DNA of 64,000 nucleotides from an uncultured bacterium (GTDB lineage Bacteria > Chloroflexota > Dormibacteria > Aeolococcales > Aeolococcaceae): positions 241,311-305,310 of the forward strand of contig CAVQTJ010000002.1 of assembly GCA_963716555.1 (NCBI GenBank). The letters run 5' to 3'. Position 1 is the stretch's first letter. The number at the start of each line of letters is the position of its first letter. Under the pieces are notes generated by a model. It was not told where the DNA came from. It worked only from the letters and a program-made list of their open reading frames with translations, and did not search any database. This document shows positions 1 through 64,000 of the stretch, one piece after another. Both the position numbers and the translations under genes were made by a program.

Positions 1-32
1 GGGGGCCGCCTGTCTGGCAGGATGAACCCACC

Positions 33-920
33 ATGCGCGTCGCCAAGCTCCTCGAGGAGCGCCGGCCCAACTTCAGCTTCGAGTTCTTCCCCCCGAAGGA
101 TGACGAGGGGGTGGCCTCGCTGTTCACCACCATCGCCCAGCTGCGCGAGCTGGACCCCGGCTTCGTCTCGGTCACCTACGGGGCGGGAGGGAGCATTCGC
201 GCCCGGACCGTGGAGCTGGTCGAGCGGATCCACCGCGAGCTGGAGATCACCCCGGTGGCTCACCTCACCTGCGTGGGGAGCAGCCGGGCCGAGCTTCACG
301 AGGTGCTGCGCCGGATCGTGGACAACGGGATCGAGAACGTGCTGGCCCTGCGCGGCGACCCGCCCCGCGGCGAGGGGGCTTTCACCCCCGCCCCCGACGG
401 TCTCGCCCATGGCTCCGAGCTGATCGAGCTGGTCACCGGGTCCTATGACCTCTGCGTGGGCGCCGCCTGCTACCCCGAGACCCATCTGGAGTTGCCGTCG
501 TTCGCCGACGAGCTGCGCTGGACCAGGGAGAAGATCGACCGCGGGGCCGCCTACCTGATCACCCAGCTCTGCTTCGACAACCAGGCGTACTTCGACTTCG
601 TGGGCGCCGCCCGCCGGGCGGGGGTGACGGTGCCGATCATCCCCGGGATCATGCCGATCACCAGCGTCAGCCAGCTCCACGGCTTCATCTCCAAACTCGG
701 GGTGAGTATCCCGGCGGACCTGACCACCGCCTTCGAGAGGCGCCACGACGACGCCGAGGCGGTGCTCCAGCTCGGCGTGGCATGGTCCACCCTGCAGTGC
801 TCGGAGCTGCTCAGCGCCGGCGCTCCGGGCATCCATTTCTACACCATGAACCGCTCGCCCGCGACCCGCGCAATCCTCTCCGCGCTACTCGCTGCGCGGC
901 CCTGGGAGCGCCGGAGGTAG
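33..920 (+). CDS. metF: 5,10-methylenetetrahydrofolate reductase
   Basis: 295-aa ORF with MTHFR-family motifs (FSFEFFPPK, VSVTYGAGG, AHLTCVG, LALRGDPP, PGIMPI). Confidence 0.9.
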   Translation: MRVAKLLEERRPNFSFEFFPPKDDEGVASLFTTIAQLRELDPGFVSVTYGAGGSIRARTVELVERIHRELEITPVAHLTCVGSSRAELHEVLRRIVDNGIENVLALRGDPPRGEGAFTPAPDGLAHGSELIELVTGSYDLCVGAACYPETHLELPSFADELRWTREKIDRGAAYLITQLCFDNQAYFDFVGAARRAGVTVPIIPGIMPITSVSQLHGFISKLGVSIPADLTTAFERRHDDAEAVLQLGVAWSTLQCSELLSAGAPGIHFYTMNRSPATRAILSALLAARPWERRR

Positions 921-1011
921 GGGTGAGGTTCGCACCAGCGAGACGGTTCGCCGCTGGAAGGACACCTGGGCCCCGCAGCGGTCTGACAGCGATGGGGTCA
1001 GCCTGATCGTG

Positions 1012-1119
1012 GTTCATACCGTATGCAGAGTTCATAGGGTATGCAGTCCTCATACGGTGTTCAGAGCTCACACGATATGCAGAGCTCGCACGGTATGCAG
1101 ACTACACACCTTCCTACCT
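1012..1119. repeat. 18-bp tandem repeat array, 5 good units plus 1 degenerate unit
   Basis: Units read directly: GTTCATACCGTATGCAGA / GTTCATAGGGTATGCAGT / CCTCATACGGTGTTCAGA / GCTCACACGATATGCAGA / GCTCGCACGGTATGCAGA / degenerate. They produce 6-aa periodicity in all overlapping ORFs. Confidence 0.85.
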
Positions 1120-1311
1120 TCATACCCCGTCGGCCGTGCCCACCCTCCCGGTCCTGCCCCCCGCATACCCTCCACGTCAGCGCGGGCGAATACGCGAATA
1201 CAGCCGTCTCCACGAAGAGGGTCCAGCTCGGGACCGAGGATCACATTGGCAGTGCCCACGCCTGTACGATTCCGAGCCCGCCCCGGGCCGATCCCCCCTC
1301 CGCCCCGCGGC

Positions 1312-2059
1312 TCACGCCAGCCCGTAGAGGACGGGCATGCTGACCATCCCATGCTCCCGCAGCTTGGCCAGCACCTCGGTGCGGAAGCTGGGCTTGGAGA
1401 ATTGGGTGAACACGAACCGCGGCAGGCTCATGTCCCAGCGGGCGTGGTTGACGAAGACGTAATCCGACGCCTCACCCTCCAGCGGCTGGAGCAGCATCGA
1501 ATTGTCCAGCCCGGTCTCCGCCGCATACCACGCGGCCATCTGCTCCCAGACCGGAAGGGCCGGCTCGACCTCATCGGCCACGAAGTGGTTGAAGAGGAAC
1601 AGACCATCGCGTGAAGCGTCGACGTCGGCGATGCGCCTCACATTGCGTGCCGCAAAGGCGGCGGTTCGCCGGCCACCGACCCTCAGAAGGTTGGCAAGCG
1701 TCGCCACCGGGTCAGACCGCATCGTCGCCTGCGCGGCTTGAGGACTGGTGGTCTCGATGAGGATGGCCAGGTCGAAGCGGGCATCCGGGACGGCTCTCCC
1801 GTCCGGTCGCGTCACCCTCTGGGCAGGCGCGAAACCTCGAGCCGTGAACACTCTGGCACCGACCACCTCGGGAAGGTCGTTCGCCTCCGAGACCAGTGCG
1901 CTTCGCCTGCTCGACGACGATGCGGCGATGCCGGCTGGACAGGATCGGACCCGGGCGTGAGGGTGCGGCGACGTCTGCGGCAAGATAGACAAAGCCGTGG
2001 TTGGAGGGGTCCACGAGCGGGGCCGGGGCATACCGATGATGCTTGCTATCCGACATCAT
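1312..2059 (-). CDS. Hypothetical protein, possibly frameshifted near 1890
   Basis: The 239-aa ORF has a protein-like C-terminal 170 aa. A plausible N-terminus (MMSDSKHHRYAPAPLVD..., ATG at 2059, abutting the upstream gene stop) lies in another frame. No family recognised. Confidence 0.4.
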
Positions 2060-2424
2060 CGTGACCCGACGCGGTCGGCGTCCAGGTGCCAGCGCACGAT
2101 GCAGAACCCGTGCTGGATGGCGAGCTCCAGGCGCGAATGGTCGTAGTGACCGGCAGGGTCCCTGGGGACGGCCACGAACCGGCCGACCATCGGCGTGGCG
2201 GCGGTCATGATCCCGAGGAGCTGCTCGACCGTCTCCGGATCCCGCACAAGCTCAGGCCGTGCCAGGTAATCACGGCCGCGCAGCCGGCGCCCGGGCGGCG
2301 TGGGAAACGGGAGCCCGAGGATCAGCCGCATCGGCACGTTGAGGACACGGAACGCACGGGCCTGGACGCGCCGGCCGAGCGGCCGCCTCGACCCCCTGGA
2401 GACGAGATGCGAATCAGTGGTCAT
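2056..2424 (-). CDS. Short deazaflavin/nitroreductase-like (DUF385-like) protein, possibly internally deleted
   Basis: N-terminus RVLNVPMRLILGLPFPTP and C-terminus RGRDYLARPELV...GFCIVRW resemble the family ends, but the central beta-barrel segment seems absent. Start taken at MTTDSHL. Confidence 0.35.
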   Translation of the reverse strand: MTTDSHLVSRGSRRPLGRRVQARAFRVLNVPMRLILGLPFPTPPGRRLRGRDYLARPELVRDPETVEQLLGIMTAATPMVGRFVAVPRDPAGHYDHSRLELAIQHGFCIVRWHLDADRVGSR

Positions 2425-2472
2425 GGCCTTCTCCTTGGACATCCATGCTCGTGGCTTCGTCCTTGCCATCGA

Positions 2473-4045
2473 TCACGCCGACGCCTTCGCAGAGGTGCGG
2501 TCGGTCGCCACCTCGCCACGTGCAGCAACGTGCCGGCCCGACGGGCTGGCGGCGTTGATCAGCGTTGCGGCGAGAACGGCCCCGACCAGCAGGATCCCGG
2601 CCCCCCATGCCGTGGCGGTGGAGTATCCCTGCACCAGCCCCGCCGAGGCGGCGGCGTGACCACGCGCCCCGTGGGTGGCGAGATAGGTGGCGGTGGCGGC
2701 CGCCGCGATGGTGTTGAGCAGTGCGGTGCCGATCGACGCGCCCACCTGCTGCGCGGCGCTGACGGTGGCGGCGGCCACTCCGGCGAGGCGCGGCTCGAAC
2801 TCCGAGGGTTGCGTTGCTGTACGCCGGGACCATCGCGCACGCTGTGCCCAGACCGAGAAGGGCTTCGGCGGGCAGCACGTTGATCAGGTAGTCGCTGCCC
2901 ACCGAGAGCTGGGTGAGCAGAGCCATCCCCGCGGCGGCCACCAGCAGCCCAGGGGCCACCAGGACGCGGGGCGCGACCATGGGCATCAGCCGCCGGGCGA
3001 CCAGCCACGAGCCCAGCTGGGAGGCCACCGTGATGGGCAGGAAGGCGAGCCCGGCCTGGAGTGGCGTGTACCCGAGGACGACCTGAAGGTAGTAGGTGAT
3101 GAACAGGAAGGCGCCGAACAGCCCGGCCATCGCCAGCAGCACCGCGAGGTAGGAGCCGCCACGGGTGCGGTCCAGCACCACCCGAAGCGGCAGCAGGGGG
3201 AACCGGGCCCGAGCCTGACGCAGCACAAAGGCGGCGAGCAGCACAAGACTCACGGCCAGCAGACCGAGCACCAGGGGGGAACCCCAGCCGTCGGAGACGG
3301 CCTGGGTGCAGCCGTAGACCAGGGCGACCAGACCTCCGGTGACCAGCAGCACCCCGGGGGTGTCGAAGCCCGCGCCGCGCCCCGGCGTCGCCGAACCACG
3401 GAACAGCCTCCAGGCTCCCACAGCCGCGACGACGGCCACCGGCGTGTTGACGTAGAGGCACCAGCGCCAGCTGAGGTACTGGGTCAGGGCGCCGCCGAGG
3501 AGCAGGCCGATGGCGGCCCCGCTGCCGGCGATGCCGCCGTAGACGGCGAAGGCGGTGGCCCGCTCGCGCGGCTCGGTGAAGGTCACCGCCAGGAGCGAAA
3601 GGGCGGTGGGGATGAGCAGGGCGGCGAGCGAACCCTGCACCGCCCGGGCTGCGATCAGCACCCCGAAGTCCGGGGCGGCCCCGCCGGCGGCCGAGGCGAG
3701 GGCGAATCCGGCCAGGCCGACGACGAAGACCCGGGTCCGACCGAAGCGGTCGGCAACGCGACCCCCGAGGAGCAGCAGGCCTCCGAAGGCCATGGTGTAG
3801 GCGGTGAGCACCCACTGCCGGTCAGGGGTGGAGAAGTGCAGCGACGCCTGCGCCGAGGGCAGGGCGATGCTGACGATGGTGACGTCGAGCGCCACCATCA
3901 GCTGGGCCAGGGCGATGAAACCCAGCGCCACCCATCGATTGGAGCTGGGGGCGGACCCCGGCTCCTCCCCCGCTGGCCGGCCCGGCTGCAACCTGGAGCC
4001 CGTCCCGCCCCCGCCTCTCGTCGGTCCTGTCACTCTGGCCGCCAT
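2473..4045 (-). pseudogene. MFS transporter, DHA2/EmrB-like (14-TMS type), frameshifted near 2797
   Basis: N-terminal 420 aa are in one frame (ALDVTIVSIALP, GRVADRFGR motifs). The last two TMS (VAAATVSAAQQVGASIGTALL...) are in another frame. A 1-nt insertion around 2797 joins them. Confidence 0.8.
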
Positions 4046-4133
4046 CTCCGCCGCCTCCTGTCTCTCCCCACTCCCCATCCGTCGCCGCCTAGCTTAGATG
4101 GCTAACTGTTAGATGTCAAACTCTTAGATATCG

Positions 4134-4676
4134 ATGCGATGGTGCTACTCTTGGCCCGTGCCCAGACCGACCTCGACCCCGATCGGGCTGCAGCTGAGCC
4201 GCTCCGCGCGAGTGGTGAGCCGGGCCTTCGACGAGGCTCTGGTCTCGGCCGGTGGGTCGCTGCCGGTGTGGCTCGTGCTTCTCAATCTCAAGATCGGGCG
4301 AGCCGCCAACCAGCGAGAGCTCGCCGAGGCGGTGGGGGTTCGCGAGCCCACCCTCACCCACCATCTCAATGCGATGGAGCGCCGGGGGCTGGTGGCTCGG
4401 CGGCGCGACCCCGCCAACCATCGGGTCCAGCTGGTCGAGCTGACCGAGGCGGGCGAGGCAGCCTTTCTCCAGCTCCTCGAGGCGACGACCGCCTTTGACC
4501 GCCGGCTTCGGGCCGGGATCAGCGACGCAGACCTTGCCGGCCTCGGAGGCCTCCTAGCTCAGCTCGCCGCCAACGTGGGGGACGCGGAGAACGGCGCGCC
4601 GCCCTGGCATGGCCTGATCGAGGGGCAGGCGGCACCGCCCCCCGATGGGGCGTCGCCGGGGCCGGCGGGGGGCTGA
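4134..4676 (+). CDS. MarR-family transcriptional regulator
   Basis: Winged-HTH region QRELAEAVGVREPTLTHHLNAMERRGLVARRRDPANHRVQLVELTEAG. Divergent from the MFS gene. Confidence 0.8.
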   Translation: MRWCYSWPVPRPTSTPIGLQLSRSARVVSRAFDEALVSAGGSLPVWLVLLNLKIGRAANQRELAEAVGVREPTLTHHLNAMERRGLVARRRDPANHRVQLVELTEAGEAAFLQLLEATTAFDRRLRAGISDADLAGLGGLLAQLAANVGDAENGAPPWHGLIEGQAAPPPDGASPGPAGG

Positions 4677-4683
4677 GGTGCGG

Positions 4684-5820
4684 TCAACGGAGGATGGCGG
4701 CGTAGGCCGCCTCGAGACGCTCGACACTGAACTCGGCGCGAGCCCGCGCAGCGGCGGACTCGCCGAGACGGGATCGCAGTTGTGGGTCGCTCACCAGGCG
4801 CACCAGAGCCGCGGTGAGGGCATCACCATCGCCCTTGGGCACCAGCAGGCCAGTCTCGCCGTCCACCACCACATCGGCAATCCCGCCGACCCGGCTGGCA
4901 ACGCTGGGAACACGGTGGTGTGCTGCCTCCACGTAGACCAGACCAAACGCCTCGGGCCAGATCGGCGCAAGAGCAAAGACATCGAGCGCCGCATAGAAAG
5001 AGGCGAGGTCGTGGAGATGGCCCAGGAAGACGGCCCGCGAACCCAGCCGGTCGCGAGCCAGCCGTTGGAGCTCCAGTTGCAGATGTCCCTCGCCGGCGAT
5101 GACCAGGCGCAGACGCTCGCCGGGGTCAGGGATTCGCGCGGTGGCCTCGATCAGATCGGCAATGCCTTTCTCGGGCGCCAGCCGGGCGGCGCAGCCGATC
5201 ACCACCGCGCCGTCTGACACCCCCAATCGGGCTCGCGCTTCTGACCGCGTGGGAAAGGAGGCGAGCGAGGGCACCGCATAGGGGATGCGAACGATCTTTC
5301 GCCTGGGAACCCCCGCGGCCATCAGCGAGGCGCGCACCGGGGCGGAGTGCACGACCATGCGATGAGAGAGCGCGCCGGCGAGCCTGGTGTGGCGCCGTTG
5401 AGGGGCGTCCCGGGGGCTCCACTCAACCACGCTGTGCACTTCGACGATGAGGCGGGCGCGCGGTGCGGCCGCTCGGATGGCGGCCAGGGCCTTGAGCAGG
5501 GGCTTGCCGCCGAAGTTGACCACGACACGGTCCGGGTGGCTCGTCCAGACCAAGCGTGCCAGCTCGGCCAGCTCTCGCCGGCCGTGCGGGGTCGCGCAGG
5601 AGCGCAGGGCGCGCGGCGTCTCGGCGGCGATCCCCTCTGTCGCGCACCAGGCGCGCACCCTCGCCGCCCGGTCAGGATCGGTGCCGGGAAAGACGCAGCG
5701 CACCTCCCAGCCGGCACCGGCCACCACCCTGCTCAGGGTGACCGCGTGACGCTGGGTGCCGCCGAAGCCGTCCACGGGTGTCAGGATCAGCACGCGCCGG
5801 GGTGTCGTCGGAGTTCTCAT
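4684..5820 (-). CDS. Glycosyltransferase, GT4 (GT-B) family
   Basis: 378 aa. C-terminal EAFGLVYVEAAHHRVPSVASRVGGIADVVVDGETGLLV is the typical GT4 E-x7-E region. Confidence 0.85.
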   Translation of the reverse strand: MRTPTTPRRVLILTPVDGFGGTQRHAVTLSRVVAGAGWEVRCVFPGTDPDRAARVRAWCATEGIAAETPRALRSCATPHGRRELAELARLVWTSHPDRVVVNFGGKPLLKALAAIRAAAPRARLIVEVHSVVEWSPRDAPQRRHTRLAGALSHRMVVHSAPVRASLMAAGVPRRKIVRIPYAVPSLASFPTRSEARARLGVSDGAVVIGCAARLAPEKGIADLIEATARIPDPGERLRLVIAGEGHLQLELQRLARDRLGSRAVFLGHLHDLASFYAALDVFALAPIWPEAFGLVYVEAAHHRVPSVASRVGGIADVVVDGETGLLVPKGDGDALTAALVRLVSDPQLRSRLGESAAARARAEFSVERLEAAYAAILR

Positions 5821-6097
5821 TCACCACCGTGGTCCACCCGCGTGAACGGCCCACCCCCAGCTCGACTCGGCCGGCGCAAGCCACTTCGAGGGTACCAAGC
5901 CGCCTCGCCGAGCTCTCATGGGAAGTCCGAGCCGCAGGATGGGAGGAACGCCCAACCGCCCTGGGCAGATGCATTCAGGCGCTGACCGCCGAGGCCGCCG
6001 GCGGTCTGAGCTGCGGTCAGGGGAGTATGGCTGCCGGCCGCCGAGGCCGGACAATCGCGCGGCCAGGCTCACCGGTGGTCAGCCCCCGCTCAATCCG

Positions 6098-7264
6098 TCA
6101 GTGGGCCGCGGGCGAGGGCGGCGGGAGCGTGAGCTGGGCCGGCGCCGTCGTCGGGGTCGGAGTCGGGGCAGCCGTGGGTGAGGCGACCGGGCGGGGAGTG
6201 GTGCTCGCCGCCGGGTGCGGGCTGCCTGGCGCCGTGGGAGCGGATCCCGGCGCCGTCGTCGATCCCTGGCCTGCGGGGAACGTGCCGCTGAGCGCGGCGG
6301 TCACCTGGGCGGGCAGACCGGGGGTGCCGCCGACCGCCGGCTCGGCCGGGTCGACCAGGTCCACGTAGCCGAAGCTCGGCCCGCGGCCGGGGTGGGTGGG
6401 GTTGGTGAAGTCGAGGTCGGCGTGGAGTGCGCTCAGGGCGGCGACCTCCCCGGGCACGGCGGCCACCTCGCCGGGGGTGACCAGATCGCCGAGGATCGCC
6501 TGCCACCCGGTCGAGCTCCAGATCGAGAGCTGTCCCGACGCCGCCCACTCGTAGGCCACGACCCGGACCCCGAGGGCGCTGGGGAAGGTGGTGGCGGCGG
6601 CCCCGAGGACCTCCATGAGCTGCGCCGTCACCGGGGTGCGCATGGCCGCCGGGCGGAGGTCGAGGAGGATGGGCACGTCTGAGAGCGCGGAGACCTCGGC
6701 CGGTGAGAGCCGCACGCTGGCCCCGTTGGCGGCAACCGCATATTCGCCATCCTGGCGCAGCACCCGGACCATCGGGGTCCGTTCGGTCACCGAGATGGCG
6801 ACGCCCCCGGGCAGCGACACATTGACTCCGACCAACTCCACCCAGGGGAGCGAGCGCACCCGCGAGGCGACGGCGGCCGAATCGAGCGTGAAGACGCTCG
6901 GCCGCCCGACCTCGGCGGCCGCCAGCACCTCGGCCGGAGTGAGCAGGCGGGTGCCGGACACGGTGACCGACGACACCCGGAAGACCGGCGCAACCAGGAG
7001 GAGCCCGAGCACTCCCAGCTCCGCAACCAGCACCAGCGCGGCCAGCAGGCGGCGACGATCGTGACGCTGCGGGCCGGCCTTCGGAGGCGGCGGGCCGCCA
7101 CGGCGGCGCCGGGCGGTGCGCCGGAGAGTGTCCGCCTCGCCAACCTCGAAGCGGCGCAGCGGGCGGCTGTCGGCGGCGACGGCGGAGGCAACCGCTCGCA
7201 GCCGGGCGCGGCGGCTGACATCGCGGTCCGGCGCAGTCGCCGGCCGCTGGGGCGCCTCGATCAT
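6098..7264 (-). CDS. ftsQ: Cell division protein FtsQ/DivIB with a Pro/Thr-rich C-terminal tail
   Basis: One TM followed by a POTRA-like segment (FRVSSVTVSGTRLLTPAEVLAAAEV...VSLPGGVAISVTERTP). Its ATG overlaps the ddl stop (ATGA). Confidence 0.8.
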   Translation of the reverse strand: MIEAPQRPATAPDRDVSRRARLRAVASAVAADSRPLRRFEVGEADTLRRTARRRRGGPPPPKAGPQRHDRRRLLAALVLVAELGVLGLLLVAPVFRVSSVTVSGTRLLTPAEVLAAAEVGRPSVFTLDSAAVASRVRSLPWVELVGVNVSLPGGVAISVTERTPMVRVLRQDGEYAVAANGASVRLSPAEVSALSDVPILLDLRPAAMRTPVTAQLMEVLGAAATTFPSALGVRVVAYEWAASGQLSIWSSTGWQAILGDLVTPGEVAAVPGEVAALSALHADLDFTNPTHPGRGPSFGYVDLVDPAEPAVGGTPGLPAQVTAALSGTFPAGQGSTTAPGSAPTAPGSPHPAASTTPRPVASPTAAPTPTPTTAPAQLTLPPPSPAAH

Positions 7265-8247
7265 CGGGGCGGACCCGGGCGCCGGGCCAGAGCGGCGTCG
7301 ACCAGCCGCTGGCAGAGCTCGGGGAACTCAACCCCATCGGCACGCGCCCCATCGGGAAGCAGGGAGAGCTCGGTCAGCCCGGGGATGGCGTTCACCTCGA
7401 GCACCCAGGGGAAGCCAGCGCCATCGACGATGACGTCCACCCGGGACATGTCCCGACACCCGAGGGCACGGTGGGCCCGCACCGCCACCTCCTGGCAGGC
7501 GAGGCGCTGGGCCTCGGGCAGGCGGGCGGGGATGATGTGCTGGCTCTGACCCGCGGTGTATTTCGCTGCATAGTCGTAGAGAGGACGTTGAGAGACGATC
7601 TCGAGGGTCGGCAGTGGTCGGGGGGGATTATCCCCCAGGATGCCCACCGTGACCTCTGTTCCGGCGACGAATCTTTCGCAGAGCACCTCACCGTGGACGG
7701 CCGCTTCCTGGTGGGCCGGGACCAGGCCGCCGGGGTCGCGGACGATGCTCAGCCCGATCGTCGATCCGCCGCGCCGGGGCTTGACCACGAGCGGGTAGCC
7801 CAGCTCTTCGGCGGCGGCACCCATGAGCCGGGGGATGGGGAGGGCCGTGGCCTCCGTGAGCTGGGAGATATGGACAGTCGCGTCCATAACCGCCGGCACC
7901 GTGGTCCATGCCGGGGTGCTCAGGCCGGCGCCAACGAAGAGCCGCTTGGCGACGACCTTGTCGAAGCACAGGGCGGTGGCCAGCAGATCGCTGCCGGTGT
8001 AGGGCAGCCCGAGCAGCTCGCACACCCCCTGGACGGTGCCGTCCTCGCCGAAGCGGCCGTGCACGGCGATGAACACACAGTCATAGCCCCCGACCTGGAG
8101 CGCCGGCCAGAGCTCCGCATCCACCTCGAGGACCGTGCAGCTGTGGCCCCGCGAACGCAACGCACCGCTCACCTGGGACGCAGACAGCCGCGAGACCTCG
8201 GCCTCCGGGCTCGGCCCAGCGCACACCACCGCGATCCGCAGGCTCAT
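7261..8247 (-). CDS. ddl: D-alanine--D-alanine ligase
   Basis: Starts MSLRIAVVCAGPSPEAEVS. Motifs VFIAVHGRFGEDGTVQGVCELLGLPYTGS and ATP-grasp C-terminus RVDVIVD...LEVNAIPGLT. The 5' extension of the 448-aa ORF runs through a repeat element and is rejected. Confidence 0.9.
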   Translation of the reverse strand: MSLRIAVVCAGPSPEAEVSRLSASQVSGALRSRGHSCTVLEVDAELWPALQVGGYDCVFIAVHGRFGEDGTVQGVCELLGLPYTGSDLLATALCFDKVVAKRLFVGAGLSTPAWTTVPAVMDATVHISQLTEATALPIPRLMGAAAEELGYPLVVKPRRGGSTIGLSIVRDPGGLVPAHQEAAVHGEVLCERFVAGTEVTVGILGDNPPRPLPTLEIVSQRPLYDYAAKYTAGQSQHIIPARLPEAQRLACQEVAVRAHRALGCRDMSRVDVIVDGAGFPWVLEVNAIPGLTELSLLPDGARADGVEFPELCQRLVDAALARRPGPPR

Positions 8248-8361
8248 GCGACGGTCACCGCGGGGCGGACGCGGCACATCCGCCCTCCGTTGGCGACGTT
8301 CATCAGCTGTGGTCGGTGGGCTGCGACCATCGGAAGAGGGCGGACGGGCCCGGCGCTCTTC

Positions 8362-8540
8362 GGGGGGACCGGCATAGGACGGCTTTGCCGTCCGCGCCTC
8401 GTGCTCGGCGGCCTGTCGAGATGCGAGCCGAGTGGCGGACGGATGGGGCACCCCGTCGTAGGGGGGCTTGCACAGGCGCGGGCTGCAACCGCGCCGAGCA
8501 CGAGCGGCCGACGCCAACGGCGTCGGACCGCGGTCCCCCC
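8362..8540. repeat. Palindromic intergenic element: two inverted copies of a roughly 100-nt repeat
   Basis: Bounded by GGGGGGACCG...CGGTCCCCCC. The right arm shares an identical 46-nt core (GCTCGTGCTCGGCGCGGTTGCAGCCCGCGCCTGTGCAAGCCCCCCT, reverse complement) with 14338-14436. Confidence 0.85.
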
Positions 8541-8581
8541 AGAGACGGGGTGCCCCGTCCGCCCACCCTGCACGCCGGGCA

Positions 8582-9538
8582 TCATGCAGCCCTCCGACCC
8601 GGCTCACCGAGGATGGCGATCTCGGGGATCAGGTGCACCCCGAACCGCTCGGCCACGGTCCGCTGGATGAGGTCGCACAGCGCCATGACGTCGGCGGCGG
8701 TGGCGCTGCCGGTGTTCACCACGAAGTTGGCGTGGATCAGCGAGACCTCGGCGCCGCCCACCCTGGCGCCCTTGAGGCCGGCCATCTCGATGAGCCGGCC
8801 GGCGTGGTCCCCCGGGGGGTTGGTGAACATGCTGCCCAGGCTGCGCGCGTTGTACGGCTGGGTGGCGCGGCGCTCCGCCTGGATGGCGTCGGTCAGGGCC
8901 CGCACCGTCCCCGGGTCTTCGCGGCGCACCCGGAAGCGGGCGGTGGTGACCACCTGGCCGGCGAGGTCGCGCTTGAGCCGGGAGTCGCGGTAGTGGAAAT
9001 CCAGCTCCGCCCGGATCAGGTGGCCCGCAGACCCGTCCTGGGTCACCACGTCGCAGTCGATCAGCACATCCTTGATCTCGGACCCGAAGGCCCCGGCATT
9101 GCCGCGCACCGAGGCGCCGCAGGTACCCGGGACGCCGATGCCGAACTCCAGCCCGCCGATCCCCCGCCGGGCGCAGTCCAGCGCCGCGCGGGGCATCATC
9201 GCCCCGCCGGACAGCTCCACCACGTCGTCGGTCAGCTCGCGCAGCCGGCCCCGGGGCAGCTCGACCACCAGGCCGCGGATACCGCCATCGAGCACCAGGC
9301 TGTTGCTGCCCGCCCCCACCACGGTCACCCCGACCCCCTCCTGGTGGCAGCGGCGCATCAACGCGGGAAGGCGGGCCACGTCATCCAGCCGGAGGTACCA
9401 GTCCGCCGGGCCACCGATGCCGTACTGGCTGTGGCGCGAGAGCGGCTCGTCGCGCAGCATCCCCGGGATCTCGGTCAGCCAGCCGTGATCGCCGCCCTCC
9501 GCCGCGGCGCGGCCGGCGGCGCGGTCACCCGCCGGCAT
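8582..9538 (-). CDS. murB: UDP-N-acetylenolpyruvoylglucosamine reductase
   Basis: FAD-binding region YGIGGPADWYL...VTVVGAGSNSLVLDGGIRG and C-terminal SLGSMFTNP / GGAEVSLIHANFVVN motifs. Confidence 0.9.
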   Translation of the reverse strand: MPAGDRAAGRAAAEGGDHGWLTEIPGMLRDEPLSRHSQYGIGGPADWYLRLDDVARLPALMRRCHQEGVGVTVVGAGSNSLVLDGGIRGLVVELPRGRLRELTDDVVELSGGAMMPRAALDCARRGIGGLEFGIGVPGTCGASVRGNAGAFGSEIKDVLIDCDVVTQDGSAGHLIRAELDFHYRDSRLKRDLAGQVVTTARFRVRREDPGTVRALTDAIQAERRATQPYNARSLGSMFTNPPGDHAGRLIEMAGLKGARVGGAEVSLIHANFVVNTGSATAADVMALCDLIQRTVAERFGVHLIPEIAILGEPGRRAA

Positions 9539-10964
9539 GACCAGGATCCGCAGCAGCCGGCGCAAGCCCGGCGCGCTCTGCCAGTGCGGCGAGGATGCGC
9601 GGGGCGATCTTGTCGAAGCCTCCCAGCGAGAGCACCACCACGACATCCCCAGCTCGAGCCAAACCTGTCACCAACTCCACCCCCTCCGCACTGCTCGACA
9701 CCAGGTGGACCTCGCGACCCGAGACCCGGGCGGCGACGTCGGCGGACGACACCGTCGCCACCTGGTGGCGCTCCCGGGCCGCCTCGATGGGACCCAGCAC
9801 CACGATGTCGGCCTCATCGAAGCTGCGCCGGTAGTCCTCGAGCAGGGTGAGGGTGCGGGAGTAGGTGTGGGGGGTGTGGATCGCGATGATCCGGGCCCGG
9901 CCGTAGCGGGCCCGGGCGGCGTTGATCGCCGCCCACGCCTCGGTGGGGTGATGGGCGTAGTCGTCGACGACGGTGACGCCACCCGCCTCGCCGAGGACCT
10001 CGAAGCGACGGGCCGGCCCCCGGAAGTCGGCGCAGGCGGCCGCGCACACGTCGAGGGGGGCACCGGCGAAATGCGCCAGAGCCAGGGCGGCGGTGGCGTT
10101 GAGGCTATTGTGCCGGCCCGGAAAGGTGAGCCTGATCTCGGGGATGCGCAGCTCACGACAGTCGATGCGGAAGCGCTGCACGGCGCCGTCATCGCCCAGC
10201 CGCGACACCCGCCAATCGGCACCCGCCCCCTCGCCGTAGAGGATCGTCGGGCAGCTCGCGCGGGCCCGCAACGCCACCGCCTCGGGGTCGTCGCCGCAGA
10301 GCACCAGCAGACCGTCGGGCGGCATGGTCTCCGCCAGGCGGACGAATGGCTCCCGATATGCCTCAGGCGACGGGTACACGTCGGGGTGATCCCACTCCAG
10401 CCGGGTGACACAGGCGGCCGCGGGGCGGGTGTGCAGGAACTTGGGCCGGGGATCCCAGGGGGCGGTGGTGTACTCGTCGCCCTCGAAGACGAAGGGGCCG
10501 GTGCCCAGCCGGGCGCTGCCGCCCAGGTCGAGCGAGGAGGAGCCGAGCCGGAACCCCGGATCTTTGCCGGCGCGGGCCAGCATGTGGATGAGCAGGGCCG
10601 AGGTGGTGGTCTTCCCGTGGGTGCCGCAGACCGCGAGGCGCAGGCGGTCGCCGGTCAGGGAGACGTAGAACTCGATCTCGCTCTGCTGGGGCAGGCCGCG
10701 GCGCCGGGCCTCCAGCCACTCCTCGTTGTGGGGGCGCACCTGGTTGCCGACCACCACCAGGTCGGGGGTGCCCCAGCGGTCCAGATTGGCCGGGTCGTGG
10801 CGGTTCTCCCAGGGGATGCCGGCCGCGGTGATGACGTCCGAGACCGGGGGGTAGGCGTGCTCGTCGCTGCCGGTCACCAGGTCGCCCAGCTGCTGGGCGA
10901 GCAGCGCGGCGCCGCTCACCGCGTAGCCGCAGATCCCCAGGAAGTGGACGTGGCGCCGGCTCAC
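9525..10964 (-). CDS. murC: UDP-N-acetylmuramate--L-alanine ligase (Mpl-like MurC)
   Basis: Starts at a GTG overlapping the murG stop (GTGA). HVHFLGICGYAVSGAALL...GSDEHAYPPVSDV, P-loop CGTHGKTTTSAL. The N-terminal region resembles Mpl more than classical MurC. Confidence 0.85.
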   Translation of the reverse strand: MSRRHVHFLGICGYAVSGAALLAQQLGDLVTGSDEHAYPPVSDVITAAGIPWENRHDPANLDRWGTPDLVVVGNQVRPHNEEWLEARRRGLPQQSEIEFYVSLTGDRLRLAVCGTHGKTTTSALLIHMLARAGKDPGFRLGSSSLDLGGSARLGTGPFVFEGDEYTTAPWDPRPKFLHTRPAAACVTRLEWDHPDVYPSPEAYREPFVRLAETMPPDGLLVLCGDDPEAVALRARASCPTILYGEGAGADWRVSRLGDDGAVQRFRIDCRELRIPEIRLTFPGRHNSLNATAALALAHFAGAPLDVCAAACADFRGPARRFEVLGEAGGVTVVDDYAHHPTEAWAAINAARARYGRARIIAIHTPHTYSRTLTLLEDYRRSFDEADIVVLGPIEAARERHQVATVSSADVAARVSGREVHLVSSSAEGVELVTGLARAGDVVVVLSLGGFDKIAPRILAALAERAGLAPAAADPGHAGG

Positions 10965-12121
10965 CGCAGCGCCGCCGCCGCGCCGGCGGCCCGGGCCGGC
11001 CTGGGCTGGGCCAGCTGGCGGATCAGCTCCACCACCCTGGCGGTGGCCTCGGGGCGGCCCAGGGCCCAGCTCCTGGCCGCCATCTCCTTCCAGCGGCGGG
11101 GGTGATCGACGATCGCCTCCAGCTCCTGGAGCAGGCGGGGCCCGTCGCACTGCGCATCGGGGACGAGCACGGCTGCGCCGGCCCGAACGTAGGGGACGGC
11201 ATTGTGCCGCTGATGGTCGCCGGCGTGCGGGTAGGGGACCAGGATCATGGGGCGCCCCATGGCGCTGACCTCGGCCAGCGACGAGCCCCCGGCCCGCATC
11301 ACCACCAGGTCGGCCCAGCCCACCCGCTCGGCGGCGTCGGCGAAGAAAGCGCTCACCTCCCAGCGCCGGCCCAGCTCGGGGTCCAGGGCGGCACGGGCGG
11401 CGAGCACCTCCTGCTCGTCGAGCTGGCCGCACTGATGGGCGATCTCCAGCTCGGGATGGGTGTCCAGCAGGTGGGCGGCGGAGTCGATGAGAGCACGGTT
11501 GATCCGCCGGGCTCCCTGCGACCCGCCCCACACCAGCAGATGGCTGCAGCGGCTGCCCAGGGGTGGTGCGCCGTGGCGGAACTCGGCCCGGATGGGGTTG
11601 CCGGTGACCTCGACGCGGGGGGCACCCAGCGGCCGTCCCGCCTGGGGGAAGGAGACCGCCACCGCCGCGGCCCGGCGGGCCAGCAGCCGGGTGGCCCGCC
11701 CCGGCTGGGCGTTCTGCTCGAGCAGCAGGACCGGCACCCCCTCCCGACCGGCGGCGAGGACCACCGGCACCGAGACGTAGCCGGCGGCCCCGACCACGGT
11801 GTCGGGTCGGAACCGGCGGATCAAACGCCTGGCCTCGCGCACCGCCCTGGGCAGGCGCGCGGTGAAGCCGGCGAGGCTTCCCGGGCGGGTCAGGTCGAGG
11901 CCGTGGATCTCCAGGGTCTCGAGGGGGATGCCGGAGCGCTCCAGCAGGGCCTCGGCGACCCCTCCGCGCCGGCCCACCAGGAGCACCGCCCCCTCAGGGT
12001 CGGAGCCGCGCAACTCGTCGGCGACCGCCAGGGCCGGGGTCAGGTGACCTCCCGTCCCGCCCCCGGCTATCAGCGTTCGCACGACTGGGCGCCCCCTGGC
12101 GTCGGCCCTGCGCCGACACAT
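10961..12121 (-). CDS. murG: Undecaprenyldiphospho-muramoylpentapeptide beta-N-acetylglucosaminyltransferase
   Basis: IAGGGTGGHLTPALAVA, EQNAQPGRATR and AGGSSLAEV motifs. An alternative GTG start at 12085 (VVRTLIAGGG) is possible. Confidence 0.9.
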   Translation of the reverse strand: MCRRRADARGRPVVRTLIAGGGTGGHLTPALAVADELRGSDPEGAVLLVGRRGGVAEALLERSGIPLETLEIHGLDLTRPGSLAGFTARLPRAVREARRLIRRFRPDTVVGAAGYVSVPVVLAAGREGVPVLLLEQNAQPGRATRLLARRAAAVAVSFPQAGRPLGAPRVEVTGNPIRAEFRHGAPPLGSRCSHLLVWGGSQGARRINRALIDSAAHLLDTHPELEIAHQCGQLDEQEVLAARAALDPELGRRWEVSAFFADAAERVGWADLVVMRAGGSSLAEVSAMGRPMILVPYPHAGDHQRHNAVPYVRAGAAVLVPDAQCDGPRLLQELEAIVDHPRRWKEMAARSWALGRPEATARVVELIRQLAQPRPARAAGAAAALR

Positions 12122-13271
12122 TGCAGAGTATCCCCATCCCGGCCAGGTTCATGATCAGGGCGCTCCCCCCGTAGCTGATGAAGGGGAGCGGGATGCCGGT
12201 GGTGGGGATCAGCACGGTCACCGCGGCCACGTTGATGAAGGCCTGGACGCAGATCCAGGCGGTGACCCCGCCGGCCAGCAGGGCCCCGAAGCGGTCGGGG
12301 GCGCGCAGCGCCGCCCGGATCCCCCGCCAGGCGAGAAAGGTGAACCCCAGCACCACGGCGGAGGTCCCGATCAGCCCGAGCTCCTCGCCGATGATCGCGT
12401 AGATGAAGTCGGTGTGCGCCTCGGGCAACCAGCTGTACTTCTGGATTGAATTTCCCAGGCCCACCCCGGTGAGACCCCCACTGCCCAGGCCGTAGAGGGC
12501 CTGGATCCCCTGCCAGCAGGCGTTCAGGGGGTCGTTGATCACCGCCGACTGGCCGACGCAGGTCAGCCGGCTGAGCCGGTAGGGCTCCATGGAGACGGCC
12601 AGCCAGCCGACCCCGCCCCCCAGGGCGATCAGGGCGAGCATGTGGCGGTAGCGGGCCCCGGCCAGGAAGAGCAGCAGCCCCCCCACCGCGGCCAGGACGA
12701 TGGTGCTGCCCAGGTCCTTCTCGGCGAGCACCAGCAGCACCGGGATGACCAGCAGGATGCAGTAGTCGCGCACCCCCCGCCAGCTGCGGATCAGGTCGCC
12801 GCGGTCGCTCAGCCAGCGGCCCAGGACCACGATCACCGCCAGCACGGCGATCGCCGAGGGCTCGAGCTGGACCACCCCGAGGTCGAACCAGCGGCGCGAG
12901 CCATTGGCCTCGACCCCGATGTGGGGCACCAGGACGGCGAGCAGCAGCACCACCGTGATCAGGCCGATGGCCCGCGAGAAGCGGGTGAGGTGGTGATAGT
13001 CCACCCGGGCGAGCACCAGCATCGCCACCGCGCCGATCAGCAGGAAGACCAGCTGGCGTTCGAAGTAGTAGCTGGGGTTCCCGGTCTCCTGATAGGCCAG
13101 CACCTCGGAGGCGCTGTAGACCATCACCAGCCCGAAGGCGCAGATCGCGGCGACGCCCACGAAGAGCCAGCCGTCCACCGCGGCGAGCCCCCGCGCGGCC
13201 GGCACCAGATCCACCCGCGCGCGGCGGATGGGCAGGTTGAGGGTGCGGGGCGGGACGCTGGACGAGGCCAT
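11994..13271 (-). CDS. ftsW: SEDS-family peptidoglycan polymerase/flippase FtsW
   Basis: 10-TMS profile with SEDS motifs (RRWFDLGVVQLEPSA, LPEAHTDFIYAIIGEELG, IPLPFISYGGSA). The C-terminal tail overlaps the murG start. Confidence 0.85.
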   Translation of the reverse strand: MASSSVPPRTLNLPIRRARVDLVPAARGLAAVDGWLFVGVAAICAFGLVMVYSASEVLAYQETGNPSYYFERQLVFLLIGAVAMLVLARVDYHHLTRFSRAIGLITVVLLLAVLVPHIGVEANGSRRWFDLGVVQLEPSAIAVLAVIVVLGRWLSDRGDLIRSWRGVRDYCILLVIPVLLVLAEKDLGSTIVLAAVGGLLLFLAGARYRHMLALIALGGGVGWLAVSMEPYRLSRLTCVGQSAVINDPLNACWQGIQALYGLGSGGLTGVGLGNSIQKYSWLPEAHTDFIYAIIGEELGLIGTSAVVLGFTFLAWRGIRAALRAPDRFGALLAGGVTAWICVQAFINVAAVTVLIPTTGIPLPFISYGGSALIMNLAGMGILCNVSAQGRRQGAPSRANADSRGRDGRSPDPGPGGRRRVARLRP

Positions 13272-13349
13272 TCGGCTCCTGCAGTGCGGTGACGTCGAGG
13301 GAACGAGAGCGGGACTCAGGCCAGATGGGTATTGTGGCCCAACTCGGGC

Positions 13350-14309
13350 TCACGTGGCGGCGCCATGCGCGACCAGCAGGGTGGCCGCCAGGGCGATCGC
13401 GCCGGCGCCGGCGAAGAGCAGCACCAGCCGCTCCTCGCGGATCCCCAGGATCTCGAAGTGATGGTGCAGGGGGCTGGCCCGGAAGACGTGACGGCCGAAG
13501 CGGGTGATCGCCCCCACGTTGATGATCACGCTGGCGGTCTCGACCAGGAAGACGATGCCGAGCAGGGGAAGGAGCCAGAGCAGGCGGGTTTGGACCGCGA
13601 TCGCGGTGAGCGCGGCGCCGAGCCCGAGAGCGCCGGTGTCGCCCATGAAGACCCGCGCGGGATGCCAGTTGAAGACGAGAAAGGCCACAACTCCCCCGAG
13701 CAGGGCGCTGGCGATCAGCACCGCGCTGGGGGCGTGGAACCACAGCCCGGCGGCGATGGCTCCGACCAGGGTCAGGGCGACGCAGGTCCCGGCCAGCCCG
13801 TCGACCCCGTCGGTGAGGTTCACCGCGTTGGTGGTGGCCACCACCGCGAGCGCGGCGAGGGGGACGATCCACCAGCCCAGGTTCACCATCCCCGCCCCGG
13901 GGAGGTCCTGGGCGGTGGCTCCGATCTGGTGCAGGCCAAAGCCCACAGCCACGCCGACCACCACCTGGAGGGCGAATTTCTGGCGCACCGCCAGACCCAG
14001 CGAGCCGAGCCCGCGCACGTTGGCGAGGTCGTCGAGGATCCCGACCGCTGCGCCCGCGACCAGCGCGTAGACGATCACGAAGCCGGCCCGGCTGCGGTCG
14101 GCGATCAGCCAGGCGCCGACCGCGATCAGGCAGAAGAGAACGCCGCCCATGGTGGGGGTGCCGGCCTTGATCCGGTGGGTCGAGGGGTTGTAGGCCTGGA
14201 TCATCTGGCCGGCGCCGAGGCGCACCAGGACGGTGAGCAGGGCCGGGTAGAGGGCCACCCCGACCACGAAGCAGACCGCGGCGGTGAGGGCGGCGGTCTT
14301 CATGTCCAT
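13350..14309 (-). CDS. mraY: Phospho-N-acetylmuramoyl-pentapeptide transferase
   Basis: GTPTMGG, DDLANV, NAVNLTDGVDGLA, MGDTGALGLG and HHHFE motifs. Confidence 0.9.
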   Translation of the reverse strand: MDMKTAALTAAVCFVVGVALYPALLTVLVRLGAGQMIQAYNPSTHRIKAGTPTMGGVLFCLIAVGAWLIADRSRAGFVIVYALVAGAAVGILDDLANVRGLGSLGLAVRQKFALQVVVGVAVGFGLHQIGATAQDLPGAGMVNLGWWIVPLAALAVVATTNAVNLTDGVDGLAGTCVALTLVGAIAAGLWFHAPSAVLIASALLGGVVAFLVFNWHPARVFMGDTGALGLGAALTAIAVQTRLLWLLPLLGIVFLVETASVIINVGAITRFGRHVFRASPLHHHFEILGIREERLVLLFAGAGAIALAATLLVAHGAAT

Positions 14310-14337
14310 CGGTCGGCGACGGGGCACATCGTCTTCG

Positions 14338-14546
14338 GGGGGACCGCCGTCTCGCGCCTACGGCGCTCGCGGCTCGTGCTCGGCGCGGTTGCAGCCCGCG
14401 CCTGTGCAAGCCCCCCTGCGACGACGTCCCCCATCGCCGCTCTCTCGCTGAGCATCACGATCATCTCGCTCGTCTAACGGTCCAGCGCCCGGCCCGGTTG
14501 CGGCCCGGGGCCTGTGCAAGCCCGTGCGACGACGTGCCCCAGCGCC
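14338..14546. repeat. One full plus one partial copy of the same intergenic repeat family as 8362-8540
   Basis: The full copy at 14338-14436 carries the identical 46-nt core. A partial direct copy at 14486-14546 reads GGCCCGGTTGCGGCCCGGGGCCTGTGCAAGCCCGTGCGACGACGTGCCCC. Confidence 0.8.
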
Positions 14547-14562
14547 GCCTCATCGCACGCAG

Positions 14563-15936
14563 TCATGCCCGCAGCGCCTCGACGACGGTCTCGAGGTGGA
14601 GGGCGCGGCTGCCCTTGACCAGGACCACCATCCCGGGCACCAGGTGACGCTCGGCCAGGGCGGCGGCGGCCTCGGCATCGCCCAGCCTGCTCGACCCGGG
14701 CCGGGAGCATGCCGGCGTCGATCGCCGCCTCGGCCATGGTGGCGGCCTATTCGCCGACCGCGATCAGCCGGGTGGCGGTGCGGGCGGCGAGCCTGCCGGC
14801 CTCCCGGTGAGCCGCGGGCGCGTGGGCGCCGAGCTCCAGCATGTCCCCAATGATGGCGAGCCGGTCCGGGGCGCCGCTGGAGGCGAGCAGGTCGAGGGCG
14901 GCGGTGAGGGCCGACGGGCTGCTGTTGTAGCTGTCATCAATGAGAGTTGATGCGGCCCGGCCGGGCAGCACCTGGCCCCGGTGGGCCTCGGGGCGGAACT
15001 CGGAGAGCCGGGTCGCCGCCTCGCGATGCCCACCCCGAGGGCAGAGGCGGCAGCCGCGGCGGCGACGGCGTCGAGGAGCAGGTGGCGGCCGGGCACCCCC
15101 AGGCGCAGGGGGGCTCGGCCGTCGGGGCCGGCCAGGGTGCAGCGGATGCCGGAGACCCCGTCCTCCACCACGTCCTCCACCCTCCAGCCCGCCTCGGGGC
15201 TGTCGACCGCGAACCAGCTCACCGGCGCACGGCTCCGACCGGCCACGCCGACCACCCGGGGGTCGTCGGCGTTGAGCACCGCCCTGCCGTCAGCGGGCAG
15301 GGCGTCGAGCAGCTCCGCCTTGGCATCGGCGATGGCCTCCTCGGAGCCGAGCAGGCCGATGTGGGCCTGGCCGACGTTGAGCAGGATCCCGACCCGCGGA
15401 TGGGTGAACGAGGCCAGGTCGGCGATCTCGCCCCTGGCGGTCATCGCCATCTCGGCCACCAGAAACTCCACCGGGGGCTCCAGCCGCAGCACCTGGATCG
15501 GGATCTGGGTCCAGGTGTTGAGGTTGCCCGGGGTCCTGGCGGTCGGCCGGCCGGAGAGGGCCAGGGCGCACATCTCCTTGGCGGTGGTCTTGCCCACCGA
15601 GCCGGTCACCCCGATCACGGTGGTTCCGAGCTCGGCCAGGCGGCGGGAGCAGGCGGTGCGCAGGGCAGCGGCGGTGTCGGGGACCCGGATCAGCAGCTCG
15701 GGCACGGCCCCGTCAGGCTGGAAGCGCTCGGAGACCACCGCCAGCACCGCGCCGCGCCGGGCCGCATCGGAGACGAAGGAGTGGCCGTCCTGGACCTCTC
15801 CGACGAGGGCGATGAACCCCGCCCCCGGGGTCACCGCTCGGGAGTCGCTGACCAGGTCGCGGAGGTCGAGCCGGGCGCCGGGCGGGGCCTCGAGGCGGCC
15901 GCCCAGAAGGGCGGCGAGAAGGTCGGCTGGGAGCAC
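14563..15936 (-). pseudogene. murF: UDP-MurNAc-tripeptide--D-alanyl-D-alanine ligase, disrupted
   Basis: N-terminal 300 aa are intact (GVTGSVGKTTAKEM). There is a frame change near 15027, an in-frame TAG at 14747-14749 and a second frame change near 14690. The C-terminus VLVKGSRALHLETVVEALRA is recovered only after correcting these. Confidence 0.8.
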
Positions 15937-16003
15937 CGGCGGATGGTCGCACAGAGCGGAGGCCTCCGCACCGCGGGTGTCCGCCCTTGAAAACCGAGGT
16001 GCC

Positions 16004-16123
16004 TCAGCCGGGCGAGTGCCGCAGCGCCGTGGAGCGATCCTCTCGCCGCGACCGGGCGAACGCGTCCAGCCGTGGGAGCAGATCGTCGTCCAGGACCGCG
16101 TTGATGCGAACGGTGTGACTCAT
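16004..16123 (-). CDS. 39-aa RHH/CopG-like antitoxin fragment
   Basis: Translated by hand (not in the ORF track): MSHTVRINAVLDDDLLPRLDAFARSRREDRSTALRHSPG. It has an RHH-like beta-strand and helix 1 and looks truncated. Confidence 0.35.
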   Translation of the reverse strand: MSHTVRINAVLDDDLLPRLDAFARSRREDRSTALRHSPG

Positions 16124-16144
16124 CTCAGGGGTGTCGGCTCGCAC

Positions 16145-16573
16145 TCAGGTCCTTCCGGTAACCGGGAGCAGGGTGAAGCGCCCACCGTTCAATGGCCGAA
16201 GCGCGCCGAAATGGCCGTTGTCAAAGCTTGCGATCCGGCGCGTGCCGGCTCTGGCGGCGACGACCACGACGCTCAGGTCAGCCAACCCGACGTCGAGATC
16301 TGAATAGCGACGTTCAAGCTCGCGGACGACGGCATGGTCATCGCGATCCAGGCAGACGACGCGGAAGCGCCCCGCAGCCAGGTCGTCAAGGAAGGCGAGC
16401 CGGGAGGAGCGACCCAAGCGCCGGCCGAGGAGGTAGTCGACCTCGGCGGTGACCGGAGCGGGGATCAGCAACTCTCCGGCCTCCTCTCTCACCAACGTCT
16501 CCACTCGCTGTCTCATCGGGTCTCGCCGATCCCCAAGGGCAATCAGCGGCGCGGTATCGAGAACGAGGGTCAA
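16145..16573 (-). CDS. vapC: PIN-domain toxin (VapC-like)
   Basis: LVLDTAPLIALGD..., conserved acidic residues, C-terminal IASFDNGHF. 4-bp overlap with the upstream antitoxin. Confidence 0.8.
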   Translation of the reverse strand: MTLVLDTAPLIALGDRRDPMRQRVETLVREEAGELLIPAPVTAEVDYLLGRRLGRSSRLAFLDDLAAGRFRVVCLDRDDHAVVRELERRYSDLDVGLADLSVVVVAARAGTRRIASFDNGHFGALRPLNGGRFTLLPVTGRT

Positions 16574-16797
16574 GCGCCGAAACCAGCGAGAAGCTCCCCC
16601 TCGGAGAGGTCGGCGACGGACCCTCCCGGTCCCTCTCCACTTCCAATGAGAGAAAAGTTTCGATCGCCGGTGCGCGCCGGCTCGTACAGGCGGATGGCCC
16701 GCCGGATGACATCAGCCTGAGAGGTCCCCTCCTCCTCCGCGAGGACGGCGAGCCGGGCAACCTCCTCATCGGTGAGGTAAACGCTGGTCTTGTGCAC
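16570..16797 (-). CDS. RHH (CopG-like) antitoxin
   Basis: GTG start. VHKTSVYLTDEEVARLAVLAEEEGTSQADVIRRAIRLY. Confidence 0.7.
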   Translation of the reverse strand: MHKTSVYLTDEEVARLAVLAEEEGTSQADVIRRAIRLYEPARTGDRNFSLIGSGEGPGGSVADLSEGELLAGFGA

Positions 16798-16886
16798 TAA
16801 CGTAGGGTAGCACGTAGGGCATACCCCTGCGAAATCCAACTCCCCGTGCTCATCCGGCCGAGTTCCGGGCCCGGCAGCGCCTTCCC

Positions 16887-17288
16887 TCAGCGGAGCCGGC
16901 GTGCCATCAGCGGGCGGACCTTCGCGATGCGGTCGAAATCGCGGTCGACGTGGACCACGCCGATCCCGTGGTGGAGGGCGGTCTCGGCGATCAGCAGGTC
17001 GGGGATCGGCGTTCGATGCCACATACCGTGGTGGTGGGCGAGATCCTGTTGCAGGCGAAGTGCCCGATCGAGGATGTCGGCCGGCGCCGCGACGACCTCG
17101 AAGCTCGCATGCAACTCCTCCTTCAGGGCGTCGTAGCCGCGGGCTGAGCGGGCCGAGTAGAGCTGTTCCAGCTCACCGACGGGGCACACGCAGAGGCGAC
17201 CCGCGAGCTCGCCGATGGCGGCGGCGATCCGCGCATCACCCGCACGGGCGGCGGCGCTCTTGTCGAGGAGCCACCCCTCTACCTCCAC
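16887..17288 (-). CDS. vapC: PIN-domain toxin (VapC-like)
   Basis: 133 aa. ...PDLLIAETALHHGIGVVHVDRDFDRI is a typical PIN C-terminus. Overlaps the antitoxin stop. Confidence 0.8.
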   Translation of the reverse strand: MEVEGWLLDKSAAARAGDARIAAAIGELAGRLCVCPVGELEQLYSARSARGYDALKEELHASFEVVAAPADILDRALRLQQDLAHHHGMWHRTPIPDLLIAETALHHGIGVVHVDRDFDRIAKVRPLMARRLR

Positions 17289-17506
17289 ATCTCCTCCGAT
17301 GTCAGGACCCGAGGGTCGGCCAGCCGGGACAGCCTGGCGAGGTAGGCACGCTGGCGCTCCGCGCGAGCGGTCAGCTCACCCTCCGCCTGATCGGCCGCGC
17401 GGCGCAGCGCCTCCTCCACCGTGGCTCGGGTCGTGGCCTTGCCAAGGGCACGGCGAGCCCGAGCGACCAGGGCGTCGTCGAGCTCGATCGTGGTGCGAAC
17501 CTTCAT
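17279..17506 (-). CDS. vapB: VapB-type antitoxin (DUF2191-like)
   Basis: MKVRTTIELDDALVARARRALGKATTRATVEEALRR is a characteristic type II antitoxin N-terminus. Confidence 0.75.
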   Translation of the reverse strand: MKVRTTIELDDALVARARRALGKATTRATVEEALRRAADQAEGELTARAERQRAYLARLSRLADPRVLTSEEMWR

Positions 17507-17609
17507 ATGCATGCATAGCATAGATCATGTGTATGCATACAGTGCCCCCGCCGGGGCGCAGCCGGTCGGGCGGTTGTGGTCGGGAAGACGTCTTGAGGCA
17601 CGGGTGCGG

Positions 17610-18083
17610 TCAGGGCGGCGCCACCAGCCGGGCGGCGCGCTCGCGAGACGCGTCGTCGGCCATTGCAGCGCGGAGCACCGCGTCGGCGGCGGCGAGCTGC
17701 GCACGGTCCACCCGGCCGGACAGCTCCCGGTTGAGCCTGTCGATCACCATGACCACCGCCTCGGCGTAGCCCGCCCCGGCATCGGTGAGGATCACGTTCA
17801 CCTGCCGGGCGTCACCCTCGTCGCGCTCGAATCGAGCGTAGCCACGCCGCTCCAACCCGCCGGCGATCTTCCGAGCGGCCTGGCGGGTCACCCCCAGGGC
17901 CGTCCCCAGCGAGCCGATTGACGCCGGACCGCGGCGGAGCGCCCGCATCACGGCGGCGTCGGAGCGGAGGTACTCGGGGTAGCCGGCCGCCGCAAGATGG
18001 CGGGCCATCTGGCTCACCCAGCTCTGCCGGGCGAGAGCGAGCAGGTCGCCGAAGAGGTATGGCCGCGTTGACTTCCGGGGCAC
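17610..18083 (-). CDS. MarR-family transcriptional regulator
   Basis: wHTH region IGSLGTALGVTRQAARKIAGGLERRGYARFERDEGDARQVNVILTDAG. GTG start at 18083 inferred; start uncertain. Confidence 0.7.
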   Translation of the reverse strand: MPRKSTRPYLFGDLLALARQSWVSQMARHLAAAGYPEYLRSDAAVMRALRRGPASIGSLGTALGVTRQAARKIAGGLERRGYARFERDEGDARQVNVILTDAGAGYAEAVVMVIDRLNRELSGRVDRAQLAAADAVLRAAMADDASRERAARLVAPP

Positions 18084-18105
18084 GGTGCCAGCATACTTGG
18101 AAGAT

Positions 18106-19286
18106 ATGCAACCTGGTTGCGTTTTCTCCAGGCACCGACCCTGCCGACCCCCCGCGCTGTTGCTCATGCTGGTCACGGGCCTGGCTCTGCTGAGCGCGGC
18201 CTGCCGATCTGCGAGCCCCTCCTCGACCGGCGAGACCGACACCGCCGGCACTGTCTGGCTGTGCCGACCGGGGATGACGAACGATCCGTGCGCGGGCAGC
18301 CTCGCCACCACCGTCGTCTCTGCTGGCGGCGCCCGCAGCACCCTGGATCCTGCGGTGGACGCGCAGTCGGCGTTCGACTGCTTCTACGTCTATCCCACGG
18401 TCAGCACCGAGGCCGCCGACAACGCCGACCTCACCGTGCAGCCTGCCGAGACAGACATCGCCATGGCTCAGGCCGCCCCGTTCTCGCAGGTGTGCAAGGT
18501 GTGGGCCCCGATGTACCGGCAGCGGACGGAGTCCTCGCTACTGAAGGGGCTGGGTGACGATCCGCAGGCCGACACCACCGCCTACAACAGCCTCCTGGCG
18601 GGGTGGAAGGACTACCTCGCCCACTACAACGACGGCCGACCGATCATCCTCATCGGTCACTCCCAGGGGGCGGCGATGCTGATCCGCCTGATCTCCCAGC
18701 AGGTCGATCCCGACCCATCGCTGCGGGCCCGGGTGGTCGTCGCCATCATCGCGGGTGGCAACGTCGCTGTTCCCACGGGCGAGACGGTGGGGGCCACCTT
18801 CCAGCACATCCCCCTCTGCACCGCTCCGCCCAGACGGGATGCATCGTCGCCTACTCCACCTTCCCCTCGGAGCCGCCGGCCAACTCCGACTTCGGCCGGC
18901 CCGGACAGGGGGTCAGCCTGCAGTCCGGCCAGACCGCCACCCAGGGTGTCCAGGTGGCCTGTGTCAACCCGGCGGCGCTGGGCGGCGGCACCGGGGAACT
19001 GCAGCCCCTCTTCCCCGCCTCGACCTCCACACCGCCGCCGCCCCAGGTGACCACCCCCTACGTCACCTACCCTCACCTTTACTCCGCTGCCTGTCAGTCC
19101 GCGGGCGGCGCCACCTGGCTCCAGGTCACCACGCTGGCGCAGACAGTGGGCTCGCGCCCCGTCGTCTCCGAGCCGCTCGGCCCCGCCTGGGGCTATCACC
19201 TCGACGACATCAACCTCGCGCTGGACAACTTGGTCGACGACGTCCGCGCCGCCGAGGATGCGTACACCGCTATCCGGCCATCCTGA
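18106..19286 (+). pseudogene. Alpha/beta-hydrolase lipoprotein (DUF3089-like), frameshifted near 18825
   Basis: Lipobox LLSAAC and nucleophile elbow ILIGHSQGAAML. The C-terminal 150 aa (AQTGCIVAYSTFPSEPP...GYHLDDINLAL) are in a different frame. Confidence 0.7.
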
Positions 19287-19334
19287 GATTGCGAACGGTT
19301 CCGTCTGGGTTCTCTTGATGATGCGTGGGCTGGA

Positions 19335-19360
19335 GGCTGGCGGCCCGAAGGCCGCCAGCC
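19335..19360. terminator. Perfect 11-bp hairpin between convergent genes
   Basis: GGCTGGCGGCC-CGAA-GGCCGCCAGCC read directly. No strong U-tract. Confidence 0.55.
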
Positions 19361-19441
19361 CGCCCGTGTCTCAGATTGATCCCAGCCGGTGCTGGGCCTG
19401 GGTCCGACCGCTATCTGTTGTTTGGATGATCAGTCTCCACA

Positions 19442-20728
19442 TCAGGAGTTGAACTGCACGGCCGGGATGTAGGGCGCCAATCCCTCGTTGCCGCCGTCAC
19501 AAGTAGCGGTCGGGTACTGGGCGAAGGTCGTGCTCACGGCCGAGCAGGTGACTTCCCCGGGGCCAACGTCGTTGTACGCGTGGTCGTATCCGTTCCCGTC
19601 CGCGCTGGACGCGAGCGAGGTGAACACGTACCCGTTGTCAGTGTCCGCTCCGACGCTGATCTGGCTGGGACCAAACTCGCTCGAGAGCTGGACATTCACT
19701 CCGCCATCAACCGAATTCTGAGCATCGTTGTACTGGATTCCGAAGATGACCGTGCCCGGAAGCGTCACTGGCGCGTACGAGCCCCAGTCACTGAAGGTGA
19801 TGTTGAAGTTGGCGATGCCACAGGTGGGATCGCCTGCACCAGCGCCCGTCGTGCAATAGGCTGAACCATATCCCCCGTTGGGAGCCGCCGGGACACTGAA
19901 GCTTTGCTCATCGGTGGCGATCAGGGTACCGGGCAAACCCCCCGTGCCCGGATTGTAGATGTTGAGCGTGATGTCCATCGAACCCGCGGGGTTGACGTCG
20001 AAGTTCGCCATGTCCACGACGACGTTGTTCAGGACGCCGCCCCCGTTCGCCAGGCTGATCTCGTTACCGAACTCACCCATCTGAATGCAGTAGAAGCAGA
20101 GCGAGGCCTGGTATGTGGAGGAATCAATTCTGCTGTTGTAGAGAACCCCAGGCGAGTTGGCCCAGGACGCCGGTCCCGGGGCAGCGCACTGCTCGTTGGC
20201 CGCCGCTCCGTCAGCCCAGTTGTTCGAGCACTGAACCGCGTAGAACGTGACGGTCACAACAGCCGTCTGACCCTGATACGAGTTGTCCGCACTGCTGGAG
20301 AGGGTGTAGTCCACGGTCGCCGTGTAGGGGCCCGCCCCATCGGCGCCATTGAAGGCGTTGCCGACGCTGCTACCGATCACGACCGGGTTGGCGCTGGTTT
20401 GGGTCGTGCCGTTGATCGAGAGGCTGAGCTGTGAGCTCAGGATGCCCGACACGGTTGCCTCGGCCCCGATGTAGGCGGGCAGGCTGCCCCCATAGTTAAC
20501 CGTGAAGGCGCACGAGCCGGTGTCACCGGGCTCGAGGTTGGTCGCCGTCGGGCACGAGGCACTCTGCGGGGTGTTCAGGGTCACCGTTCCCGCCGTGAAG
20601 GTGGTGCTCGTGCCCGGGGATGTGGCGCTGAAGAGCGAGAAGCTGGCCCCGATCGTCAGGGCCGCGATGGCCCCAACCCCAACCACACCCGTGAACACCA
20701 GCGCAAAGCGCTTGGTGAAGAGATGCAT
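19442..20728 (-). CDS. TasA/camelysin-like exported protein (SipW-type signal) with an extra roughly 230-aa C-terminal domain
   Basis: N-terminus TM + SLFSATSPGTSTTFTAGTVTL, then PGDTGSCAFTVNYGGSLPAYIG and NSYQGQTAVVTVTFYAVQ, hallmarks of the TasA/CalY (M73-like) fold family. Confidence 0.75.
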   Translation of the reverse strand: MHLFTKRFALVFTGVVGVGAIAALTIGASFSLFSATSPGTSTTFTAGTVTLNTPQSASCPTATNLEPGDTGSCAFTVNYGGSLPAYIGAEATVSGILSSQLSLSINGTTQTSANPVVIGSSVGNAFNGADGAGPYTATVDYTLSSSADNSYQGQTAVVTVTFYAVQCSNNWADGAAANEQCAAPGPASWANSPGVLYNSRIDSSTYQASLCFYCIQMGEFGNEISLANGGGVLNNVVVDMANFDVNPAGSMDITLNIYNPGTGGLPGTLIATDEQSFSVPAAPNGGYGSAYCTTGAGAGDPTCGIANFNITFSDWGSYAPVTLPGTVIFGIQYNDAQNSVDGGVNVQLSSEFGPSQISVGADTDNGYVFTSLASSADGNGYDHAYNDVGPGEVTCSAVSTTFAQYPTATCDGGNEGLAPYIPAVQFNS

Positions 20729-20873
20729 CTGATGGTTCTCCTGTGACGCTTGGTAGCTATTGACTGGCTAGGGTCCAATGCGCATACGATGCGACTGTGT
20801 CGCCGACTTGCATTCGCTCAGTGGTGCCTCCTCTCTTCCCCTGCTCGTTGATGATCGCGATGTGGATTCGTCG

Positions 20874-22085
20874 CTAGCCCTCCTGGACATCGCCGGTGGC
20901 GGCGCGCCGACGTCGGGCCTCCTCCTCACCCAGGGCGGTCCAGCGTCGCCGGATCTCCTCCTCAGCCAGATACACCACCGGGATCATCACCAGGATTGCG
21001 AAGGTGAGTGGTTGGTGCAGCGTTGAGAGCGCGTACGCGCCGAAGGGAATCCGCAGCTGGTAGATGCCGAGAACCTGAGTCGGAGCAACTCCGGCCAGGT
21101 CGGGAGCGTTGTTGGCATCCCCCTTGGTTCGGTAGAGAACCGGCGACCTGAGCGATCCGCGCAGGACTTCGACGATGCGGTGGGTGACGATGAGCGAGCT
21201 GGACGCCGATTCGCGAAAGGTGATGATCTGACCGACGTGGAGGCCGGCTGCCTGCGGTTCGGTGACCGGGTCGTCCACGATCAGGTCCCCGGTGTCGATT
21301 GCCGGGGTCATCGATCCGGAGGCGACGCTGAAGACGGGATGACCCATGATCGTGTCAACCCCATCAGCGCCGTGCCGCACCAGGAAGGCGAGCGCCACGG
21401 CCACCACAGCGAGGATCACGACGAGAATGACGAACAACCGCCCCACGGCTCGGAGAGCGGTTGTGCTCCAAGGCTCGCGACGCCGCTTGAGATGAGCCGG
21501 GGGAGTCATTCGCCTGAAGTCACCCTGGCCGGCGGACGGCGTGGGCGACGCGGTCGAAGTCGGCGTTGGGCTGGGTGTGGGTGTGGGTGCCGGTGTTGGT
21601 GTGGGCGCAGCTGTGGCTGCGGGCGTGGGCACCGGCGTTGAGGCGGGCGCGGGTGAAGGCGTTGGTGACGCTGTGGCAGGGTTCGTGGGCGTCGCAGCCG
21701 GCAGCGCGCTCGGCGAAGCCATGGGTGTTGGCGACGTGAGCGAGCTCAGTGCAGGCGGGACTGGCGGCGGTGTTGTGGTCGTGCCGGGCGCTGGCGTCTC
21801 GGGCGGATCAGCGGTCGATGTCTCACCGAAGGTGGCTGACGGCGCCGACGCCTGCGCACTGAAGATCGCCCAGGTCGATCCAATCAACGAGCCGCGCAGG
21901 GCGAACACGCCAACGCTGGCAGCCAGGATTGCGTACAAAACGGCCAGCGAGCGGCGGGCGTCCCAGCGGCGCCGAGCGTCCGAAAGCAGGCGCCTCCACC
22001 CCCGCGTGCGCCGGTGACGCCGGATAGCGCGGGCGGTGCGGGTGACGCGGGGAGCTTCGCTCGGTCCCCCTCTCTGAGGCGACAA
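20874..22085 (-). CDS. sipW: SipW-type signal peptidase I (S26B-like) with a 192-aa N-terminal extension
   Basis: The C-terminal 211 aa are the peptidase core (VASGSMTPAIDTGDLIV, VTHRIV, TKGDANNAPD). The N-terminal extension has its own TM, a WAIFSAQASAPSATFG motif and a Pro/Thr/Ala-rich linker. An internal ATG at 21509 would give a canonical-length enzyme. Confidence 0.75.
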   Translation of the reverse strand: MSPQRGGPSEAPRVTRTARAIRRHRRTRGWRRLLSDARRRWDARRSLAVLYAILAASVGVFALRGSLIGSTWAIFSAQASAPSATFGETSTADPPETPAPGTTTTPPPVPPALSSLTSPTPMASPSALPAATPTNPATASPTPSPAPASTPVPTPAATAAPTPTPAPTPTPSPTPTSTASPTPSAGQGDFRRMTPPAHLKRRREPWSTTALRAVGRLFVILVVILAVVAVALAFLVRHGADGVDTIMGHPVFSVASGSMTPAIDTGDLIVDDPVTEPQAAGLHVGQIITFRESASSSLIVTHRIVEVLRGSLRSPVLYRTKGDANNAPDLAGVAPTQVLGIYQLRIPFGAYALSTLHQPLTFAILVMIPVVYLAEEEIRRRWTALGEEEARRRRAATGDVQEG

Positions 22086-22287
22086 CCTTCTCTCCTAGAT
22101 CCCGCCCGTCGCACCACGGCCGGGGCGGAGCACGAGGCTGGCCGTCACCGAGTGCGCCGCGTGACCGCCGGGCAGCACCGCATGTCGAACTCGGCCCTGC
22201 ACGGCTCAGCCTCACCTCCCGACCCACCCCGGAACCCCTGGCCCCGACGGTGAGCGCGCGCGCTCCCGACCGGGCCGGCCCGCCGTC

Positions 22288-23934
22288 TCAGTCGCGACGG
22301 CGGCGGGCAGGACCCGGCACTGCGCCGTTCGGTATCTCACCCTCCGGTCCGAGCCGCATCTGCAAAATTGAGGAGGTGTTCGCAAACGCAGGCGGCATGA
22401 TCGGGAGCCGCACCCGAGCCGACAGTCCTGGAGAGGCCTCGCCGATGGTCCGGTGGGTGGGTGTCAAGCAGATCTCACCGCCCTCGGACTCGACGAGCTC
22501 GCGGCACTGAGAGAGGCCGAGCCCACTCCCGGGGAGCCCGGACGCGGCAGCTCCCCGCCATCCAGGCTCAAAAGCCCTCTCCATATCCGACCCAGCGAGG
22601 CCCGGTCCGTCGTCCACGATGGTGATCTCGACCATGCCCCCGCCAGCAGAAGCATCGCGCTTTGCGGTCACGGTGACGGCTGCGAGCGGAGCATGCACCA
22701 GCGCGTTCGCCAGCAGGTTGTTGACAACCAGGGTCACCCGGTCGGGACGTCCGCGCACCATCAGGCCGGGCTCGACCATGACAAGCCACGCAGCGGTTGG
22801 GGTGATGTGCAGGGCGACAATCCCGAGCAGCAGCTCGGAGAGGTCATAGGGGCAAGCCACACCGCCATCCGCGGCCAGGACCCTCCTCAGGTGCTGAATC
22901 TGTCCGCGCACCGCTGTGATCAGCCGGTCGCCGTCCTCAACCCGCAGCTGAGCCCGCTGACCGGACAGGACCAGTAGCGCTCCGTCGATGGCGGTGAGCA
23001 TGCTGGCGATGTCATGGCTGGTCCCGCTCTGTGCGGAGCGGACGCGGGCCAGCTCGGTCTCCGCGGCGGCCCATCGGCGACGGCCACGCACGTCCTGGAG
23101 GACAACAGCGCCCAGGACTGATCTCAGGTCGATCGCTGCCAGCAGCAAGAGCTGTACCGCGCCAATCAGCAGGAAGAATGACGGCGGCGCTGCGGGAGCC
23201 GTGGTCGCGTCCAGCCGGCCCGCGGAGACGGCGGCGCAGCCGGCCGAGATGGAGATCAGCGCCACCGCGGTCGCTGCGATCACCAGATGCCCGGCGCGGA
23301 TCCCTCGAACCAGCAGGGGGGCGGCCACCATGGCACATGCCAGCGCCTCCAATGCCCTCACGCTGCCGATGCCGTCGCGGCTGCGCTGCGCCTCCACGAT
23401 CAGCGGGGTGAGTGCGAGGGCCAGGACCAGGGCCCCCCCGGCCGCCCAGCTCGCCACGACTCCGGGGCGGAGGCCGGAGCACACCTCCGGCAGGCCCAGT
23501 ACCCCGAGGAAGAGGACCAGCGCCAACAGCAGGGCGGTGGTCTGCAGCGCGGCCAGGTATCCGGGCATCGGATCGCCGGCGTAGATCGCAGGCACCACGA
23601 GGAGCCCAACCAGGATGGTGCCGGCGCCGATGGCGACGCTGGCCGCCTCGCCCACCAGGCGCCAGCGCATCAGAACCACCGCCCCTGCAGCGAGGAACAC
23701 CACCGACGCCGTGCCCGCTGTCGCCACCGAGGCGGCCTGCACGGGGAAGCCGGGAACGGCGCGGGTCACCCCGATCGCCGCCAGCGGCACCGCGATGACC
23801 GCGAACAGCGCCCACCCCGCCACTCGCGCCGCCAGCGGATCGGCGAGCCGGGGAACGATCCCACGGCGATCGGAGCCTCGGTAGCCGGATGAGCTGGACC
23901 CGGTGAGGAGCATCAGCGGGTACAGCACCGACAT
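22288..23934 (-). CDS. Membrane sensor histidine kinase
   Basis: Roughly 270-aa polytopic N-terminus, H-box SGTSHDIASMLTAIDG, and HATPase motifs NLLANALVHAP, DDGPGL, GSGLGLS. Confidence 0.8.
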   Translation of the reverse strand: MSVLYPLMLLTGSSSSGYRGSDRRGIVPRLADPLAARVAGWALFAVIAVPLAAIGVTRAVPGFPVQAASVATAGTASVVFLAAGAVVLMRWRLVGEAASVAIGAGTILVGLLVVPAIYAGDPMPGYLAALQTTALLLALVLFLGVLGLPEVCSGLRPGVVASWAAGGALVLALALTPLIVEAQRSRDGIGSVRALEALACAMVAAPLLVRGIRAGHLVIAATAVALISISAGCAAVSAGRLDATTAPAAPPSFFLLIGAVQLLLLAAIDLRSVLGAVVLQDVRGRRRWAAAETELARVRSAQSGTSHDIASMLTAIDGALLVLSGQRAQLRVEDGDRLITAVRGQIQHLRRVLAADGGVACPYDLSELLLGIVALHITPTAAWLVMVEPGLMVRGRPDRVTLVVNNLLANALVHAPLAAVTVTAKRDASAGGGMVEITIVDDGPGLAGSDMERAFEPGWRGAAASGLPGSGLGLSQCRELVESEGGEICLTPTHRTIGEASPGLSARVRLPIMPPAFANTSSILQMRLGPEGEIPNGAVPGPARRRRD

Positions 23935-23943
23935 CGGGTCCCC

Positions 23944-24648
23944 CTACCGAACCCACCGGGCGGGGCCATCCCTGGTCAACGGCAATCTCGCCCTGGCCAC
24001 CGCCGCGAGCTGGCTGGAGACGCCGAGCTTGCCGAGGATCGATTGGATGTGGCTTCTGACCGTGCCGATGGTGAGAGAGAGGGTCGATGCGATCTGCACC
24101 GCGCTCTCCCCGTCGGCGAGGGACCAGAGGATCTCTCGCTCGCGGGGTGTCAGCCTCGCCATCCGCCGCCTCACCTCGCGCTCTGCCTCCAGGCGGGCTG
24201 AGCCGATCTGCATGAGCAGGGGACGGTCGGCGTCACTGACCAAGGACCGGTGCCGCATCACGGCCTCGGCAGCCTCGATCAACCGCTCGAAAGGTTGGGC
24301 CTTGCTCACCCATCCTGAAGCGCCCAGGCTGAGAGCCGCGCCGAGGCGGGACTCCTCGGTGCTCGCGGTGACCACCAGGACCTGCGCGCCCACCGCCCGA
24401 AACCCAGGGATGAGGTCGAGGCCATCGTTGCCGGCGAGCCCGAGGTCCAGCAGCGCCAGGGCGGGGCGCAGTCGGGCGGCCTGCTCGAGAACCGTCTCCC
24501 GGCCAGTCAGCGAAGCGACGCAGCAAGTGAAACGATCGGAGAGGGCGAGGGCCAGGGTGTGTGCCAGCATCGTGTGGTCCTCGACGATCAGGATGTCCAC
24601 CGACCTCTCCGCCGGACACCGCTGCGGGAAAGTCACGAGTTCAGCCAT
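23944..24648 (-). CDS. NarL/LuxR-family response regulator
   Basis: REC domain (DILIVEDH..., LLDLGL) plus LuxR HTH (LTPREREILWSLADGESAVQIASTLSLTIGTVRSHIQSILGKLGV). Confidence 0.85.
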   Translation of the reverse strand: MAELVTFPQRCPAERSVDILIVEDHTMLAHTLALALSDRFTCCVASLTGRETVLEQAARLRPALALLDLGLAGNDGLDLIPGFRAVGAQVLVVTASTEESRLGAALSLGASGWVSKAQPFERLIEAAEAVMRHRSLVSDADRPLLMQIGSARLEAEREVRRRMARLTPREREILWSLADGESAVQIASTLSLTIGTVRSHIQSILGKLGVSSQLAAVARARLPLTRDGPARWVR

Positions 24649-24847
24649 CCCCGCCGGCCCATCCGCTCCGACTGGGCGCGACAGTGGATCGAGGCGAGCC
24701 CCTCGGTCGAACCCCCAAACTTTCCCCCACACCTGCCGACCGGGTGGCCCCCGATTTCAGCGCCGGTCAATGTACACCCGCCACTGAAGGCGCGTATGTA
24801 TGCGACCGTACCAACCAGCGGCCGGCTCAGGCTATCAGGCCCGATGC

Positions 24848-25399
24848 CTACCCTCTCGGCTCGTACCGCATCGCCACCGCCCCCGAGGCGAACTCCAGCC
24901 GGCTCACGAGCTTCAAGTCGACGTGCTTCGATAGTCCCGCGCACAAGGTCGGCCCATGGCCCGCGAGCCTGGGATGCACCACGAACTCGTACTCATCGAT
25001 CAATCCCAGCTCCGTCAACGCCATTGGGAGCTTCACACCTCCCACGAACAGACCCTTGCCCGACTCGCGCTTGAGTTGCTGAACGGACTTGGCCAGATCC
25101 CCGCGCACAAGTTCCGCGTTCCAATCGACCTGCTCCAGGGTGCTCGACACGACGTACTTCTTTGCCGCGTTGATCGTCTGGGCGAAAGACTCCATCCAAT
25201 CAGGTCTCGCTCCCGTCGGCGCCGGCGGCCGCCACGCTGATTCCATCATTTGGTACGTCACCCGGCCGAAGAGAAGGGCATCGGCCTGATTGAGGTTCTC
25301 GACCGCGTGACGATGCAGGTCTTCGTCTGCGGGGATCCCCGCACGATGATCGCAACACCCGTCCAATGTGACGTTGATGGAGTACCGAAGGGGTCGCAT
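24848..25399 (-). CDS. Dihydrofolate-reductase-like (RibD C-terminal domain) protein
   Basis: MRPLRYSINVTLDGC...LLFGRVTYQMM...GGVKLPMALTELGLIDEYEFVVHP. Confidence 0.75.
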   Translation of the reverse strand: MRPLRYSINVTLDGCCDHRAGIPADEDLHRHAVENLNQADALLFGRVTYQMMESAWRPPAPTGARPDWMESFAQTINAAKKYVVSSTLEQVDWNAELVRGDLAKSVQQLKRESGKGLFVGGVKLPMALTELGLIDEYEFVVHPRLAGHGPTLCAGLSKHVDLKLVSRLEFASGAVAMRYEPRG

Positions 25400-25606
25400 T
25401 TCGGAAGAGTACCGCCGATGGGGTGCACCGCACGTGCCATCCCACCGCGCCATACCGGAGCGACCACCTTACCGTGGGTGAGTGGTATCCGACCGGCCAA
25501 GCGATCTCGCTTGAGGGCGGTCGAGTCTGCGACGCCCGCCCGCCGGTCGGGAGAGACTGGGGAGGCGCCGCCCGCGCTGGGTGGGGCGCCTCCCCGTCAG
25601 CTCAGA

Positions 25607-26989
25607 TCAGTGGCCTCCCGGCCCGTGCCCGTGGTGCCCCGGCCCCGAGAGGGCCTGGACGAACTCGGCCACGTCGATGGTCCCGAGCCCGCTGGCCAAG
25701 TCGTAGCCCGGTCCGGCGTTGAACCCGGTGACCCCGGCGAAGGTGTTGTTGCCGCTGGTGATGTCGACGATTCCGCTGTCCTTGTGCCCGGCCATCTTGT
25801 AGAGGGTGGGGTTGAGGTAGCCGACGTCACGGCCGTTGGCCTGGTCGGCGAGCGCGACCACCCCCGCCATCAGCGGCGAGGACTCGCTGGTGCCGCCCAC
25901 GATGAACCAGCCACCCCAGCCAGGTGATGTGTCAAGGACGTCGACTCCGCCGTTGACCGCGGCACTCATGCTCAGGTCGGGGACGCCGCGCTGGCGGCCC
26001 ACCACCTTGGAGACCGAGTCCTGGAACTGCGGGCGGGAGAAGACCACCGACAGGCCGCCGCCACCAGCCCCGTAGCCGTCATTCCAGACGACGTCGGGCG
26101 AGGTGCGGTTGCCTGCGGCATTGAGGTGCAGTTGGGTGCCGCCCATCGCCGTGACCAGCGGATCGGTGGCCGGCCAGGCCACCACCGGGTACGGGTAGAG
26201 GGTCGAGAGGTTGGACTCGTAGTCGGTGGCGCCCGCGTCGCCGGTCGACGCGAGGACGGTGACGTTGTGGGCCTCTGCGTTGAAGTAGGCGCTGCGCAGC
26301 TCCTGGATCGACTGGTTGTCCGGGAAGGTCTCCTCGGTGGCCGCGAAGCTCTGGGAGATCACGTCACCGAGGTGATGGTCGATCACGTAGTTCTCGGCGT
26401 AGACGATGTCCGGGAATCCCTGGACTCCCTCGGTCTCCGAGTCCGGGGTCTCGACCAGCAGGATGTTGGCGCCCGGCGCCATGGAGTGGGACCACTCGAC
26501 GTCCAGGCTGGTCTCCAGGCTCCAGCCTTCACAATCGGACACCCCGAACGGGTCGTCCGTGCAGGGCGGTACCGGCCCGGCCGGCTGGATGATGTGGAAG
26601 GAGGGCGGCGCCGGCAGCCCCTGCTCCGAGTCGAAGGTCGCCAGGTCGCTCTGGATGTTCGGCGAGCCGAACGCGTCGACGATCACGATGGTCTTGCCCC
26701 GACCGGTGATCCCGTGCGCGTAGAGCGCGTCGGCGTCATATGCCTTCTCCAGCTGGAACGGCTGATAGCAGGCGATCCCGAAGTCGGCCTCGCACTCGGC
26801 GGTGGTGGGCGGCTGGGCGAGGTCGCCCTTGGCCAGCACGTGCCCCGCGGAGAGGGGAACCAGCCGAAGGGCTGCCACCGCAGCCGAGGCCGCCGGGACC
26901 ACCGGCAGCGCCGCTCCGCTGAGCACAGCCACCCCGCCTGCCGCGAGCAGGCGCGAGAAGCTCCAGGCACGTCGTTGATGCATGATCAC
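25607..26989 (-). CDS. Secreted S53 (sedolisin/kumamolisin-like) serine peptidase
   Basis: Signal peptide, IVIVDAFGSP, ETSLDVEWSHSMAPGA and catalytic-Ser motif GGTSESSP. Confidence 0.8.
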   Translation of the reverse strand: MIMHQRRAWSFSRLLAAGGVAVLSGAALPVVPAASAAVAALRLVPLSAGHVLAKGDLAQPPTTAECEADFGIACYQPFQLEKAYDADALYAHGITGRGKTIVIVDAFGSPNIQSDLATFDSEQGLPAPPSFHIIQPAGPVPPCTDDPFGVSDCEGWSLETSLDVEWSHSMAPGANILLVETPDSETEGVQGFPDIVYAENYVIDHHLGDVISQSFAATEETFPDNQSIQELRSAYFNAEAHNVTVLASTGDAGATDYESNLSTLYPYPVVAWPATDPLVTAMGGTQLHLNAAGNRTSPDVVWNDGYGAGGGGLSVVFSRPQFQDSVSKVVGRQRGVPDLSMSAAVNGGVDVLDTSPGWGGWFIVGGTSESSPLMAGVVALADQANGRDVGYLNPTLYKMAGHKDSGIVDITSGNNTFAGVTGFNAGPGYDLASGLGTIDVAEFVQALSGPGHHGHGPGGH

Positions 26990-27226
26990 GCAAGCCTCCT
27001 AACCCTTCGTCCCTAACCCTTCGTCCGATGCCGCCGCCGTCGGCAGCGCCTTCCGAACGTAGCAAAGGGGACGCCCGGTGTCCATATGGACTCTGGCCAT
27101 GCCAATGTGGCGTGACAGCCGATCGGAGGGGCGGCAAGCCGAGGCCCGGAGCCAGCTTTTGGGTGAAATGAACCCCTATCCCCTGCAAGCATACCGTGGT
27201 ACGACGTACCGTAGTATGCTCGACCG

Positions 27227-27481
27227 GTGAAGGTCGACAAACTCAGCGTCTCCTTCCCACCTGACCTCGGTGACGAGGTGCGCGCGGCCGCCGGCCGCTC
27301 GGGTCGGGGGTTGTCGGCATGGCTGGCCGATGCGGCGGCGGCGAAGCTTCGGACCGAGGCCCTGGCAACCTTCCTCGAGGAATGGGAGGCTGAGCACGGT
27401 CTGATCAGCGAGGAGGAGCTGGCGTTCGCCCGACACGAGCTCGGGCTGCGCACCCCGGCAGGACGCACGCCGGCAGCGTGA
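27227..27481 (+). CDS. Antitoxin (RHH-like) of a VapBC-type pair
   Basis: 84 aa (KLSVSFPPDLGDEVRAAAGRSGRGLSAWLADAA). Stop overlaps the toxin GTG. Confidence 0.65.
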   Translation: MKVDKLSVSFPPDLGDEVRAAAGRSGRGLSAWLADAAAAKLRTEALATFLEEWEAEHGLISEEELAFARHELGLRTPAGRTPAA

Positions 27482-27861
27482 GCGCCCTGGTCCTGGATGC
27501 CGGAGCCCTCGTCGCCGTCGATCGCGGCGACCGACAGATGATCGCGCGCCTCCGGGTCGCCCACAGCGATGGCTTCGACCTGCGCACCACCGGGGTGGTG
27601 GTCGCCGAGGCGTGGCGCAACACAGCCGGCCGGCAAGCCCGGCTGGCGCGGGTGCTGCGGGCAGTGGACGTGAAAGCGGTGGATTTGGAGCTCGGCCGTC
27701 GCGCGGGTGCCCTGCTTGACCTGAACCACAGCGACGATCCCGTGGATGCAACGGTCGTCTGCGCAGCCAACAGCGGCGATCGCATCCTGACCGGTGACCG
27801 CGATGACATCAGCCGCCTGGTCTCCGCCTCCGGCCGTTCGATCCTTGTGATCGGCTGCTGA
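27478..27861 (+). CDS. vapC: PIN-domain toxin (VapC-like)
   Basis: LVLDAGALVAVDRGD...DATVVCAANSGDRILTGDRDDI. Confidence 0.8.
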   Translation: MSALVLDAGALVAVDRGDRQMIARLRVAHSDGFDLRTTGVVVAEAWRNTAGRQARLARVLRAVDVKAVDLELGRRAGALLDLNHSDDPVDATVVCAANSGDRILTGDRDDISRLVSASGRSILVIGC

Positions 27862-27997
27862 CGTCACCGCCGAAAGTGCCGCGAACCCTTCCGCACACTC
27901 CGCCCCAGGGGGAATTACGCAATACCACCACACCGCTCGCCAGCACGGGCCCAGCTGACGGCTGGACCCGTGGTGGCATTCAGAAAGCTCGACGACC

Positions 27998-28909
27998 TCA
28001 GCTCTCGGTGAAGTCGCTGGAGAGCTCCTCGGTGTCGCCGGTGTTGCTGGTGGTGGTGACCCCCGTCTCGAAGAAGCAGTCGCCACCAAAGGAGAGGCCG
28101 ACTGACTGGACGTTCTGGACGGCCTCGGTGAACGCCTCGGTGACGGCGGGGTTCGCCCCGCTCTGGCCGTTCCAGTCGGACCACATGCCGGGGTCCGACA
28201 TGCTGGCCGAGATCATTTCCGGCCCCTGATCTCCGGTGAGCAGCTGCAAGGACTCAGGGTTGGACCACCAGAATTTGGTGTAGAAGCCGGCGGGCGGCGA
28301 CCCCCCGCTCGACCCGGACGCCGATGGAGAGGTGAAGTAGAACCTCACCGCAGCGGGTGTGTTGCTGGCGCAGTCGCCACCATCATCCTGCGTCATGAAG
28401 CCGCTCGCCGGACCGCTGAGAGAGATCGTGTCATTCAACGTCGTCGTGGATAGATCGCCGGTCAGCGAGCTGTCGGTGGTGGTGAGCAACGCGGTGTAGA
28501 CGTTGTCCTTGAAGACAAAGCTCGTGGTGGTCCCCGTCGTGGTTGCCGGCATCGAGTTCGGGGAGTGGCGCGGCGCGATCTCACGGCCCGACGGGTTGTA
28601 GTCGTACACCGTCCAGTCAGCAGTCGCGCCTGAGGGGTCGGTTGCCACGGCGCAATTGTCGGTGCCGGTGGCGTTGAGAGCATTCACCTCGGTGACCAGG
28701 TTGGCAAGCGCGGTCTGGTCCAGCGACACAGCGACGCTGTGACCGTCGCTGCAGGTGAGTGTGGTCTGGGTCCCGCTCACGACATCGGCAGCGGCGCTCG
28801 CCGGCCATGCAGCCACGGCGACAAGGCACGCCAGCGCCATGCAGACTGGAAGCGAACCCACCGGTCTCAATGCTCGCCCATACCGGGTGAGCCCGAATCT
28901 TCGAATCAC
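27998..28909 (-). CDS. Secreted hypothetical protein
   Basis: GTG start. Signal peptide ...CLVAVAAWPASAAADV. Thr/Ser-rich mature protein; no family recognised. Confidence 0.5.
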   Translation of the reverse strand: MIRRFGLTRYGRALRPVGSLPVCMALACLVAVAAWPASAAADVVSGTQTTLTCSDGHSVAVSLDQTALANLVTEVNALNATGTDNCAVATDPSGATADWTVYDYNPSGREIAPRHSPNSMPATTTGTTTSFVFKDNVYTALLTTTDSSLTGDLSTTTLNDTISLSGPASGFMTQDDGGDCASNTPAAVRFYFTSPSASGSSGGSPPAGFYTKFWWSNPESLQLLTGDQGPEMISASMSDPGMWSDWNGQSGANPAVTEAFTEAVQNVQSVGLSFGGDCFFETGVTTTSNTGDTEELSSDFTES

Positions 28910-29122
28910 GGCAGTTGTCCTCCGGACATGCTGTTGGGTTGGACCACACCCAACCACCGGCACCCTCCGATGACCTACTGCGCTCCGATCACCTCCATCG
29001 CACGACTCGCCTTCATTGACGTGGCGGTACCTCGCCTTCCTGATCGCCGCCAATAAGTTAGGCGTCCCGTACCGCCACCGTCAAACAGCGCGCACCGGCC
29101 CGCACGCGCCGCCCGCAATCCC

Positions 29123-30125
29123 TCAGCCGATGAGCCCGGCCTGACAGATCGGGCAGCGCACCGCGCCCTCCTCCCTCGGAGCCCCGCAGGACGCGCACCG
29201 CAGCGGCGTCGCCGGCACCCGCTCGACGCCGGTCGAACCCGCCGCCGGGACCAGCGCCTCCCCGTCGGGAAGCAGCAGATGGAAGCTGCGGGCACGCATC
29301 GCCAGCGCGGTCCAGGGAAGCTCCGGGTAATCGGGATCGAGCGCCGCGAGTTCGATCGACGGTCGCGATCGCCTGATCACGCTCACCAAGCAGGTAGTCG
29401 ACAACCGCGGAGTAGTAGACGCACTGCCGCTGCGCCGGACTCAGCGCCTCACCGCTCGGAGGTGTCACCCTGCCCAGCACCGCCCGTGCCTCACGGAGAT
29501 CCTCGCTGCACATCAGCCCATAGGCGAGGTGAGCGGAGGCCGACGCGCGCGCCTCAGCGCTGAGCCCCGCGCCGGCAACCACCACCGTGAAGCTGGCGAT
29601 CGAGGCGTCGACCGCGCCGTGTCGCAGGCAGGCCGCCGCATACCAAGCGCGCATCCGCCAGTCGTCAGGGGCCTGCGCCAGGTACGCGCGATAGAAGCGG
29701 ATCGCCGCCGCCAGGTGCAGGTGGCGGTGGTGCCAGCGGGCCATCGCCGCCAGAACCAGCGGAGAATCCGGCGCCACGGCGTACGCCGACTCGAGCAGCG
29801 CCCGAGCGTCTGGCGGCTCCCTCTCGGCCTCGGCAACCAGGACGCGCACCCTCCACACCGGACGGCGCAGCTGAACCAGACCGATCACCAGCAGCGGAAG
29901 GCCGAGCGGAGCCGTGACCACCAGCAGGGTGAGCAACACGCCCCAGGCGATCTTCTGCGGCGGCAGCCACGTTCGCGGCGACCAAGCGGAGCGCTCCTGG
30001 ACCTCATCGCGTTCGAATCCCACTAGCTCCCGCGGCCCGAACCGCCGCGACACCGCGGATGGCGGATCGGCGAGCATGGCGGCGGGCTGGTCGGAGGCCA
30101 CAACCAACCTCACCATCACCGACAA
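29123..30125 (-). pseudogene. Membrane-anchored TPR-like protein with C-terminal zinc ribbon, frameshifted near 29350
   Basis: TM plus helical-repeat region in one frame. The C-terminus ...RCASCGAPREEGAVRCPICQAGLIG is in another frame. Confidence 0.45.
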
Positions 30126-30232
30126 TTCCGACTCTCGAGCATCCGGTTCTTCGCCCGAAAAGCTTAGGGGAACGAGACGAGCGGCATCGGCGTCACCGGC
30201 GGGAGCGCGCTCGCTCCAGGGAAGCCACCTCG

Positions 30233-31093
30233 ATGAGTGAGCGCACCGCCGCGGCGCCTCATGCGCACGGCATGCTCGCGACGGCTATCCGGGGGGCGCT
30301 GGTGCTCATCCTCTGCGCCCTGGCAGCGGTCACCCTGGGGTTCATCGCCCCGGTGGTCGTCCCGATCGGCGTCCTGCTCGTGCTCACCGTGCTTCTTGAC
30401 CCGGGCGGCCTGGGCACCAAGCTGCGCGCATCGCCGGGCTGGTGGGGGTTTCCCGGCCTGCGCTGGGGCTCACGCGGCGCGCTGCCCTTCGCGAGCCTGG
30501 TCGCCTGCTACACGGTGCTGCTCCCGGCGCTCGCCTTCGCCGGGCTGCGCCTGATCCCGACCGGGCCGGGACCGCTGGCCACCGTCCCCGGCCAGCAGGG
30601 GAGCTCGGCGACGGCGCAACCGGGATCGGCGGCGCCGTCCGGATCGGGAGCATCCGGCCCGGGCACGACGCACTCGGCGCAGCCGGGGACGCAATCGCCC
30701 TCAACACGCCATCGCCCCACGCCCGGAGGAACGTCCACCGCGGCGAGCAGCCCCACCGGGACGGCCACCCCGACCCCGGGCACGAGCCCATCCCCCACCA
30801 TCTCCCCTTCACCCACCTCCACACCGTCCCCAACCAACATCCCCACCCCGACCTCCACGCCGGAGATGGACCTCTGCGGGGCCCCGGCAAATCCCTGGGG
30901 CTACAACCTCTGCAGCGGCCCCGAGATCACCGCGGCGCCGGCCACCTTCTGCTCCTATTTCATGTGCGTGTCCCACTTCTCCACCGGGAGCGGTTACATC
31001 GTCGAGTGCTCCTCCGGCGACTACTCCTGGGACGTGATGACCGGCAACGTCCACCAGATGTGCGGCCAGATCCTCCAGCCCCTGTACGCCTGA
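30233..31093 (+). CDS. Membrane protein with a Pro/Thr/Ser-rich linker and a Cys-rich C-terminal domain
   Basis: Starts MSERTAAAP. 3-4 TMS, a PT-rich linker, and C-terminus DLCGAPANPWGYNLC...FCSYFMC...IVECSSGDYSWD. Confidence 0.5.
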   Translation: MSERTAAAPHAHGMLATAIRGALVLILCALAAVTLGFIAPVVVPIGVLLVLTVLLDPGGLGTKLRASPGWWGFPGLRWGSRGALPFASLVACYTVLLPALAFAGLRLIPTGPGPLATVPGQQGSSATAQPGSAAPSGSGASGPGTTHSAQPGTQSPSTRHRPTPGGTSTAASSPTGTATPTPGTSPSPTISPSPTSTPSPTNIPTPTSTPEMDLCGAPANPWGYNLCSGPEITAAPATFCSYFMCVSHFSTGSGYIVECSSGDYSWDVMTGNVHQMCGQILQPLYA

Positions 31094-31202
31094 CGGCAGC
31101 CCGACCAGCGGGAGGTCGACGTCGGCGCATCGCGCTCCACGTCGTGGTTCGCACTCGTGCGCCGACCCCCGCCGGGCATCGAGCGGGACCTGGATAACCT
31201 CC

Positions 31203-31658
31203 TCAGCGCCAGGCCGGAAGCAGGTCGACCTGCACCTCGCCGAAAAGCCCGCGGGCCGCCGCCGCCTGGCGGGCATCGGCGGTGCAGAACCGCAACCCGC
31301 CTGCCGCCCCGAGGCGCCGACCGGCGAGGGCAGCGGTGGCGAGATGGAGGGCGTCGAGGGTGCGGAGGGGAAACCGTGTCGCGACGGACCGGGCCTCGGC
31401 GAGGACGTCCCCGCTGACGGCGAGAAGCGCGCAGGCGTCAAGGGCCTCCCGGCGCGCGGCGGAGAGCAGCGCGTCCCGCTCAGTGAGCGTGATCTCGGCA
31501 TCGTGCCAGCGCTTGTGGATCGATACCCAGCACTCGGTCTCGCTGACCGCGGAGGTGAGGGGGGAGTCGCGCAGCGCGGTCGCAGCGAGGGCCCAATCGC
31601 CCCGCCGCTCGACGAGCCGCAGCAGTGCGCTGGTGTCGATGTAGGTGGCCGTTGTCAG
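31203..31658 (-). CDS. vapC: PIN-domain toxin (VapC-like) without a canonical start codon
   Basis: Hand translation (not in the ORF track): (L)TTATYIDTSALLRLVERRGD...RTLDALHLATAALAG...CTADARQAAAARGL. The only in-frame initiator-like codon at the 5' end is a CTG overlapping the antitoxin TGA (CTGA). Confidence 0.6.
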   Translation of the reverse strand: MTTATYIDTSALLRLVERRGDWALAATALRDSPLTSAVSETECWVSIHKRWHDAEITLTERDALLSAARREALDACALLAVSGDVLAEARSVATRFPLRTLDALHLATAALAGRRLGAAGGLRFCTADARQAAAARGLFGEVQVDLLPAWR

Positions 31659-31927
31659 CGCTCGCCGCGGGCCCAGTCCAGAGCGCTGCTCAGCTCCGGT
31701 CTGTCCACCTCAGCCTCGAGGGGGACGGGCGCGGCCACGGGAGGACGTGCGAGCAGGGGTTCGAGCGCCCGCATCACCTCGCTCGGAAGTCGACCCTCAC
31801 CGAGCCCCTGGGCGAGCACCTCGCTGGCGACGGTGTTCAGCGAACGCCCCTCACGGCGGCTCCTCGCTCGCAGCAGGTCCACCTCCCAGTCCGGGAGGCG
31901 CAAGGTGACCTTCTCCATTGCCAGCAT
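31655..31927 (-). CDS. RHH-like antitoxin
   Basis: M(LA)MEKVTLRLPDWEVDLLRARSRREGRSLNTVASEVLAQGL. Confidence 0.65.
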   Translation of the reverse strand: MLAMEKVTLRLPDWEVDLLRARSRREGRSLNTVASEVLAQGLGEGRLPSEVMRALEPLLARPPVAAPVPLEAEVDRPELSSALDWARGER

Positions 31928-32126
31928 AATGGCATAAGTGCCAGCACCATGGCACCCCAGACTCGCCAACATCTGGCGCGAATGGTACGATCGGAGCCCA
32001 GAGCGGCTGCCCACCCCGCAAGCCCGCCCGACCCCAGCGGATCACCCACCACCCCACCCCGCCCGACACCGCTGGGGGAGAGCGTTACGCTACGCGGGCC
32101 GCTCTCCAGAAATCGAGGGGGTCGGG

Positions 32127-32846
32127 ATGGCACGGACCGCAGAGGGGGAGGCGACGAGCGAGGACAGCCGCGGGGACGATCGGACAATCCGCGTCCTGGT
32201 GGTCGACGACCACCGCGCGGTGGCTGAATCCATCGCCATGGCCATCGACCTCCAGCCGGACCTCCGCTGCGTGGGCATCGCCGCCACCTCCGCAGAGGCC
32301 AGGGCGATGCTGCTGATCAAGAGCCCGGACGTGGTCCTCACCGACGTCCGCCTGCCCGACGGTGACGGGGTGGACGGGGCCCGCCGGCTGCTCGAGCTCC
32401 GCCCCGACCTGCGGGTGATCGTGCTCACCGCCCACACCGACCTCGACGTGATCGCCCGCGCCGCCTCCGCCGGGGTCTGCGGCTTCCTCCCCAAGGAGAG
32501 CGGCATCGGCATCGTGCTGGATGCGATCCGGCGCGCCGGCGAGGGCGCGATGGCGATCGACTCCGCCGTGCTCGGCGCGGTGCTGCACCGCGTCCAGAAC
32601 GAGCCACCGCAACCGGCCGAGACGCTGGGGGGCGATCTCACCGAGCGCGAGCGCGAGGTGCTCGGGCTGCTCGGCCAGGGGCTCGACCCCCAGGCGATCG
32701 CCCGCCAGCTGGGGATCAGCCTGCACACCTGTCGCGGCCACGTGAAGAGCATCCTCGCCAAGCTCGATGCCCACAGCCAGCTCCAGGCGGTGGTCAAGGC
32801 CAGCCGGCTCGGCCTGGCCCGGGGCTTCGCCGATGACCGAGGCTGA
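32127..32846 (+). CDS. NarL/LuxR-family response regulator
   Basis: REC (IRVLVVDDHRAV...VVLTDVRLPDGDG) plus LuxR HTH (LTEREREVLGLLGQGLDPQAIARQLGISLHTCRGHVKSILAKL). Confidence 0.85.
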   Translation: MARTAEGEATSEDSRGDDRTIRVLVVDDHRAVAESIAMAIDLQPDLRCVGIAATSAEARAMLLIKSPDVVLTDVRLPDGDGVDGARRLLELRPDLRVIVLTAHTDLDVIARAASAGVCGFLPKESGIGIVLDAIRRAGEGAMAIDSAVLGAVLHRVQNEPPQPAETLGGDLTEREREVLGLLGQGLDPQAIARQLGISLHTCRGHVKSILAKLDAHSQLQAVVKASRLGLARGFADDRG

Positions 32847-35800
32847 GACCGGCACCGACCTGGCGGCGCAAGCGGGAAGCCGATCCCTCCCCGCGCTGCT
32901 CCGAGGCGTGGCCGGGGGGAGCGATGAGCAGGTGCTCACCGGCGCCCTGCCCCTGCTCTGCGCCGCCCTGGGTTTCGAGGTGGGGCACGCCTACGCAGTT
33001 GAGGATCAATCCACGCGCTCAGTGTCCTGGCACCTGGCGGACGCCCGTTTCGAGCCGTTTCGCGCCGTCACCCCGCCGGGCAGCCCGGAGCCCGCGGGGG
33101 TGGTGGTGGCCGCGCTCACCAGCGGGGAGCCGGTGTGGCTGGAGGATATGCGCAGCAACCCCGTCTTCCTCCGCTCCCGGGCCGCCGAGGTGACCGGCCT
33201 GAACAGCGGAGCCTGCCTGCCCGTCCGCGCCGGAAGCGAGATCCTGGCGGTGCTGGAGCTGTTCAGCACCCAACCGCCCCCCATCCGCGCCGCCACCCGG
33301 GCCATGCTTCTCGACTCCACCGACGCCCTGGGGGAGGCGCTGACGGCCGCGCGCCGGCAGTCGAGCATGCGGTCCGCGGCCCGGCTGTGGCACGCCATCT
33401 TCGAGGGCCCCCAACCAGTGGCGGTGGTGGGGGTGGGACTGGAGGTGCTGGAGGCCAACCCCGCGCTCGGCGAGCTGCTCGGCACCGAGCCCTCGAGGAT
33501 GTCCGGCCTCAGCCTTGTCGATCTCGGCGCCACCGAGGATGACCGCGAGGTGATCGGGCTGCTGGCCGCCCGGCTCGATCGACCGCAACCGAATGGCGAG
33601 TCCGCCAGCCTGGCCTGCGTCCTGCACGACCGGCGAGAGCACGAGGTGGAGGTCGGGATCAGGGCATGGCCGGCTCCTGCGGAGGACGGCGAGGCACCCC
33701 GGCTCATCTGTCTCATCACCCCGGCGCGGCAGGCCGCCGTGACCGGCCGCGGTGGGCGCTTCGACGAGGCCCGAGCGGTGCTCAGCGAGCTGCCGCGCAT
33801 CCGCGACCTGGAGCGGCTGGTCCCGGTGGCCATCGCCTGCGCGGCGCGGCTCTCCGGCGACTACGCCGGCCTGGCCCTGCTCCAGCCCGAGGGCGGGGGC
33901 TACGCCAGCTACCACCACACCTCGCCCGACGGCTACGCGGTGGAGCTGCAGTCCGACCGGGTGGCCCGGATGCCGATCCTCGATGCGCTCCGCCAGGAGG
34001 ACCGGCCCATCCGGGTGGCCAAGGTCTCCGACCATCCCCTCTTCGTCGGCTTCCCCCCGGGCCAGCCCGCCCCCAACGCCTTTCTGGGCGTGTCGCTCCG
34101 GGCGGCGGGCCAGACCGTGGGTCACCTGCTCCTGGCCCGGCGGGAGCCCGAGCCCTTCTCCGACCAGGAGGAGGCGGTGGCCACCGAGATCGCCGCGGTG
34201 ATCGCCCAGGTGGTCCGCCTGGTGCGCGCCGAGGAGCGGATCCCGGTTCTGCGCACCCGGGCCCAGCGTCTGGTGCGCGCCAACCTGGCCCTGATGCGTC
34301 AGGTCCGCCCGGAGGGGGTCGCCCAGTGGTCGGTCAACGACCTCCGGACCACCGTCGACGCCGAGTATGCCGCCCTGCTCATGAACGGAGTGGAGGGCGA
34401 CGGAGCCGCCTCCTTTGTCCATTCCGGGCTGGCCAGAGGGCGGACGGCAGCGGTGGCCGCGTCTCGCCCCGAGGCCCGGGGCCTCCTCGGAGCCGCGATG
34501 CTGACCCGCCGGCCGATGCGCCTCGCCGACCTCCGCGACCATCCCACCCACTCCGCGCTCCCCGACGGCCACCCGGAGATGACCTCGTTCGTCTCCGCCC
34601 CGGTGATCCGCCAGGGCGAGGTGATCGGCCTGCTCTTCGCCACCAACAAGCGCGGCGCCGCCGAGTTCAGCCCCGACGACGAGGCATTCGTCGCCCAGAT
34701 GGCCACCGAGCTGGGCCGCTCCCGGCTGCTGGGGGCCGAGCCGGCGCCCGCGGACGTCATGGAGCGCCTGGTGGTGGCCTCGCGCGCGCTGCGCCACCAG
34801 ATGGACACGACCCGGTCGTTCCTGGGAAGCCTCTCCCACGAGCTCCGCGGCGCCATCAGCGGCATCCTGATCTCCGCGGAGCTGCTCACCGACCCCTCCC
34901 TGGGGACCCTCGGGGAGGAGCAGGTCCGCGTCCTCGCCATCCGGATCCACTCCGTGGCCGGCAACCTGCTCACCCTGGTGGACAACCTCCTCGACCTGGG
35001 ACAGCTCGAGGCGGGCCGGCTGGACATCCAGCTGCAGCCCGTGGACCTCCCCGCGGTGCTGCACGACGTCGAGGATGTGGTCAAGCCCCTGGCGGAGCGC
35101 GCCGGGGTGAGCCTCGAGTGGCCGCGGCTCGCCCGGGTCCCGAGGGTGGTCGCCGACCCGGTGCGGCTGCGCCAGGTGCTGGTCAACCTCATGACCAACG
35201 CGGTCAAGTTCACCCCGGCCGGAGGACGAGCCTGGTTGGAGATCACCCCCGATACCGAGACCGTGAGCCTGGCGGTGTGTGATACCGGCCGGGGTGTCCT
35301 GGAAGAGGAGCGGGAGCGGATCTTCGAGCCCTTTGCCCGGTCGGCGCAGGCGGGCATCGACCACGTCCCCGGAGTGGGGCTCGGGCTGGCCATCTGCCGG
35401 CGCATCACCGAGCTGCACGGCAGCCGGCTGGAGCTGGTCAGCGAGCCGGGCTTGGGCAGCCGCTTCTCCTTCAGCCTGCGGCGCTCCCGGGAACCGCTGC
35501 CTCCACGGCTGCTGCGCCCGCCGGGAGGCGCGATCGGGGTCGCCGGCCGGGACGGCGCGCCACTCTCCGTGCTCCTGGTCGAGGACGACCCGGTCAACCG
35601 CCAGTCGATGAGCGACGTGCTGACCGCCGCGGGCTATCAGGTGCGGGCGGTGGCGACGCGGTCGGCGGCGCTGGAGTCGGCCGGCAAGCACGCTCCGGAC
35701 CTGGTCATCCTCGATGTCCAGCTGCCCGACGGTGACGGCCTGGAGATCGTGGACACCCTCCGCTCCACCGCGGCCCGGTCGCTGGCGGTGGTGGCGGTCT

Positions 35801-35937
35801 CCGCCGACCGGGTGGGCGACGTGGTCGACCGCGCCGCCCGGGCCGGGTGCGACCGCTTTGTCCTCAAGCCGGTGCCGGCCCGCGAGCTCCTGGCGGTGGT
35901 GGGCTCGGCGCTGGTGGACGTGAGAGCGGGTATCTGA
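32833..35937 (+). CDS. Cytoplasmic hybrid sensor histidine kinase (GAF/PAS-like repeats, HisKA, HATPase, REC)
   Basis: ATG overlaps the regulator stop (ATGA). H-box LGSLSHELRGAISGI. N/G boxes NLMTNAVKFTP, DTGRGV, GVGLGLAICRRI. C-terminal REC LLVEDDPVNR...ILDVQLPDGDG...KP. Confidence 0.85.
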   Translation: MTEAETGTDLAAQAGSRSLPALLRGVAGGSDEQVLTGALPLLCAALGFEVGHAYAVEDQSTRSVSWHLADARFEPFRAVTPPGSPEPAGVVVAALTSGEPVWLEDMRSNPVFLRSRAAEVTGLNSGACLPVRAGSEILAVLELFSTQPPPIRAATRAMLLDSTDALGEALTAARRQSSMRSAARLWHAIFEGPQPVAVVGVGLEVLEANPALGELLGTEPSRMSGLSLVDLGATEDDREVIGLLAARLDRPQPNGESASLACVLHDRREHEVEVGIRAWPAPAEDGEAPRLICLITPARQAAVTGRGGRFDEARAVLSELPRIRDLERLVPVAIACAARLSGDYAGLALLQPEGGGYASYHHTSPDGYAVELQSDRVARMPILDALRQEDRPIRVAKVSDHPLFVGFPPGQPAPNAFLGVSLRAAGQTVGHLLLARREPEPFSDQEEAVATEIAAVIAQVVRLVRAEERIPVLRTRAQRLVRANLALMRQVRPEGVAQWSVNDLRTTVDAEYAALLMNGVEGDGAASFVHSGLARGRTAAVAASRPEARGLLGAAMLTRRPMRLADLRDHPTHSALPDGHPEMTSFVSAPVIRQGEVIGLLFATNKRGAAEFSPDDEAFVAQMATELGRSRLLGAEPAPADVMERLVVASRALRHQMDTTRSFLGSLSHELRGAISGILISAELLTDPSLGTLGEEQVRVLAIRIHSVAGNLLTLVDNLLDLGQLEAGRLDIQLQPVDLPAVLHDVEDVVKPLAERAGVSLEWPRLARVPRVVADPVRLRQVLVNLMTNAVKFTPAGGRAWLEITPDTETVSLAVCDTGRGVLEEERERIFEPFARSAQAGIDHVPGVGLGLAICRRITELHGSRLELVSEPGLGSRFSFSLRRSREPLPPRLLRPPGGAIGVAGRDGAPLSVLLVEDDPVNRQSMSDVLTAAGYQVRAVATRSAALESAGKHAPDLVILDVQLPDGDGLEIVDTLRSTAARSLAVVAVSADRVGDVVDRAARAGCDRFVLKPVPARELLAVVGSALVDVRAGI

Positions 35938-36181
35938 CCCAGGGATAGTCAATCGCAGGGTTACGACCCGATTTGGGGGTGGCTCGTGACCCAGGGTGGG
36001 CTGGTGACCGATTCGGGGTACCCGTAGGCTGACCACGCAGCATCCAGGATGCTGTCCGCCTCGGTGAGGGGGGCGAACGAGAGGATACGGGGGGCCGGGC
36101 TCGCCGATGACGGCACTCGACGCACTGTCTTCCCATCCCGTTGCGCCCCGCAGCTCCGCCCCCCCTCCCTGGCGGTAGGCG
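35938..36181 (+). promoter_or_regulatory. Candidate control region of the TasA-like operon
   Basis: Direct repeats GACCCAGGG...GACCCGATTTGGGG and GACCCAGGG...GACCGATTCGGGG, plus a perfect palindrome CAGCATCC-A-GGATGCTG at 36038-36054. No promoter boxes assigned. Confidence 0.3.
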
Positions 36182-37858
36182 ATGGCACCGCGCGCCGGCC
36201 CACGATTCCATCCGCTGCGGACCATCATCAGCGTCTTCCTGGTGGTGGCCGCCATCGCCGTGGTCCTGGTGGTGGTACCCGCGGCGCAGTCGCTGGTGCT
36301 CGGAAGCAAGCTGACGTCCGTCACCGATTTCGGTATCTCGGGCAGCGTGACCAACCTGGCGCCCGGCCTGGGCTCACCGCTCGACCTCACCGTGAGCAAC
36401 CCGTACACCAACGCCGAGGACGCGATCACCCTCCTCACGGTCACGGTCCAGGTGTCACCGACCTCAACCATCACCTCGGTTCCCGCCAACTGCCCTGGGA
36501 CCGACCTGTCGCTCCAGTACAACGATGTGACGACCCCGCTCACCGGCAGTCCGGCTCAGGCGACCGTCACGCTGTCGTCTCCCCAGCCCATGATCCCGGC
36601 GAGCAGCTCGGCGTCATTCACTGATATTTCAGTCCTGCTGGCCACCGGCGCCAGCAACACCGGCTGCCAGAACGTCACCTTCCCGTTCAACTACTCGGCC
36701 ACCGGCAGCTACAAGGACGCGACGACCACCACGGTCGCATCCTCCTCGCCGGGCAACACCGCCGATGTCAGCCAGCCGGTGACCTACACGGCCACGGTGA
36801 CCCCGTCAATGTCGGGTCAGTCGTCGAATCCGACCGGCACGGTCATTTTCTATGACGCGTCGACCCCGATCGGCTGTTCCTCTTCGACCCCATTCAACTT
36901 CAACGGCGGCAGCAACACAGGCACAGCGACGTGCACGACCAGCTATGGTTCCACTGGCGCGCACTCCATCAGCGCGATGTATTCGGGCGACAGTGACTTC
37001 GCGGCCAGCACGTCGGCCACCATCACAGAGGTGGTCGTGGAGAGCGCCTGTGTGAGCATCTCCACCGGCGGGTCCAACACGACCACGATCACCGGCACGT
37101 ACGGCGGCAACTTCGAGGTCACGGCCGGCAAGGTCCTGTACATCAAGGGCGGGACCATCACCGGCAACGTCAAGGTCGACGCGGCGGGAGCGCTGCTGGC
37201 CTCGGCCGGAACGATCAACGGCAACCTCCAGTCCTCCGGAGGCCCGGTGGCCGTCCAGGGGACCACCGTGGATGGGAACCTGCAGGCGACCGACGCCCAG
37301 GCCTCCGTCGGTGCCGGCACCACCGTCGACGGGAACCTCCAGGTGAGTGGCACCTCGGTCTTCTGCAGCCTCGGATCCACGACCCAACCGGTCACCGTCA
37401 AGGGCAACCTCCAGGTCCAGTCGCTGCTCAGCAGCTCCACCAATGAGCTGATCTGCGGCACTGCCGTCAGCGGCAACATCCTCTATCAGAGCAATGCCTC
37501 TCCCGCCACCGTGGGCGGTGGGACCTCGAACTGCCCAGGGAACACCACCAATGGCAACTTCCAGGTTCAGAGCAACACCGCCGCGCTGGTCATCGACGGC
37601 AACAAGGCCGCCGGCAACTTCCTGGTGCAGAGCAACACAGCGCTGCTGAGCATCACGGGCAACACCACCGGGGGCAACTTCCAGGTCAGCGGCAACACCC
37701 TGCCTGCGCACACCTACCCGCCATACAGCACCCTCACCAACAACACGACTGATCCGAGCGGTGGCAACTGTCAGCTCAGCGGCAACTCCCCCGGTATCAC
37801 CGGCAGCGGCAACACCGTCCCGCCGGGCCGGGCCAACACATGCAACGGGAGCGCGTGA
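36182..37858 (+). CDS. Membrane-anchored surface protein: Ig-like domain plus beta-helix-like GN(L/F)Q repeats
   Basis: N-terminal TM; Ig-like segment (VTYTATVTP...GTVIFYDASTPIGC...ISAMYSGDSDFAAS); about 12 repeats of ...G(T)xxGN(L/F)Q(V/A/S).... Confidence 0.6.
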   Translation: MAPRAGPRFHPLRTIISVFLVVAAIAVVLVVVPAAQSLVLGSKLTSVTDFGISGSVTNLAPGLGSPLDLTVSNPYTNAEDAITLLTVTVQVSPTSTITSVPANCPGTDLSLQYNDVTTPLTGSPAQATVTLSSPQPMIPASSSASFTDISVLLATGASNTGCQNVTFPFNYSATGSYKDATTTTVASSSPGNTADVSQPVTYTATVTPSMSGQSSNPTGTVIFYDASTPIGCSSSTPFNFNGGSNTGTATCTTSYGSTGAHSISAMYSGDSDFAASTSATITEVVVESACVSISTGGSNTTTITGTYGGNFEVTAGKVLYIKGGTITGNVKVDAAGALLASAGTINGNLQSSGGPVAVQGTTVDGNLQATDAQASVGAGTTVDGNLQVSGTSVFCSLGSTTQPVTVKGNLQVQSLLSSSTNELICGTAVSGNILYQSNASPATVGGGTSNCPGNTTNGNFQVQSNTAALVIDGNKAAGNFLVQSNTALLSITGNTTGGNFQVSGNTLPAHTYPPYSTLTNNTTDPSGGNCQLSGNSPGITGSGNTVPPGRANTCNGSA

Positions 37859-37862
37859 CCAC

Positions 37863-38597
37863 ATGAGCGCCGCTTTCACTCCCGACGAGCCGACGAGCCC
37901 GCGGCGCCTCGGCCACCGCTGGCGGCTTCTGGGCATCCTCGCGCTCGTGGCAGCAGCCGCCGCCCTGGTGGCGAGCATTGCGCTGGGCGCGCTGAGCACC
38001 AATGGAGCGGGCACCGGCTCGGCATCGACCGGCTCCGTTGCCCTGACCACCAACGGGTCCGCAACCATGAGCTGCACGGTTGGCCCCATGGCTCCAGGAG
38101 ACTCGTCGACGGGCTGGAGCGGCAACCCCATCACCGGACAGACCGACACGAAGTCGGCACCCTGCACCCTCTCGGTAACGTACGCCGGCTCGCTCTCCGC
38201 ATTCATCGGCCTCGGCGTCAGCGGGGAAAACGGCCTGTACGACGGTACGCCGAACGGACTGCAGCTCCAGATCAGCGATGGCGTCAACTCGTACTCGACG
38301 AGCGGAGCGGTCAATCCCAACACAGCGTCGGATCCGCTGTACGTCGCGACGGACCCCGGCACCGCCAGCGGCGGCGGCCACACCTACGACTTCACGGTGA
38401 ACTACGCACTCCCGCGGACCTACAGCAGCTCCCCGGATACGCAGGACAACACCTATCAAGGCCGCTCCACGACGCTCGTGTTCACCGTCTATGCCGTCCA
38501 GACCGTCGGCGACGGCTATGCGACGACCAACGGAATGTCGGGCGGCCCTGCCTGCACTCCCGGCCAGCAGTGTTCGGGCATCACCGCCTGGAGTTGA
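37863..38597 (+). CDS. TasA/camelysin-like exported protein, paralog 1
   Basis: TM plus ALSTNGAGTGSASTGSVALT. CTLSVTYAGSLSAFIG, NTYQGRSTTLVFTVYAVQ. C-terminus CTPGQQCSGITAWS. Confidence 0.7.
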   Translation: MSAAFTPDEPTSPRRLGHRWRLLGILALVAAAAALVASIALGALSTNGAGTGSASTGSVALTTNGSATMSCTVGPMAPGDSSTGWSGNPITGQTDTKSAPCTLSVTYAGSLSAFIGLGVSGENGLYDGTPNGLQLQISDGVNSYSTSGAVNPNTASDPLYVATDPGTASGGGHTYDFTVNYALPRTYSSSPDTQDNTYQGRSTTLVFTVYAVQTVGDGYATTNGMSGGPACTPGQQCSGITAWS

Positions 38598-38601
38598 TGA
38601 G

Positions 38602-39267
38602 ATGTCGGTCACCACGATGCGGACCGCGCGGCTCGACGGGGCTCCCAACGCCCCGGGGCGGCTTCGCCGAGCGTCGAGAGCGGTGACCCGTATGGTCAGC
38701 ACGACCCTCACCGTGCTCATCAGCATGGTCGCGGCGGTGACGGTCGTGATCGCGGTGGCCGCCCACCTCTCGCCCCAGGGGCAATACGTGGTCTTTGGCC
38801 ATCCGGTCATGACCGTCCTCTCCGGGTCGATGGCTCCGACCATCAGCACGGGTGACCTCATCGTTGACGACACGGTGACCACATCCCAGGCGGAGCACCT
38901 CCGGGCCGGCGAGGTCATCAGCTTCCGTGCGGCGCCGGGGAGCGAGACGGTCATCACCCACCGCATCGTCGGTGTGACCACCATGGATGGGGCGGTGAGC
39001 TACCTCACCAAGGGGGACCGAAACAACGCAGCGGACACCGTCCCGCGGCCCGCATCCGACGTCCTCGGGGTGTTCCAGTTCGCCATCCCCCGCGGTGGCT
39101 ACATTCTCAGTGCCCTGCAACGGCCGCTGGTGCTTGTCCTGCTGCTCGCCTCCCCCATCCTCTGGCTCGTGGCCGGGCTCTTCTACGCCCGCGCTCGCGA
39201 GCTCGAGGAGCTGGAACGGCGGGAGCAGGCGTCAACCACCGCAATCACCGGGGGGCCTCAGCGATGA
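38602..39267 (+). CDS. sipW: SipW-type signal peptidase I (S26B-like)
   Basis: TM, LSGSMAPTISTGDLIV (catalytic Ser), ITHRIV (His), TKGDRNNAAD, and a C-terminal TM. Confidence 0.85.
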   Translation: MSVTTMRTARLDGAPNAPGRLRRASRAVTRMVSTTLTVLISMVAAVTVVIAVAAHLSPQGQYVVFGHPVMTVLSGSMAPTISTGDLIVDDTVTTSQAEHLRAGEVISFRAAPGSETVITHRIVGVTTMDGAVSYLTKGDRNNAADTVPRPASDVLGVFQFAIPRGGYILSALQRPLVLVLLLASPILWLVAGLFYARARELEELERREQASTTAITGGPQR

Positions 39268-39426
39268 GCGCCGCCGCTCTCCTGAACAGCGATGGGCGCA
39301 GCCCTCCCATCCCCACGACGGTCAACGGGAGGTCGCCGTGAATGACCTTTCGTGAGCCCGATCCGAGCGGCGATCCCGCTCACATTCCCGATAGCCACAA
39401 ACAGAGAGAGAGGAGACAAAGCCATC

Positions 39427-40123
39427 ATGAGAATAGGCAAGAGAAGGCTGGCGCTCGGAGCCGCCGGCATCGCGACCGTGGGGGCGGCGGCGACAATGCT
39501 CGCCGGAGTGACCTTCGGTCTGTTCAGCGCCACCACCCCGACGCAGTCCAACACCTTCACTGCGGGAACGGTGTCGCTCAGCCAGTCTGCCGTGACAAGC
39601 TGCACGATATCGAACATCCAGCCCGGCGACTCTGGATCGTGCCACTTCACGGTGACCTACACGGGGTCAGCCAGCTCGGGAGCGTGGCTCGGTGTGGATC
39701 TTGCGGTCACCTCCCCCGTGGCGGGCTCGCCGGTGCAGGCGTATGCCCCGGGCAACACGGGGACGACCCCAACCGCGGCCGCAGGAACTCTACGACTCCA
39801 CGGCCAATGGGCTGCAGGTGACGATCGCCGACAACCAGGCAATATCGGTGACCTACATGAGCGGCACCTCGTGGAACGGCTCGTCCACGTCCGGTACCAC
39901 TCCCTCCGTCAATGACTTGCTGGTCAACAAGGCGGCATTCACGGGTTCCACTGCGGTGCAGTTCACCATCTCGTGGTCCCTGCCGACCACGGCCAGCAAC
40001 GCCTACGACGGCGCCGCATCGACCCTCACGATGCTCGTTCACGCAGTCCAGGCGGGCAACAACGGCTCGACCGCCAGCTGCACTGCCGGGGACACCTGCT
40101 CCGGCATCACTGCGTGGAGTTGA
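39427..40123 (+). pseudogene. TasA/camelysin-like exported protein, paralog 2, frameshifted near 39780
   Basis: MRIGKRRLALGAAGIATVGAAATMLAGVTFGLFSATTPTQSNTFTAGTVSL, PGDSGSCHFTVTYTGS. The C-terminal half (NAYDGAASTLTMLVHAVQ...CTAGDTCSGITAWS) is in another frame. Confidence 0.7.
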
Positions 40124-40134
40124 TCTAGGCAGCC

Positions 40135-41088
40135 ATGGCCCGCACGGAACTCCGTCAGGAGAACCTATGGGGTAGGGAGACGGGGCATCGCCCCGTTTCC
40201 CGCCCCGCGGGTCCTGGCACGCCCTGGAAGGTCAGCGACGGTCCGACCCCATGGGAGCAGGTCGGCTGTGCCACCTGGGCGGAATTCAGCACACATCGGC
40301 TGACGCCTGTTGCCGAGCCGACCCCCGATTCGGGCCAGGTGACGAGCGTAACCCGAGGGCGCGTGATCGCCGCGGTTCCCCCGCAGACCAATCGGCTCCC
40401 CTCACCTCATAGGCGGAGGCCGACGGTTCGGCGGTTGGTGGCTGCAGGAGGACTGCTGGCCTGCCTCGTCGCCTCGTCCATGATCGGCCTCGGGGTGAGC
40501 CTCGCTCGGCTGAGCACCGCCACCCCCACCCAGTCCGGAAGCGTCAGGGACGGAACCGTCACGCTGGGCAGCACCGCCATAGCGAACTGTCCAGTGGCCG
40601 GTCTGCTGCCCAACGGCACCAGCCCCACTCCCTGCACCTTCACGGCGACGTACTCGGGCTCCGTTCCCGCCTACGTCGCCGTGGACGTGATCATCGAGGC
40701 CCAGGCCGGGGCGGGTGGGACCAAGCTGTACAACCCAACCGACTCGAGCAACGACCTGCAGGTCTCGATCGGCTCCACGACCCCATCCGTCACCTACACG
40801 GTGCCCACCTCTGCCACGACGTGTCCCACCGGTGCGCCGGCGGGCTCGAGCTGCTACGAACTGGATAACGAGCTGGTCAGCACCGCCACCTTCAGTGCCA
40901 GCGGCTCCATCGGTTTCAGCGTGAGCGTGAAGCTACCCACGACCTCGCCGACGGGGTATGAGGGCGGAACGGCCCAGATCAGCCTCATCACCCACGCCGT
41001 CCAGGCTGCCCACAACACTTTGTCGTGCACCTCCACCCCCACTGCAGGGCAGGCGTGTACGCCGAGCGGTTCGTTCAGGTGGAGCTGA
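40135..41088 (+). CDS. TasA/camelysin-like exported protein, paralog 3 (start uncertain)
   Basis: TM plus LARLSTATPTQSGSVRDGTVTL, CTFTATYSGSVPAYVA, GYEGGTAQISLITHAVQ, C-terminus CTPSGSFRWS. Alternative GTG start at 40339. Confidence 0.65.
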   Translation: MARTELRQENLWGRETGHRPVSRPAGPGTPWKVSDGPTPWEQVGCATWAEFSTHRLTPVAEPTPDSGQVTSVTRGRVIAAVPPQTNRLPSPHRRRPTVRRLVAAGGLLACLVASSMIGLGVSLARLSTATPTQSGSVRDGTVTLGSTAIANCPVAGLLPNGTSPTPCTFTATYSGSVPAYVAVDVIIEAQAGAGGTKLYNPTDSSNDLQVSIGSTTPSVTYTVPTSATTCPTGAPAGSSCYELDNELVSTATFSASGSIGFSVSVKLPTTSPTGYEGGTAQISLITHAVQAAHNTLSCTSTPTAGQACTPSGSFRWS

Positions 41089-41089
41089 G

Positions 41090-43789
41090 ATGAGAGCGCC
41101 CGGCTGCCGCCTCTCGGCACGTTGCATCCCAGGCCGCTACAAGGCCGCCGCGCTGCTCGCCTGCGCGGCCATCGGCGGCTCGCTGCCCCTGGTGGCACTT
41201 GCTTTCTTCTCGAACGCGCCGGCCACCCAGGCTGCGGATGTGACAACCGCCACCATCGCCGCGCCGACCAACTTCACCGCCACAACGGTCTCGACCACGT
41301 CGGCGAATCTGAGCTGGACGGCGCCGGCGACCCTCACCGGGTACACGCTCACCCAGTCAACGGGCAGCCTCGCCGGCTGCTCGGCAACCCCAACCTCAGG
41401 AACGATGTCGTGCACCGCCACGGGTCTCACTGAGGGAACAAATTATACGTGGACTCTGACGGCCGTCTACAACCACTGGTTGAGCGCCTCCGTCAACGCG
41501 AGCACGACGACGCTAGCGTCGGTGACGTTCACTACCGCCGGCAGCCACTCCTTGGACGTCCCGGCAGGCACGACCTCCGTGCAGTACAACCTGGTCGGAG
41601 CAGGCGGCGGCGGCGGCAACACGGCTGGCGGTAGCGGCGGAGATGGGGCGCTGCAGTCCGGAACCATCTCGATTTCGAGCAACCCAAGCGGCATAACCTT
41701 GACAGTGTGGGTTGGTGCCGGTGGGAGCAGCAGCAGCAGCGGCACCGGTGGGGAGGGATGCGCTACTAGTGGTTACGGCCAGGGCGGTGCGGGCGGCGAT
41801 ACCGGCGGCCGGGGCGGCGGCGGGGGTGGAGCAAGCTGCATCTACGTTGCGAGTACTCCTGCCTCTCCGATAGTCATTGCAGGCGGTGGCGGGGGCGGCG
41901 GCTCAAACGGCGGAGGTTCGAGTGCTGGTTCTGGAGGCGCTGGCAACGGCGGCTGCGGCGATTCCGGCTCCTGCGCATCAAACCCTGGCACGGATACCGG
42001 AAGCAACGGCACCAACGGTCAGGATGGGACAGCCGGCGATGGCGGCTCGACCCAGACGACCGGTGTCTTCCCATACGGAGTTACCAACACCGGCGGCACC
42101 GGAGGCACTCACACTGACGGGGCTGCCAACGGTGCTAACGGTGGAACTGGCTCGGGCTCCAGCAACGGGGGCGGCGCGGGAGGAACTGGCGGCGGGAGCG
42201 CCGGCGGTGGTGGCGGTGGCGGTGGCGGTGGCTACGCGTCCGGTGGTGGCGGCGGGGGTGCGAAGCAGAACGATAGTGCAAGCGGTGGTGGTGGCGGGTC
42301 TGGCTACAGCGGTGGCGCGCAGGTCAGCTCGGTCAACTACACGGTCAGCGTCAGCTCCATAACCCAGACGGGCGACCCCGGAGTCTCCGCCGGCGTCGGT
42401 GGAGCGTCCGACACGAGCGGTGAGGCCGGCTATGCCACCTTCATTGGTGCGGGGATCATGGACCCCGTGTTGGCGATCACCTCTGATCCGGTCAGCGGAG
42501 CGGTGTCGTCGACACCCGACCTCGGGCCGATCACGGTCCAGCTGGAGGACGGCACAGGAGCCCCGCTCGACGCCCCGCCCGGTGGGGTCACCGTCTCGCT
42601 CAGTACAACGTCACCAGACGGGTCCTTCAGCACAACACCGTCCAGTCCCAGTGTGACGAGCATCGAAATCGCTGAGGGCTCCAGCAGCGCCAGCTTCTAC
42701 TACGGTGACACCGAGGCCGGGACTCCAACCATCACCCTTGCTTCCGGCGACTACTCGAGCGCGACGCAAACCGAAGCCATCACCGACCCAACGTTGGTGA
42801 TCACCTCGAGTCCGGTCAGCGGCGCAAGCTCCTCAACCCCGGATCTCGGGCCGATAACGGTTCAGCTGCAGGACGGCCTCGACGATCCGATTGATGCACC
42901 GGCCGGTGGGGTCACGGTAACGCTGAGCTCCACCTCTTCGGGTGGATCCTTCAGCACCACACCCTCCGGCTCGGCCAGCACCAGCGTGGTCATCCCGGAG
43001 GGGTCCAGCAGCGCCAGCTTCTACTACGGTGACACCAACGCCGGAACGCCCACCATCAGCGTCACCGCCGGCAGCTTCACCACCGCCACTCAGACGGAGA
43101 CGATCACCGATCCAGCTTTGGCGATGACCTCGAGCCCGGTCAGCGGCGCAAGCTCCTCAACTCGCGGACCTCGGCCCGCTAACGGTCCAATTGCAGGACG
43201 GACTGGGCGATCCCATCGACGCGCCGGCCGGCGGGGTCACGGTCACACTCAGCTCCACGTCGTCTGGTGGATCCTTCAGCGATACGCCGTCCGGTGCCAG
43301 TGTCACCAGCGTCGTGATCCCTGAGGGTGCCAGCAGCGTGACCTTCTACTATGGCGACACCAACAGTGGCACGCCGACGATCACGCTGACGGCTCAGGGA
43401 TACGCGGGTGCTTCGCAGGTGGAGAGCTTCACGTGACCCTGCACTACGGCTCCTGTAGGACTGAGCCTTGCCGACGTTAGCGGCGGCTCGCTGACCTGCT
43501 CCGACCCGAGTGGCGGTACCACCAAGCCAACGGGAAGTGGCGCGAAGAGTGGGTCACTCACAGCCGAGATTGACTTTGTCAACAGCAGTGGCGGCCCGGT
43601 TGTCTCCAACACGACGCACGGTTCGACGATCTTCGTGGACGTCGCCCACGGCATGCCAACAGCCGAAACGGTGACGGTAGCAGCGGAAGCGACCACCTCG
43701 TCGACGTCCTTCACGGAGCCCGCTCTGGAGCGAGCTGGACCACCACAACCGTGACCTTTGGTCCATACACCATCAACATCTCAGCCTGA
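41090..43789 (+). pseudogene. Large surface protein: FN3 domain, glycine-rich domain, 3 tandem Ig-like repeats and a terminal domain; interrupted
   Basis: N-terminus TM plus FFSNAPATQA. FN3-like (PTNFTATTVSTTSANLSWTAP...GTNYTWTLTAVY). Gly-rich core. There is a 1-nt insertion near 43163, an in-frame TGA at 43434-43436 and a frame change near 43710 before the final TGA at 43787-43789. Confidence 0.6.
42461..43433 (+). repeat. Three tandem 324-nt (108-aa) coding repeats
   Basis: Units start at 42461, 42785 and 43109 (DP.L.ITS.PVSGA.SSTPDLGPITVQL.DG...GGVTV.LS.TS..GSFS.TPS....S..I.EG.SS..FYYGDT..GTPTI). Confidence 0.85.
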
Positions 43790-44198
43790 CCTCGCAATAG
43801 CGTCTCAGCCAGCCCGGAGGGTCCCACCTCCAGCCGAGCGGCCCTGGGGTGCGGCCAGCTCCCCGCTCCCGAGCGGCCAGGCTCCCAACCCCCCACCGAC
43901 GACACCCCATTTTGGGTACCCCCCGCCCTCCCTCTTGGGTCTGGCCCCCCGCCACCCAACCCCTAACCTAATACCCGCGGCGCAAAGGTCGCCAGCCCCC
44001 ACGGGGGGCATGGAGTGGTGCCTGGAGGATGCCGTGGTCGCTGAGGCGGGGGCCGGGCCTCGGGGGGAGCCCGGCGGGACCACGGTACCCAGGATGTCCC
44101 GGGAGCTGGGGGGCACCGGGGTCTCGAAGCCTCGATGGCGCACGGCGAAAGATCGCCACGACGGGGAAGGTGGTGCACCAAATGACTGAGAGGTCGCG

Positions 44199-45935
44199 AT
44201 GGCGCTGATCACGCGACGACGCGAAACGCCGGAGGAGCCCGCCGAACGGTGGGCCTCCTCCGGCGGCCAGCCGCTGGGCGAGCTGCTCGTGGGCCGCGGC
44301 ACCACCGACGCCAAGACGGTCCAAAAGGCGCTCCACCGCCAGCGTCGCGAGAAGCGCCCGATCGGGGAGCTGCTCGTCGACGGAGGGCTCAAGGAGTACG
44401 ACATCGTCTCCGCCCTCGCGGACCAGTTCGGCTTCAACCCCATCGACCTCGACAGCATCACCCCCGAGGAGGAGGCGCTCCTGCGGCTCGACGCCACCCA
44501 GGCGCGCCGCCTCGCCACCCTCCCGTTCCTCATCGACGAGGTGGGCCGGGTCCACTGCGCGGTCACCAACCCCGGCGACCAGCAGAAGGAGGAGGCGATC
44601 CGGGACACCATCGGCCAACCGGTGGTCCTGAGGCTCGCCGGACGCCGGGCCCTGGAGCGAGCGCTCGACCGCAACTACCAGCTCTTCCACCGGGTCGAGA
44701 ACGCGGTCTCGCAGGCGGCCGGCGAGCGGGCCGAGGTCGCCCAGCGTCAGCCGGCCACCATCGAGGTCGATGCCCCGGTGGTGCAGATCGTCGACCTGCT
44801 GCTCACCCAGGGGCTCCGCGACCGGGCTTCGGACATCCACCTCGAGCCCCAGGCCGACCGGCTGCGGGTCCGCTACCGGGTCGACGGCGCCCTCCACGAC
44901 GTCCAGTCCCTGCCCATGAACCTGGCGCCGTCGCATCTCCTCACGGCTCAAGATCATGGCCGGCATGGACATCGTCGACCGCCACCGCGCCCAGGACGGC
45001 CAGATCGCGATGCAGCTCGACGGCCGGCCCATCGACATCCGGGTGGCGACCATGGAGACCACCTGGGGCGAGAAGGTGGTGCTCCGGCTGCTCGACCCGG
45101 AGCGCGTCCTGGTGTCGATGAAGTCACTGGGGCTGGAGCCCGAGGTCGAGACCACCCTGCGCAGCATGATCGAGGCGCCCTACGGGCTGATCGTGGTCAC
45201 CGGCCCCACCGGGTCGGGCAAGACCACCACCCTCTACTCCATCCTCAACGAGCTGGACTCCAAGCGGCTCAACATCACCACCATCGAGGATCCCGTCGAG
45301 TACCAGTTCGCGGACATCAGCCAGGTGAGGATCAATAAGCTCGCCGACATGACCTTCGCCAACGGCCTCCGGGCCATCCTGCGTCAGGACCCCGATGTGA
45401 TCCTGGTCGGGGAGGTGCGGGACGCGGAGACGGCGAGCATCGCCATCCAGGCGGCGCTCACCGGGCACCTCGTGCTCTGCTCCCTGCACGCCTCCGACAC
45501 CGCGGGGGCCGTGCACCGCTTCCTGGACATGGGCATCGAGGCCTTCCTGGTCGCCTCGGCGCTGGCCGGGGTCCTGGCCCAGCGCCTGATCCGGACAAAC
45601 TGCGAGCGCTGTGCCGCGCCATACCAACCGCGAGCCGACGAGGTCGAGTTCTACCGGGAGACCCGGGAGAGGGATCCCGACTTCCTCACCCGGCTCAGGC
45701 CGGGGTTGCGCGCGCTGCGCCCACACCGGCTTCTACGGCCGCACCGGCGTCTTTGAGCTGCTCCGGGTCGACGACGACTTCCGCCAGCTGATCGTCGATC
45801 GCGGCGACCAGCGTCGCCCTGCGCACCGCCGCCGCCTCCAGGGGCACGGAGAGCCTGCAGGAGGCAGCCTGCAAGCTCGTCGAGCGAGGCAGCACCTCCC
45901 TCTCCGAGGCGATGCGCGCCGTCTACGTGATCTAG
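44199..45935 (+). pseudogene. pilB: Type IV pilus assembly ATPase PilB (GspE family), at least 3 frameshifts
   Basis: N-terminal GSPII_E-like region, Walker A VVTGPTGSGKTTTLYS, Asp box IEDPVEY, Walker B/His box ILVGEVRD...GHLVLCSLH, tetracysteine CERC...CARC. Frame changes near 44927, 45685 and 45810. Confidence 0.85.
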
Positions 45936-45946
45936 GGGGAGGGCAG

Positions 45947-47159
45947 GTGCAGGTCTTCCGGTACACCGCGGTCGCCGTCGATGGCACGACGGTCGAGGGC
46001 GTCATGCAAGCGGCCCACACGGACGACGTCCGCGCCGCTCTCCGCGCCCGGGACCTCCGGGTATCGGGCATCGAGAAGTCGGGGACAAGTGGTACTCCAA
46101 GCTGCTTCCGGAGCGGAAGGTCAAGTCCCAGGAGGTGGTGATGTACTGCCGCCAGCTGGCCACCTTTGTCCAGGTGGGGATCCCCATCACCGACGCCTTC
46201 CAGACCCTGGCCGATCAGACCAGCAACAAGCAGATCCGTGAAGCCAACCTGGCCATGCTGACCGACATCCAGATGGGGGTGCCGCTCAGCGACACGATCC
46301 GCTCCCACCCCCTGGTCTTCCCTCGGGTGGTTGCGGACATGATGCAGGCCGCCGAGGCCTCGGGCAACCTCGAGGTGGTCCTCCGCCAGGCGGCCAAGAC
46401 CATCGAGCGGGAAGCGCAGTTCCGCCAGAAGGTTAGGGGCGCGATGATCTACCCGTCGATCGTCTCCGTGCTGGCCCTCGTCATTGCCATCGGCCTGCTC
46501 GTCTTCGTCTTGCCATTGTTCCGCAACCTTTACGGACGAGCTCGACGTTAAGATGCCCGGTCTGATGGTAGCTCTGCTCGGCCTCTCCGACGTTCCTACG
46601 CAGCAACGCCATCATCCTGCTCCTCATCCTCCTAGTCGGATTCATCGCGGCGGCGTACTGGCTACGGACCCTGTCCGGCAAGTACTTCCTCCATCGCCTC
46701 TTTCTGAGGCTCCCGGTATCCGCCCCGATGATCCGAGCCGCTGTGTCCGAACGGTTCTGCCGGACCCTGGGGGATCTCCTCAACGCCGGGGTACCCATGG
46801 GTCAGACCTTCGCCGTCGTGGTCGAGACCACTTCCAATCTGGTCTTCCGCCGTGCCCTGGAGAGGGTACTCACCCTGATGGGGACGGGCAACGGCCTCGC
46901 CGGTCCGCTCCGCGACACGGGTCTCTTCCCTCCCATGGTGGTGATGATGGTCCGCGTCGGCGAGGAGACGGGTCGCCTCGACGTCAACCTCCGCGAGATG
47001 TCGGAGATGGCGGGTGACGAGCTCGACTACCGCATCAAGAAGATGACCGCGGTCATCGAGCCGGCGCTGATCGTGGGTGTTGGAATGATCGTGGGCTTCA
47101 TCGCCATCACCCTCTTCCTCTCCATCTACTCACTGGCTGGGAACTTCTCGGGGGGATGA
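45947..47159 (+). pseudogene. pilC: Type IV pilus platform protein PilC (GspF family), at least 3 frameshifts
   Basis: GTG preceded by GGGGGAGGG. VQVFRYTAVAVDGTTVEG..., two GspF repeats (YCRQLATFVQVGIPI.. and FCRTLGDLLNAGVPM..). Frame changes near 46075, 46525 and 46590. Confidence 0.85.
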
Positions 47160-47765
47160 GCTTGCCGACCCGGCTGTTCAGAACTCAACGCTGGCGAGAG
47201 CCGCCTGCTCAATCCCGGCAAGTCAGAGCACAGCGGCTGCCCAGGCGCCCTCCCCACCAGTCCGAACGCGGCCTGACCCTCATCGAGACGATCGCAGCCA
47301 TCACGCTTCTCGGGGCTGGAATCGTCGGCCTGACCGCCGGTATCGCGGCTTCCGAAAAGGATGCTGGGATCAGCCAGCAGCAATCCCAGCTCGAGGTCGC
47401 CATCCGGCAGCTGACCGACTACGTCCGTGAACTCGACCCCCGGGACCGGCCTGACCTACCAGCCCTGTGCCAAGGCCGCCACCTACACCGCCGAGCTCCC
47501 AGCGGCCCCTACGGGGGTTAGCTGGACCGTGACCGGAGTCTACGAATCCACCTCCGCGTCCCACGACGGCGTCACCACACCGGCACTGTGGACCACTGGC
47601 TGTTCCTCCGGAACCGGGGACTGGGGAGTCCAGGAGATCCAAGTCACCGTCGTCGACGGTAGTCGCTCACTGTCTCGCACCGTTTGGAAGACCTACGCGT
47701 GGTGCTATGACGGGACCCCGCTCGCGGCTCCCGCACCCACCGGCTCACCGAGCGGAGCGTGTTGA
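47156..47765 (+). pseudogene. Pseudopilin (prepilin-type N-terminus), frameshifted near 47425
   Basis: ATG overlaps the pilC stop. Cleavage/methylation motif ERG|LTLIETIAAITLLGAG. Confidence 0.65.
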
Positions 47766-48469
47766 CGATGCACGCTAGAGCGCATTCTCGCCATCAACGG
47801 GGGTTCACGCTGATCGAGATGGTGGTCTCACTGGCGATAATGACCATCATCGCGGGCGCAGTCGGCGTGGCCTTCACGGTGGGGTTCAAGGCCCTCCAGC
47901 CGGGGGGCGTTCAGGCCCGCCTCGCCGGAGCCGATGACCTTGAGGTCTTGGAGCAACTGCTGGGACAGGATGGCGCGCGGGCCTCCTGCATCACCGTCAA
48001 CGGCATAGTTTACGGCAAGACCAGCACTACTTGTACGACCACCACTGGCTACGGGCAGGTCTCCGCATGCTCAACCGCCATCGTCTGCTTCGGCTGGGCC
48101 GTACTCGGAACTGCGAAACTAAACTACGCGGACTCCACGTGCCAGGTGGCTGTCTACGCGGCGAATGTCAAAAGCACCCCTAATGACCTCGAGCGGACCG
48201 TTTGGTCCGTGGCGTACAGCAAATCGTGGTCGGCTTCTGAAATCGGACAGACGATCATCGACCACGAGTACTCCGTGACGGTGGCGCCGGGAACTATAGG
48301 GACCGTCACGACTCCTAGTGGATACAAGTGGGTCAGAAGTCTGCTCATCACTATCACCGGGGGAACCACCAGCCATGCCCCAGCGGCGCAGCTCGCCATT
48401 CACCCGCTAGCCAGCGACCCGGATGATCCAAGCCCGTCCGCGGTGACACCCGAGGGCACCCCTTGCTGA
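47759..48469 (+). CDS. Pseudopilin (prepilin-type N-terminus)
   Basis: HQRG|FTLIEMVVSLAIMTIIAGAV. Confidence 0.7.
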   Translation: MLTMHARAHSRHQRGFTLIEMVVSLAIMTIIAGAVGVAFTVGFKALQPGGVQARLAGADDLEVLEQLLGQDGARASCITVNGIVYGKTSTTCTTTTGYGQVSACSTAIVCFGWAVLGTAKLNYADSTCQVAVYAANVKSTPNDLERTVWSVAYSKSWSASEIGQTIIDHEYSVTVAPGTIGTVTTPSGYKWVRSLLITITGGTTSHAPAAQLAIHPLASDPDDPSPSAVTPEGTPC

Positions 48470-49957
48470 TCCCAACTCACGGTCGATACCGCCGATCCGA
48501 ACGCGGTCAGACGCTGATCCTAGCCCTCGCCTTCCTCGCCTTCTTCGGCGTTGTGAGCGTGGCGATCCTGCGATTCGCCGACCTGACGGCGGTGCAGCAT
48601 GTCCATACCGAGATGACGGCGAGCTCCGACTCCTCCGCAAATGGAGGGGCGGCGTTCGGATCGGCGGACGCCTCCCGCTCGGACCTCCCCGGAGGGTGGA
48701 AATGCAGCGATACGGGAACCCTCACCATGACGAATGGCGCGAAGGTCGGATACACGGTGAACAGCTGCAATCCCGGCGAGACGGCCGCACTCGCAGCTGG
48801 CGCAACGTGCCTTCTCTGCGTGCTGAATGAGACGCCGGCGCCGGGACACGCGCTCTCTCCGAAAACGGTAGTCCTCACACTGGGCTCCGACCTCACCACC
48901 TATGGTGGCAACGACGACGTTAACGGGAGCATCAGCAGCGGCACCTCGCTGACGGCTCTCAGTTGTTCCAAGTACCCGGCTCCCCCTTGCACCGGGCAAG
49001 CGTCAGGAGAGATCCGGCTCCTGTCAGGGGCCACGTACCCCGCCAAGACTTCTGACCCCGGCGCCAATCACCTACACCAACGCCATCTTAGATCCTCTGA
49101 ATGCACTTGCGGCGCCGACTGGGGTTGGCGAGCCCACTGGTTGCGCAAGCTGGAGCAGCACCAGCGGATGCTCGACGTCCCTTTCGAAACCGGGGAGCTA
49201 CACTCTCTCACCGGGCGTTTGGAATTCGATAACCGTCACCGGCCAGGCTGACGTGACACTCAGCGCCGGGGTCTACGTCCTCACGGGCGGCCTAGATGTG
49301 GAAGGGCAAGGAGATTTCACCGGCACCGGCGTGACGATCTACCTCACCTGCCCCGGCAGCAAATCGACGGGTGCATATCAAGCCTGCCCCGCCTCGGAGT
49401 CGAGTTTCACTGGCGGTGGATGGATCTACCTCGCTGGCAAGGGTTCCGATTCCCTGACCGCTCCGTCCTGCCTCTCAGGCACCTTCCCCCAATGCCCGGG
49501 CGCCAGCTACGGCTATGACGGTGTAGCCGTGCTCGCGGATCCGCACCTCCTTGATGGCAGTTCGGGTACCTCCGGGGCTGCCGGGGCCGACGTCGCCACT
49601 TGCGAGTCCTCCGGCTCCGATTGCGCGCTCGACCTTCAAGGGAAGGGAGGCTCGGTCACGATCAACGGTAGCGTCGACATGCGCTCCTCGGGTCTTGGCT
49701 GTCCCGATCAGAACTGCAACGACACCATCAGCGACGGCTTCGTGATCGCCAATTCGGTCTACTGGGCACCGACGGGCTCTACCAGCCTAGCTCTCAGTGG
49801 GCCCGGTACCGCAGCGTCTAACGGAACGTGCAGCGTGTTGGTCATGGGCGTCTACTCCGGGTCCACCCCTCCATCGAGCCCGGCCAGCGCAGTCATACAG
49901 TCCCAATGCGGATCCAACTCGGAAAGTGGGGTGGTCAACTTCAACTACGGTCCCTGA
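48463..49957 (+). pseudogene. TadG-like pilus-associated protein, frameshifted near 49050
   Basis: TadE/G-like N-terminus SERGQTLILALAFLAFFGVVSVAIL (no Glu5). Cys-rich body. The C-terminal part (DVTLSAGVYVLTGGLDV.GQGDFTGTGVTIYLT) continues in another frame. Confidence 0.55.
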
Positions 49958-50125
49958 TGGGCTTGGCTCCTTGTTCGCCCGGGTGGCCCCCCAAGTTTAG
50001 GGGGCCGCGGAGCCGCATTTGAGGTTAGTACAAAGGGGCGGCCCTGATTACGCTACGTTGGGGAGCTTGAGCAACAACCGTGCTCGGCTGAAGGAGTTGA
50101 CTGTTTGCAAAGGGGGATCTGTCCA

Positions 50126-50389
50126 ATGGAAGAGCGTCTCAACAGGGCCATGTGGGACGGCCGCCGCAAGAGGGGGCAGAGAGGATTCACCCTCATCGAG
50201 CTCCTTGTGGTCATCGCCGTTCTGGGGGTCCTGGCAGCTATCGTCATCTTCAACGTCACGGGCGTCAAGAACAAGGGCAGCAATGCATCGTGCGCGACCG
50301 ACACGGCGAGCATGCAGACTGCCGTGGACGCGGCCCTGAACGATGGCGTCACGTTCGCCGCAGGAGCTATCACGGGCCGGCACCACTGA
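50126..50389 (+). CDS. pilA: Major type IV pilin (3' end uncertain)
   Basis: AAGGGGGA Shine-Dalgarno sequence. GQRG|FTLIELLVVIAVLGVLAAIVIFNV. The ORF stops after 87 aa, but pilin-like sequence may continue to about 50520 in other frames. Confidence 0.7.
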   Translation: MEERLNRAMWDGRRKRGQRGFTLIELLVVIAVLGVLAAIVIFNVTGVKNKGSNASCATDTASMQTAVDAALNDGVTFAAGAITGRHH

Positions 50390-50547
50390 AGGCAAGGCGA
50401 TCGTGCCTCGTACTGCACAGCTTCCCGACGTCCTGCAGGCGCAGGCTTCAGCCTGGTCGCAATAGGGACCGGCGGCGGCTTCAACGTCGTCGGCGCGGCA
50501 CAGGGACGACCTACACAGGCTAGCCACTTTTCGGCTAGGCGCTTGAC

Positions 50548-50590
50548 GGGCGGAGGGCATGCAGTCCTCCGCCCGCTCTTCTTTCGCTCA
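50548..50590 (+). terminator. Rho-independent-type terminator after the pilin gene
   Basis: GGGCGGAGG-gcatgcagt-CCTCCGCCC followed by gctcttctttcgctc. A weaker hairpin (CTAGCC..GGCTAG) lies at 50520-50538. Confidence 0.65.
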
Positions 50591-50787
50591 ACTGAAATGC
50601 AGAAGCCACTCGTCGCAACCCGGTAGTCGCGAGATTCCGCGCCTCATCTCAACACGTCCGACCCGTCGTAGGGCCACGCGATGGGAAAGCCATTGAAGAG
50701 AAGCGCACGGGTGGAGCGTCGCGCCAGGGAGCGGTTCGTGCCTCGCGACCGGCGACACGGAGCCAGTGCACCGGATTTTCCTCGTGG

Positions 50788-51866
50788 GTGCGCTTGTCGC
50801 TGGGCTTTGCGGCCGTTGCCGCCCTCGTGACCTTCTTCGTTTACCCCGGTGCATCTGACCTGGACCTCTTCCGATGGCCGATGGCGCAGCTGGCACTGTC
50901 GGGCCACCCGTTACTCATCTACTCCGTCAATGCCGGCAACTGGCGCAGTGACAACGGACCGCTGAGCCTGGTGCCTCTGAACGGCAGTGGTTGCGCTGGT
51001 CAACGCCATCAAGGCGCAAGACGACCTCGGTTTGCGAGCTGAGATAGCCGTCGCCGGCTTCAGCGTCTTCACGCTTCTCATGGCTCGGGAGGGCGGTCTG
51101 GCAATCCGAGCCGCGAGCGGGCGTTTCAGACGTCCCTGGTTGGCGCGGGGTGCCCTTCTAATGTCGCCCCCCCTCTGGATTGGACTGGCACACTACGGTC
51201 ACCTCGAGCTGGCTATGGCGCTATGGTTCGTTCTCCTTGCCATGCGCCTGCTGCTCCGTGGCAGGCCCGGCTGGGCTGGCTTGTGCCTCGGCCTGGCCGT
51301 GCTTGACGCACACCACCACCGCGTTGGTGGCCGATACCCATGGTGCTCATGCCCCTGATGAGCCGGCGCACGCGAACTGCGATGGCGCTCGCAGGAGTCG
51401 CCGCCGCAACGGTCACCGCCGGACTGCTCCCCTTCGTGCTGGCCGATGCTCGAGATGTCATCCAGTCATTCATCACGTATCGCGCTGGCAAGGCCGACCC
51501 TCGGCGGATCCTTCTGGCTGCCCATCCTGGGTGCCGGCCGGAGACGGGTTCGTGCAGCACTGGGACTCCGTGCTTCTGGGCGGTGCCGCCGTCGCCATCG
51601 TCGGAGCCGCCCTCAGGTTTCGGCCCGCCGGCGCCATGGCGCTGTCACACGCGTACGGCCTGCTCGCGGTCGCGACCGCCTGCCTCCCGCTGTTAGCCAA
51701 ATCGGTGTGGCCGTACTATCTCGTCGATCCCTGCGTCTTCGCCACCATCTGGTGGCTCGGCCACCCGCAGCGTGCGCTGAACTGGCGGCTGGTGCCGCCC
51801 GCACTCCTGGCTGCGGCCGCCGTGCTTCGGCGCTGCGGCCCCCTGCCTCGCGACCTCCGATTGTGA
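50788..51866 (+). pseudogene. Polytopic membrane protein, GT-C-like (DUF2029/GT87-like?), multiple frameshifts
   Basis: Hydrophobic segments continue across at least 4 frame changes (near 50985, 51310, 51500 and 51545). Family assignment is weak. Confidence 0.4.
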
Positions 51867-52260
51867 CCACCCCGATCATCGTCGTCAGCCTGTTCTGCTC
51901 CGCGGCGGTGATCTCGTCGATGGCCCTGATCCTTGTGGATTGGTTTCTCGCCGGGAAGGAGCCGCGTGGGACTTCTGACGCTACCCCGCGCGTCGCCCCG
52001 GGCGTTCTGTTGCGCGACCTCCCTCTGTCTGAGGAGCGGGCGCTCATCTGAGATCTACATATACGGGCCTGACGGTCCGGCGTCTAAGTGCGGGAACCTC
52101 GCTACCGCCGTTGAGCCACTGTCGGCGGCAACACGCGGCTTGCGGGTCCGACACGGTCGGGCGCCGGATCTCCCTGGGATAAAGGGACATGGCCGTCCCC
52201 CTAGTCCCCCAGGCCCACGGCAGTGCAGAGGTCGTTGTGAGCAAAGGGTCTCCGAGGCTA

Positions 52261-53760
52261 ATGGAGGGAGGTAGTCACGCCGATACTGATTACCTCGGGC
52301 AGGCCCCCGCACGGCTCAGCTTGAGCTGGGCGGGTGTTCTCGAACAGCGCGGCGTCATGGTGGCCGCGGTGGCGATAGTCCTGGCAGTGACACTGCTTAC
52401 CCGGCTCCCGTACGTCGGCGGCGCACAGATGAACTGGGACGAAGGGGTGTACTGGCTATCACTGCGGAGCATGGAGTTCTGGGCGCCAGCTATTCACGCA
52501 AGTCTACAGCACGCAGCCACCTGCCTTCCTGACCCTAGTCCAACCCTTCTGGGCACTACTCGGCGGATCCATAAGCGCGGCCCGGATCGTGATGGTCGCC
52601 TGGGGCTTGCTGGGCATCGCCGCCGGAGCTTTGCTGAGCTGGCGGCTTTCCGGCCCCGTCGCCGCGCTCGCCACCGCGGGCATCCTGGCGGTCGATCCCC
52701 AGATGATCCTCCAATCGATCGTCCTTCAGGCTGACGGCCCGGCGACCTCCCTCGCCCTCCTTGCGGTGGCTGCTGCAGCTTTCGCCATCACTAGCCCGGA
52801 TCCGCGAGTCCGGACGACCGCCGCCGGCGTCAGCGGCGCATTGCTCGCCCTCGGACTGCTCACCAAGCTGCTTGACGCTGCGGCGGTCCCCGCGCTCGTG
52901 GCTGTGCTGATAGGCGGCCGCGATCAGCGTCGGCTCCTCCTCTCGGCTCTGGCGGGCGGCACCATTGTCGTGCTTTGCTTGCTCGTCCCATGGATGGGAT
53001 CACTCTCCATGCTGGCGCATCAGGTCATCGGTTCCCAACTCGGTGTGGGCTGGCTTGGCCGGCCCCCGGGGACGTTCGTACTCGCGACCTTGCAAACCGA
53101 GTGGCAACCGCTCGCCCTGGCAGCGGTGGGCGCGGTGATCGCGAGACGCTCGCATCCACGGCTCGTTGCCGTTGGAGTCGTGTGGTTGATCGGCGGGGTT
53201 GTGGCCCTGGCCGCGGCACAGAGCGGCTTTGCCCACCTGACTGTCGCACTCTCGCCGGGCATCGCGCTTCTCGGAGCCGCGGGGATCAGCCGGCTTTGTA
53301 CCATCCTGTCCGGCGCGAGGCGGGCCCCTGGTTGGCTCAAGGTGACGCTCTTGGCGACAGCGATCGCAGCGGGGGCAAGCCTTCTCGGCAATACCCTGGC
53401 ATCCCTCCCTCGTACGTTCACTCCGTCCGAGGTCCAGATCGAGCAGTCTCTCGAAAGACTCGTTCCCCCATCGGCCACCGTATACGGCGATGGTCAATTC
53501 GACCAAGCGGCCGCCGATCGCTTGCCGCCCGACCTCCTGCAAGACACCTCGAAAGCCGTCCTCCGTGACACGCCGATAACCACCGCGTTCCTCGAGACCC
53601 GGCTGGGTTCGAGCAGCGGCGTGTGTGCCGTGCTTTTCGGTCCCATGTCTCAGCTAGCCGAGATCCCCGGCTTCAATGCCGGGTGGCCAAGCACTCCCGG
53701 TCCAATATTGTCTCGGAGGCGGAGTTACGCTCTATCGACAGCAGCGCTGCGTGTCGGGTC
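52261..53760 (+). pseudogene. GT-C glycosyltransferase, GT39/ArnT-like, at least 2 frameshifts
   Basis: LLTRLPYVGGAQMNWDEGVYW (DE loop-1 motif), about 11 further TMS and a C-terminal soluble domain. One frame change near 52475 and another near 53690. Start and end are approximate. Confidence 0.5.
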
Positions 53761-53918
53761 GCTGAACCAGTACAAGCGTTCGTCAACTCAACTTTCGCCC
53801 CGCCTTGTGCGGATTTGGGCAGGCAGTCCTTGCCGGCGAAAGACTTCGTGCGTCGCGCAGCGAGCACTTCCTGACGGCCGCAGCCCTAGGCCGCGCTTGC
53901 CCGCACAGCCAGCCAGGC

Positions 53919-55039
53919 CTACCGCCGCTGCGCCATCGCCGCCGGGGGCATAACCGGCGGCGGCTCCGACACGATCGGCCGCGGGACCTCCTTCGGGTAC
54001 AGCGACATCGCCACCGCGTCCTCCCAGTCCACCAGGTCCTCGGCGACCAGCTCGTTGAGGTCCATCTCCAGGGTCTGCATCCCCTCGCCCCGGCTGGTGA
54101 CGATGACGTTGCGCAGCTGGGCCGGTCTTGTTCTCGCGGATCAGGTTGCGTGACCGCATGGGTGGCGAGCAGCACCTCGAAGGCGGCCACCCGGCCGCCC
54201 GCCCACCTGGGCAGCAGCTGCTGGTAGATCACCGCCTGGAGGCAGGCCGCGAGCTGGATCCGGATCTGCTGCTGCTGCTCGGCCGGGAAGACGTCGACGA
54301 TGCGGTTGATCGCCTGGGTGGTGTCGTTGGTGTGGATGGTGGCCAGCACCAGGTGGCCGGTCTCGGCGATGGTGAGGGCGATCCGGATCGACTCCAGGTC
54401 GCGCATCTCACCGATCAGCAGCACGTTGGGGTCCTCGCGCAGCACGTAGCGGAGCGCGTCCTGGAAGCTGGGCGTGTCCACACCGACCTCGCGCTGCTCG
54501 ACCACGCACCGTCGGTTGTAGTGCACGTACTCGATCGGGTCCTCGATGGTGATGATGTGCTGGGCCCGGGATCGGTTGATCCAGTCGATCATCGAGGCCT
54601 GGGTGGTCGACTTCCCCGAGCCCACGGTGGGCCCGGTCGACAGGATCAGCCCGCGGGGCAGCTCCACCAGCCGCTCGATGATCTCGGGCAGGCGCAGCTC
54701 GCTGAAGCTGGGGATCTGGCTGGCGATGGCGCGCAGGGCCAGGGCGACGCTGCCCCGCTGTTTGAAGGCGTTGCCTCGGAGCCGGCCGCGGTCGGTCCAC
54801 TGGAAGGAGAAGTCGACCGACCCGTTGCGCTCGAGGGTGGCCCGGTGGTCCGGGCTCAGCAGCTGCTCGGCCAGCTTGCGGGTCTGGTCGGGGTTCAGGG
54901 CCCGGGACGCGGCCGCCACCAGCTGGCCGTCGATGCGCAGCGAAGGAGGGGACCCGGCACTCAGGATGAGATCCGAGGCCCCCTGATCGAACAGCGCGTC
55001 GAGCAGCGGTTCGATGCGCAGGTCCATCGCTTCCAGCAT
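53919..55039 (-). pseudogene. pilT: Twitching-motility ATPase PilT, 2 frameshifts
   Basis: ASDLILSAGSPPSLRIDG, Walker A region GPTVGSGKSTT (one extra residue), IEDPIEY, LLIGEMRD, GHLVLATIHTND. The C-terminus AVRNLIRENKTGQLRNVI... is recovered only after 1-nt corrections near 54160 and 54122. Confidence 0.85.
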
Positions 55040-55165
55040 CAGTACCCGACAGTATAGGAAGTCACCACTTTTCCACAGCCCCCCTGTGGACTGTTGAAAT
55101 ATGGCCGTGACCAGGCTTCGACGCGTCGTCTTCACATCTCTACCCATGACTGTGATTGTGCCGTC

Positions 55166-55474
55166 ATGAGCCTCGGGTTCGTTGTGGTCGTCTGCGCGGC
55201 CGCCGCTCTCGCCGGAGCCTCGTTCGGATCCTTCGCAGGGGTGGTGCGATCGAGGGGATGGCGGGGTGCCCTGAAGGGCCGGTCGCGCTGCGACCGCTGC
55301 GGGCGGGAGCTTCACTGGTACGAGCTGGTCCCCCTGGCCAGCTATCCCCTCCAGCGAGGGCGCTGCCGCTCCTGCCACGCCGCCATCGGCAGCGAGGCCC
55401 TGATCGTGGAGATGCTGGGCGCGGCGGCCGGTGCGGCGGCCGCGCTGATCGTCCTGGCGGCGCTGCGGCTCTGA
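55166..55474 (+). CDS. Stand-alone prepilin peptidase N-terminal (CxxC...CxxC) domain, with no A24 peptidase domain
   Basis: 102 aa: TM, then RCDRCGRELHWYELVPLASYPLQRGRCRSCHAAI, one more TM, then stop. It is followed directly by a 13-bp hairpin. Confidence 0.65.
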   Translation: MSLGFVVVVCAAAALAGASFGSFAGVVRSRGWRGALKGRSRCDRCGRELHWYELVPLASYPLQRGRCRSCHAAIGSEALIVEMLGAAAGAAAALIVLAALRL

Positions 55475-55501
55475 TCTCGGCACTTGGGCTCTCCGGGCGA
55501 G

Positions 55502-55532
55502 CCCGGGGGTGGCGTGCGACGCCACCCCCGGG
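55502..55532. terminator. Perfect 13-bp hairpin between convergent genes
   Basis: CCCGGGGGTGGCG-tgcga-CGCCACCCCCGGG. Confidence 0.6.
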
Positions 55533-55539
55533 GGAGCCG

Positions 55540-57187
55540 CTATCGGGAGCTGGCCAGCGCGGCCACGAAGAGGGTCGCCTCGGGGGAGCCCCAGCCGGTG
55601 GTGGCGTCCCACCCGCTGGTCGTCGGGTACCCGGCGACGGGGTTCTCCCAGAGCTGGTTGTCCACCAGGTCGCCCACCGACTTGGTCACGGTCCCCACCC
55701 CGACGTCGGTGCCCTGGAAGGTCGCGGGGGCCGTCCCCTCGATCACCGGGGTGATGTCCCGGTAGTCGGCGGCGCCGATCCCGCCGTAGAGCAGGGGGTC
55801 GAGGAACCCGAGCGGTGCCTTGCCGTCGGCCGCGCGGGCGGTGTTGGCCAGGGCCACCAGGGCGGTGGTCTGGGGGGTGGCCGCCGAGGTCCCGCCGTAG
55901 ACCTGCCAGCAGGCGGGCGGGGTGCTGCCGTCGGGCAGCGCCGGGCAGTTGTAGCCGGGGTAGGCGGAGATGTAGACCAGCACCCCGCCGTTGACCGCGG
56001 CGTTCCACGAGGTGTCCGGGATCAGCCGGGCGTTGCCCAGCGAGGTGTCGATGCCGCTCTGCCAGCTCGGTCGCGGGTAGATGACGCTGGCGCCGCCGTT
56101 GCCGGCGATCGGCGCCCAGGACTCGTTCCACACCGCCTCGGTGTTACCGGTCGTGGTCGAGCTCCAGTAGTCGGGGTTGTAGGCGCCGGAGTCGGTGAAG
56201 GCGGTGTCACTGCTCGGGTCCCAGGTCCAGCCGTACTGGAGCTGGGTGCCGCCGACCGCCACCACGTAGGGCGAGGTGGCCGGCCAGCCGACCGTCGGGT
56301 ACGGGTAGTTGGTGGTGTCCTTCTTCTGCTTGGCGGCGTTGTAGGTCCCGTAGTCGCCGGTGGCGTTGAAGAAGTTGTCGTCCTTGGCCAGGCCCTGCTG
56401 GAAGACCTGGTCAAACTTGGCGGTCTGGGTGGCCGCGGCGCCCTCGAAGGTCTGCTCGGTGACCCCGAAGGACATCGAGAAGAGCGTCCCCGGCGGGTCC
56501 TGCTGGATCTGCGCGGAGATCGCCTTGAACATGTTGGGAAGCCCCTGCACCCCCTCGGTCTCGGCCGGGGGCACCCCGATCAGGATGAGGTGGGCGAGCG
56601 GGGCGATCGAATAGGCCCACTCGATGTCCAGGGTGGCCTCGCCCGACCAGCCCGCGGCTGCGGCGCAGCCCGACTGGCCATTGCCCTGGGTGTTCTTGCA
56701 CTGGGGATTGCCCTCGGGGTAGACCTCGGTGAAGTTGGGCGCCGGCAGGCTGGGGAAGAAGGTGGTGTGGAAGTAGTCGAGGTCGGAGGCGGCGGTCGGG
56801 CTGCCGTAGGAGTCGACCAGCACGATGGTCTGACCCTGCCCGTAGTTGGTGGTGTAGCCATCCTCCGGCGCTGGGCAGCGCCGCCACCCCGTCCACGCCG
56901 TAGGCGCTGCGGATGTCCTGCGGGGCGTAGCAGTGGAACACCTCGAAGTGGTAGACCGGCGACGGGGTCACGCAGGCCTCCTGACCCGCGGTCCCAGACC
57001 CCCAGCCGTCCTGGCCGGCCACCGAGGGCGCGGCCTGGAGCAGGGGCACGATTCCCCCGGCGGCGCCGGCCGGCGCCACCGTGACAGCCGGGAGCGCCGC
57101 GGCGGCCAGCCCCACCGATATCACCGGGGCCAGCGCCAACGCCGCCAGCCTGGTCCTGAATCGGCCCACCGGGTTGTGCAGGCTCAT
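55540..57187 (-). pseudogene. Secreted S53 (sedolisin-like) peptidase, paralog 2, frameshifted near 56880
   Basis: The signal peptide and pro-region (to ...IRSAYGVDGV) are in one frame. The catalytic domain (IVLVDSYGSP, ATLDIEWAYSIAP, GGTSAATP) is in another. The ATG overlaps the upstream gene stop (ATGA). Confidence 0.75.
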
Positions 57188-58074
57188 CTCGTCTCCCTCC
57201 TGGGTCCCCGATCTCGAATTCCCTGTTGTAGCGCCGGCTCGTGACGTTTGGCAAGTCCCAGAGGATCCGGGCGATCGGCCGGGTGGCCGTTGCTGACCCG
57301 GGCGGCGACCCGCCCGAACAGCTCCATCGCCGCCTCGGCCGGCTGGGCCGGAGCGGTGGCCACCCGCCGGGCGGTCGCCGCCCCGCTGGCGTTGATCCGT
57401 CGGACCAGCTGCACGGTGATGACCTGAGAGCGGTGCCGCCCCCCGGTGCACCCGACCGCGACCCGAACCACGGTCCTGCGCTGGCGCACGTACTCGGGCA
57501 GGAGCGCGATCAGCATCTCGGTGAAGTGGTCGAGCAGGACCCGCGCGGCGGGCTGCGAGGTCACGTAGCGCTGAGCGGCCTCGTCCTCGGGATCGAGATC
57601 TCGAAGCTCGGTGACCCAATGCGGGCTGTCCAGGAAACGGGCGTCGATCACCCAGTCGGCGTCGGCCGGCACTCCTTCCCGGAAGCTGAAATGGAAGCAG
57701 TCGACCCGTGGAAGGGTCCGCTCCCGCCAGTCGTCGAGCAGCTGCTCCAGGCGACGGCCATCCTCACCGATCGCGGAGCGGAGAGTCCGGTGCGGCCGGC
57801 GCGGGAGTGCCGTCTGCCAGGCGGAGGAAAGCTCGCCCACCGCCAGCAACCAGTACCGCACCGCCTGCGCATCCAGCTCCACGACCGCACGGAGATCGGA
57901 GGCGGTCGAGGCGAGCAGCACCAGATCCGGATGGGCCGCGAGCTCGGCGCGGACGTGGTCGTCGATGCGGCCCGGCGAGGCCCGGGGATTGAGGACCGTG
58001 TACCCATTGGCCCGGGCCAGCTCGCCGAGCTCCCAGCGGCTGTTGAGACTGCAGAGAATGGTCACAAACGACAT
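57184..58074 (-). CDS. RapZ/YvcJ-family protein with a degenerate Walker A
   Basis: C-terminal domain matches RapZ (FSFREGVPADADWVIDARFLDSPHW...VAVGCTGGRHRSQ). The N-terminus reads ILCSLNSRWE where GxSGSGKS is expected. Confidence 0.75.
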   Translation of the reverse strand: MSFVTILCSLNSRWELGELARANGYTVLNPRASPGRIDDHVRAELAAHPDLVLLASTASDLRAVVELDAQAVRYWLLAVGELSSAWQTALPRRPHRTLRSAIGEDGRRLEQLLDDWRERTLPRVDCFHFSFREGVPADADWVIDARFLDSPHWVTELRDLDPEDEAAQRYVTSQPAARVLLDHFTEMLIALLPEYVRQRRTVVRVAVGCTGGRHRSQVITVQLVRRINASGAATARRVATAPAQPAEAAMELFGRVAARVSNGHPADRPDPLGLAKRHEPALQQGIRDRGPRRETR

Positions 58075-58099
58075 CGCCGCTCTCCAATCTTCATCACGC

Positions 58100-59008
58100 T
58101 CACCCCTTGGCAGCCTCCATCTTCAGCAGGCTGGCTCCCAGCGCCGGATCCGCCGGCCCGCATCCCGGGCACGAGGATCCGGGGTCCGGGACGTTCAGCC
58201 AGTAGCCACTCACCATCGACCGGGTCGCGGCCACGTCCGCGGCCAGCTCGGAGATGTCGACCGGTCCGCCCGGCGGATTGGTGCTGAGCCCGGCGAGCAC
58301 GGTCGCCGAGGGATCGGCGGCGATCACCTGCTGGCTCGCGCTGCTCACAAAGCTGGCGTACTGGGTGGGGTCGCGCTCGGTGGACTGCGATTGCAGCTCC
58401 ACGTACCCGCTTGCTCCCCCGAGCGCCCGGGCCGCTCCGGCGGCGATCCCCAGGGAGAGAAAAGCATCCGCCTGACTGCCGCCGCTCGGGCCCCTGGCCT
58501 GGACCAGGTCCATCCCCGGGGCCAGGATCGGCTCCAGCCCCGCCGACCGGGCCTGGTTGACGAACTCGGACTCGTAGTGGGAGGGGTCCATCTGCTCGTC
58601 CTGGGGAGTGAAGCTCCAATGCTCGAGATCCAGCAGCACACCACCCACCGAGGGGCCGAGTGGTCCCGCCTGGAGGGCGGCGGCGAAGTCCGAATAGCTG
58701 CGGAAGGACAGGACCCCCGAGGCCCCGGAGGTCGGCGGCTTCTGTCCCCCCGCGGAGAGCAGCTCCAGGATCCGATCTCCTCCCAACCACGTGGACACCG
58801 GCCCGTACTGCGAGATCTCCTGCAGCGCCTGAGCGGTCATCAACCAGACCCGGGGCTGCTGGTTGGGGCTGGCACTCGAGGGCGGCGACCGGGTCGGGAG
58901 GGTGCTCGACGAGGGCGTCAACGATGACGTGCGGGAGGTCGCGGAGCCGCAGGCGGTGATCGCGACGGCCAGGGTGACGAGGGCTGCCCAACATTTACCC
59001 CACCGCAT
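58100..59008 (-). CDS. Conserved lipoprotein (paralog of 61034-61852), function unknown
   Basis: Lipobox LAVAITAC. Motifs shared with the paralog: DLEHW.FTPQ, ELQSQ..ERDP..YA.FV, LAGLSTNPPG.PV, GYWLNVP.PG..CP.C. Confidence 0.6.
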   Translation of the reverse strand: MRWGKCWAALVTLAVAITACGSATSRTSSLTPSSSTLPTRSPPSSASPNQQPRVWLMTAQALQEISQYGPVSTWLGGDRILELLSAGGQKPPTSGASGVLSFRSYSDFAAALQAGPLGPSVGGVLLDLEHWSFTPQDEQMDPSHYESEFVNQARSAGLEPILAPGMDLVQARGPSGGSQADAFLSLGIAAGAARALGGASGYVELQSQSTERDPTQYASFVSSASQQVIAADPSATVLAGLSTNPPGGPVDISELAADVAATRSMVSGYWLNVPDPGSSCPGCGPADPALGASLLKMEAAKG

Positions 59009-60956
59009 CCGGACGCATCTCCCGGTAGCCCCGGGTCGCCTCGGCCAGCCGTGGAGCGGTGACCGGGCGGGTGGGGAGGGTCAGGAAGCTCTCGATCATG
59101 ATCACGCGGCGCAGCAGCACATAGGTCGGATACCAGAGCAGCAACCACGGGAGGTAGCGGGCGTATCCATTGAGCGCCGCCTCGACCGCCGTGCACAGCA
59201 GCATCGGCAGCACCGCCGAACCGAAGAGCACAAAGACGTACCAGACGTTGCGAGACCAGCTGGGTTGCTCGATGGCCCAGACCGCCGCGTAGAGGTAGAC
59301 GATCGGCCGGACCAGCATCATGAACCGGAAGATCACGGCACGCATGCCGGAGAGCCAGATCCGGGGGCCGGCCGAGGGGCCCTGAAGAGGGTTGTGGCGG
59401 GCAAAGAGGTGGGCTCCCGACCGGTACCAGCGGATGCGCTGCTCCCGGTATGCCGAGAGCGTGGCGGGCACGTCCTCATGGATGACGATGTCGCGATCCA
59501 GCACCGCCCGGTAGCCCAGCCGTCCCAGCTGCAGGGTGAGATCTGCGTCCTCACCGTTCATGCCCACCACCATCCCCCCCACCGCCCGGGCCGGCTCCGG
59601 CCGGAAGGCCTGGAAGGTGCCGGGGACGCAGGGCAGGGCGTCGATGACCACCAGGCTGGGACGGACGAAGAGGTAGCCGAAGATGCACTCGATCAGCCGC
59701 ATCCGGTGCAGCCACGACCTCGCCATGCGCGGGAAGGTGGCGCCCCCGACATCGCCCACGGTGGGATCGCGAAACCACCTGGGCAGGCAGCAGAAGGCGT
59801 TGCGGCTGATCACCACGTCGGCATCGATGCGCACCGCGATCGGGGCCCTGACCCGGGCCAGGGCGGCGTTCAGGGCCGCCGACTTGCCGGCGTGGGCGCA
59901 CGCGATGATCTCTCCCTTGGCGGCCGCGAAGTGGTCCATGGCGTCCTGCGACAGCGCCACCGTGTCATCCTCCGAGCCATCGTCCGCCAGCGTCACCCGG
60001 ACCTGACCGGGGGCGTAGAAGACGGCGGCCCGGTCGATGGACGTCAGGGTGTCGACGATCCCCGGAGACTCGTTGTAGGCACACATGATCACGTGGATCG
60101 GGGGCGTCTCCGACCCCAGCGGCGGCGGCCGCTGCAGCAGCGCGAAGATGCGCAGGAGGAGGATGAAAACCGCCCACACCAGCGCGTAGGTCATGAACCC
60201 GAGCAGGAGGAACAGGCTGTGCCCCAGCGAGCCCAGGTTGAGGATCAGGGCCGTGGCCAGGACCAGGACGCCCAGGGCCGCACCGGCGACCATCACCGCC
60301 TGGATGGTCACCACCCGGTAGGCGCTGCGCACGACCGGAACCTGGCTGGGACGCGGCAGCACAAAGGTGGTGAAGAACACCCGCAGCATGACCGTCGCCC
60401 AGAGCAGCATGTTCAGGACGATGCCCTCGATCCCCACGTAGGCGATGGGGAGGCGGGTGACCGCGGAGGTGGTCACCACCAGGGAGTCGAGGAGCACGGC
60501 CATGACCAGGTAGACCACCGAGTGGAGGGCCATGGCCAGGCGGCGTCCGGGGCTGGCCGGGAGCACCAGCGGCAGGACGGCCATCGCCCCCGCGATCATC
60601 ACCCGAAGCCCCGATTCGAGGTGATTGGCGTAGGGGGCGACCAGAGAGGGGCTGGGGACCATCCACAGTACGATCCGGAGGACCGCAGCGGAGTACCCGG
60701 TGGCGATCTGCGGCCGCACCGCCACCACGATGACGGCGAAGATGACCATGGTTCCGAGGAACCCCAGCACCCGGAACAACCTGACCGGTCTGGGTGCCGC
60801 GATGACCACCCGGCCCATCCCGTCGCCCCGATCGAGGCTCGGGTGGCGCTTGACCGACCAGAAGATCCAGGTGAGAAACGCGATCAGGAACGCCGCCACG
60901 CAGACCACGTGAAGCGGCGCCATCAGCGTCCTCTCCGTTCCGCACCGGCGGCGCAT
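58995..60956 (-). CDS. Processive family-2 glycosyltransferase (polysaccharide synthase-like)
   Basis: About 8 N-terminal TMS; GT-A core (VIMCAYNESPGI, DDGSEDDT, IDADVV, GEDADL, REQRIRW = QxxRW-type motif); C-terminal TMS. Confidence 0.85.
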   Translation of the reverse strand: MRRRCGTERTLMAPLHVVCVAAFLIAFLTWIFWSVKRHPSLDRGDGMGRVVIAAPRPVRLFRVLGFLGTMVIFAVIVVAVRPQIATGYSAAVLRIVLWMVPSPSLVAPYANHLESGLRVMIAGAMAVLPLVLPASPGRRLAMALHSVVYLVMAVLLDSLVVTTSAVTRLPIAYVGIEGIVLNMLLWATVMLRVFFTTFVLPRPSQVPVVRSAYRVVTIQAVMVAGAALGVLVLATALILNLGSLGHSLFLLLGFMTYALVWAVFILLLRIFALLQRPPPLGSETPPIHVIMCAYNESPGIVDTLTSIDRAAVFYAPGQVRVTLADDGSEDDTVALSQDAMDHFAAAKGEIIACAHAGKSAALNAALARVRAPIAVRIDADVVISRNAFCCLPRWFRDPTVGDVGGATFPRMARSWLHRMRLIECIFGYLFVRPSLVVIDALPCVPGTFQAFRPEPARAVGGMVVGMNGEDADLTLQLGRLGYRAVLDRDIVIHEDVPATLSAYREQRIRWYRSGAHLFARHNPLQGPSAGPRIWLSGMRAVIFRFMMLVRPIVYLYAAVWAIEQPSWSRNVWYVFVLFGSAVLPMLLCTAVEAALNGYARYLPWLLLWYPTYVLLRRVIMIESFLTLPTRPVTAPRLAEATRGYREMRPDAVG

Positions 60957-61033
60957 GGGCTCGGTCCGGCCGCTGCCGCCACACCCGGGAAATCCGGGTG
61001 ACTGACGCGCATCCCACACCGGGGGACGGGGGC

Positions 61034-61852
61034 ATGGCGCCGGGATCCGAGCTGGAGCCTCCTCTGCTGATCATCACCAGCCGGGCGCTGCGCCTGGTCG
61101 CAGGCCTGGGCACCGCGCCCGGCAGCCTCTCCGGCGCGACCGTGGTCGTGCTTGGAGGCCCGCCCCCGGCAGACCCCGCCTGGCGCACGTTGCGGTCGGT
61201 GCCCGCCGTCAACTGCACCCGCCTCGAGGCGGTCCGGGATGCGCGCGGCGCCCTGTCGAAATATCCGGGTCGGAGCGTGGTCCTCTACGACCAGGAGGCG
61301 TGGGATCTGACCCCCCAGCACGAGCGTCGTGACCCGGCGGCGTATGTGCGCCGAGCTGCCGAGGAGCTGAGGGGCACTGCGATCTCCCTGGCGGCGGCGC
61401 CCTCGCTCACCCTGGCCGAGGCGGTGGCTCCCTCCGGGTCGCCCGAGGCGGCGTACTTCGCCTCCGGGGTCGTCGAGGCGATGAGTTCCTGGTGCCAGGT
61501 CATGCACGTCCAGAGCCAGCGCCTCGAGCGAAGCCCGCAGCGCTACGCCGCCTTTGTCACCGAGGCGGCGCGCCGCTCCCGCCTCGCCAACCCGTCGGTG
61601 CTGATCACCGCCGGGCTCAGCACCAACCCTCCCGGCCAGCCGGTCACCCTCGGACAGCTGCAGGCCTGCGTCGCGGCCACTCACCCTGCCGTCGACGGTT
61701 ACTGGCTCAACGTGCCGCGTCCCGGGCGGCGATGTCCGCACTGCAATCCGGAGAACCCCACCCTGGCGGCCGCACTGATCGAGTCGCCGGCGGGGCAGGG
61801 CGCTGTCGTTGGTCTGGATCGGCTCGACCACCGGCTCAATGAGAGGAGCTGA
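61034..61852 (+). CDS. Paralog of lipoprotein 58100-59008 (no clear signal peptide)
   Basis: Shares LYDQEAWDLTPQ, HVQSQRLERSPQRYAAFV, ITAGLSTNPPGQPV and GYWLNVPRPGRRCPHC with the paralog. Start uncertain. Confidence 0.55.
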   Translation: MAPGSELEPPLLIITSRALRLVAGLGTAPGSLSGATVVVLGGPPPADPAWRTLRSVPAVNCTRLEAVRDARGALSKYPGRSVVLYDQEAWDLTPQHERRDPAAYVRRAAEELRGTAISLAAAPSLTLAEAVAPSGSPEAAYFASGVVEAMSSWCQVMHVQSQRLERSPQRYAAFVTEAARRSRLANPSVLITAGLSTNPPGQPVTLGQLQACVAATHPAVDGYWLNVPRPGRRCPHCNPENPTLAAALIESPAGQGAVVGLDRLDHRLNERS

Positions 61853-63046
61853 TGCCGACGTCGGCGCCCATCCCCACCAGCCCCCAGGAGAGCTGCTGAC
61901 CCAGGGTGAGGATCACGTCATAGCTGGCCGCCCCGTTGGAGTAGATCGGCGCGCTGTCGATGCGCACCACTCGGGCGGCGAGGGTGGTCTTGGACCCGTC
62001 CACGGTGACCTGGGCGAGCTGTCCCGGATGGATCGCCAGCGCCGAGGCCTGGGGAACCGCCGCGACCGCCTGCCACGCCCCCGCGGGATAGAAGGCGATC
62101 ATCGGTGCCGATCCGCTCTGCGAGCTCGTCGACGGTGCCTGGGGGGCAGGGGGAAGAGGCTGAATCCGGAGCTGCTCGGCACCTGAACCCCAGAGGTCGA
62201 TCCGATCGAGATCCCCGTGGGTCCAGCCAGGTCGCCGACGGTGCCGCCGACGAAGGCGATGACACCGTTGGTGGGTGCCGTGAGCACGGCCTCCTTGAGG
62301 GCCACCAGGTCCGAGGCCACCGCGGCCTGGTCACGCGCCACCGCTGCCTGCGCCGCCGCCAGTGCGGTGCCGCCCCCACCGCTGGTGCCGTTCACCAGCG
62401 CGCTCTCGGCCAGCGACACCTTGGCCTGTGCGGCGCTGATCGCAGCGCTCGCCGCGGCCTGCTCCTGCGGGGTCCGGGCCGCTGCCAGCTGGGCCTCGGC
62501 CGCGCTCAGCTCCTTCTGGGCCACGGTCACGGCCAGGTCCAGGTCCTGCTGCTCCGCGGTCTGCTTGGCGGGGAGGGCGGTGAGATTGGCCTGATCGGCA
62601 TTCAAGCTTGCCTGGTCGTAGCTGAGCCTCAGCTGCAGCAGGGTGGTGCTCTGGCTGGCCAGCACCTGCCCAGCCCTGATGGTCTGCCCGGGCTGAACGC
62701 TGACCCCGGTGATCTGCCCCTCATTGCTGAACTGCAGGTAGGTCATCGAGGGAGGCTCGAGCACCGCCGGGAAGGCCGTCGGGTCGGTGAAGAAAGCTCC
62801 TCTGATCACATAGACCGCCGCCAGGACCACGCCCGCCAGGAGCAGTGCGGCGATGAGGAGCTCGGCGGCTCGCCGCGCCCTGGCCCCACCGGTCCGAGCC
62901 CGGCCTGGGGCCACCGGCCACGCCGCCGGCCACGCGCGCCCGGGGACCTCGAACTCGGCCTCGCCGGGCGGAGCCGGGGGCCTCTGAGCCACCGAGGCAG
63001 GGTTCTGGGCGTTGGCGGGATCGTCGGCAATCTGCGTTCCGCTCAT
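61836..63046 (-). pseudogene. HlyD-family periplasmic-adaptor-like protein, frameshifted near 62150
   Basis: TM, lipoyl-like hairpin (GQITGVSVQPGQTIRAGQVLAS), long Ala/Gln coiled coil, VLTAPTNGVIAF. The beta-barrel C-terminus (IAFYPAGAW...VTVDGSKTTLAARVVRID) is in another frame. Confidence 0.7.
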
Positions 63047-63267
63047 CTCGCTCCCTCGCGCATGGGCTGCCTCGACGCAGTCCCTCAGCGTCCCGCCACG
63101 GCGGTCAGCCGCGGAGGGCGTCTCCCATCCGTACTGGGTCATGAGTATGGGGCGATGGGCCAACCTGGAGCAACCGGTCATCTGATGCACCGTGAGATCT
63201 GGACGGTGCGACCTGCGAGGAGCGATCAGCCTATTTGGGGTGAACGAAGGGGGAAGCCGAATGGATA

Positions 63268-64000
63268 ATGCGGCGGGTGAACGTCCAACGAGAGCGCCGG
63301 CCTGCGCTTCGGCTGGTCACACGCCCCGTCCGGTACTGGAGGATGGTTCGCGAGGCTCAGCAGCCGCGCTGGCAGAGCAGGCTGACCGATCCGCTGATGC
63401 AGTGGATCGGACATCGCCGGCTGCTTTCCCCTGACCGCCGCCTCCTGCTGGAGTGGGGCATGCGGCAGGCACTCGGACAACCCCTGTGTCGTGCGGCATG
63501 GAATCGGATGACCTTCAACGACAAGGTGGTGTACCGATGCCTGCGGGGGCGGGATCCGATCTTGAAGATCTTCTGTGACAAGCTCCGGATGCGTGAGTTC
63601 GTCGCTGAACGTCTGGGTGCCGAGAGTCTCCCGCGATTGCTCATGGTCAGCGAGGACCCCTCGCAGCTCAGCGCCCTCACGGGACCCTACATTCTCAAGG
63701 CGAATCACGAATCCGGCTTGGTCACGATCGTTGGTCAGGGCGAGGTTCTGTCCCACGATCAGCTGGCTGAGGCAGCGGCCTGGCTGGGCAGGGATTTCCC
63801 GTGGGAGCGGGAGTGGGGGTATCGCGGCGCCCGACGAGCCCTGCTCGCCGAGGAGCTGCTGCGCAGCCCCGACGGCTCGTCGCCGCCGCCCGACTACAAG
63901 CTGTTCACCTTCGATGGCCAGGTGAGGATGATCCAGTTTGTCACGGGACGTTTCACCGCGCACCACAGCTGGACGTTGAAGGGACCCGACTGGAGGGACA
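63268..64000 (+). CDS. TupA-like ATP-grasp protein (partial; runs off the window)
   Basis: Hand translation: ...WNRMTFNDKVVYRCLRGRDPILKIFCDKLRMREFVAERLG...YILKANHESGLV...PPDYKLFTFDGQV. Start is either 63268 or 63343. Confidence 0.6.
   Translation, partial: MRRVNVQRERRPALRLVTRPVRYWRMVREAQQPRWQSRLTDPLMQWIGHRRLLSPDRRLLLEWGMRQALGQPLCRAAWNRMTFNDKVVYRCLRGRDPILKIFCDKLRMREFVAERLGAESLPRLLMVSEDPSQLSALTGPYILKANHESGLVTIVGQGEVLSHDQLAEAAAWLGRDFPWEREWGYRGARRALLAEELLRSPDGSSPPPDYKLFTFDGQVRMIQFVTGRFTAHHSWTLKGPDWRD

Follow-up and report, generated by a model that had tools for sequence, protein, structure and literature searches.

Module A, the gene cluster at 19442-24648 of the window (the whole 64,000-nt stretch of DNA that was analysed), is a real variant of the known SipW/TasA-like fibre systems and as such unsurprising. 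We consider it reasonably probable that it represents a matrix or fibre operon of the tapA-sipW-tasA type, most likely from Dormibacterota, an uncultured phylum of soil and peat, that immediately follows a NarL-type two-component system and works by the mechanism proposed below. The identities and order of the genes, the similarity in fold between the exported protein and TasA, and the conservation of the core cassette were all observed in the analysis.

Gene content and order of module A

A first-pass annotation had grouped the genes of a response regulator, a histidine kinase, a signal peptidase and an exported protein of 428 aa into one unit on the minus strand, and all four were found co-oriented in this order (Table 1). 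That the genes are real is shown by their GC3 values of 0.76-0.83 and their homologues in other samples; the host is an uncultured soil bacterium with a GC content of 70%. RR_A and HK_A are separated by 9 nt and are both co-oriented with the cassette. A gap of 202 nt follows between HK_A and a small P/T-rich ORF, and another of 145 nt between SipW_A and the TasA-like gene, so that several transcripts may exist. Scanning of 19.2-25 kb for sigma-70 promoters and intrinsic terminators yielded neither, no common operator was found among the repeats of the three intergenic regions of the module, and an Rfam search of the window gave no match. The folding of a GC-rich palindrome after the HK_A stop was no better than that of shuffled sequence (z 0.26).

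The peptidase had been assigned to the SipW class, which was borne out: SipW_A, as well as a second peptidase in the window (SipW_B), scored above the curated cut-off of 51.85 bits of the archaeal-type signal peptidase I model TIGR02228. The Ser/His/Asp motifs are present, with GSM.P, HRI and GD.N..D invariant across the peptidases of the relatives, and SipW_A has membrane segments at each end. Against the Bacillus SipW equivalog NF046067 the scores were 97.6 bits for SipW_A and 106.3 bits for SipW_B, both below the cut-off of 190, and by this score neither is a Bacillus SipW orthologue.

The 403-aa ORF initially read as the peptidase (20874-22085) turned out to consist of a small upstream gene and the peptidase joined in frame, which had been overlooked. 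The small gene recurs in about 12 loci; in L001, L003, L012 and L013 it ends at a stop of its own. In the window sequence, one extra G is found 5-8 nt ahead of the peptidase ATG; as a result, the stop overlapping this ATG is lost and the two genes read as one frame. The small ORF of L012 and L013 ends in a stop that overlaps the start of the SipW gene, which suggests that the two are translationally coupled. A genuine translational fusion was considered and judged unlikely, since the nearest relatives keep the stop overlapping the ATG and the window contains several other frame breaks elsewhere; two positively flanked membrane segments would, moreover, leave the catalytic domain on the cytoplasmic side. 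If real, the in-frame fusion would invert the topology of the peptidase. The small protein, located in the position of tapA, consists of a basic N-terminus, one membrane segment, 'GSTWAIFSAQASAPSATF' and a Pro/Thr-rich tail, and bears a SipW-type signal. Its similarity to the N-terminus of the TasA-like protein may reflect shared SipW recognition only.

Table 1. Features of modules A and B, with positions in the window.
Feature	Position	Strand	Evidence
C-terminal beta-rich domain of 428-aa protein, no known family	19442..20188	-	model pLDDT mostly >90, residues 210-428
Signal peptide + TasA-like N-domain of 428-aa protein	20189..20728	-	PF12389, profile vs PDB, Foldseek, motifs
SipW_A, SipW-class (archaeal/ER-type) signal peptidase I	20874..21518	-	TIGR02228 89.8 bits
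Small exported protein, tapA position	21519..22085	-	translation; fused in frame to SipW_A here
HK_A, polytopic sensor histidine kinase	22288..23934	-	HATPase_c 63.6 bits
RR_A, NarL/LuxR-type response regulator	23944..24648	-	Response_reg 53.1 bits, GerE 49.2 bits
RR_B, LuxR-type response regulator	32127..32846	+	Response_reg 74.2 bits, GerE 51.6 bits
HK_B, cytoplasmic hybrid histidine kinase/receiver	32767..35937	+	hybrid HK models 190-234 bits, residues 672-1050
Exported 558-aa protein, Big_3_5 domain + repeats	36182..37858	+	Big_3_5 54 bits
TasA-like B1, single-domain	37863..38597	+	aligns with module A N-domain: PGD, Y.G.L.Y.G, YQG, AVQ
SipW_B, second SipW-class signal peptidase	38602..39267	+	TIGR02228 98.2 bits
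TasA-like B2, frame change near 39.7 kb	39427..40123	+	tblastn
TasA-like B3	40135..41088	+	alignment; 27% identity to B1, E 5e-7
Exported fn3 + Gly-rich repeat protein	41090..43324	+	fn3 38.3 bits

The 428-aa protein and the proposed fibre

The 428-aa protein (19442-20728) comprises two domains, a division that had escaped the first reading. All of the TasA/camelysin motifs quoted for it were present in the translation, and an alignment of 27 sequences showed the N-domain motifs to be conserved. The Pfam model PF12389 (Peptidase_M73) was barely passed (23.1 bits, cut-off 22.5), by a match confined to residues 14-83; the relatives P0028, P0039 and P0036 scored 23.6-26.7 bits. When a profile of the N-domain was compared with the PDB, the TasA entries 8aur and 5of1 matched in two collinear motifs (E about 0.02); a single-sequence search of the whole protein against PDB sequences gave a non-significant TasA match (E 1.3). 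In Foldseek, the matches of the full-length two-domain model were tandem beta-sandwiches of low TM (neuropilin, CBM22), and TasA came no higher than rank 47. These matches being uninformative, the N-domain was modelled separately (pLDDT 75, pTM 0.70). The first PDB match was then 8aur_A, the TasA fibre, with E 2e-4, probability 1.00 and TMq 0.53; next came FimG, CfaB, the pilin domain of PapG, Csu and the thread of S. acidocaldarius, all of which are donor-strand assemblies. The description of the exported protein as TasA-like accordingly holds for the N-domain, whose model has the TasA-type beta-sandwich (jelly-roll) fold that had been proposed as a structural check. The TasA equivalog NF046066 (cut-off 450 bits) did not match the 428-aa protein and gave 14-18 bits with its relatives, and on the strength of these profiles the protein is a member of the TasA superfamily, not a TasA orthologue.

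That the protein is a camelysin-type metalloprotease, an idea for which nothing but the family name of PF12389 speaks, is highly improbable. Neither HExxH nor any comparable metal-binding motif occurs in its sequence, which contains just three histidines, the PF12389 match is limited to the signal and the first strands, and the structural relatives of the N-domain are fibre subunits.

The C-terminal domain belongs to no Pfam family and its profile retrieved nothing significant from the PDB (E 1); a relationship to the S. pyogenes T-antigen pilin was dismissed, the match being weak and not significant (E 0.085). The domain is rare, with 82 representatives among 1.84 billion proteins. In many proteins it is also found on its own, lacking the TasA-like domain and preceded by a similar signal peptide, and among the relatives the TasA-like N-domain is joined to several different C-terminal domains. 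These combinations favour an alternative, which we nevertheless regard as unlikely, that the 428-aa protein does not polymerise and is instead secreted or displayed on the surface after SipW processing, for instance as a monomeric adhesin or binding protein; its C-terminal domain would then be the functional part and the TasA-like domain no more than an export or stalk module. The best structural matches of the N-domain, however, are fibre-state TasA and donor-strand pilins, and the TasA-like gene has as neighbours a conserved gene for a donor-strand-like partner and, in the relatives, an anchored acceptor-like paralogue.

The signal peptide of the 428-aa protein is unusually conserved, and in the monomer model residues 1-37 are disordered. 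For the preferred reading as a tapA-sipW-tasA type operon, we infer the cleavage site, the polymerisation, the TapA-like role of the small protein and the control by the two-component system as follows. The 428-aa protein, like the small P/T-rich one, would leave the cell via Sec and be cleaved by the SipW-class peptidase. Cleavage is predicted between ASFS and LF, giving Phe at P2', as in TasA. The N-terminal segment of the mature 428-aa protein (about TSPGTSTTFTAGTV) would enter the next subunit by donor-strand complementation, which would lead to a chaperone-free extracellular fibre decorated with the C-terminal beta domain, probably a binding or adhesion module. The small protein would give just a donor-strand-like N-terminus and a flexible tail and may serve as a TapA-like nucleator or cap, and the third gene of the relatives is predicted to yield a membrane- or wall-anchored TasA-like protein. 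Finally, RR_A, phosphorylated by the polytopic (intramembrane-sensing) HK_A, would probably turn the cassette on, as BsaR/BsaS do for sipW-bsaA.

Conservation of the cassette and of the two-component system

Loci from genomes and metagenomes alike retain the core order of small P/T-rich ORF, SipW and TasA-like gene. An anchored TasA-like gene comes next in most of the related loci that extend far enough, and is absent from module A and the rest of the window. About a dozen loci of Dormibacteria share the peptidase/TasA-like core, none of them with an adjacent two-component system, and flanks of up to 10 kb around orthologous SipW/TasA-like cassettes contained neither a response regulator nor a histidine kinase in any case with enough flank. 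In a metagenome scan, for which a closer SipW alignment was used as the first one was too divergent, 88 related SipW loci were found; among the 30 with at least 3 kb upstream, a kinase was seen in none (0/30) and a response regulator in one (1/30). As regards the co-occurrence suggested for the four-gene module, the peptidase/TasA-like core is conserved, and support for the two-component system beside it is only partial.

RR_A and HK_A form a two-component system of the NarL/LuxR type, with receiver and GerE domains in RR_A, which in NCBIfam is most similar to NarL, and HATPase_c and a candidate His region in HK_A. The latter has about 8-9 hydrophobic segments within residues 38-270 and a candidate His box, 'SHDIASML', visible in the translation, and was not matched by the HisKA Pfam model. 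The 42 homologues of HK_A are nearly all metagenomic; those with names include five from Dormibacteria/Dormibacterota MAGs and one labelled Candidatus Binatia. The RR_A homologues beside them share 62-69% identity. In all five independent informative contexts (5/5), HK_A homologues precede a SipW cassette, though one with a different cargo, made up of a small secreted protein, SipW, a DUF5305 protein and an anchored protein. In sample SRR30413545, which holds a relative with a nucleotide identity of about 88-90%, two contigs abut within 17 nt in window coordinates, and the four-gene order is very probably kept there.

Within the window, a response regulator and a histidine kinase are contiguous with SipW/TasA-like genes twice. 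The architecture had been said to recur at 32.1-43.8 kb, and module B is indeed real at 32.1-43.3 kb, with a LuxR-type regulator, a hybrid kinase, the second SipW and three TasA-like genes. No hydrophobic segments were found in HK_B, and the 558-aa Big_3_5 protein has a single one, at its N-terminus. In the alignment, B1 ends at the boundary of the module A N-domain; searches of B1 against Pfam and NCBIfam gave no match. SipW_B shares 47-50% identity with SipW_A. With the N-domain of module A as tblastn query, B2 matched at 39427-39711 (47% identity, E 3e-9), and its remainder lies in another frame (39788-40120). A relative of B3 in L055 has 65% identity, and relatives of the fn3 protein come after TasA_B3-like genes in L040 and L055. 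The module-B-like cassettes L055 and L043 are without a two-component system.

The notion of a dedicated, hard-wired two-component system is therefore upheld in part, by the order very probably kept in SRR30413545 and the constant position of HK_A homologues ahead of SipW cassettes, and weakened by the different cargo of those cassettes and by the orthologous and module-B-like cassettes that lack such a system. A possible, if doubtful, explanation is that the pair is a mere neighbour, which belongs to a DUF5305-type SipW cassette and was placed here by a rearrangement, the module A cassette being controlled elsewhere. This would be in line with the orthologous cassettes devoid of both genes within up to 10 kb, with the 202-nt gap behind HK_A, and with the fact that HK_A homologues always precede the DUF5305-type cassette and not the TasA-like cargo of module A. 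Yet the module A arrangement seems to be retained in the relative at about 88-90% nucleotide identity, both SipW clusters of the window come after a two-component system, and the HK_A family is tied to SipW cassettes of either type, which argues for a functional link to SipW-exported cargo.

Taken jointly, the data could tentatively be read, in a version we think improbable as a whole, as a three-part, chaperone-free donor-strand fibre of Dormibacteria. It would combine a P/T-rich cap or nucleator, mucin-like and donor-only, with a major subunit of two domains that displays its C-terminal domain along the fibre and with an acceptor-only base subunit. This base subunit would bear a C-terminal sorting signal of the TPxTG type, which a conserved neighbouring CPBP/Rce1-like protease may process. 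A polytopic intramembrane-sensing kinase family would be dedicated to SipW-exported cargo, with cassettes swapped behind the same regulator pair.

Comparison with known systems

The claim of novelty outside Firmicutes and archaea did not survive: PF12389 homologues have been reported in Actinobacteriota, Chloroflexota and further phyla (PMC9245690), a database relative is already named 'TasA family protein [Candidatus Dormibacteraeota]', and in C. perfringens BsaR/BsaS are encoded inside a sipW/TasA-like operon and needed for expression from the sipW promoter (PMC7395162). The literature searched contained no experimental work on such systems outside Firmicutes and archaea, and nothing on TasA in Dormibacterota.

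Module A resembles tapA-sipW-tasA of B. subtilis (PMC9674648, PMC10151520) in that a dedicated archaeal-type peptidase adjoins its substrates, in the order of accessory protein, peptidase and major subunit, in the TasA-like beta-sandwich with an N-terminal segment in donor-strand position, and in the Phe at P2' (predicted in module A). TapA gives its N-terminus to TasA, and its residues 44-57 alone support biofilm formation (PMC10151520). The 428-aa protein, in turn, shares only about 13-16% identity with B. subtilis TasA and carries an extra 240-residue C-terminal domain, the small protein has no Ig domain and only a P/T-rich tail, and the host belongs to a different phylum with 70% GC. The Bacillus operon is regulated by SinR/Spo0A, not by an adjacent two-component system.

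The sipW-bsaABCRSD locus of C. perfringens likewise brings together SipW, several TasA-like paralogues and a kinase/response regulator pair (PMC7395162, PMC11580942). Its LPXTG-bearing paralogue, found in some strains, can be likened to the anchored paralogue that relatives of module A possess, and type IV pilus genes influence secretion there; in the window, a type IV pilus cluster adjoins module B. The two-component genes, however, lie downstream in bsa and upstream in module A, which has no VWA protein, and the two-component link is not conserved in the orthologous cassettes. Archaeal AbpA bundling pili (PMC9245690) and cannulae (PMC12518558) share the TasA-superfamily jelly-roll, and their subunits polymerise chaperone-free by donor-strand complementation, as is proposed for module A. 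The archaeal filaments also differ in using a general signal peptidase, with no adjacent sipW (PMC9245690), and other accessory genes.

If the cassette makes donor-strand fibres, TasA-type matrix building would reach another phylum, the small protein would be a minimal natural TapA analogue (signal peptide, donor strand and flexible tail), and the fibre would be lined with a cargo domain borne by its subunit, a feature of some interest to the design of protein materials. The HK_A family, repeatedly paired with SipW cassettes, offers a way to study how the export of such proteins is sensed. Current views are not overturned; in Firmicutes, the principle of combining SipW and a TasA-like protein with a two-component system from the same operon is already established.

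SipW-specific signal peptides outside Bacillus are also described by the SipW-cognate signal class of NCBIfam/TIGRFAMs (TIGR04088, TIGR04089). The window proteins scored below the cut-offs of these models; the TasA-like protein of L007 nearly reaches TIGR04088 (18.6 vs 19), and the relative P0041 has been named after this model by JGI.

Gene content of module A

In the window, which has a GC content of approximately 70%, GC3-guided ORF selection and translation gave five genes in module A, all located on the minus strand between 24648 and 19442. The first-pass annotation had described a co-oriented unit of response regulator, histidine kinase, SipW-type peptidase and TasA-like exported protein, and translations together with Pfam and NCBIfam searches confirmed these genes at the coordinates listed in the table. 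The TasA/camelysin motifs it had quoted were likewise all found in the translation of the 428-aa protein, so that the observation itself is confirmed, while its interpretation was supported in part. The kinase gene (HK_A) starts 9 nt downstream of the regulator gene (RR_A) and is followed, after a gap of 202 nt, by a 403-aa ORF, while the 145-nt gap 5' of the 428-aa gene carries a Shine-Dalgarno-like AGGAG. Residues 219-393 of the 403-aa ORF scored 89.8 bits against TIGR02228 (cut-off 51.85) and 97.6 bits against the Bacillus SipW model, under its equivalog cut-off of 190, and the 428-aa protein scored 23.1 bits against PF12389 (cut-off 22.5). As the equivalog models were not matched at their cut-offs, both proteins are, judged from these profiles, superfamily members and not orthologues of SipW or TasA. 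Features specific to module A are the two-domain subunit, the minimal protein in the position of TapA and the upstream two-component system with a polytopic kinase.

Features of the window and of related loci (L numbers, from genomes and metagenomes)
Feature	Location	Strand	Remarks
RR_A	23944-24648	-	Response_reg + GerE; closest NCBIfam similarity NarL
HK_A	22288-23934	-	HATPase_c, 63.6 bits; about 8-9 hydrophobic segments, residues 38-270
403-aa ORF	20874-22085	-	Archaeal-type signal peptidase I, residues 219-393
428-aa exported protein	19442-20728	-	Peptidase_M73/TasA (PF12389), residues 14-83
Signal peptide of 428-aa protein	20648-20728	-	
C-terminal domain of 428-aa protein	19445-20173	-	
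DUF3089-like hydrolase	18085-19286		Frame break at about 18.8 kb; named by eye only
Subtilase-like peptidase	25607-26989		
351-aa exported protein	27998-29053		Unknown family
Membrane protein	30059-31093		P/T-rich region
Module B	32.1-43.3 kb	+	LuxR-type regulator, cytoplasmic hybrid kinase, Big_3_5 protein, TasA-like B1, second SipW, frame-broken TasA-like B2, TasA-like B3, fn3/Gly-rich protein
Type IV pilus(-like) cluster	44199-49251		Directly after module B; PilB, PilC, pilins
PMT_2 glycosyltransferase	52589-53953		Beyond both modules
TP[SGT]TG-tailed closing protein	L001 9407-10213; L007 11028-11696		Also L015, L016, L019, L022, L023
CPBP/Rce1-like protease	L001 5814-6533		Also L008, L009, L019, L020, L022, L023, L034, L105
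SipW-like peptidase with extension	L003 3442-4638		
HK_A-homologue contexts	L007 8702-11696		Also L008, L009/L010, L104, L105

Residues 1-189 of the 403-aa ORF fall outside the peptidase; translated, they show a basic N-terminus followed by a single hydrophobic segment, the stretch GSTWAIFSAQASAPSATF and a long Pro/Thr-rich tail. In relatives, this small P/T-rich gene, found in about 12 loci in all, is separate and has its own stop (L001, L003, L012 and L013), which in L013 and L012 overlaps the ATG of the peptidase (ATGA, TGATG). In the window, one extra G located 5-8 nt before the peptidase ATG (AGGCGA at junction 21519-21530, compared to A-GCAGA in the closest relative) brings the two in frame, and the resulting loss of the small-gene stop creates the 403-aa fusion ORF. 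A real fusion was judged unlikely, and the junction is read as an indel that arose either in assembly or by recent mutation, since two membrane segments, each following positive charges, would be topologically incompatible with an external catalytic domain, since the nearest relatives retain the overlapping stop, and since the window contains several further frame breaks. The peptidase most likely starts at Met190 (21518). Other genes that change frame part-way are the DUF3089-like gene (near 18.8 kb), TasA-like B2 (near 39.7 kb), the fn3 protein at its end, and PilB and PilC, which suggests either an indel-prone assembly or several pseudogenes; the remaining frame changes were seen at approximately 43.2 and 44.95 kb and at 45.8-47.2 kb.

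Domains of the 428-aa protein

An AlphaFold2 model of the 428-aa protein, built on an alignment of 52 sequences (mean pLDDT 82.5), displayed disordered residues 1-37 followed by two beta-rich domains (approximately 42-166 and 195-427). A PDB structure search with the whole model was uninformative. When the N-terminal domain was modelled alone (residues 28-180, pLDDT 75, pTM 0.70), the top PDB match was the cryo-EM TasA fibre 8aur_A (E 2e-4, probability 1.00, TMq 0.53), followed by FimG, CfaB, the PapG pilin domain, Csu subunits and the Sulfolobus thread, all of which are donor-strand-complemented subunits. The sequence profile of the domain similarly matched TasA (8aur and 5of1, E approximately 0.02), the similarity lying in a collinear pair of motifs, TF.sGT..L...NL.PGD and N.YQG....F.A.Q, and the proposed TasA-like fold is thereby supported for this domain. 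Aligning the profile with TasA places the predicted cleavage site between ASFS and LFSAT, so that P2' is occupied by Phe, as it is in TasA. The donor strand of TasA is formed by D31-S41 (PMC10151520), to which, by alignment, a segment of about TSPGTSTTFTA would correspond.

For the C-terminal domain, neither a Pfam family nor a sequence relative in the PDB was found. With just 82 representatives in a set of 1.84 billion proteins, the domain is rare; in most relatives it directly follows a similar SipW-like signal peptide, and a few relatives have collagen repeats or else a TIG domain in addition. The TasA-like domain is in turn paired with different C-terminal domains in other proteins. Among orthologues, mean column identity was 0.85-0.91 for the signal peptide compared to 0.64-0.79 for the mature domain, a conservation that is unusual for signal peptides.

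A conserved cassette and the adjacent two-component system

Only 52 homologues of the 428-aa protein were found, nearly all of them metagenomic. The named ones include a 'TasA family protein [Candidatus Dormibacteraeota]' and a 'hypothetical protein' of Candidatus Dormiibacterota (P0044), and a further one bears a name that JGI took from the SipW-signal model. When a single genome of each GTDB species was scanned, nine loci emerged, six labelled Dormibacteria or Dormibacterota and the remaining three 'uncultured Actinomycetes', 'uncultured Chloroflexia' and simply 'bacterium'. Judged from these labels and those of the kinase homologues, the organism behind the window is most likely a member of Candidatus Dormiibacterota. 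The order small P/T-rich ORF, SipW and two-domain TasA-like protein was present in every orthologous locus, and this core cassette is conserved. Where a locus reaches far enough, a second TasA-like protein usually comes next, and the closing protein, TasA-like or other, ends in TP[SGT]TG followed by a hydrophobic segment and then a basic tail, a pattern that resembles a C-terminal sorting signal, sortase-like or otherwise. This anchored paralogue is missing from the window, with a convergent gene downstream instead, and no TLxTC sortase motif was found within it. A CPBP/Rce1-like intramembrane protease gene, absent from the window, often lies just upstream of the cassette in relatives, both of this type and of the DUF5305 type described below; the protease may be the processing enzyme for the C-terminal signal. 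In L003, a second SipW-like peptidase is fused to a C-terminal extension of approximately 200 residues.

The two-component system, which the first-pass annotation had considered hard-wired to the peptidase and its cargo, is not part of this core. No regulator or kinase was found within up to 10 kb at L016, L019, L021, L022 and other orthologous loci, nor at the module-B-like cassettes L055 and L043. A census of 88 SipW loci related to the two window peptidases, using self-built HMMs and a G1/G2-box pattern that recovered all known kinases in the set, gave a regulator in one and a kinase in none of the 30 loci with at least 3 kb upstream; where at least 5 kb was available on both sides (19 loci), the counts were two and zero.

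Two lines of evidence nevertheless support a link. One contig of SRR30413545 maps to the RR-HK part of module A (24821-22263, 90% nucleotide identity) and another to the small ORF, SipW and TasA-like gene (22245-19442, 87.6% identity); as the two abut within 17 nt on the window map, a related organism very probably carries the complete arrangement. Moreover, HK_A homologues sharing 48-56% identity with it were followed by a SipW cassette of another type in all five independent informative contexts. This cassette comprises a small exported protein, a SipW-like peptidase and a DUF5305 protein, with a C-terminally anchored protein in four of the five (L104 gave no match). A tie between the HK_A family and SipW-exported cargo in general follows from this, and the window resembles a case in which this regulator pair precedes a different cargo cassette. 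The L007 cassette additionally holds a TasA-like gene and a second SipW. Taken as a whole, the kinase homologues come mostly from the same source as the cassette loci, with one named homologue labelled Candidatus Binatia.

Proposed fibre system and its neighbours

The tapA-sipW-tasA operon and the donor-strand fibres of TasA are established (PMC9674648, PMC10151520). On the likeliest reading, which draws on homology and fold similarity, the small P/T-rich protein and the 428-aa protein would be exported by Sec and then processed by the dedicated peptidase, upon which the TasA-like domains would polymerise via donor-strand complementation and display the C-terminal domain along the fibre. The small protein could act as a TapA-like nucleator or cap; in Bacillus, TapA residues 44-57 are sufficient on their own (PMC10151520). 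The adjacent NarL-type system would probably switch expression of the cassette, as suggested by adjacency and by the BsaR/BsaS precedent, and a kinase that senses within the membrane would fit an input from the envelope or from cargo still unprocessed. In C. perfringens, the sipW promoter cannot do without BsaR/BsaS, a pair of response regulator and sensor kinase encoded in the sipW-bsaABCRSD operon itself (PMC7395162). BsaA has been modelled as an isopeptide-locked donor-strand polymer, and some strains possess an LPXTG-bearing paralogue (PMC11580942). As a claim of novelty, the first-pass statement that no such system has been characterised outside Firmicutes and archaea was not supported: PF12389 homologues have already been catalogued, and described as widespread, across Actinobacteriota, Chloroflexota, Fusobacteriota, Patescibacteria and archaea (PMC9245690); a literature search found no paper naming both Dormibacter* and TasA.

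The claimed recurrence of the architecture was borne out by module B. Its SipW scored 98.2 bits against TIGR02228, and its B proteins carry PGD, Y.G.L.Y.G, YQG and AVQ motifs, and end exactly at the TasA-like domain boundary, though Pfam and NCBIfam searches with them gave no match. The pilus-like cluster that follows encodes PilB (MshEN and T2SSE), PilC (two T2SSF halves) and two N_methyl pilins, which recalls C. perfringens, where type IV pilus genes affect how the TasA-like Bsa proteins are secreted (PMC11580942) and also how they are regulated. A subtilase-like peptidase, an exported protein and a P/T-rich membrane protein are encoded between 25607 and 31093, and the PMT_2 enzyme encoded further along could glycosylate P/T-rich proteins.

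Follow-up and report, generated by a model that had tools for sequence, protein, structure and literature searches.

Operons that combine a dedicated signal peptidase of the SipW type with TasA-family subunits are known from Bacillus and Clostridium. In the sipW-bsaABCRSD operon of C. perfringens (PMC7395162, PMC11580942) the peptidase gene stands directly before the major TasA-like gene, a terminator-like element lies behind the latter, and a further TasA-like paralog, a large secreted accessory protein with a vWA domain and a dedicated two-component system are also encoded. Expression of sipW-bsaA requires BsaR/BsaS and gives rise to two kinds of transcript, one bicistronic and one produced by read-through (PMC7395162). 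The B. subtilis operon tapA-sipW-tasA (PDB 8AUR, 5OF1; PMC9674648, PMC10151520), which is under SinR/SlrR, holds an accessory gene, sipW and the TasA subunit gene. The AbpA/AbpB pair of Pyrobaculum (PDB 7UEG; PMC9245690) consists of a TasA-like jelly-roll donor-strand pilin and a larger beta-sandwich partner, proposed to be an initiator or adhesin, and lacks a signal peptidase of its own. Operons with several TasA/BsaA paralogs, FN3 proteins and signal peptidases are, according to earlier reports, widespread (PMC11580942; PMC9245690), and TasA homologs in Chloroflexota and Actinobacteriota are already listed (PMC9245690).

We analysed a window of 64,000 nucleotides (the whole stretch of DNA studied here) from a Candidatus Dormiibacterota bacterium. 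It contains a cluster of eight co-oriented genes, module B, which we consider likely to be a SipW-dependent extracellular fibre operon of the TasA/BsaA type, whether matrix or pilus-like. All eight genes, of the types named in the original prediction, were recovered from open reading frames with Pfam and NCBIfam searches. The features, in window coordinates, are as follows.

32127..32846, + strand: B1, NarL/LuxR-type response regulator, REC and GerE HTH (Pfam Response_reg 6.5e-21, GerE 4.7e-14)
32833..35937, + strand: B2, soluble hybrid histidine kinase, 1034 aa (Pfam GAF x3, PAS_4, HisKA, HATPase_c, C-terminal REC)
36182..37858, + strand: B3, N-terminal TM/signal segment, beta-sandwich D1, Big_3_5 Ig domain (Pfam, 2.6e-14) and beta-helix
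37863..38597, + strand: Tas1, TasA-like paralog 1, 244 aa (BLASTP to Tas2 1.4e-17)
38602..39267, + strand: SipW-type (ER/archaeal-type) signal peptidase I, two TM segments (TIGR02228, 98.2 bits, cut-off 51.85)
39427..40123, + strand: Tas2, TasA-like paralog 2, 231 aa after correction (PF12389, 4e-9)
40170..40206, + strand: GC-rich stem-loop directly after Tas2, 17-nt arms, 3-nt loop (z = -4.5, 0/200 shuffles)
40426..41088, + strand: Tas3, TasA-like paralog 3, 220 aa, GTG start (alternative ATG at 40480; BLASTP to Tas2 7.9e-25)
41090..43436, + strand: B8, SipW-type signal, FN3 (Pfam fn3 1.4e-9), Gly-rich region and Ig-like repeats
43437..43754, + strand: open frame of 105 codons continuing B8 past a TGA (same frame, GC3 0.68-0.73)

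As read from its sequence, module B matches the bsa-type layout, with sipW and the presumed major subunit gene, a hairpin, and then a paralog and accessory genes. It differs from the bsa operon in that the two-component system comes first, B3 and Tas1 are added ahead of sipW, the TasA-like paralogs number three instead of two, the accessory protein is built of FN3, Gly-rich and Ig-repeat regions in place of vWA, the kinase is a soluble GAF/PAS hybrid, and the phylum is another. A type IV pilus link is common to both, in module B by adjacency. With the B. subtilis operon module B shares an accessory gene, sipW and TasA-family subunits, whereas it has several subunit paralogs and would use the adjacent two-component system; B3 was also tried as a TapA homolog and rejected, its family profile finding no TapA chain in the PDB. 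A pilin-like subunit with a larger beta-sandwich partner is likewise common to module B and the Pyrobaculum pair, which is a weaker structural match (Foldseek rank 12). The claim of a novel system is therefore not supported, since the C. perfringens operon has the same architecture; the Dormiibacterota locus adds a variant to a known kind of system and opens no new category.

The conserved unit is a cassette of six genes, B3-Tas1-SipW-Tas2-Tas3-B8. This order, ending in the FN3 protein, recurs in two unrelated metagenome contigs (L007 and L009) and partially in three further loci (L001, L002 and L008). At the position of Tas3, L007 has an ortholog with 58 % identity and L001 one with 48 %, and the final gene of the L007 cassette shares 53 % identity with the N-terminal 150 aa of B8. 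Conservation of the eight-gene order thus extends to six of the eight genes, but not to the two-component system. A genome scan with one alignment (A2) yielded two loci only. A metagenome scan with the B3 alignment yielded eight B3-like loci, none of which (0/8) has Tas or SipW genes, so that B3 does not mark the cassette specifically. The junctions had been described as tight or overlapping, which is true of four, among them the 14-nt overlap of the B1 and B2 reading frames, but not of the three others (B2-B3, 245 nt; SipW-Tas2, 159 nt; Tas2-Tas3, about 300 nt). In the same window a second locus, module A, likewise has SipW and a TasA-like gene together with a two-component system of the NarL type. 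Its predicted paralogy to module B is real but distant (SipW 47 %, TasA-like 31 %, response regulator 31 %), the likeness of the two kinases being confined to the catalytic core.

B1, with REC and GerE HTH, and its partner kinase B2, with HisKA and HATPase_c, have the Pfam domains of a NarL/LuxR two-component system; the NCBIfam matches of B1 are NarL/MadR-like, every one under the equivalog cut-off. A Kyte-Doolittle scan found no hydrophobic segment in B2, in agreement with the predicted cytoplasmic hybrid kinase with GAF/PAS modules. No HPt domain was detected in B2, although a receiver domain is present, which counts against the proposed signalling in that no phosphate route from B2 to B1 is evident. 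The signalling was also expected to be dedicated to the fibre genes. A two-component system does adjoin them here, in module A and in L002, but L007 and L009 have none beside the cassette, and it is therefore adjacency alone that suggests regulation of the cassette by B1/B2. The pair would probably activate the operon from within the 245 nt that precede B3. A 10-nt direct repeat upstream of B3 (TGACCCAGGG, two copies) was considered as a regulator site and rejected, the motif being no more frequent in the window than chance predicts (9 found, 9.2 expected). A scan for sigma-70 and terminator consensus sequences gave background level only, and Rfam had no match anywhere in the window.

The stem-loop is equally placed behind Tas2 in all five related loci (six loci in all), and is the strongest, or among the one to five strongest, 60-nt folds within 15-20 kb of each locus. 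Tas2 is also the paralog with the closest orthologs, the intact ones reaching up to 80 % identity with both halves covered, and has a strong purine-rich ribosome binding site upstream (GAGAGGAGA). Because of these orthologs, the ribosome binding site and the very strong hairpin that follows the gene in all six loci, Tas2 is probably the major subunit; Tas1 and Tas3 would be minor subunits. The stem-loop itself is a candidate attenuator or mRNA stabiliser, and may yield a SipW-Tas2 transcript together with read-through, as reported for sipW-bsaA.

Two genes of the cassette have frame defects. In Tas2 a single surplus base at about 39787 (GGA-A-CTC), located by the switch of GC3 frame and by tblastn with intact orthologs, divides the gene between two frames. 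B8, predicted as a single frame of roughly 900 aa, has a +1 frameshift at about 43166, in repeat three of the 324-nt tandem array, and is then interrupted by a TGA in frame (43434-43436). Past the TGA the frame stays open to 43754, not to 43789; this segment has no Pfam or NCBIfam match and no counterpart in related loci, and is either a C-terminal domain severed by a nonsense mutation or base error, or non-coding. Frameshifts are also found in PilB, PilC and an unrelated hydrolase (18085-19286), each flanked by well-conserved coding sequence, and for this reason we regard the frameshifts as most likely assembly indels. Programmed frameshifting was rejected, as the indel contexts differ and unrelated genes are affected too.

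If the indels are real, Tas2, the presumed major subunit, and B8 are pseudogenes in the source genome, and the cluster could be a decaying, non-functional copy in which these frameshifts, the B8 nonsense codon and the broken PilB/PilC record the loss of surface appendages. The distribution of the defects is in keeping with this, at least six falling between 39.7 and 47 kb while the 7.5 kb that hold B1 to SipW are free of them, and the protein collection holds no near-identical intact Tas2 (best match 80 % identical). Counterparts of Tas2 and B8 in the sister MAG were looked for and not found. We nevertheless judge decay unlikely: each defect is a single indel between well-conserved flanks with no additional stops or deletions, the hydrolase is frame-split too, and the 315-kb contig suggests a long-read assembly, where such indels are typical. 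Differences of B3 and Tas1 from their sister MAG counterparts are moreover mostly synonymous (in Tas1, two synonymous and no non-synonymous changes).

A type IV pilus locus adjoins module B as predicted, with PilB, PilC and pilin genes from 44199, in the same orientation and starting 445 nt past the B8 tail. Given this arrangement, and since in C. perfringens BsaC secretion needs PilA3 and PilA2 modulates sipW expression (PMC11580942, PMC7395162), the fibre cassette might need the adjacent machinery for export through the wall, like BsaC and BsaA of that species, module B and the pilus genes being one functional unit. This we hold to be rather improbable, because PilB/PilC homologs are missing within 10 kb of the cassette in every related locus and a strong hairpin parts the fibre cluster from the pilus cluster.

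The reading of module B as a fibre operon depends on its subunits and their peptidase. Tas1-3 are probably TasA-family beta-sandwich proteins. Frame-corrected Tas2 matches PF12389 with 37 bits (cut-off 22.5) over the N-terminal 70 residues only; most of its orthologs carry this domain, and its relatives are named by their sources as TasA family, camelysin or SipW-like signal peptide proteins. A joint profile of the Tas family (1126 representatives at E<=1e-3) has TasA as its sole match in the whole PDB (E 0.0065), and the N-terminal strand and NxYQG...AxQ motif follow one another collinearly in the two. The AF2 model of Tas1 (pLDDT 84) retrieves TasA at Foldseek ranks 1, 2 and 4 (8aur, 5of1, 5of2), followed by the donor-strand pilins FimG, CupB6 and PapA and an archaeal bundling pilin. 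These results favour the predicted TasA/camelysin-like fold; against it, the structural likeness to TasA is weak (E 0.01-0.03, TM 0.32-0.41), and Tas1 and Tas3 have no Pfam match of their own. Tas proteins and B. subtilis TasA, which is their best structural match, have the SipW-type signal and the N-terminal strand TFxxGTxxL in common, while sequence identity is only 12-15 %. The paralogs align with a conserved signal, four conserved Cys and a HAVQxxNN...C..G..C....WS motif. By inspection of the sequences, the mature N-terminal regions of Tas1-3 lack Lys, which first occurs at residue 97, 168 and 100, respectively, and the N-E-K isopeptide lock of BsaA is therefore absent; the four Cys stand in its place. 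The JGI name 'ribosomally synthesized peptide with SipW-like signal peptide' was rejected as a function, since these are folded 230-aa beta-sandwich proteins as judged by the AF2 model.

Tas1-3 and B8 carry the specialised N-terminal signal cut by such peptidases, a hydrophobic segment with an F-S/A-F-F-S motif. Alignment and hydrophobic segments place this signal ahead of the TFxxGTxxL strand in the TasA-like paralogs; in Tas1, which also has the four Cys, it is a variant (...LGALSTNGAGTGSASTGSVAL / GAGTGSASTGSVAL). In B8 the predicted SipW-type cleavage region is the signal LAFFSNAPATQA. The peptidase matches the NF046067 SipW model at 1.4e-30 (106.3 bits, below the 190-bit equivalog cut-off) and, judged by such matches, is of the same enzyme type as Bacillus SipW but not its ortholog. 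Its Ser76, His120 and Asp139/145 lie in segments (SGS76M, TH120R, KGD139) that align to the SGSM, HR and GD motifs of SEC11A/C. The alignment thus assigns it to the ER/archaeal-type signal peptidases with an intact Ser-His-Asp set, instead of a Ser-Lys dyad, as the original prediction had expected for Ser and His.

That the TasA-like proteins are monomeric secreted or cell-surface proteins, camelysin-type or of the spore or cell coat, and merely exported via a dedicated signal peptidase is very improbable: PF12389 was first taken for a family of metalloproteases, 'spore coat-associated protein' is among the annotations of TasA and the likeness of fold to the TasA fibre is weak, but the CalY protease assignment was probably a misidentification (PMC11580942), all experimentally studied members (TasA, BsaA and AbpA) polymerise (PMC9674648, PMC7395162, PMC9245690), and three paralogs with a hairpin-marked major gene are the pattern of pilus and fibre operons.

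The first and last genes of the cassette encode larger proteins. In B3 the membrane-anchored Ig plus beta-helix protein of the prediction is recognisable, with a TM segment, Big_3_5 and, over about 250 aa, a beta-helix that has Cys pairs at the C-terminus; there is also a weak Pfam bactofilin match. Its AF2 model (pLDDT 82.5) is a solenoid with two sandwiches, for which Foldseek finds generic tandem Ig sandwiches only. Domain D1 is homologous to small secreted proteins with a SipW-type signal (hhalign probability 96 %), while its match to the Tas profile spans only 34 columns (probability 81 %). B3 is a candidate anchor or nucleator, a role it might exert via the TasA-related D1. The FN3 domain of B8 is also matched in the PDB and is accompanied by a Gly-rich stretch (about 330 aa) and three tandem Ig-like repeats of 108 aa each (324 nt x 2.8). 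B8 would be a fibre-associated adhesin or matrix partner, conceivably at the tip.

In the fibre that we propose, SipW cleavage would free the N-terminal strand (TFTAGTVSL in Tas2), which would pass into the following subunit through donor-strand exchange of the TasA kind and give a chaperone-free fibre. Two conserved Cys pairs per subunit may provide stability, replacing the BsaA-type isopeptide lock. More tentatively, and with considerable doubt on our part, the cassette could specify an ordered chaperone-free heteropolymeric pilus, in which B3 primes at the membrane via its TasA-related domain, Tas2 forms the shaft, Tas1 and Tas3 are adaptors or terminators, and the FN3 protein is joined in the same way, by a SipW-released donor strand. 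Chaperone-usher pili (Fim/Pap) offer an analogy only: they too are heteropolymers of paralogous Ig-like subunits with a tip adhesin and a stem-loop behind the major-subunit gene, and FimG, PapA and CupB6 are among the Foldseek matches, but module B has no chaperone, usher or outer membrane. Ordered heteropolymers of TasA-family proteins have been raised, but not tested, in PMC11580942.

The three subunit paralogs, the beta-helix protein and the FN3 protein, with one signal type, make the cassette a compact test case for this idea. If it is true, Dormiibacterota and uncultivated lineages close to them would have a monoderm equivalent of chaperone-usher pili, kin to a simpler triad without its own SipW, made up of a small D1 protein, a B3-like protein and a giant FN3 protein. 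To our knowledge, Candidatus Dormiibacterota, an uncultivated soil phylum, has no cultured, characterised representative, and we know of nothing reported on its cell-surface structures. From the locus a TasA-type fibre is predicted for this phylum, and the six genes of its cassette are defined and conserved.

Module B carries three TasA-family proteins, an FN3 protein with a matching signal and an ER-type signal peptidase in a conserved six-gene cassette (B3-Tas1-SipW-Tas2-Tas3-B8), preceded by a two-component system (B1/B2). As predicted, ORF listing and profile searches place eight co-oriented genes on one strand:

32127-32846, + strand, B1: REC + GerE response regulator
32833-35937, + strand, B2: 1034-aa hybrid kinase with three GAF, PAS_4, HisKA and HATPase_c domains and a C-terminal receiver
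36182-37858, + strand, B3: single N-terminal hydrophobic segment and Big_3_5 domain
37863-38597, + strand, Tas1: TasA-like paralog
38602-39267, + strand, SipW: SipW-type signal peptidase
39427-40123, + strand, Tas2: TasA-like paralog
40426-41088, + strand, Tas3: TasA-like paralog
from 41090, + strand, B8: FN3/Gly-rich/Ig-repeat protein

The junctions are not tight or overlapping throughout, as had been thought: three measure 245, 159 and about 300 nt; the B1 and B2 reading frames share 14 nt. A hydrophobic segment scan of B2 was empty, so the kinase is cytoplasmic, as proposed. Here only adjacency points to B1/B2 control of the cassette, which is plausible because module A, in the same window, independently combines a NarL-type system, SipW and a TasA-like gene, and because BsaRS is essential in Clostridium (PMC7395162). 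Just 5′ of module B (30059-31093) is a membrane protein gene whose product combines a long linker rich in Pro, Thr and Ser with a C-terminal domain of ~60 aa that is rich in Cys.

Tas1, Tas2, Tas3 and the module A protein align over their full length, sharing a hydrophobic segment and GLFSAT signal type, then an N-terminal strand (TFTAGTVxL), four conserved cysteines, an HAVQxxNN motif and a C-terminal C..G..C....WS motif; as two pairs, these cysteines may stabilise the subunits. Frame-corrected Tas2 matches Pfam PF12389 (camelysin/TasA) above threshold, and TasA was the sole match when a profile of 86 family members was run against all PDB sequences; the N-terminal strand and an NxYQG...AxQ motif are collinear in this match. 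With 1126 cluster representatives at E<=1e-3 the family is not rare, and the source names of relatives include TasA family, camelysin and SipW-like signal peptide protein. Judged by sequence, Tas1-3 are TasA-family proteins with a signal matching SipW. As for the predicted TasA/camelysin-like fold, TasA fibre and TasA monomers head the Foldseek list for the Tas1 AlphaFold2 model (pLDDT 84), followed by donor-strand pilins and the archaeal bundling pilin, but all with weak scores (E about 0.01, TM 0.32-0.41).

SipW scores 98.2 bits against the archaeal/ER-type signal peptidase model (curated cut-off 51.85) and 1.4e-30 against the Bacillus SipW model, under the equivalog cut-off. Aligned with human SEC11A/C it keeps the anticipated Ser/His dyad (Ser76 in SGSM, His120 in HR) and also Asp139 (GD); it has one N-terminal and one C-terminal membrane segment, and from the alignment is an intact ER-type signal peptidase. 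In module A, a single uninterrupted 403-aa ORF (20874-22085, - strand) runs in frame from a SipW-type signal (...GSTWAIFSAQASAPSATF) through ~110 aa of Pro/Thr-rich linker into a complete SipW peptidase domain. This ORF represents a fusion or else two separate genes; ahead of the peptidase TM segment it has an internal Met.

The AlphaFold2 model of B3 (pLDDT 82.5) has two beta-sandwiches, then a long beta-helix. Its first domain (D1) is homologous to small secreted proteins with a SipW-type signal (prob 96%), and the N-termini of those proteins hit the Tas profile (prob 95%); B3 itself matches that profile weakly. Profile and structure searches with B3 ruled out a TapA homolog. The B8 N-terminus does resemble a SipW-type cleavage region, being the same kind of signal (LAFFSNAPATQA), and is followed by an FN3 domain, about 330 aa rich in Gly, and Ig-like repeats, three in number.

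B3-like proteins were also found without Tas or SipW genes. A triad of a small secreted B3-D1-domain protein, a B3-like TM-Ig-beta-helix protein and a giant FN3-start protein occurs without any SipW/TasA gene in the examined DNA (L004 6097-13088; L005 10001-13955 with L006 413-2914; L010 540-8499; L013 9106-14699). In both the small and the giant protein the signal has the form ...AFAYF(T/R/V)S.G.G, as in CalY/TasA substrates; the cassette may have a simpler relative in this triad.

Several reading frames are broken. Tas2 is split over two frames by one surplus base at about 39787 (a GC3 phase switch), and both sides of the GGA-A-CTC site align with intact orthologs. Instead of the single roughly 900-aa ORF predicted, B8 shifts frame by +1 at about 43166, within the third of three 324-nt tandem repeats, and contains an in-frame TGA (43434-43436) followed by 105 more open codons up to 43754. 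In the type IV pilus genes that follow (44199-47159), PilB lies in three frames (T2SSE model positions 5-57, 67-288 and 299-342) and PilC in two. Uncorrected long-read assembly indels across the window fit better than gene decay, because the defects also affect PilB, PilC and an unrelated hydrolase-like gene (18085-19286), each with well-conserved flanks (middle PilB piece against T2SSE, 3.7e-90; Tas2 halves 75-80% identical to orthologs). Real pseudogenisation is unlikely given those flanks and the unrelated hydrolase, even though the defects are concentrated between 39.7 and 47 kb and no near-identical intact Tas2 copy was found. The defects lie on a contig of 315 kb.

A sister MAG contig (L003, GCA_049582245.1) spans B3-Tas1-SipW at 98% identity without indels, stopping just before Tas2. 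Against positions 36170-39331 its identity is ~99.5% over B3 and Tas1, with all Tas1 differences synonymous, and only ~93% over SipW, which accounts for 46 of the 61 mismatches and has 22 amino-acid changes. This mosaic points to recombination, to gene conversion between SipW paralogs or to chimerism in a short-read assembly.

A 99%-identical B3 in an NCBI MAG labelled Candidatus Dormiibacterota, a phylum of Bacillati, ruled out the actinobacterial origin that composition might suggest. Two metagenomic loci repeat the cassette: L007 (JGI 3300064471) in the exact order B3-like, Tas1, SipW, Tas2, Tas3, FN3 protein, and L009 (JGI 3300050132) in the same six positions. L008 has SipW-Tas2-Tas3-B8-like; L001 has SipW-Tas-Tas, then a repeat protein of 1649 aa whose signal is of the same kind; and in L002, an Actinomycetota MAG, B3-like-Tas-SipW-Tas is preceded upstream by a kinase and NarL-type regulator. 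These shared gene orders indicate that the fibre cassette is co-conserved. Of the eight genes, the two-component pair does not share in this conservation, being absent from L007 and L009, and no related locus has PilB/PilC within 10 kb of the cassette. In L007 a STAND NTPase-pentapeptide-WD40 protein of >1480 aa (3-4445) lies directly 5′ of the cassette, in the two-component system's place. L001 (CAWIIC010000004.1) is labelled ‘uncultured proteobacterium’ despite its SipW-Tas-Tas cluster; the label may be wrong, since published surveys report TasA homologs to be nearly absent from Proteobacteria.

Immediately 3′ of the Tas2 stop is a 17-bp GC-rich stem-loop (40170-40206; z = -4.5, with 0 of 200 shuffles folding equally well). 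All five related loci have a hairpin at this position, differing in sequence, and in every locus it ranks first, or within the first five, among the 60-nt folds of 15-20 kb by strength. The best ribosome-binding site and the closest orthologs likewise belong to Tas2. The C. perfringens sipW promoter yields a bicistronic sipW-bsaA mRNA and, by read-through, a transcript that covers the remaining genes (PMC7395162); by that logic Tas2 would be the abundant shaft subunit. Within 30-46 kb only one other hairpin is as strong (44227-44262, CCGGAGGAGCCCGCC...GGUGGGCCUCCUCCGG), inside the longest PilB ORF, 30 nt past its ATG; it may terminate module B, with PilB then starting further downstream.

In the mechanism we propose, SipW would free the N-terminal strand of the Tas subunits, which would complete the neighbouring subunit's sandwich by donor-strand exchange, as in TasA (PMC9674648). 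Tas1 and Tas3 would be minor subunits, B8 a putative adhesin or matrix partner and B3 a candidate anchor or nucleator. Inspection found no lysine in the N-terminal strands of Tas1-3, so the BsaA-type isopeptide lock is absent.

Module B is not the novel system first supposed: its nearest described counterpart is the C. perfringens sipW-bsaABCRSD operon, followed by B. subtilis tapA-sipW-tasA and archaeal AbpA/AbpB pili. TasA homologs are already known in Chloroflexota and Actinobacteriota (PMC9245690), and operons that combine several TasA/BsaA paralogs with FN3 proteins and signal peptidases are widespread (PMC11580942). The novelty lies in this particular conserved cassette of six genes, with its beta-helix/Ig protein, three distinct paralogs and FN3-start protein, in its occurrence in Dormiibacterota, and in the conserved hairpin 3′ of Tas2.
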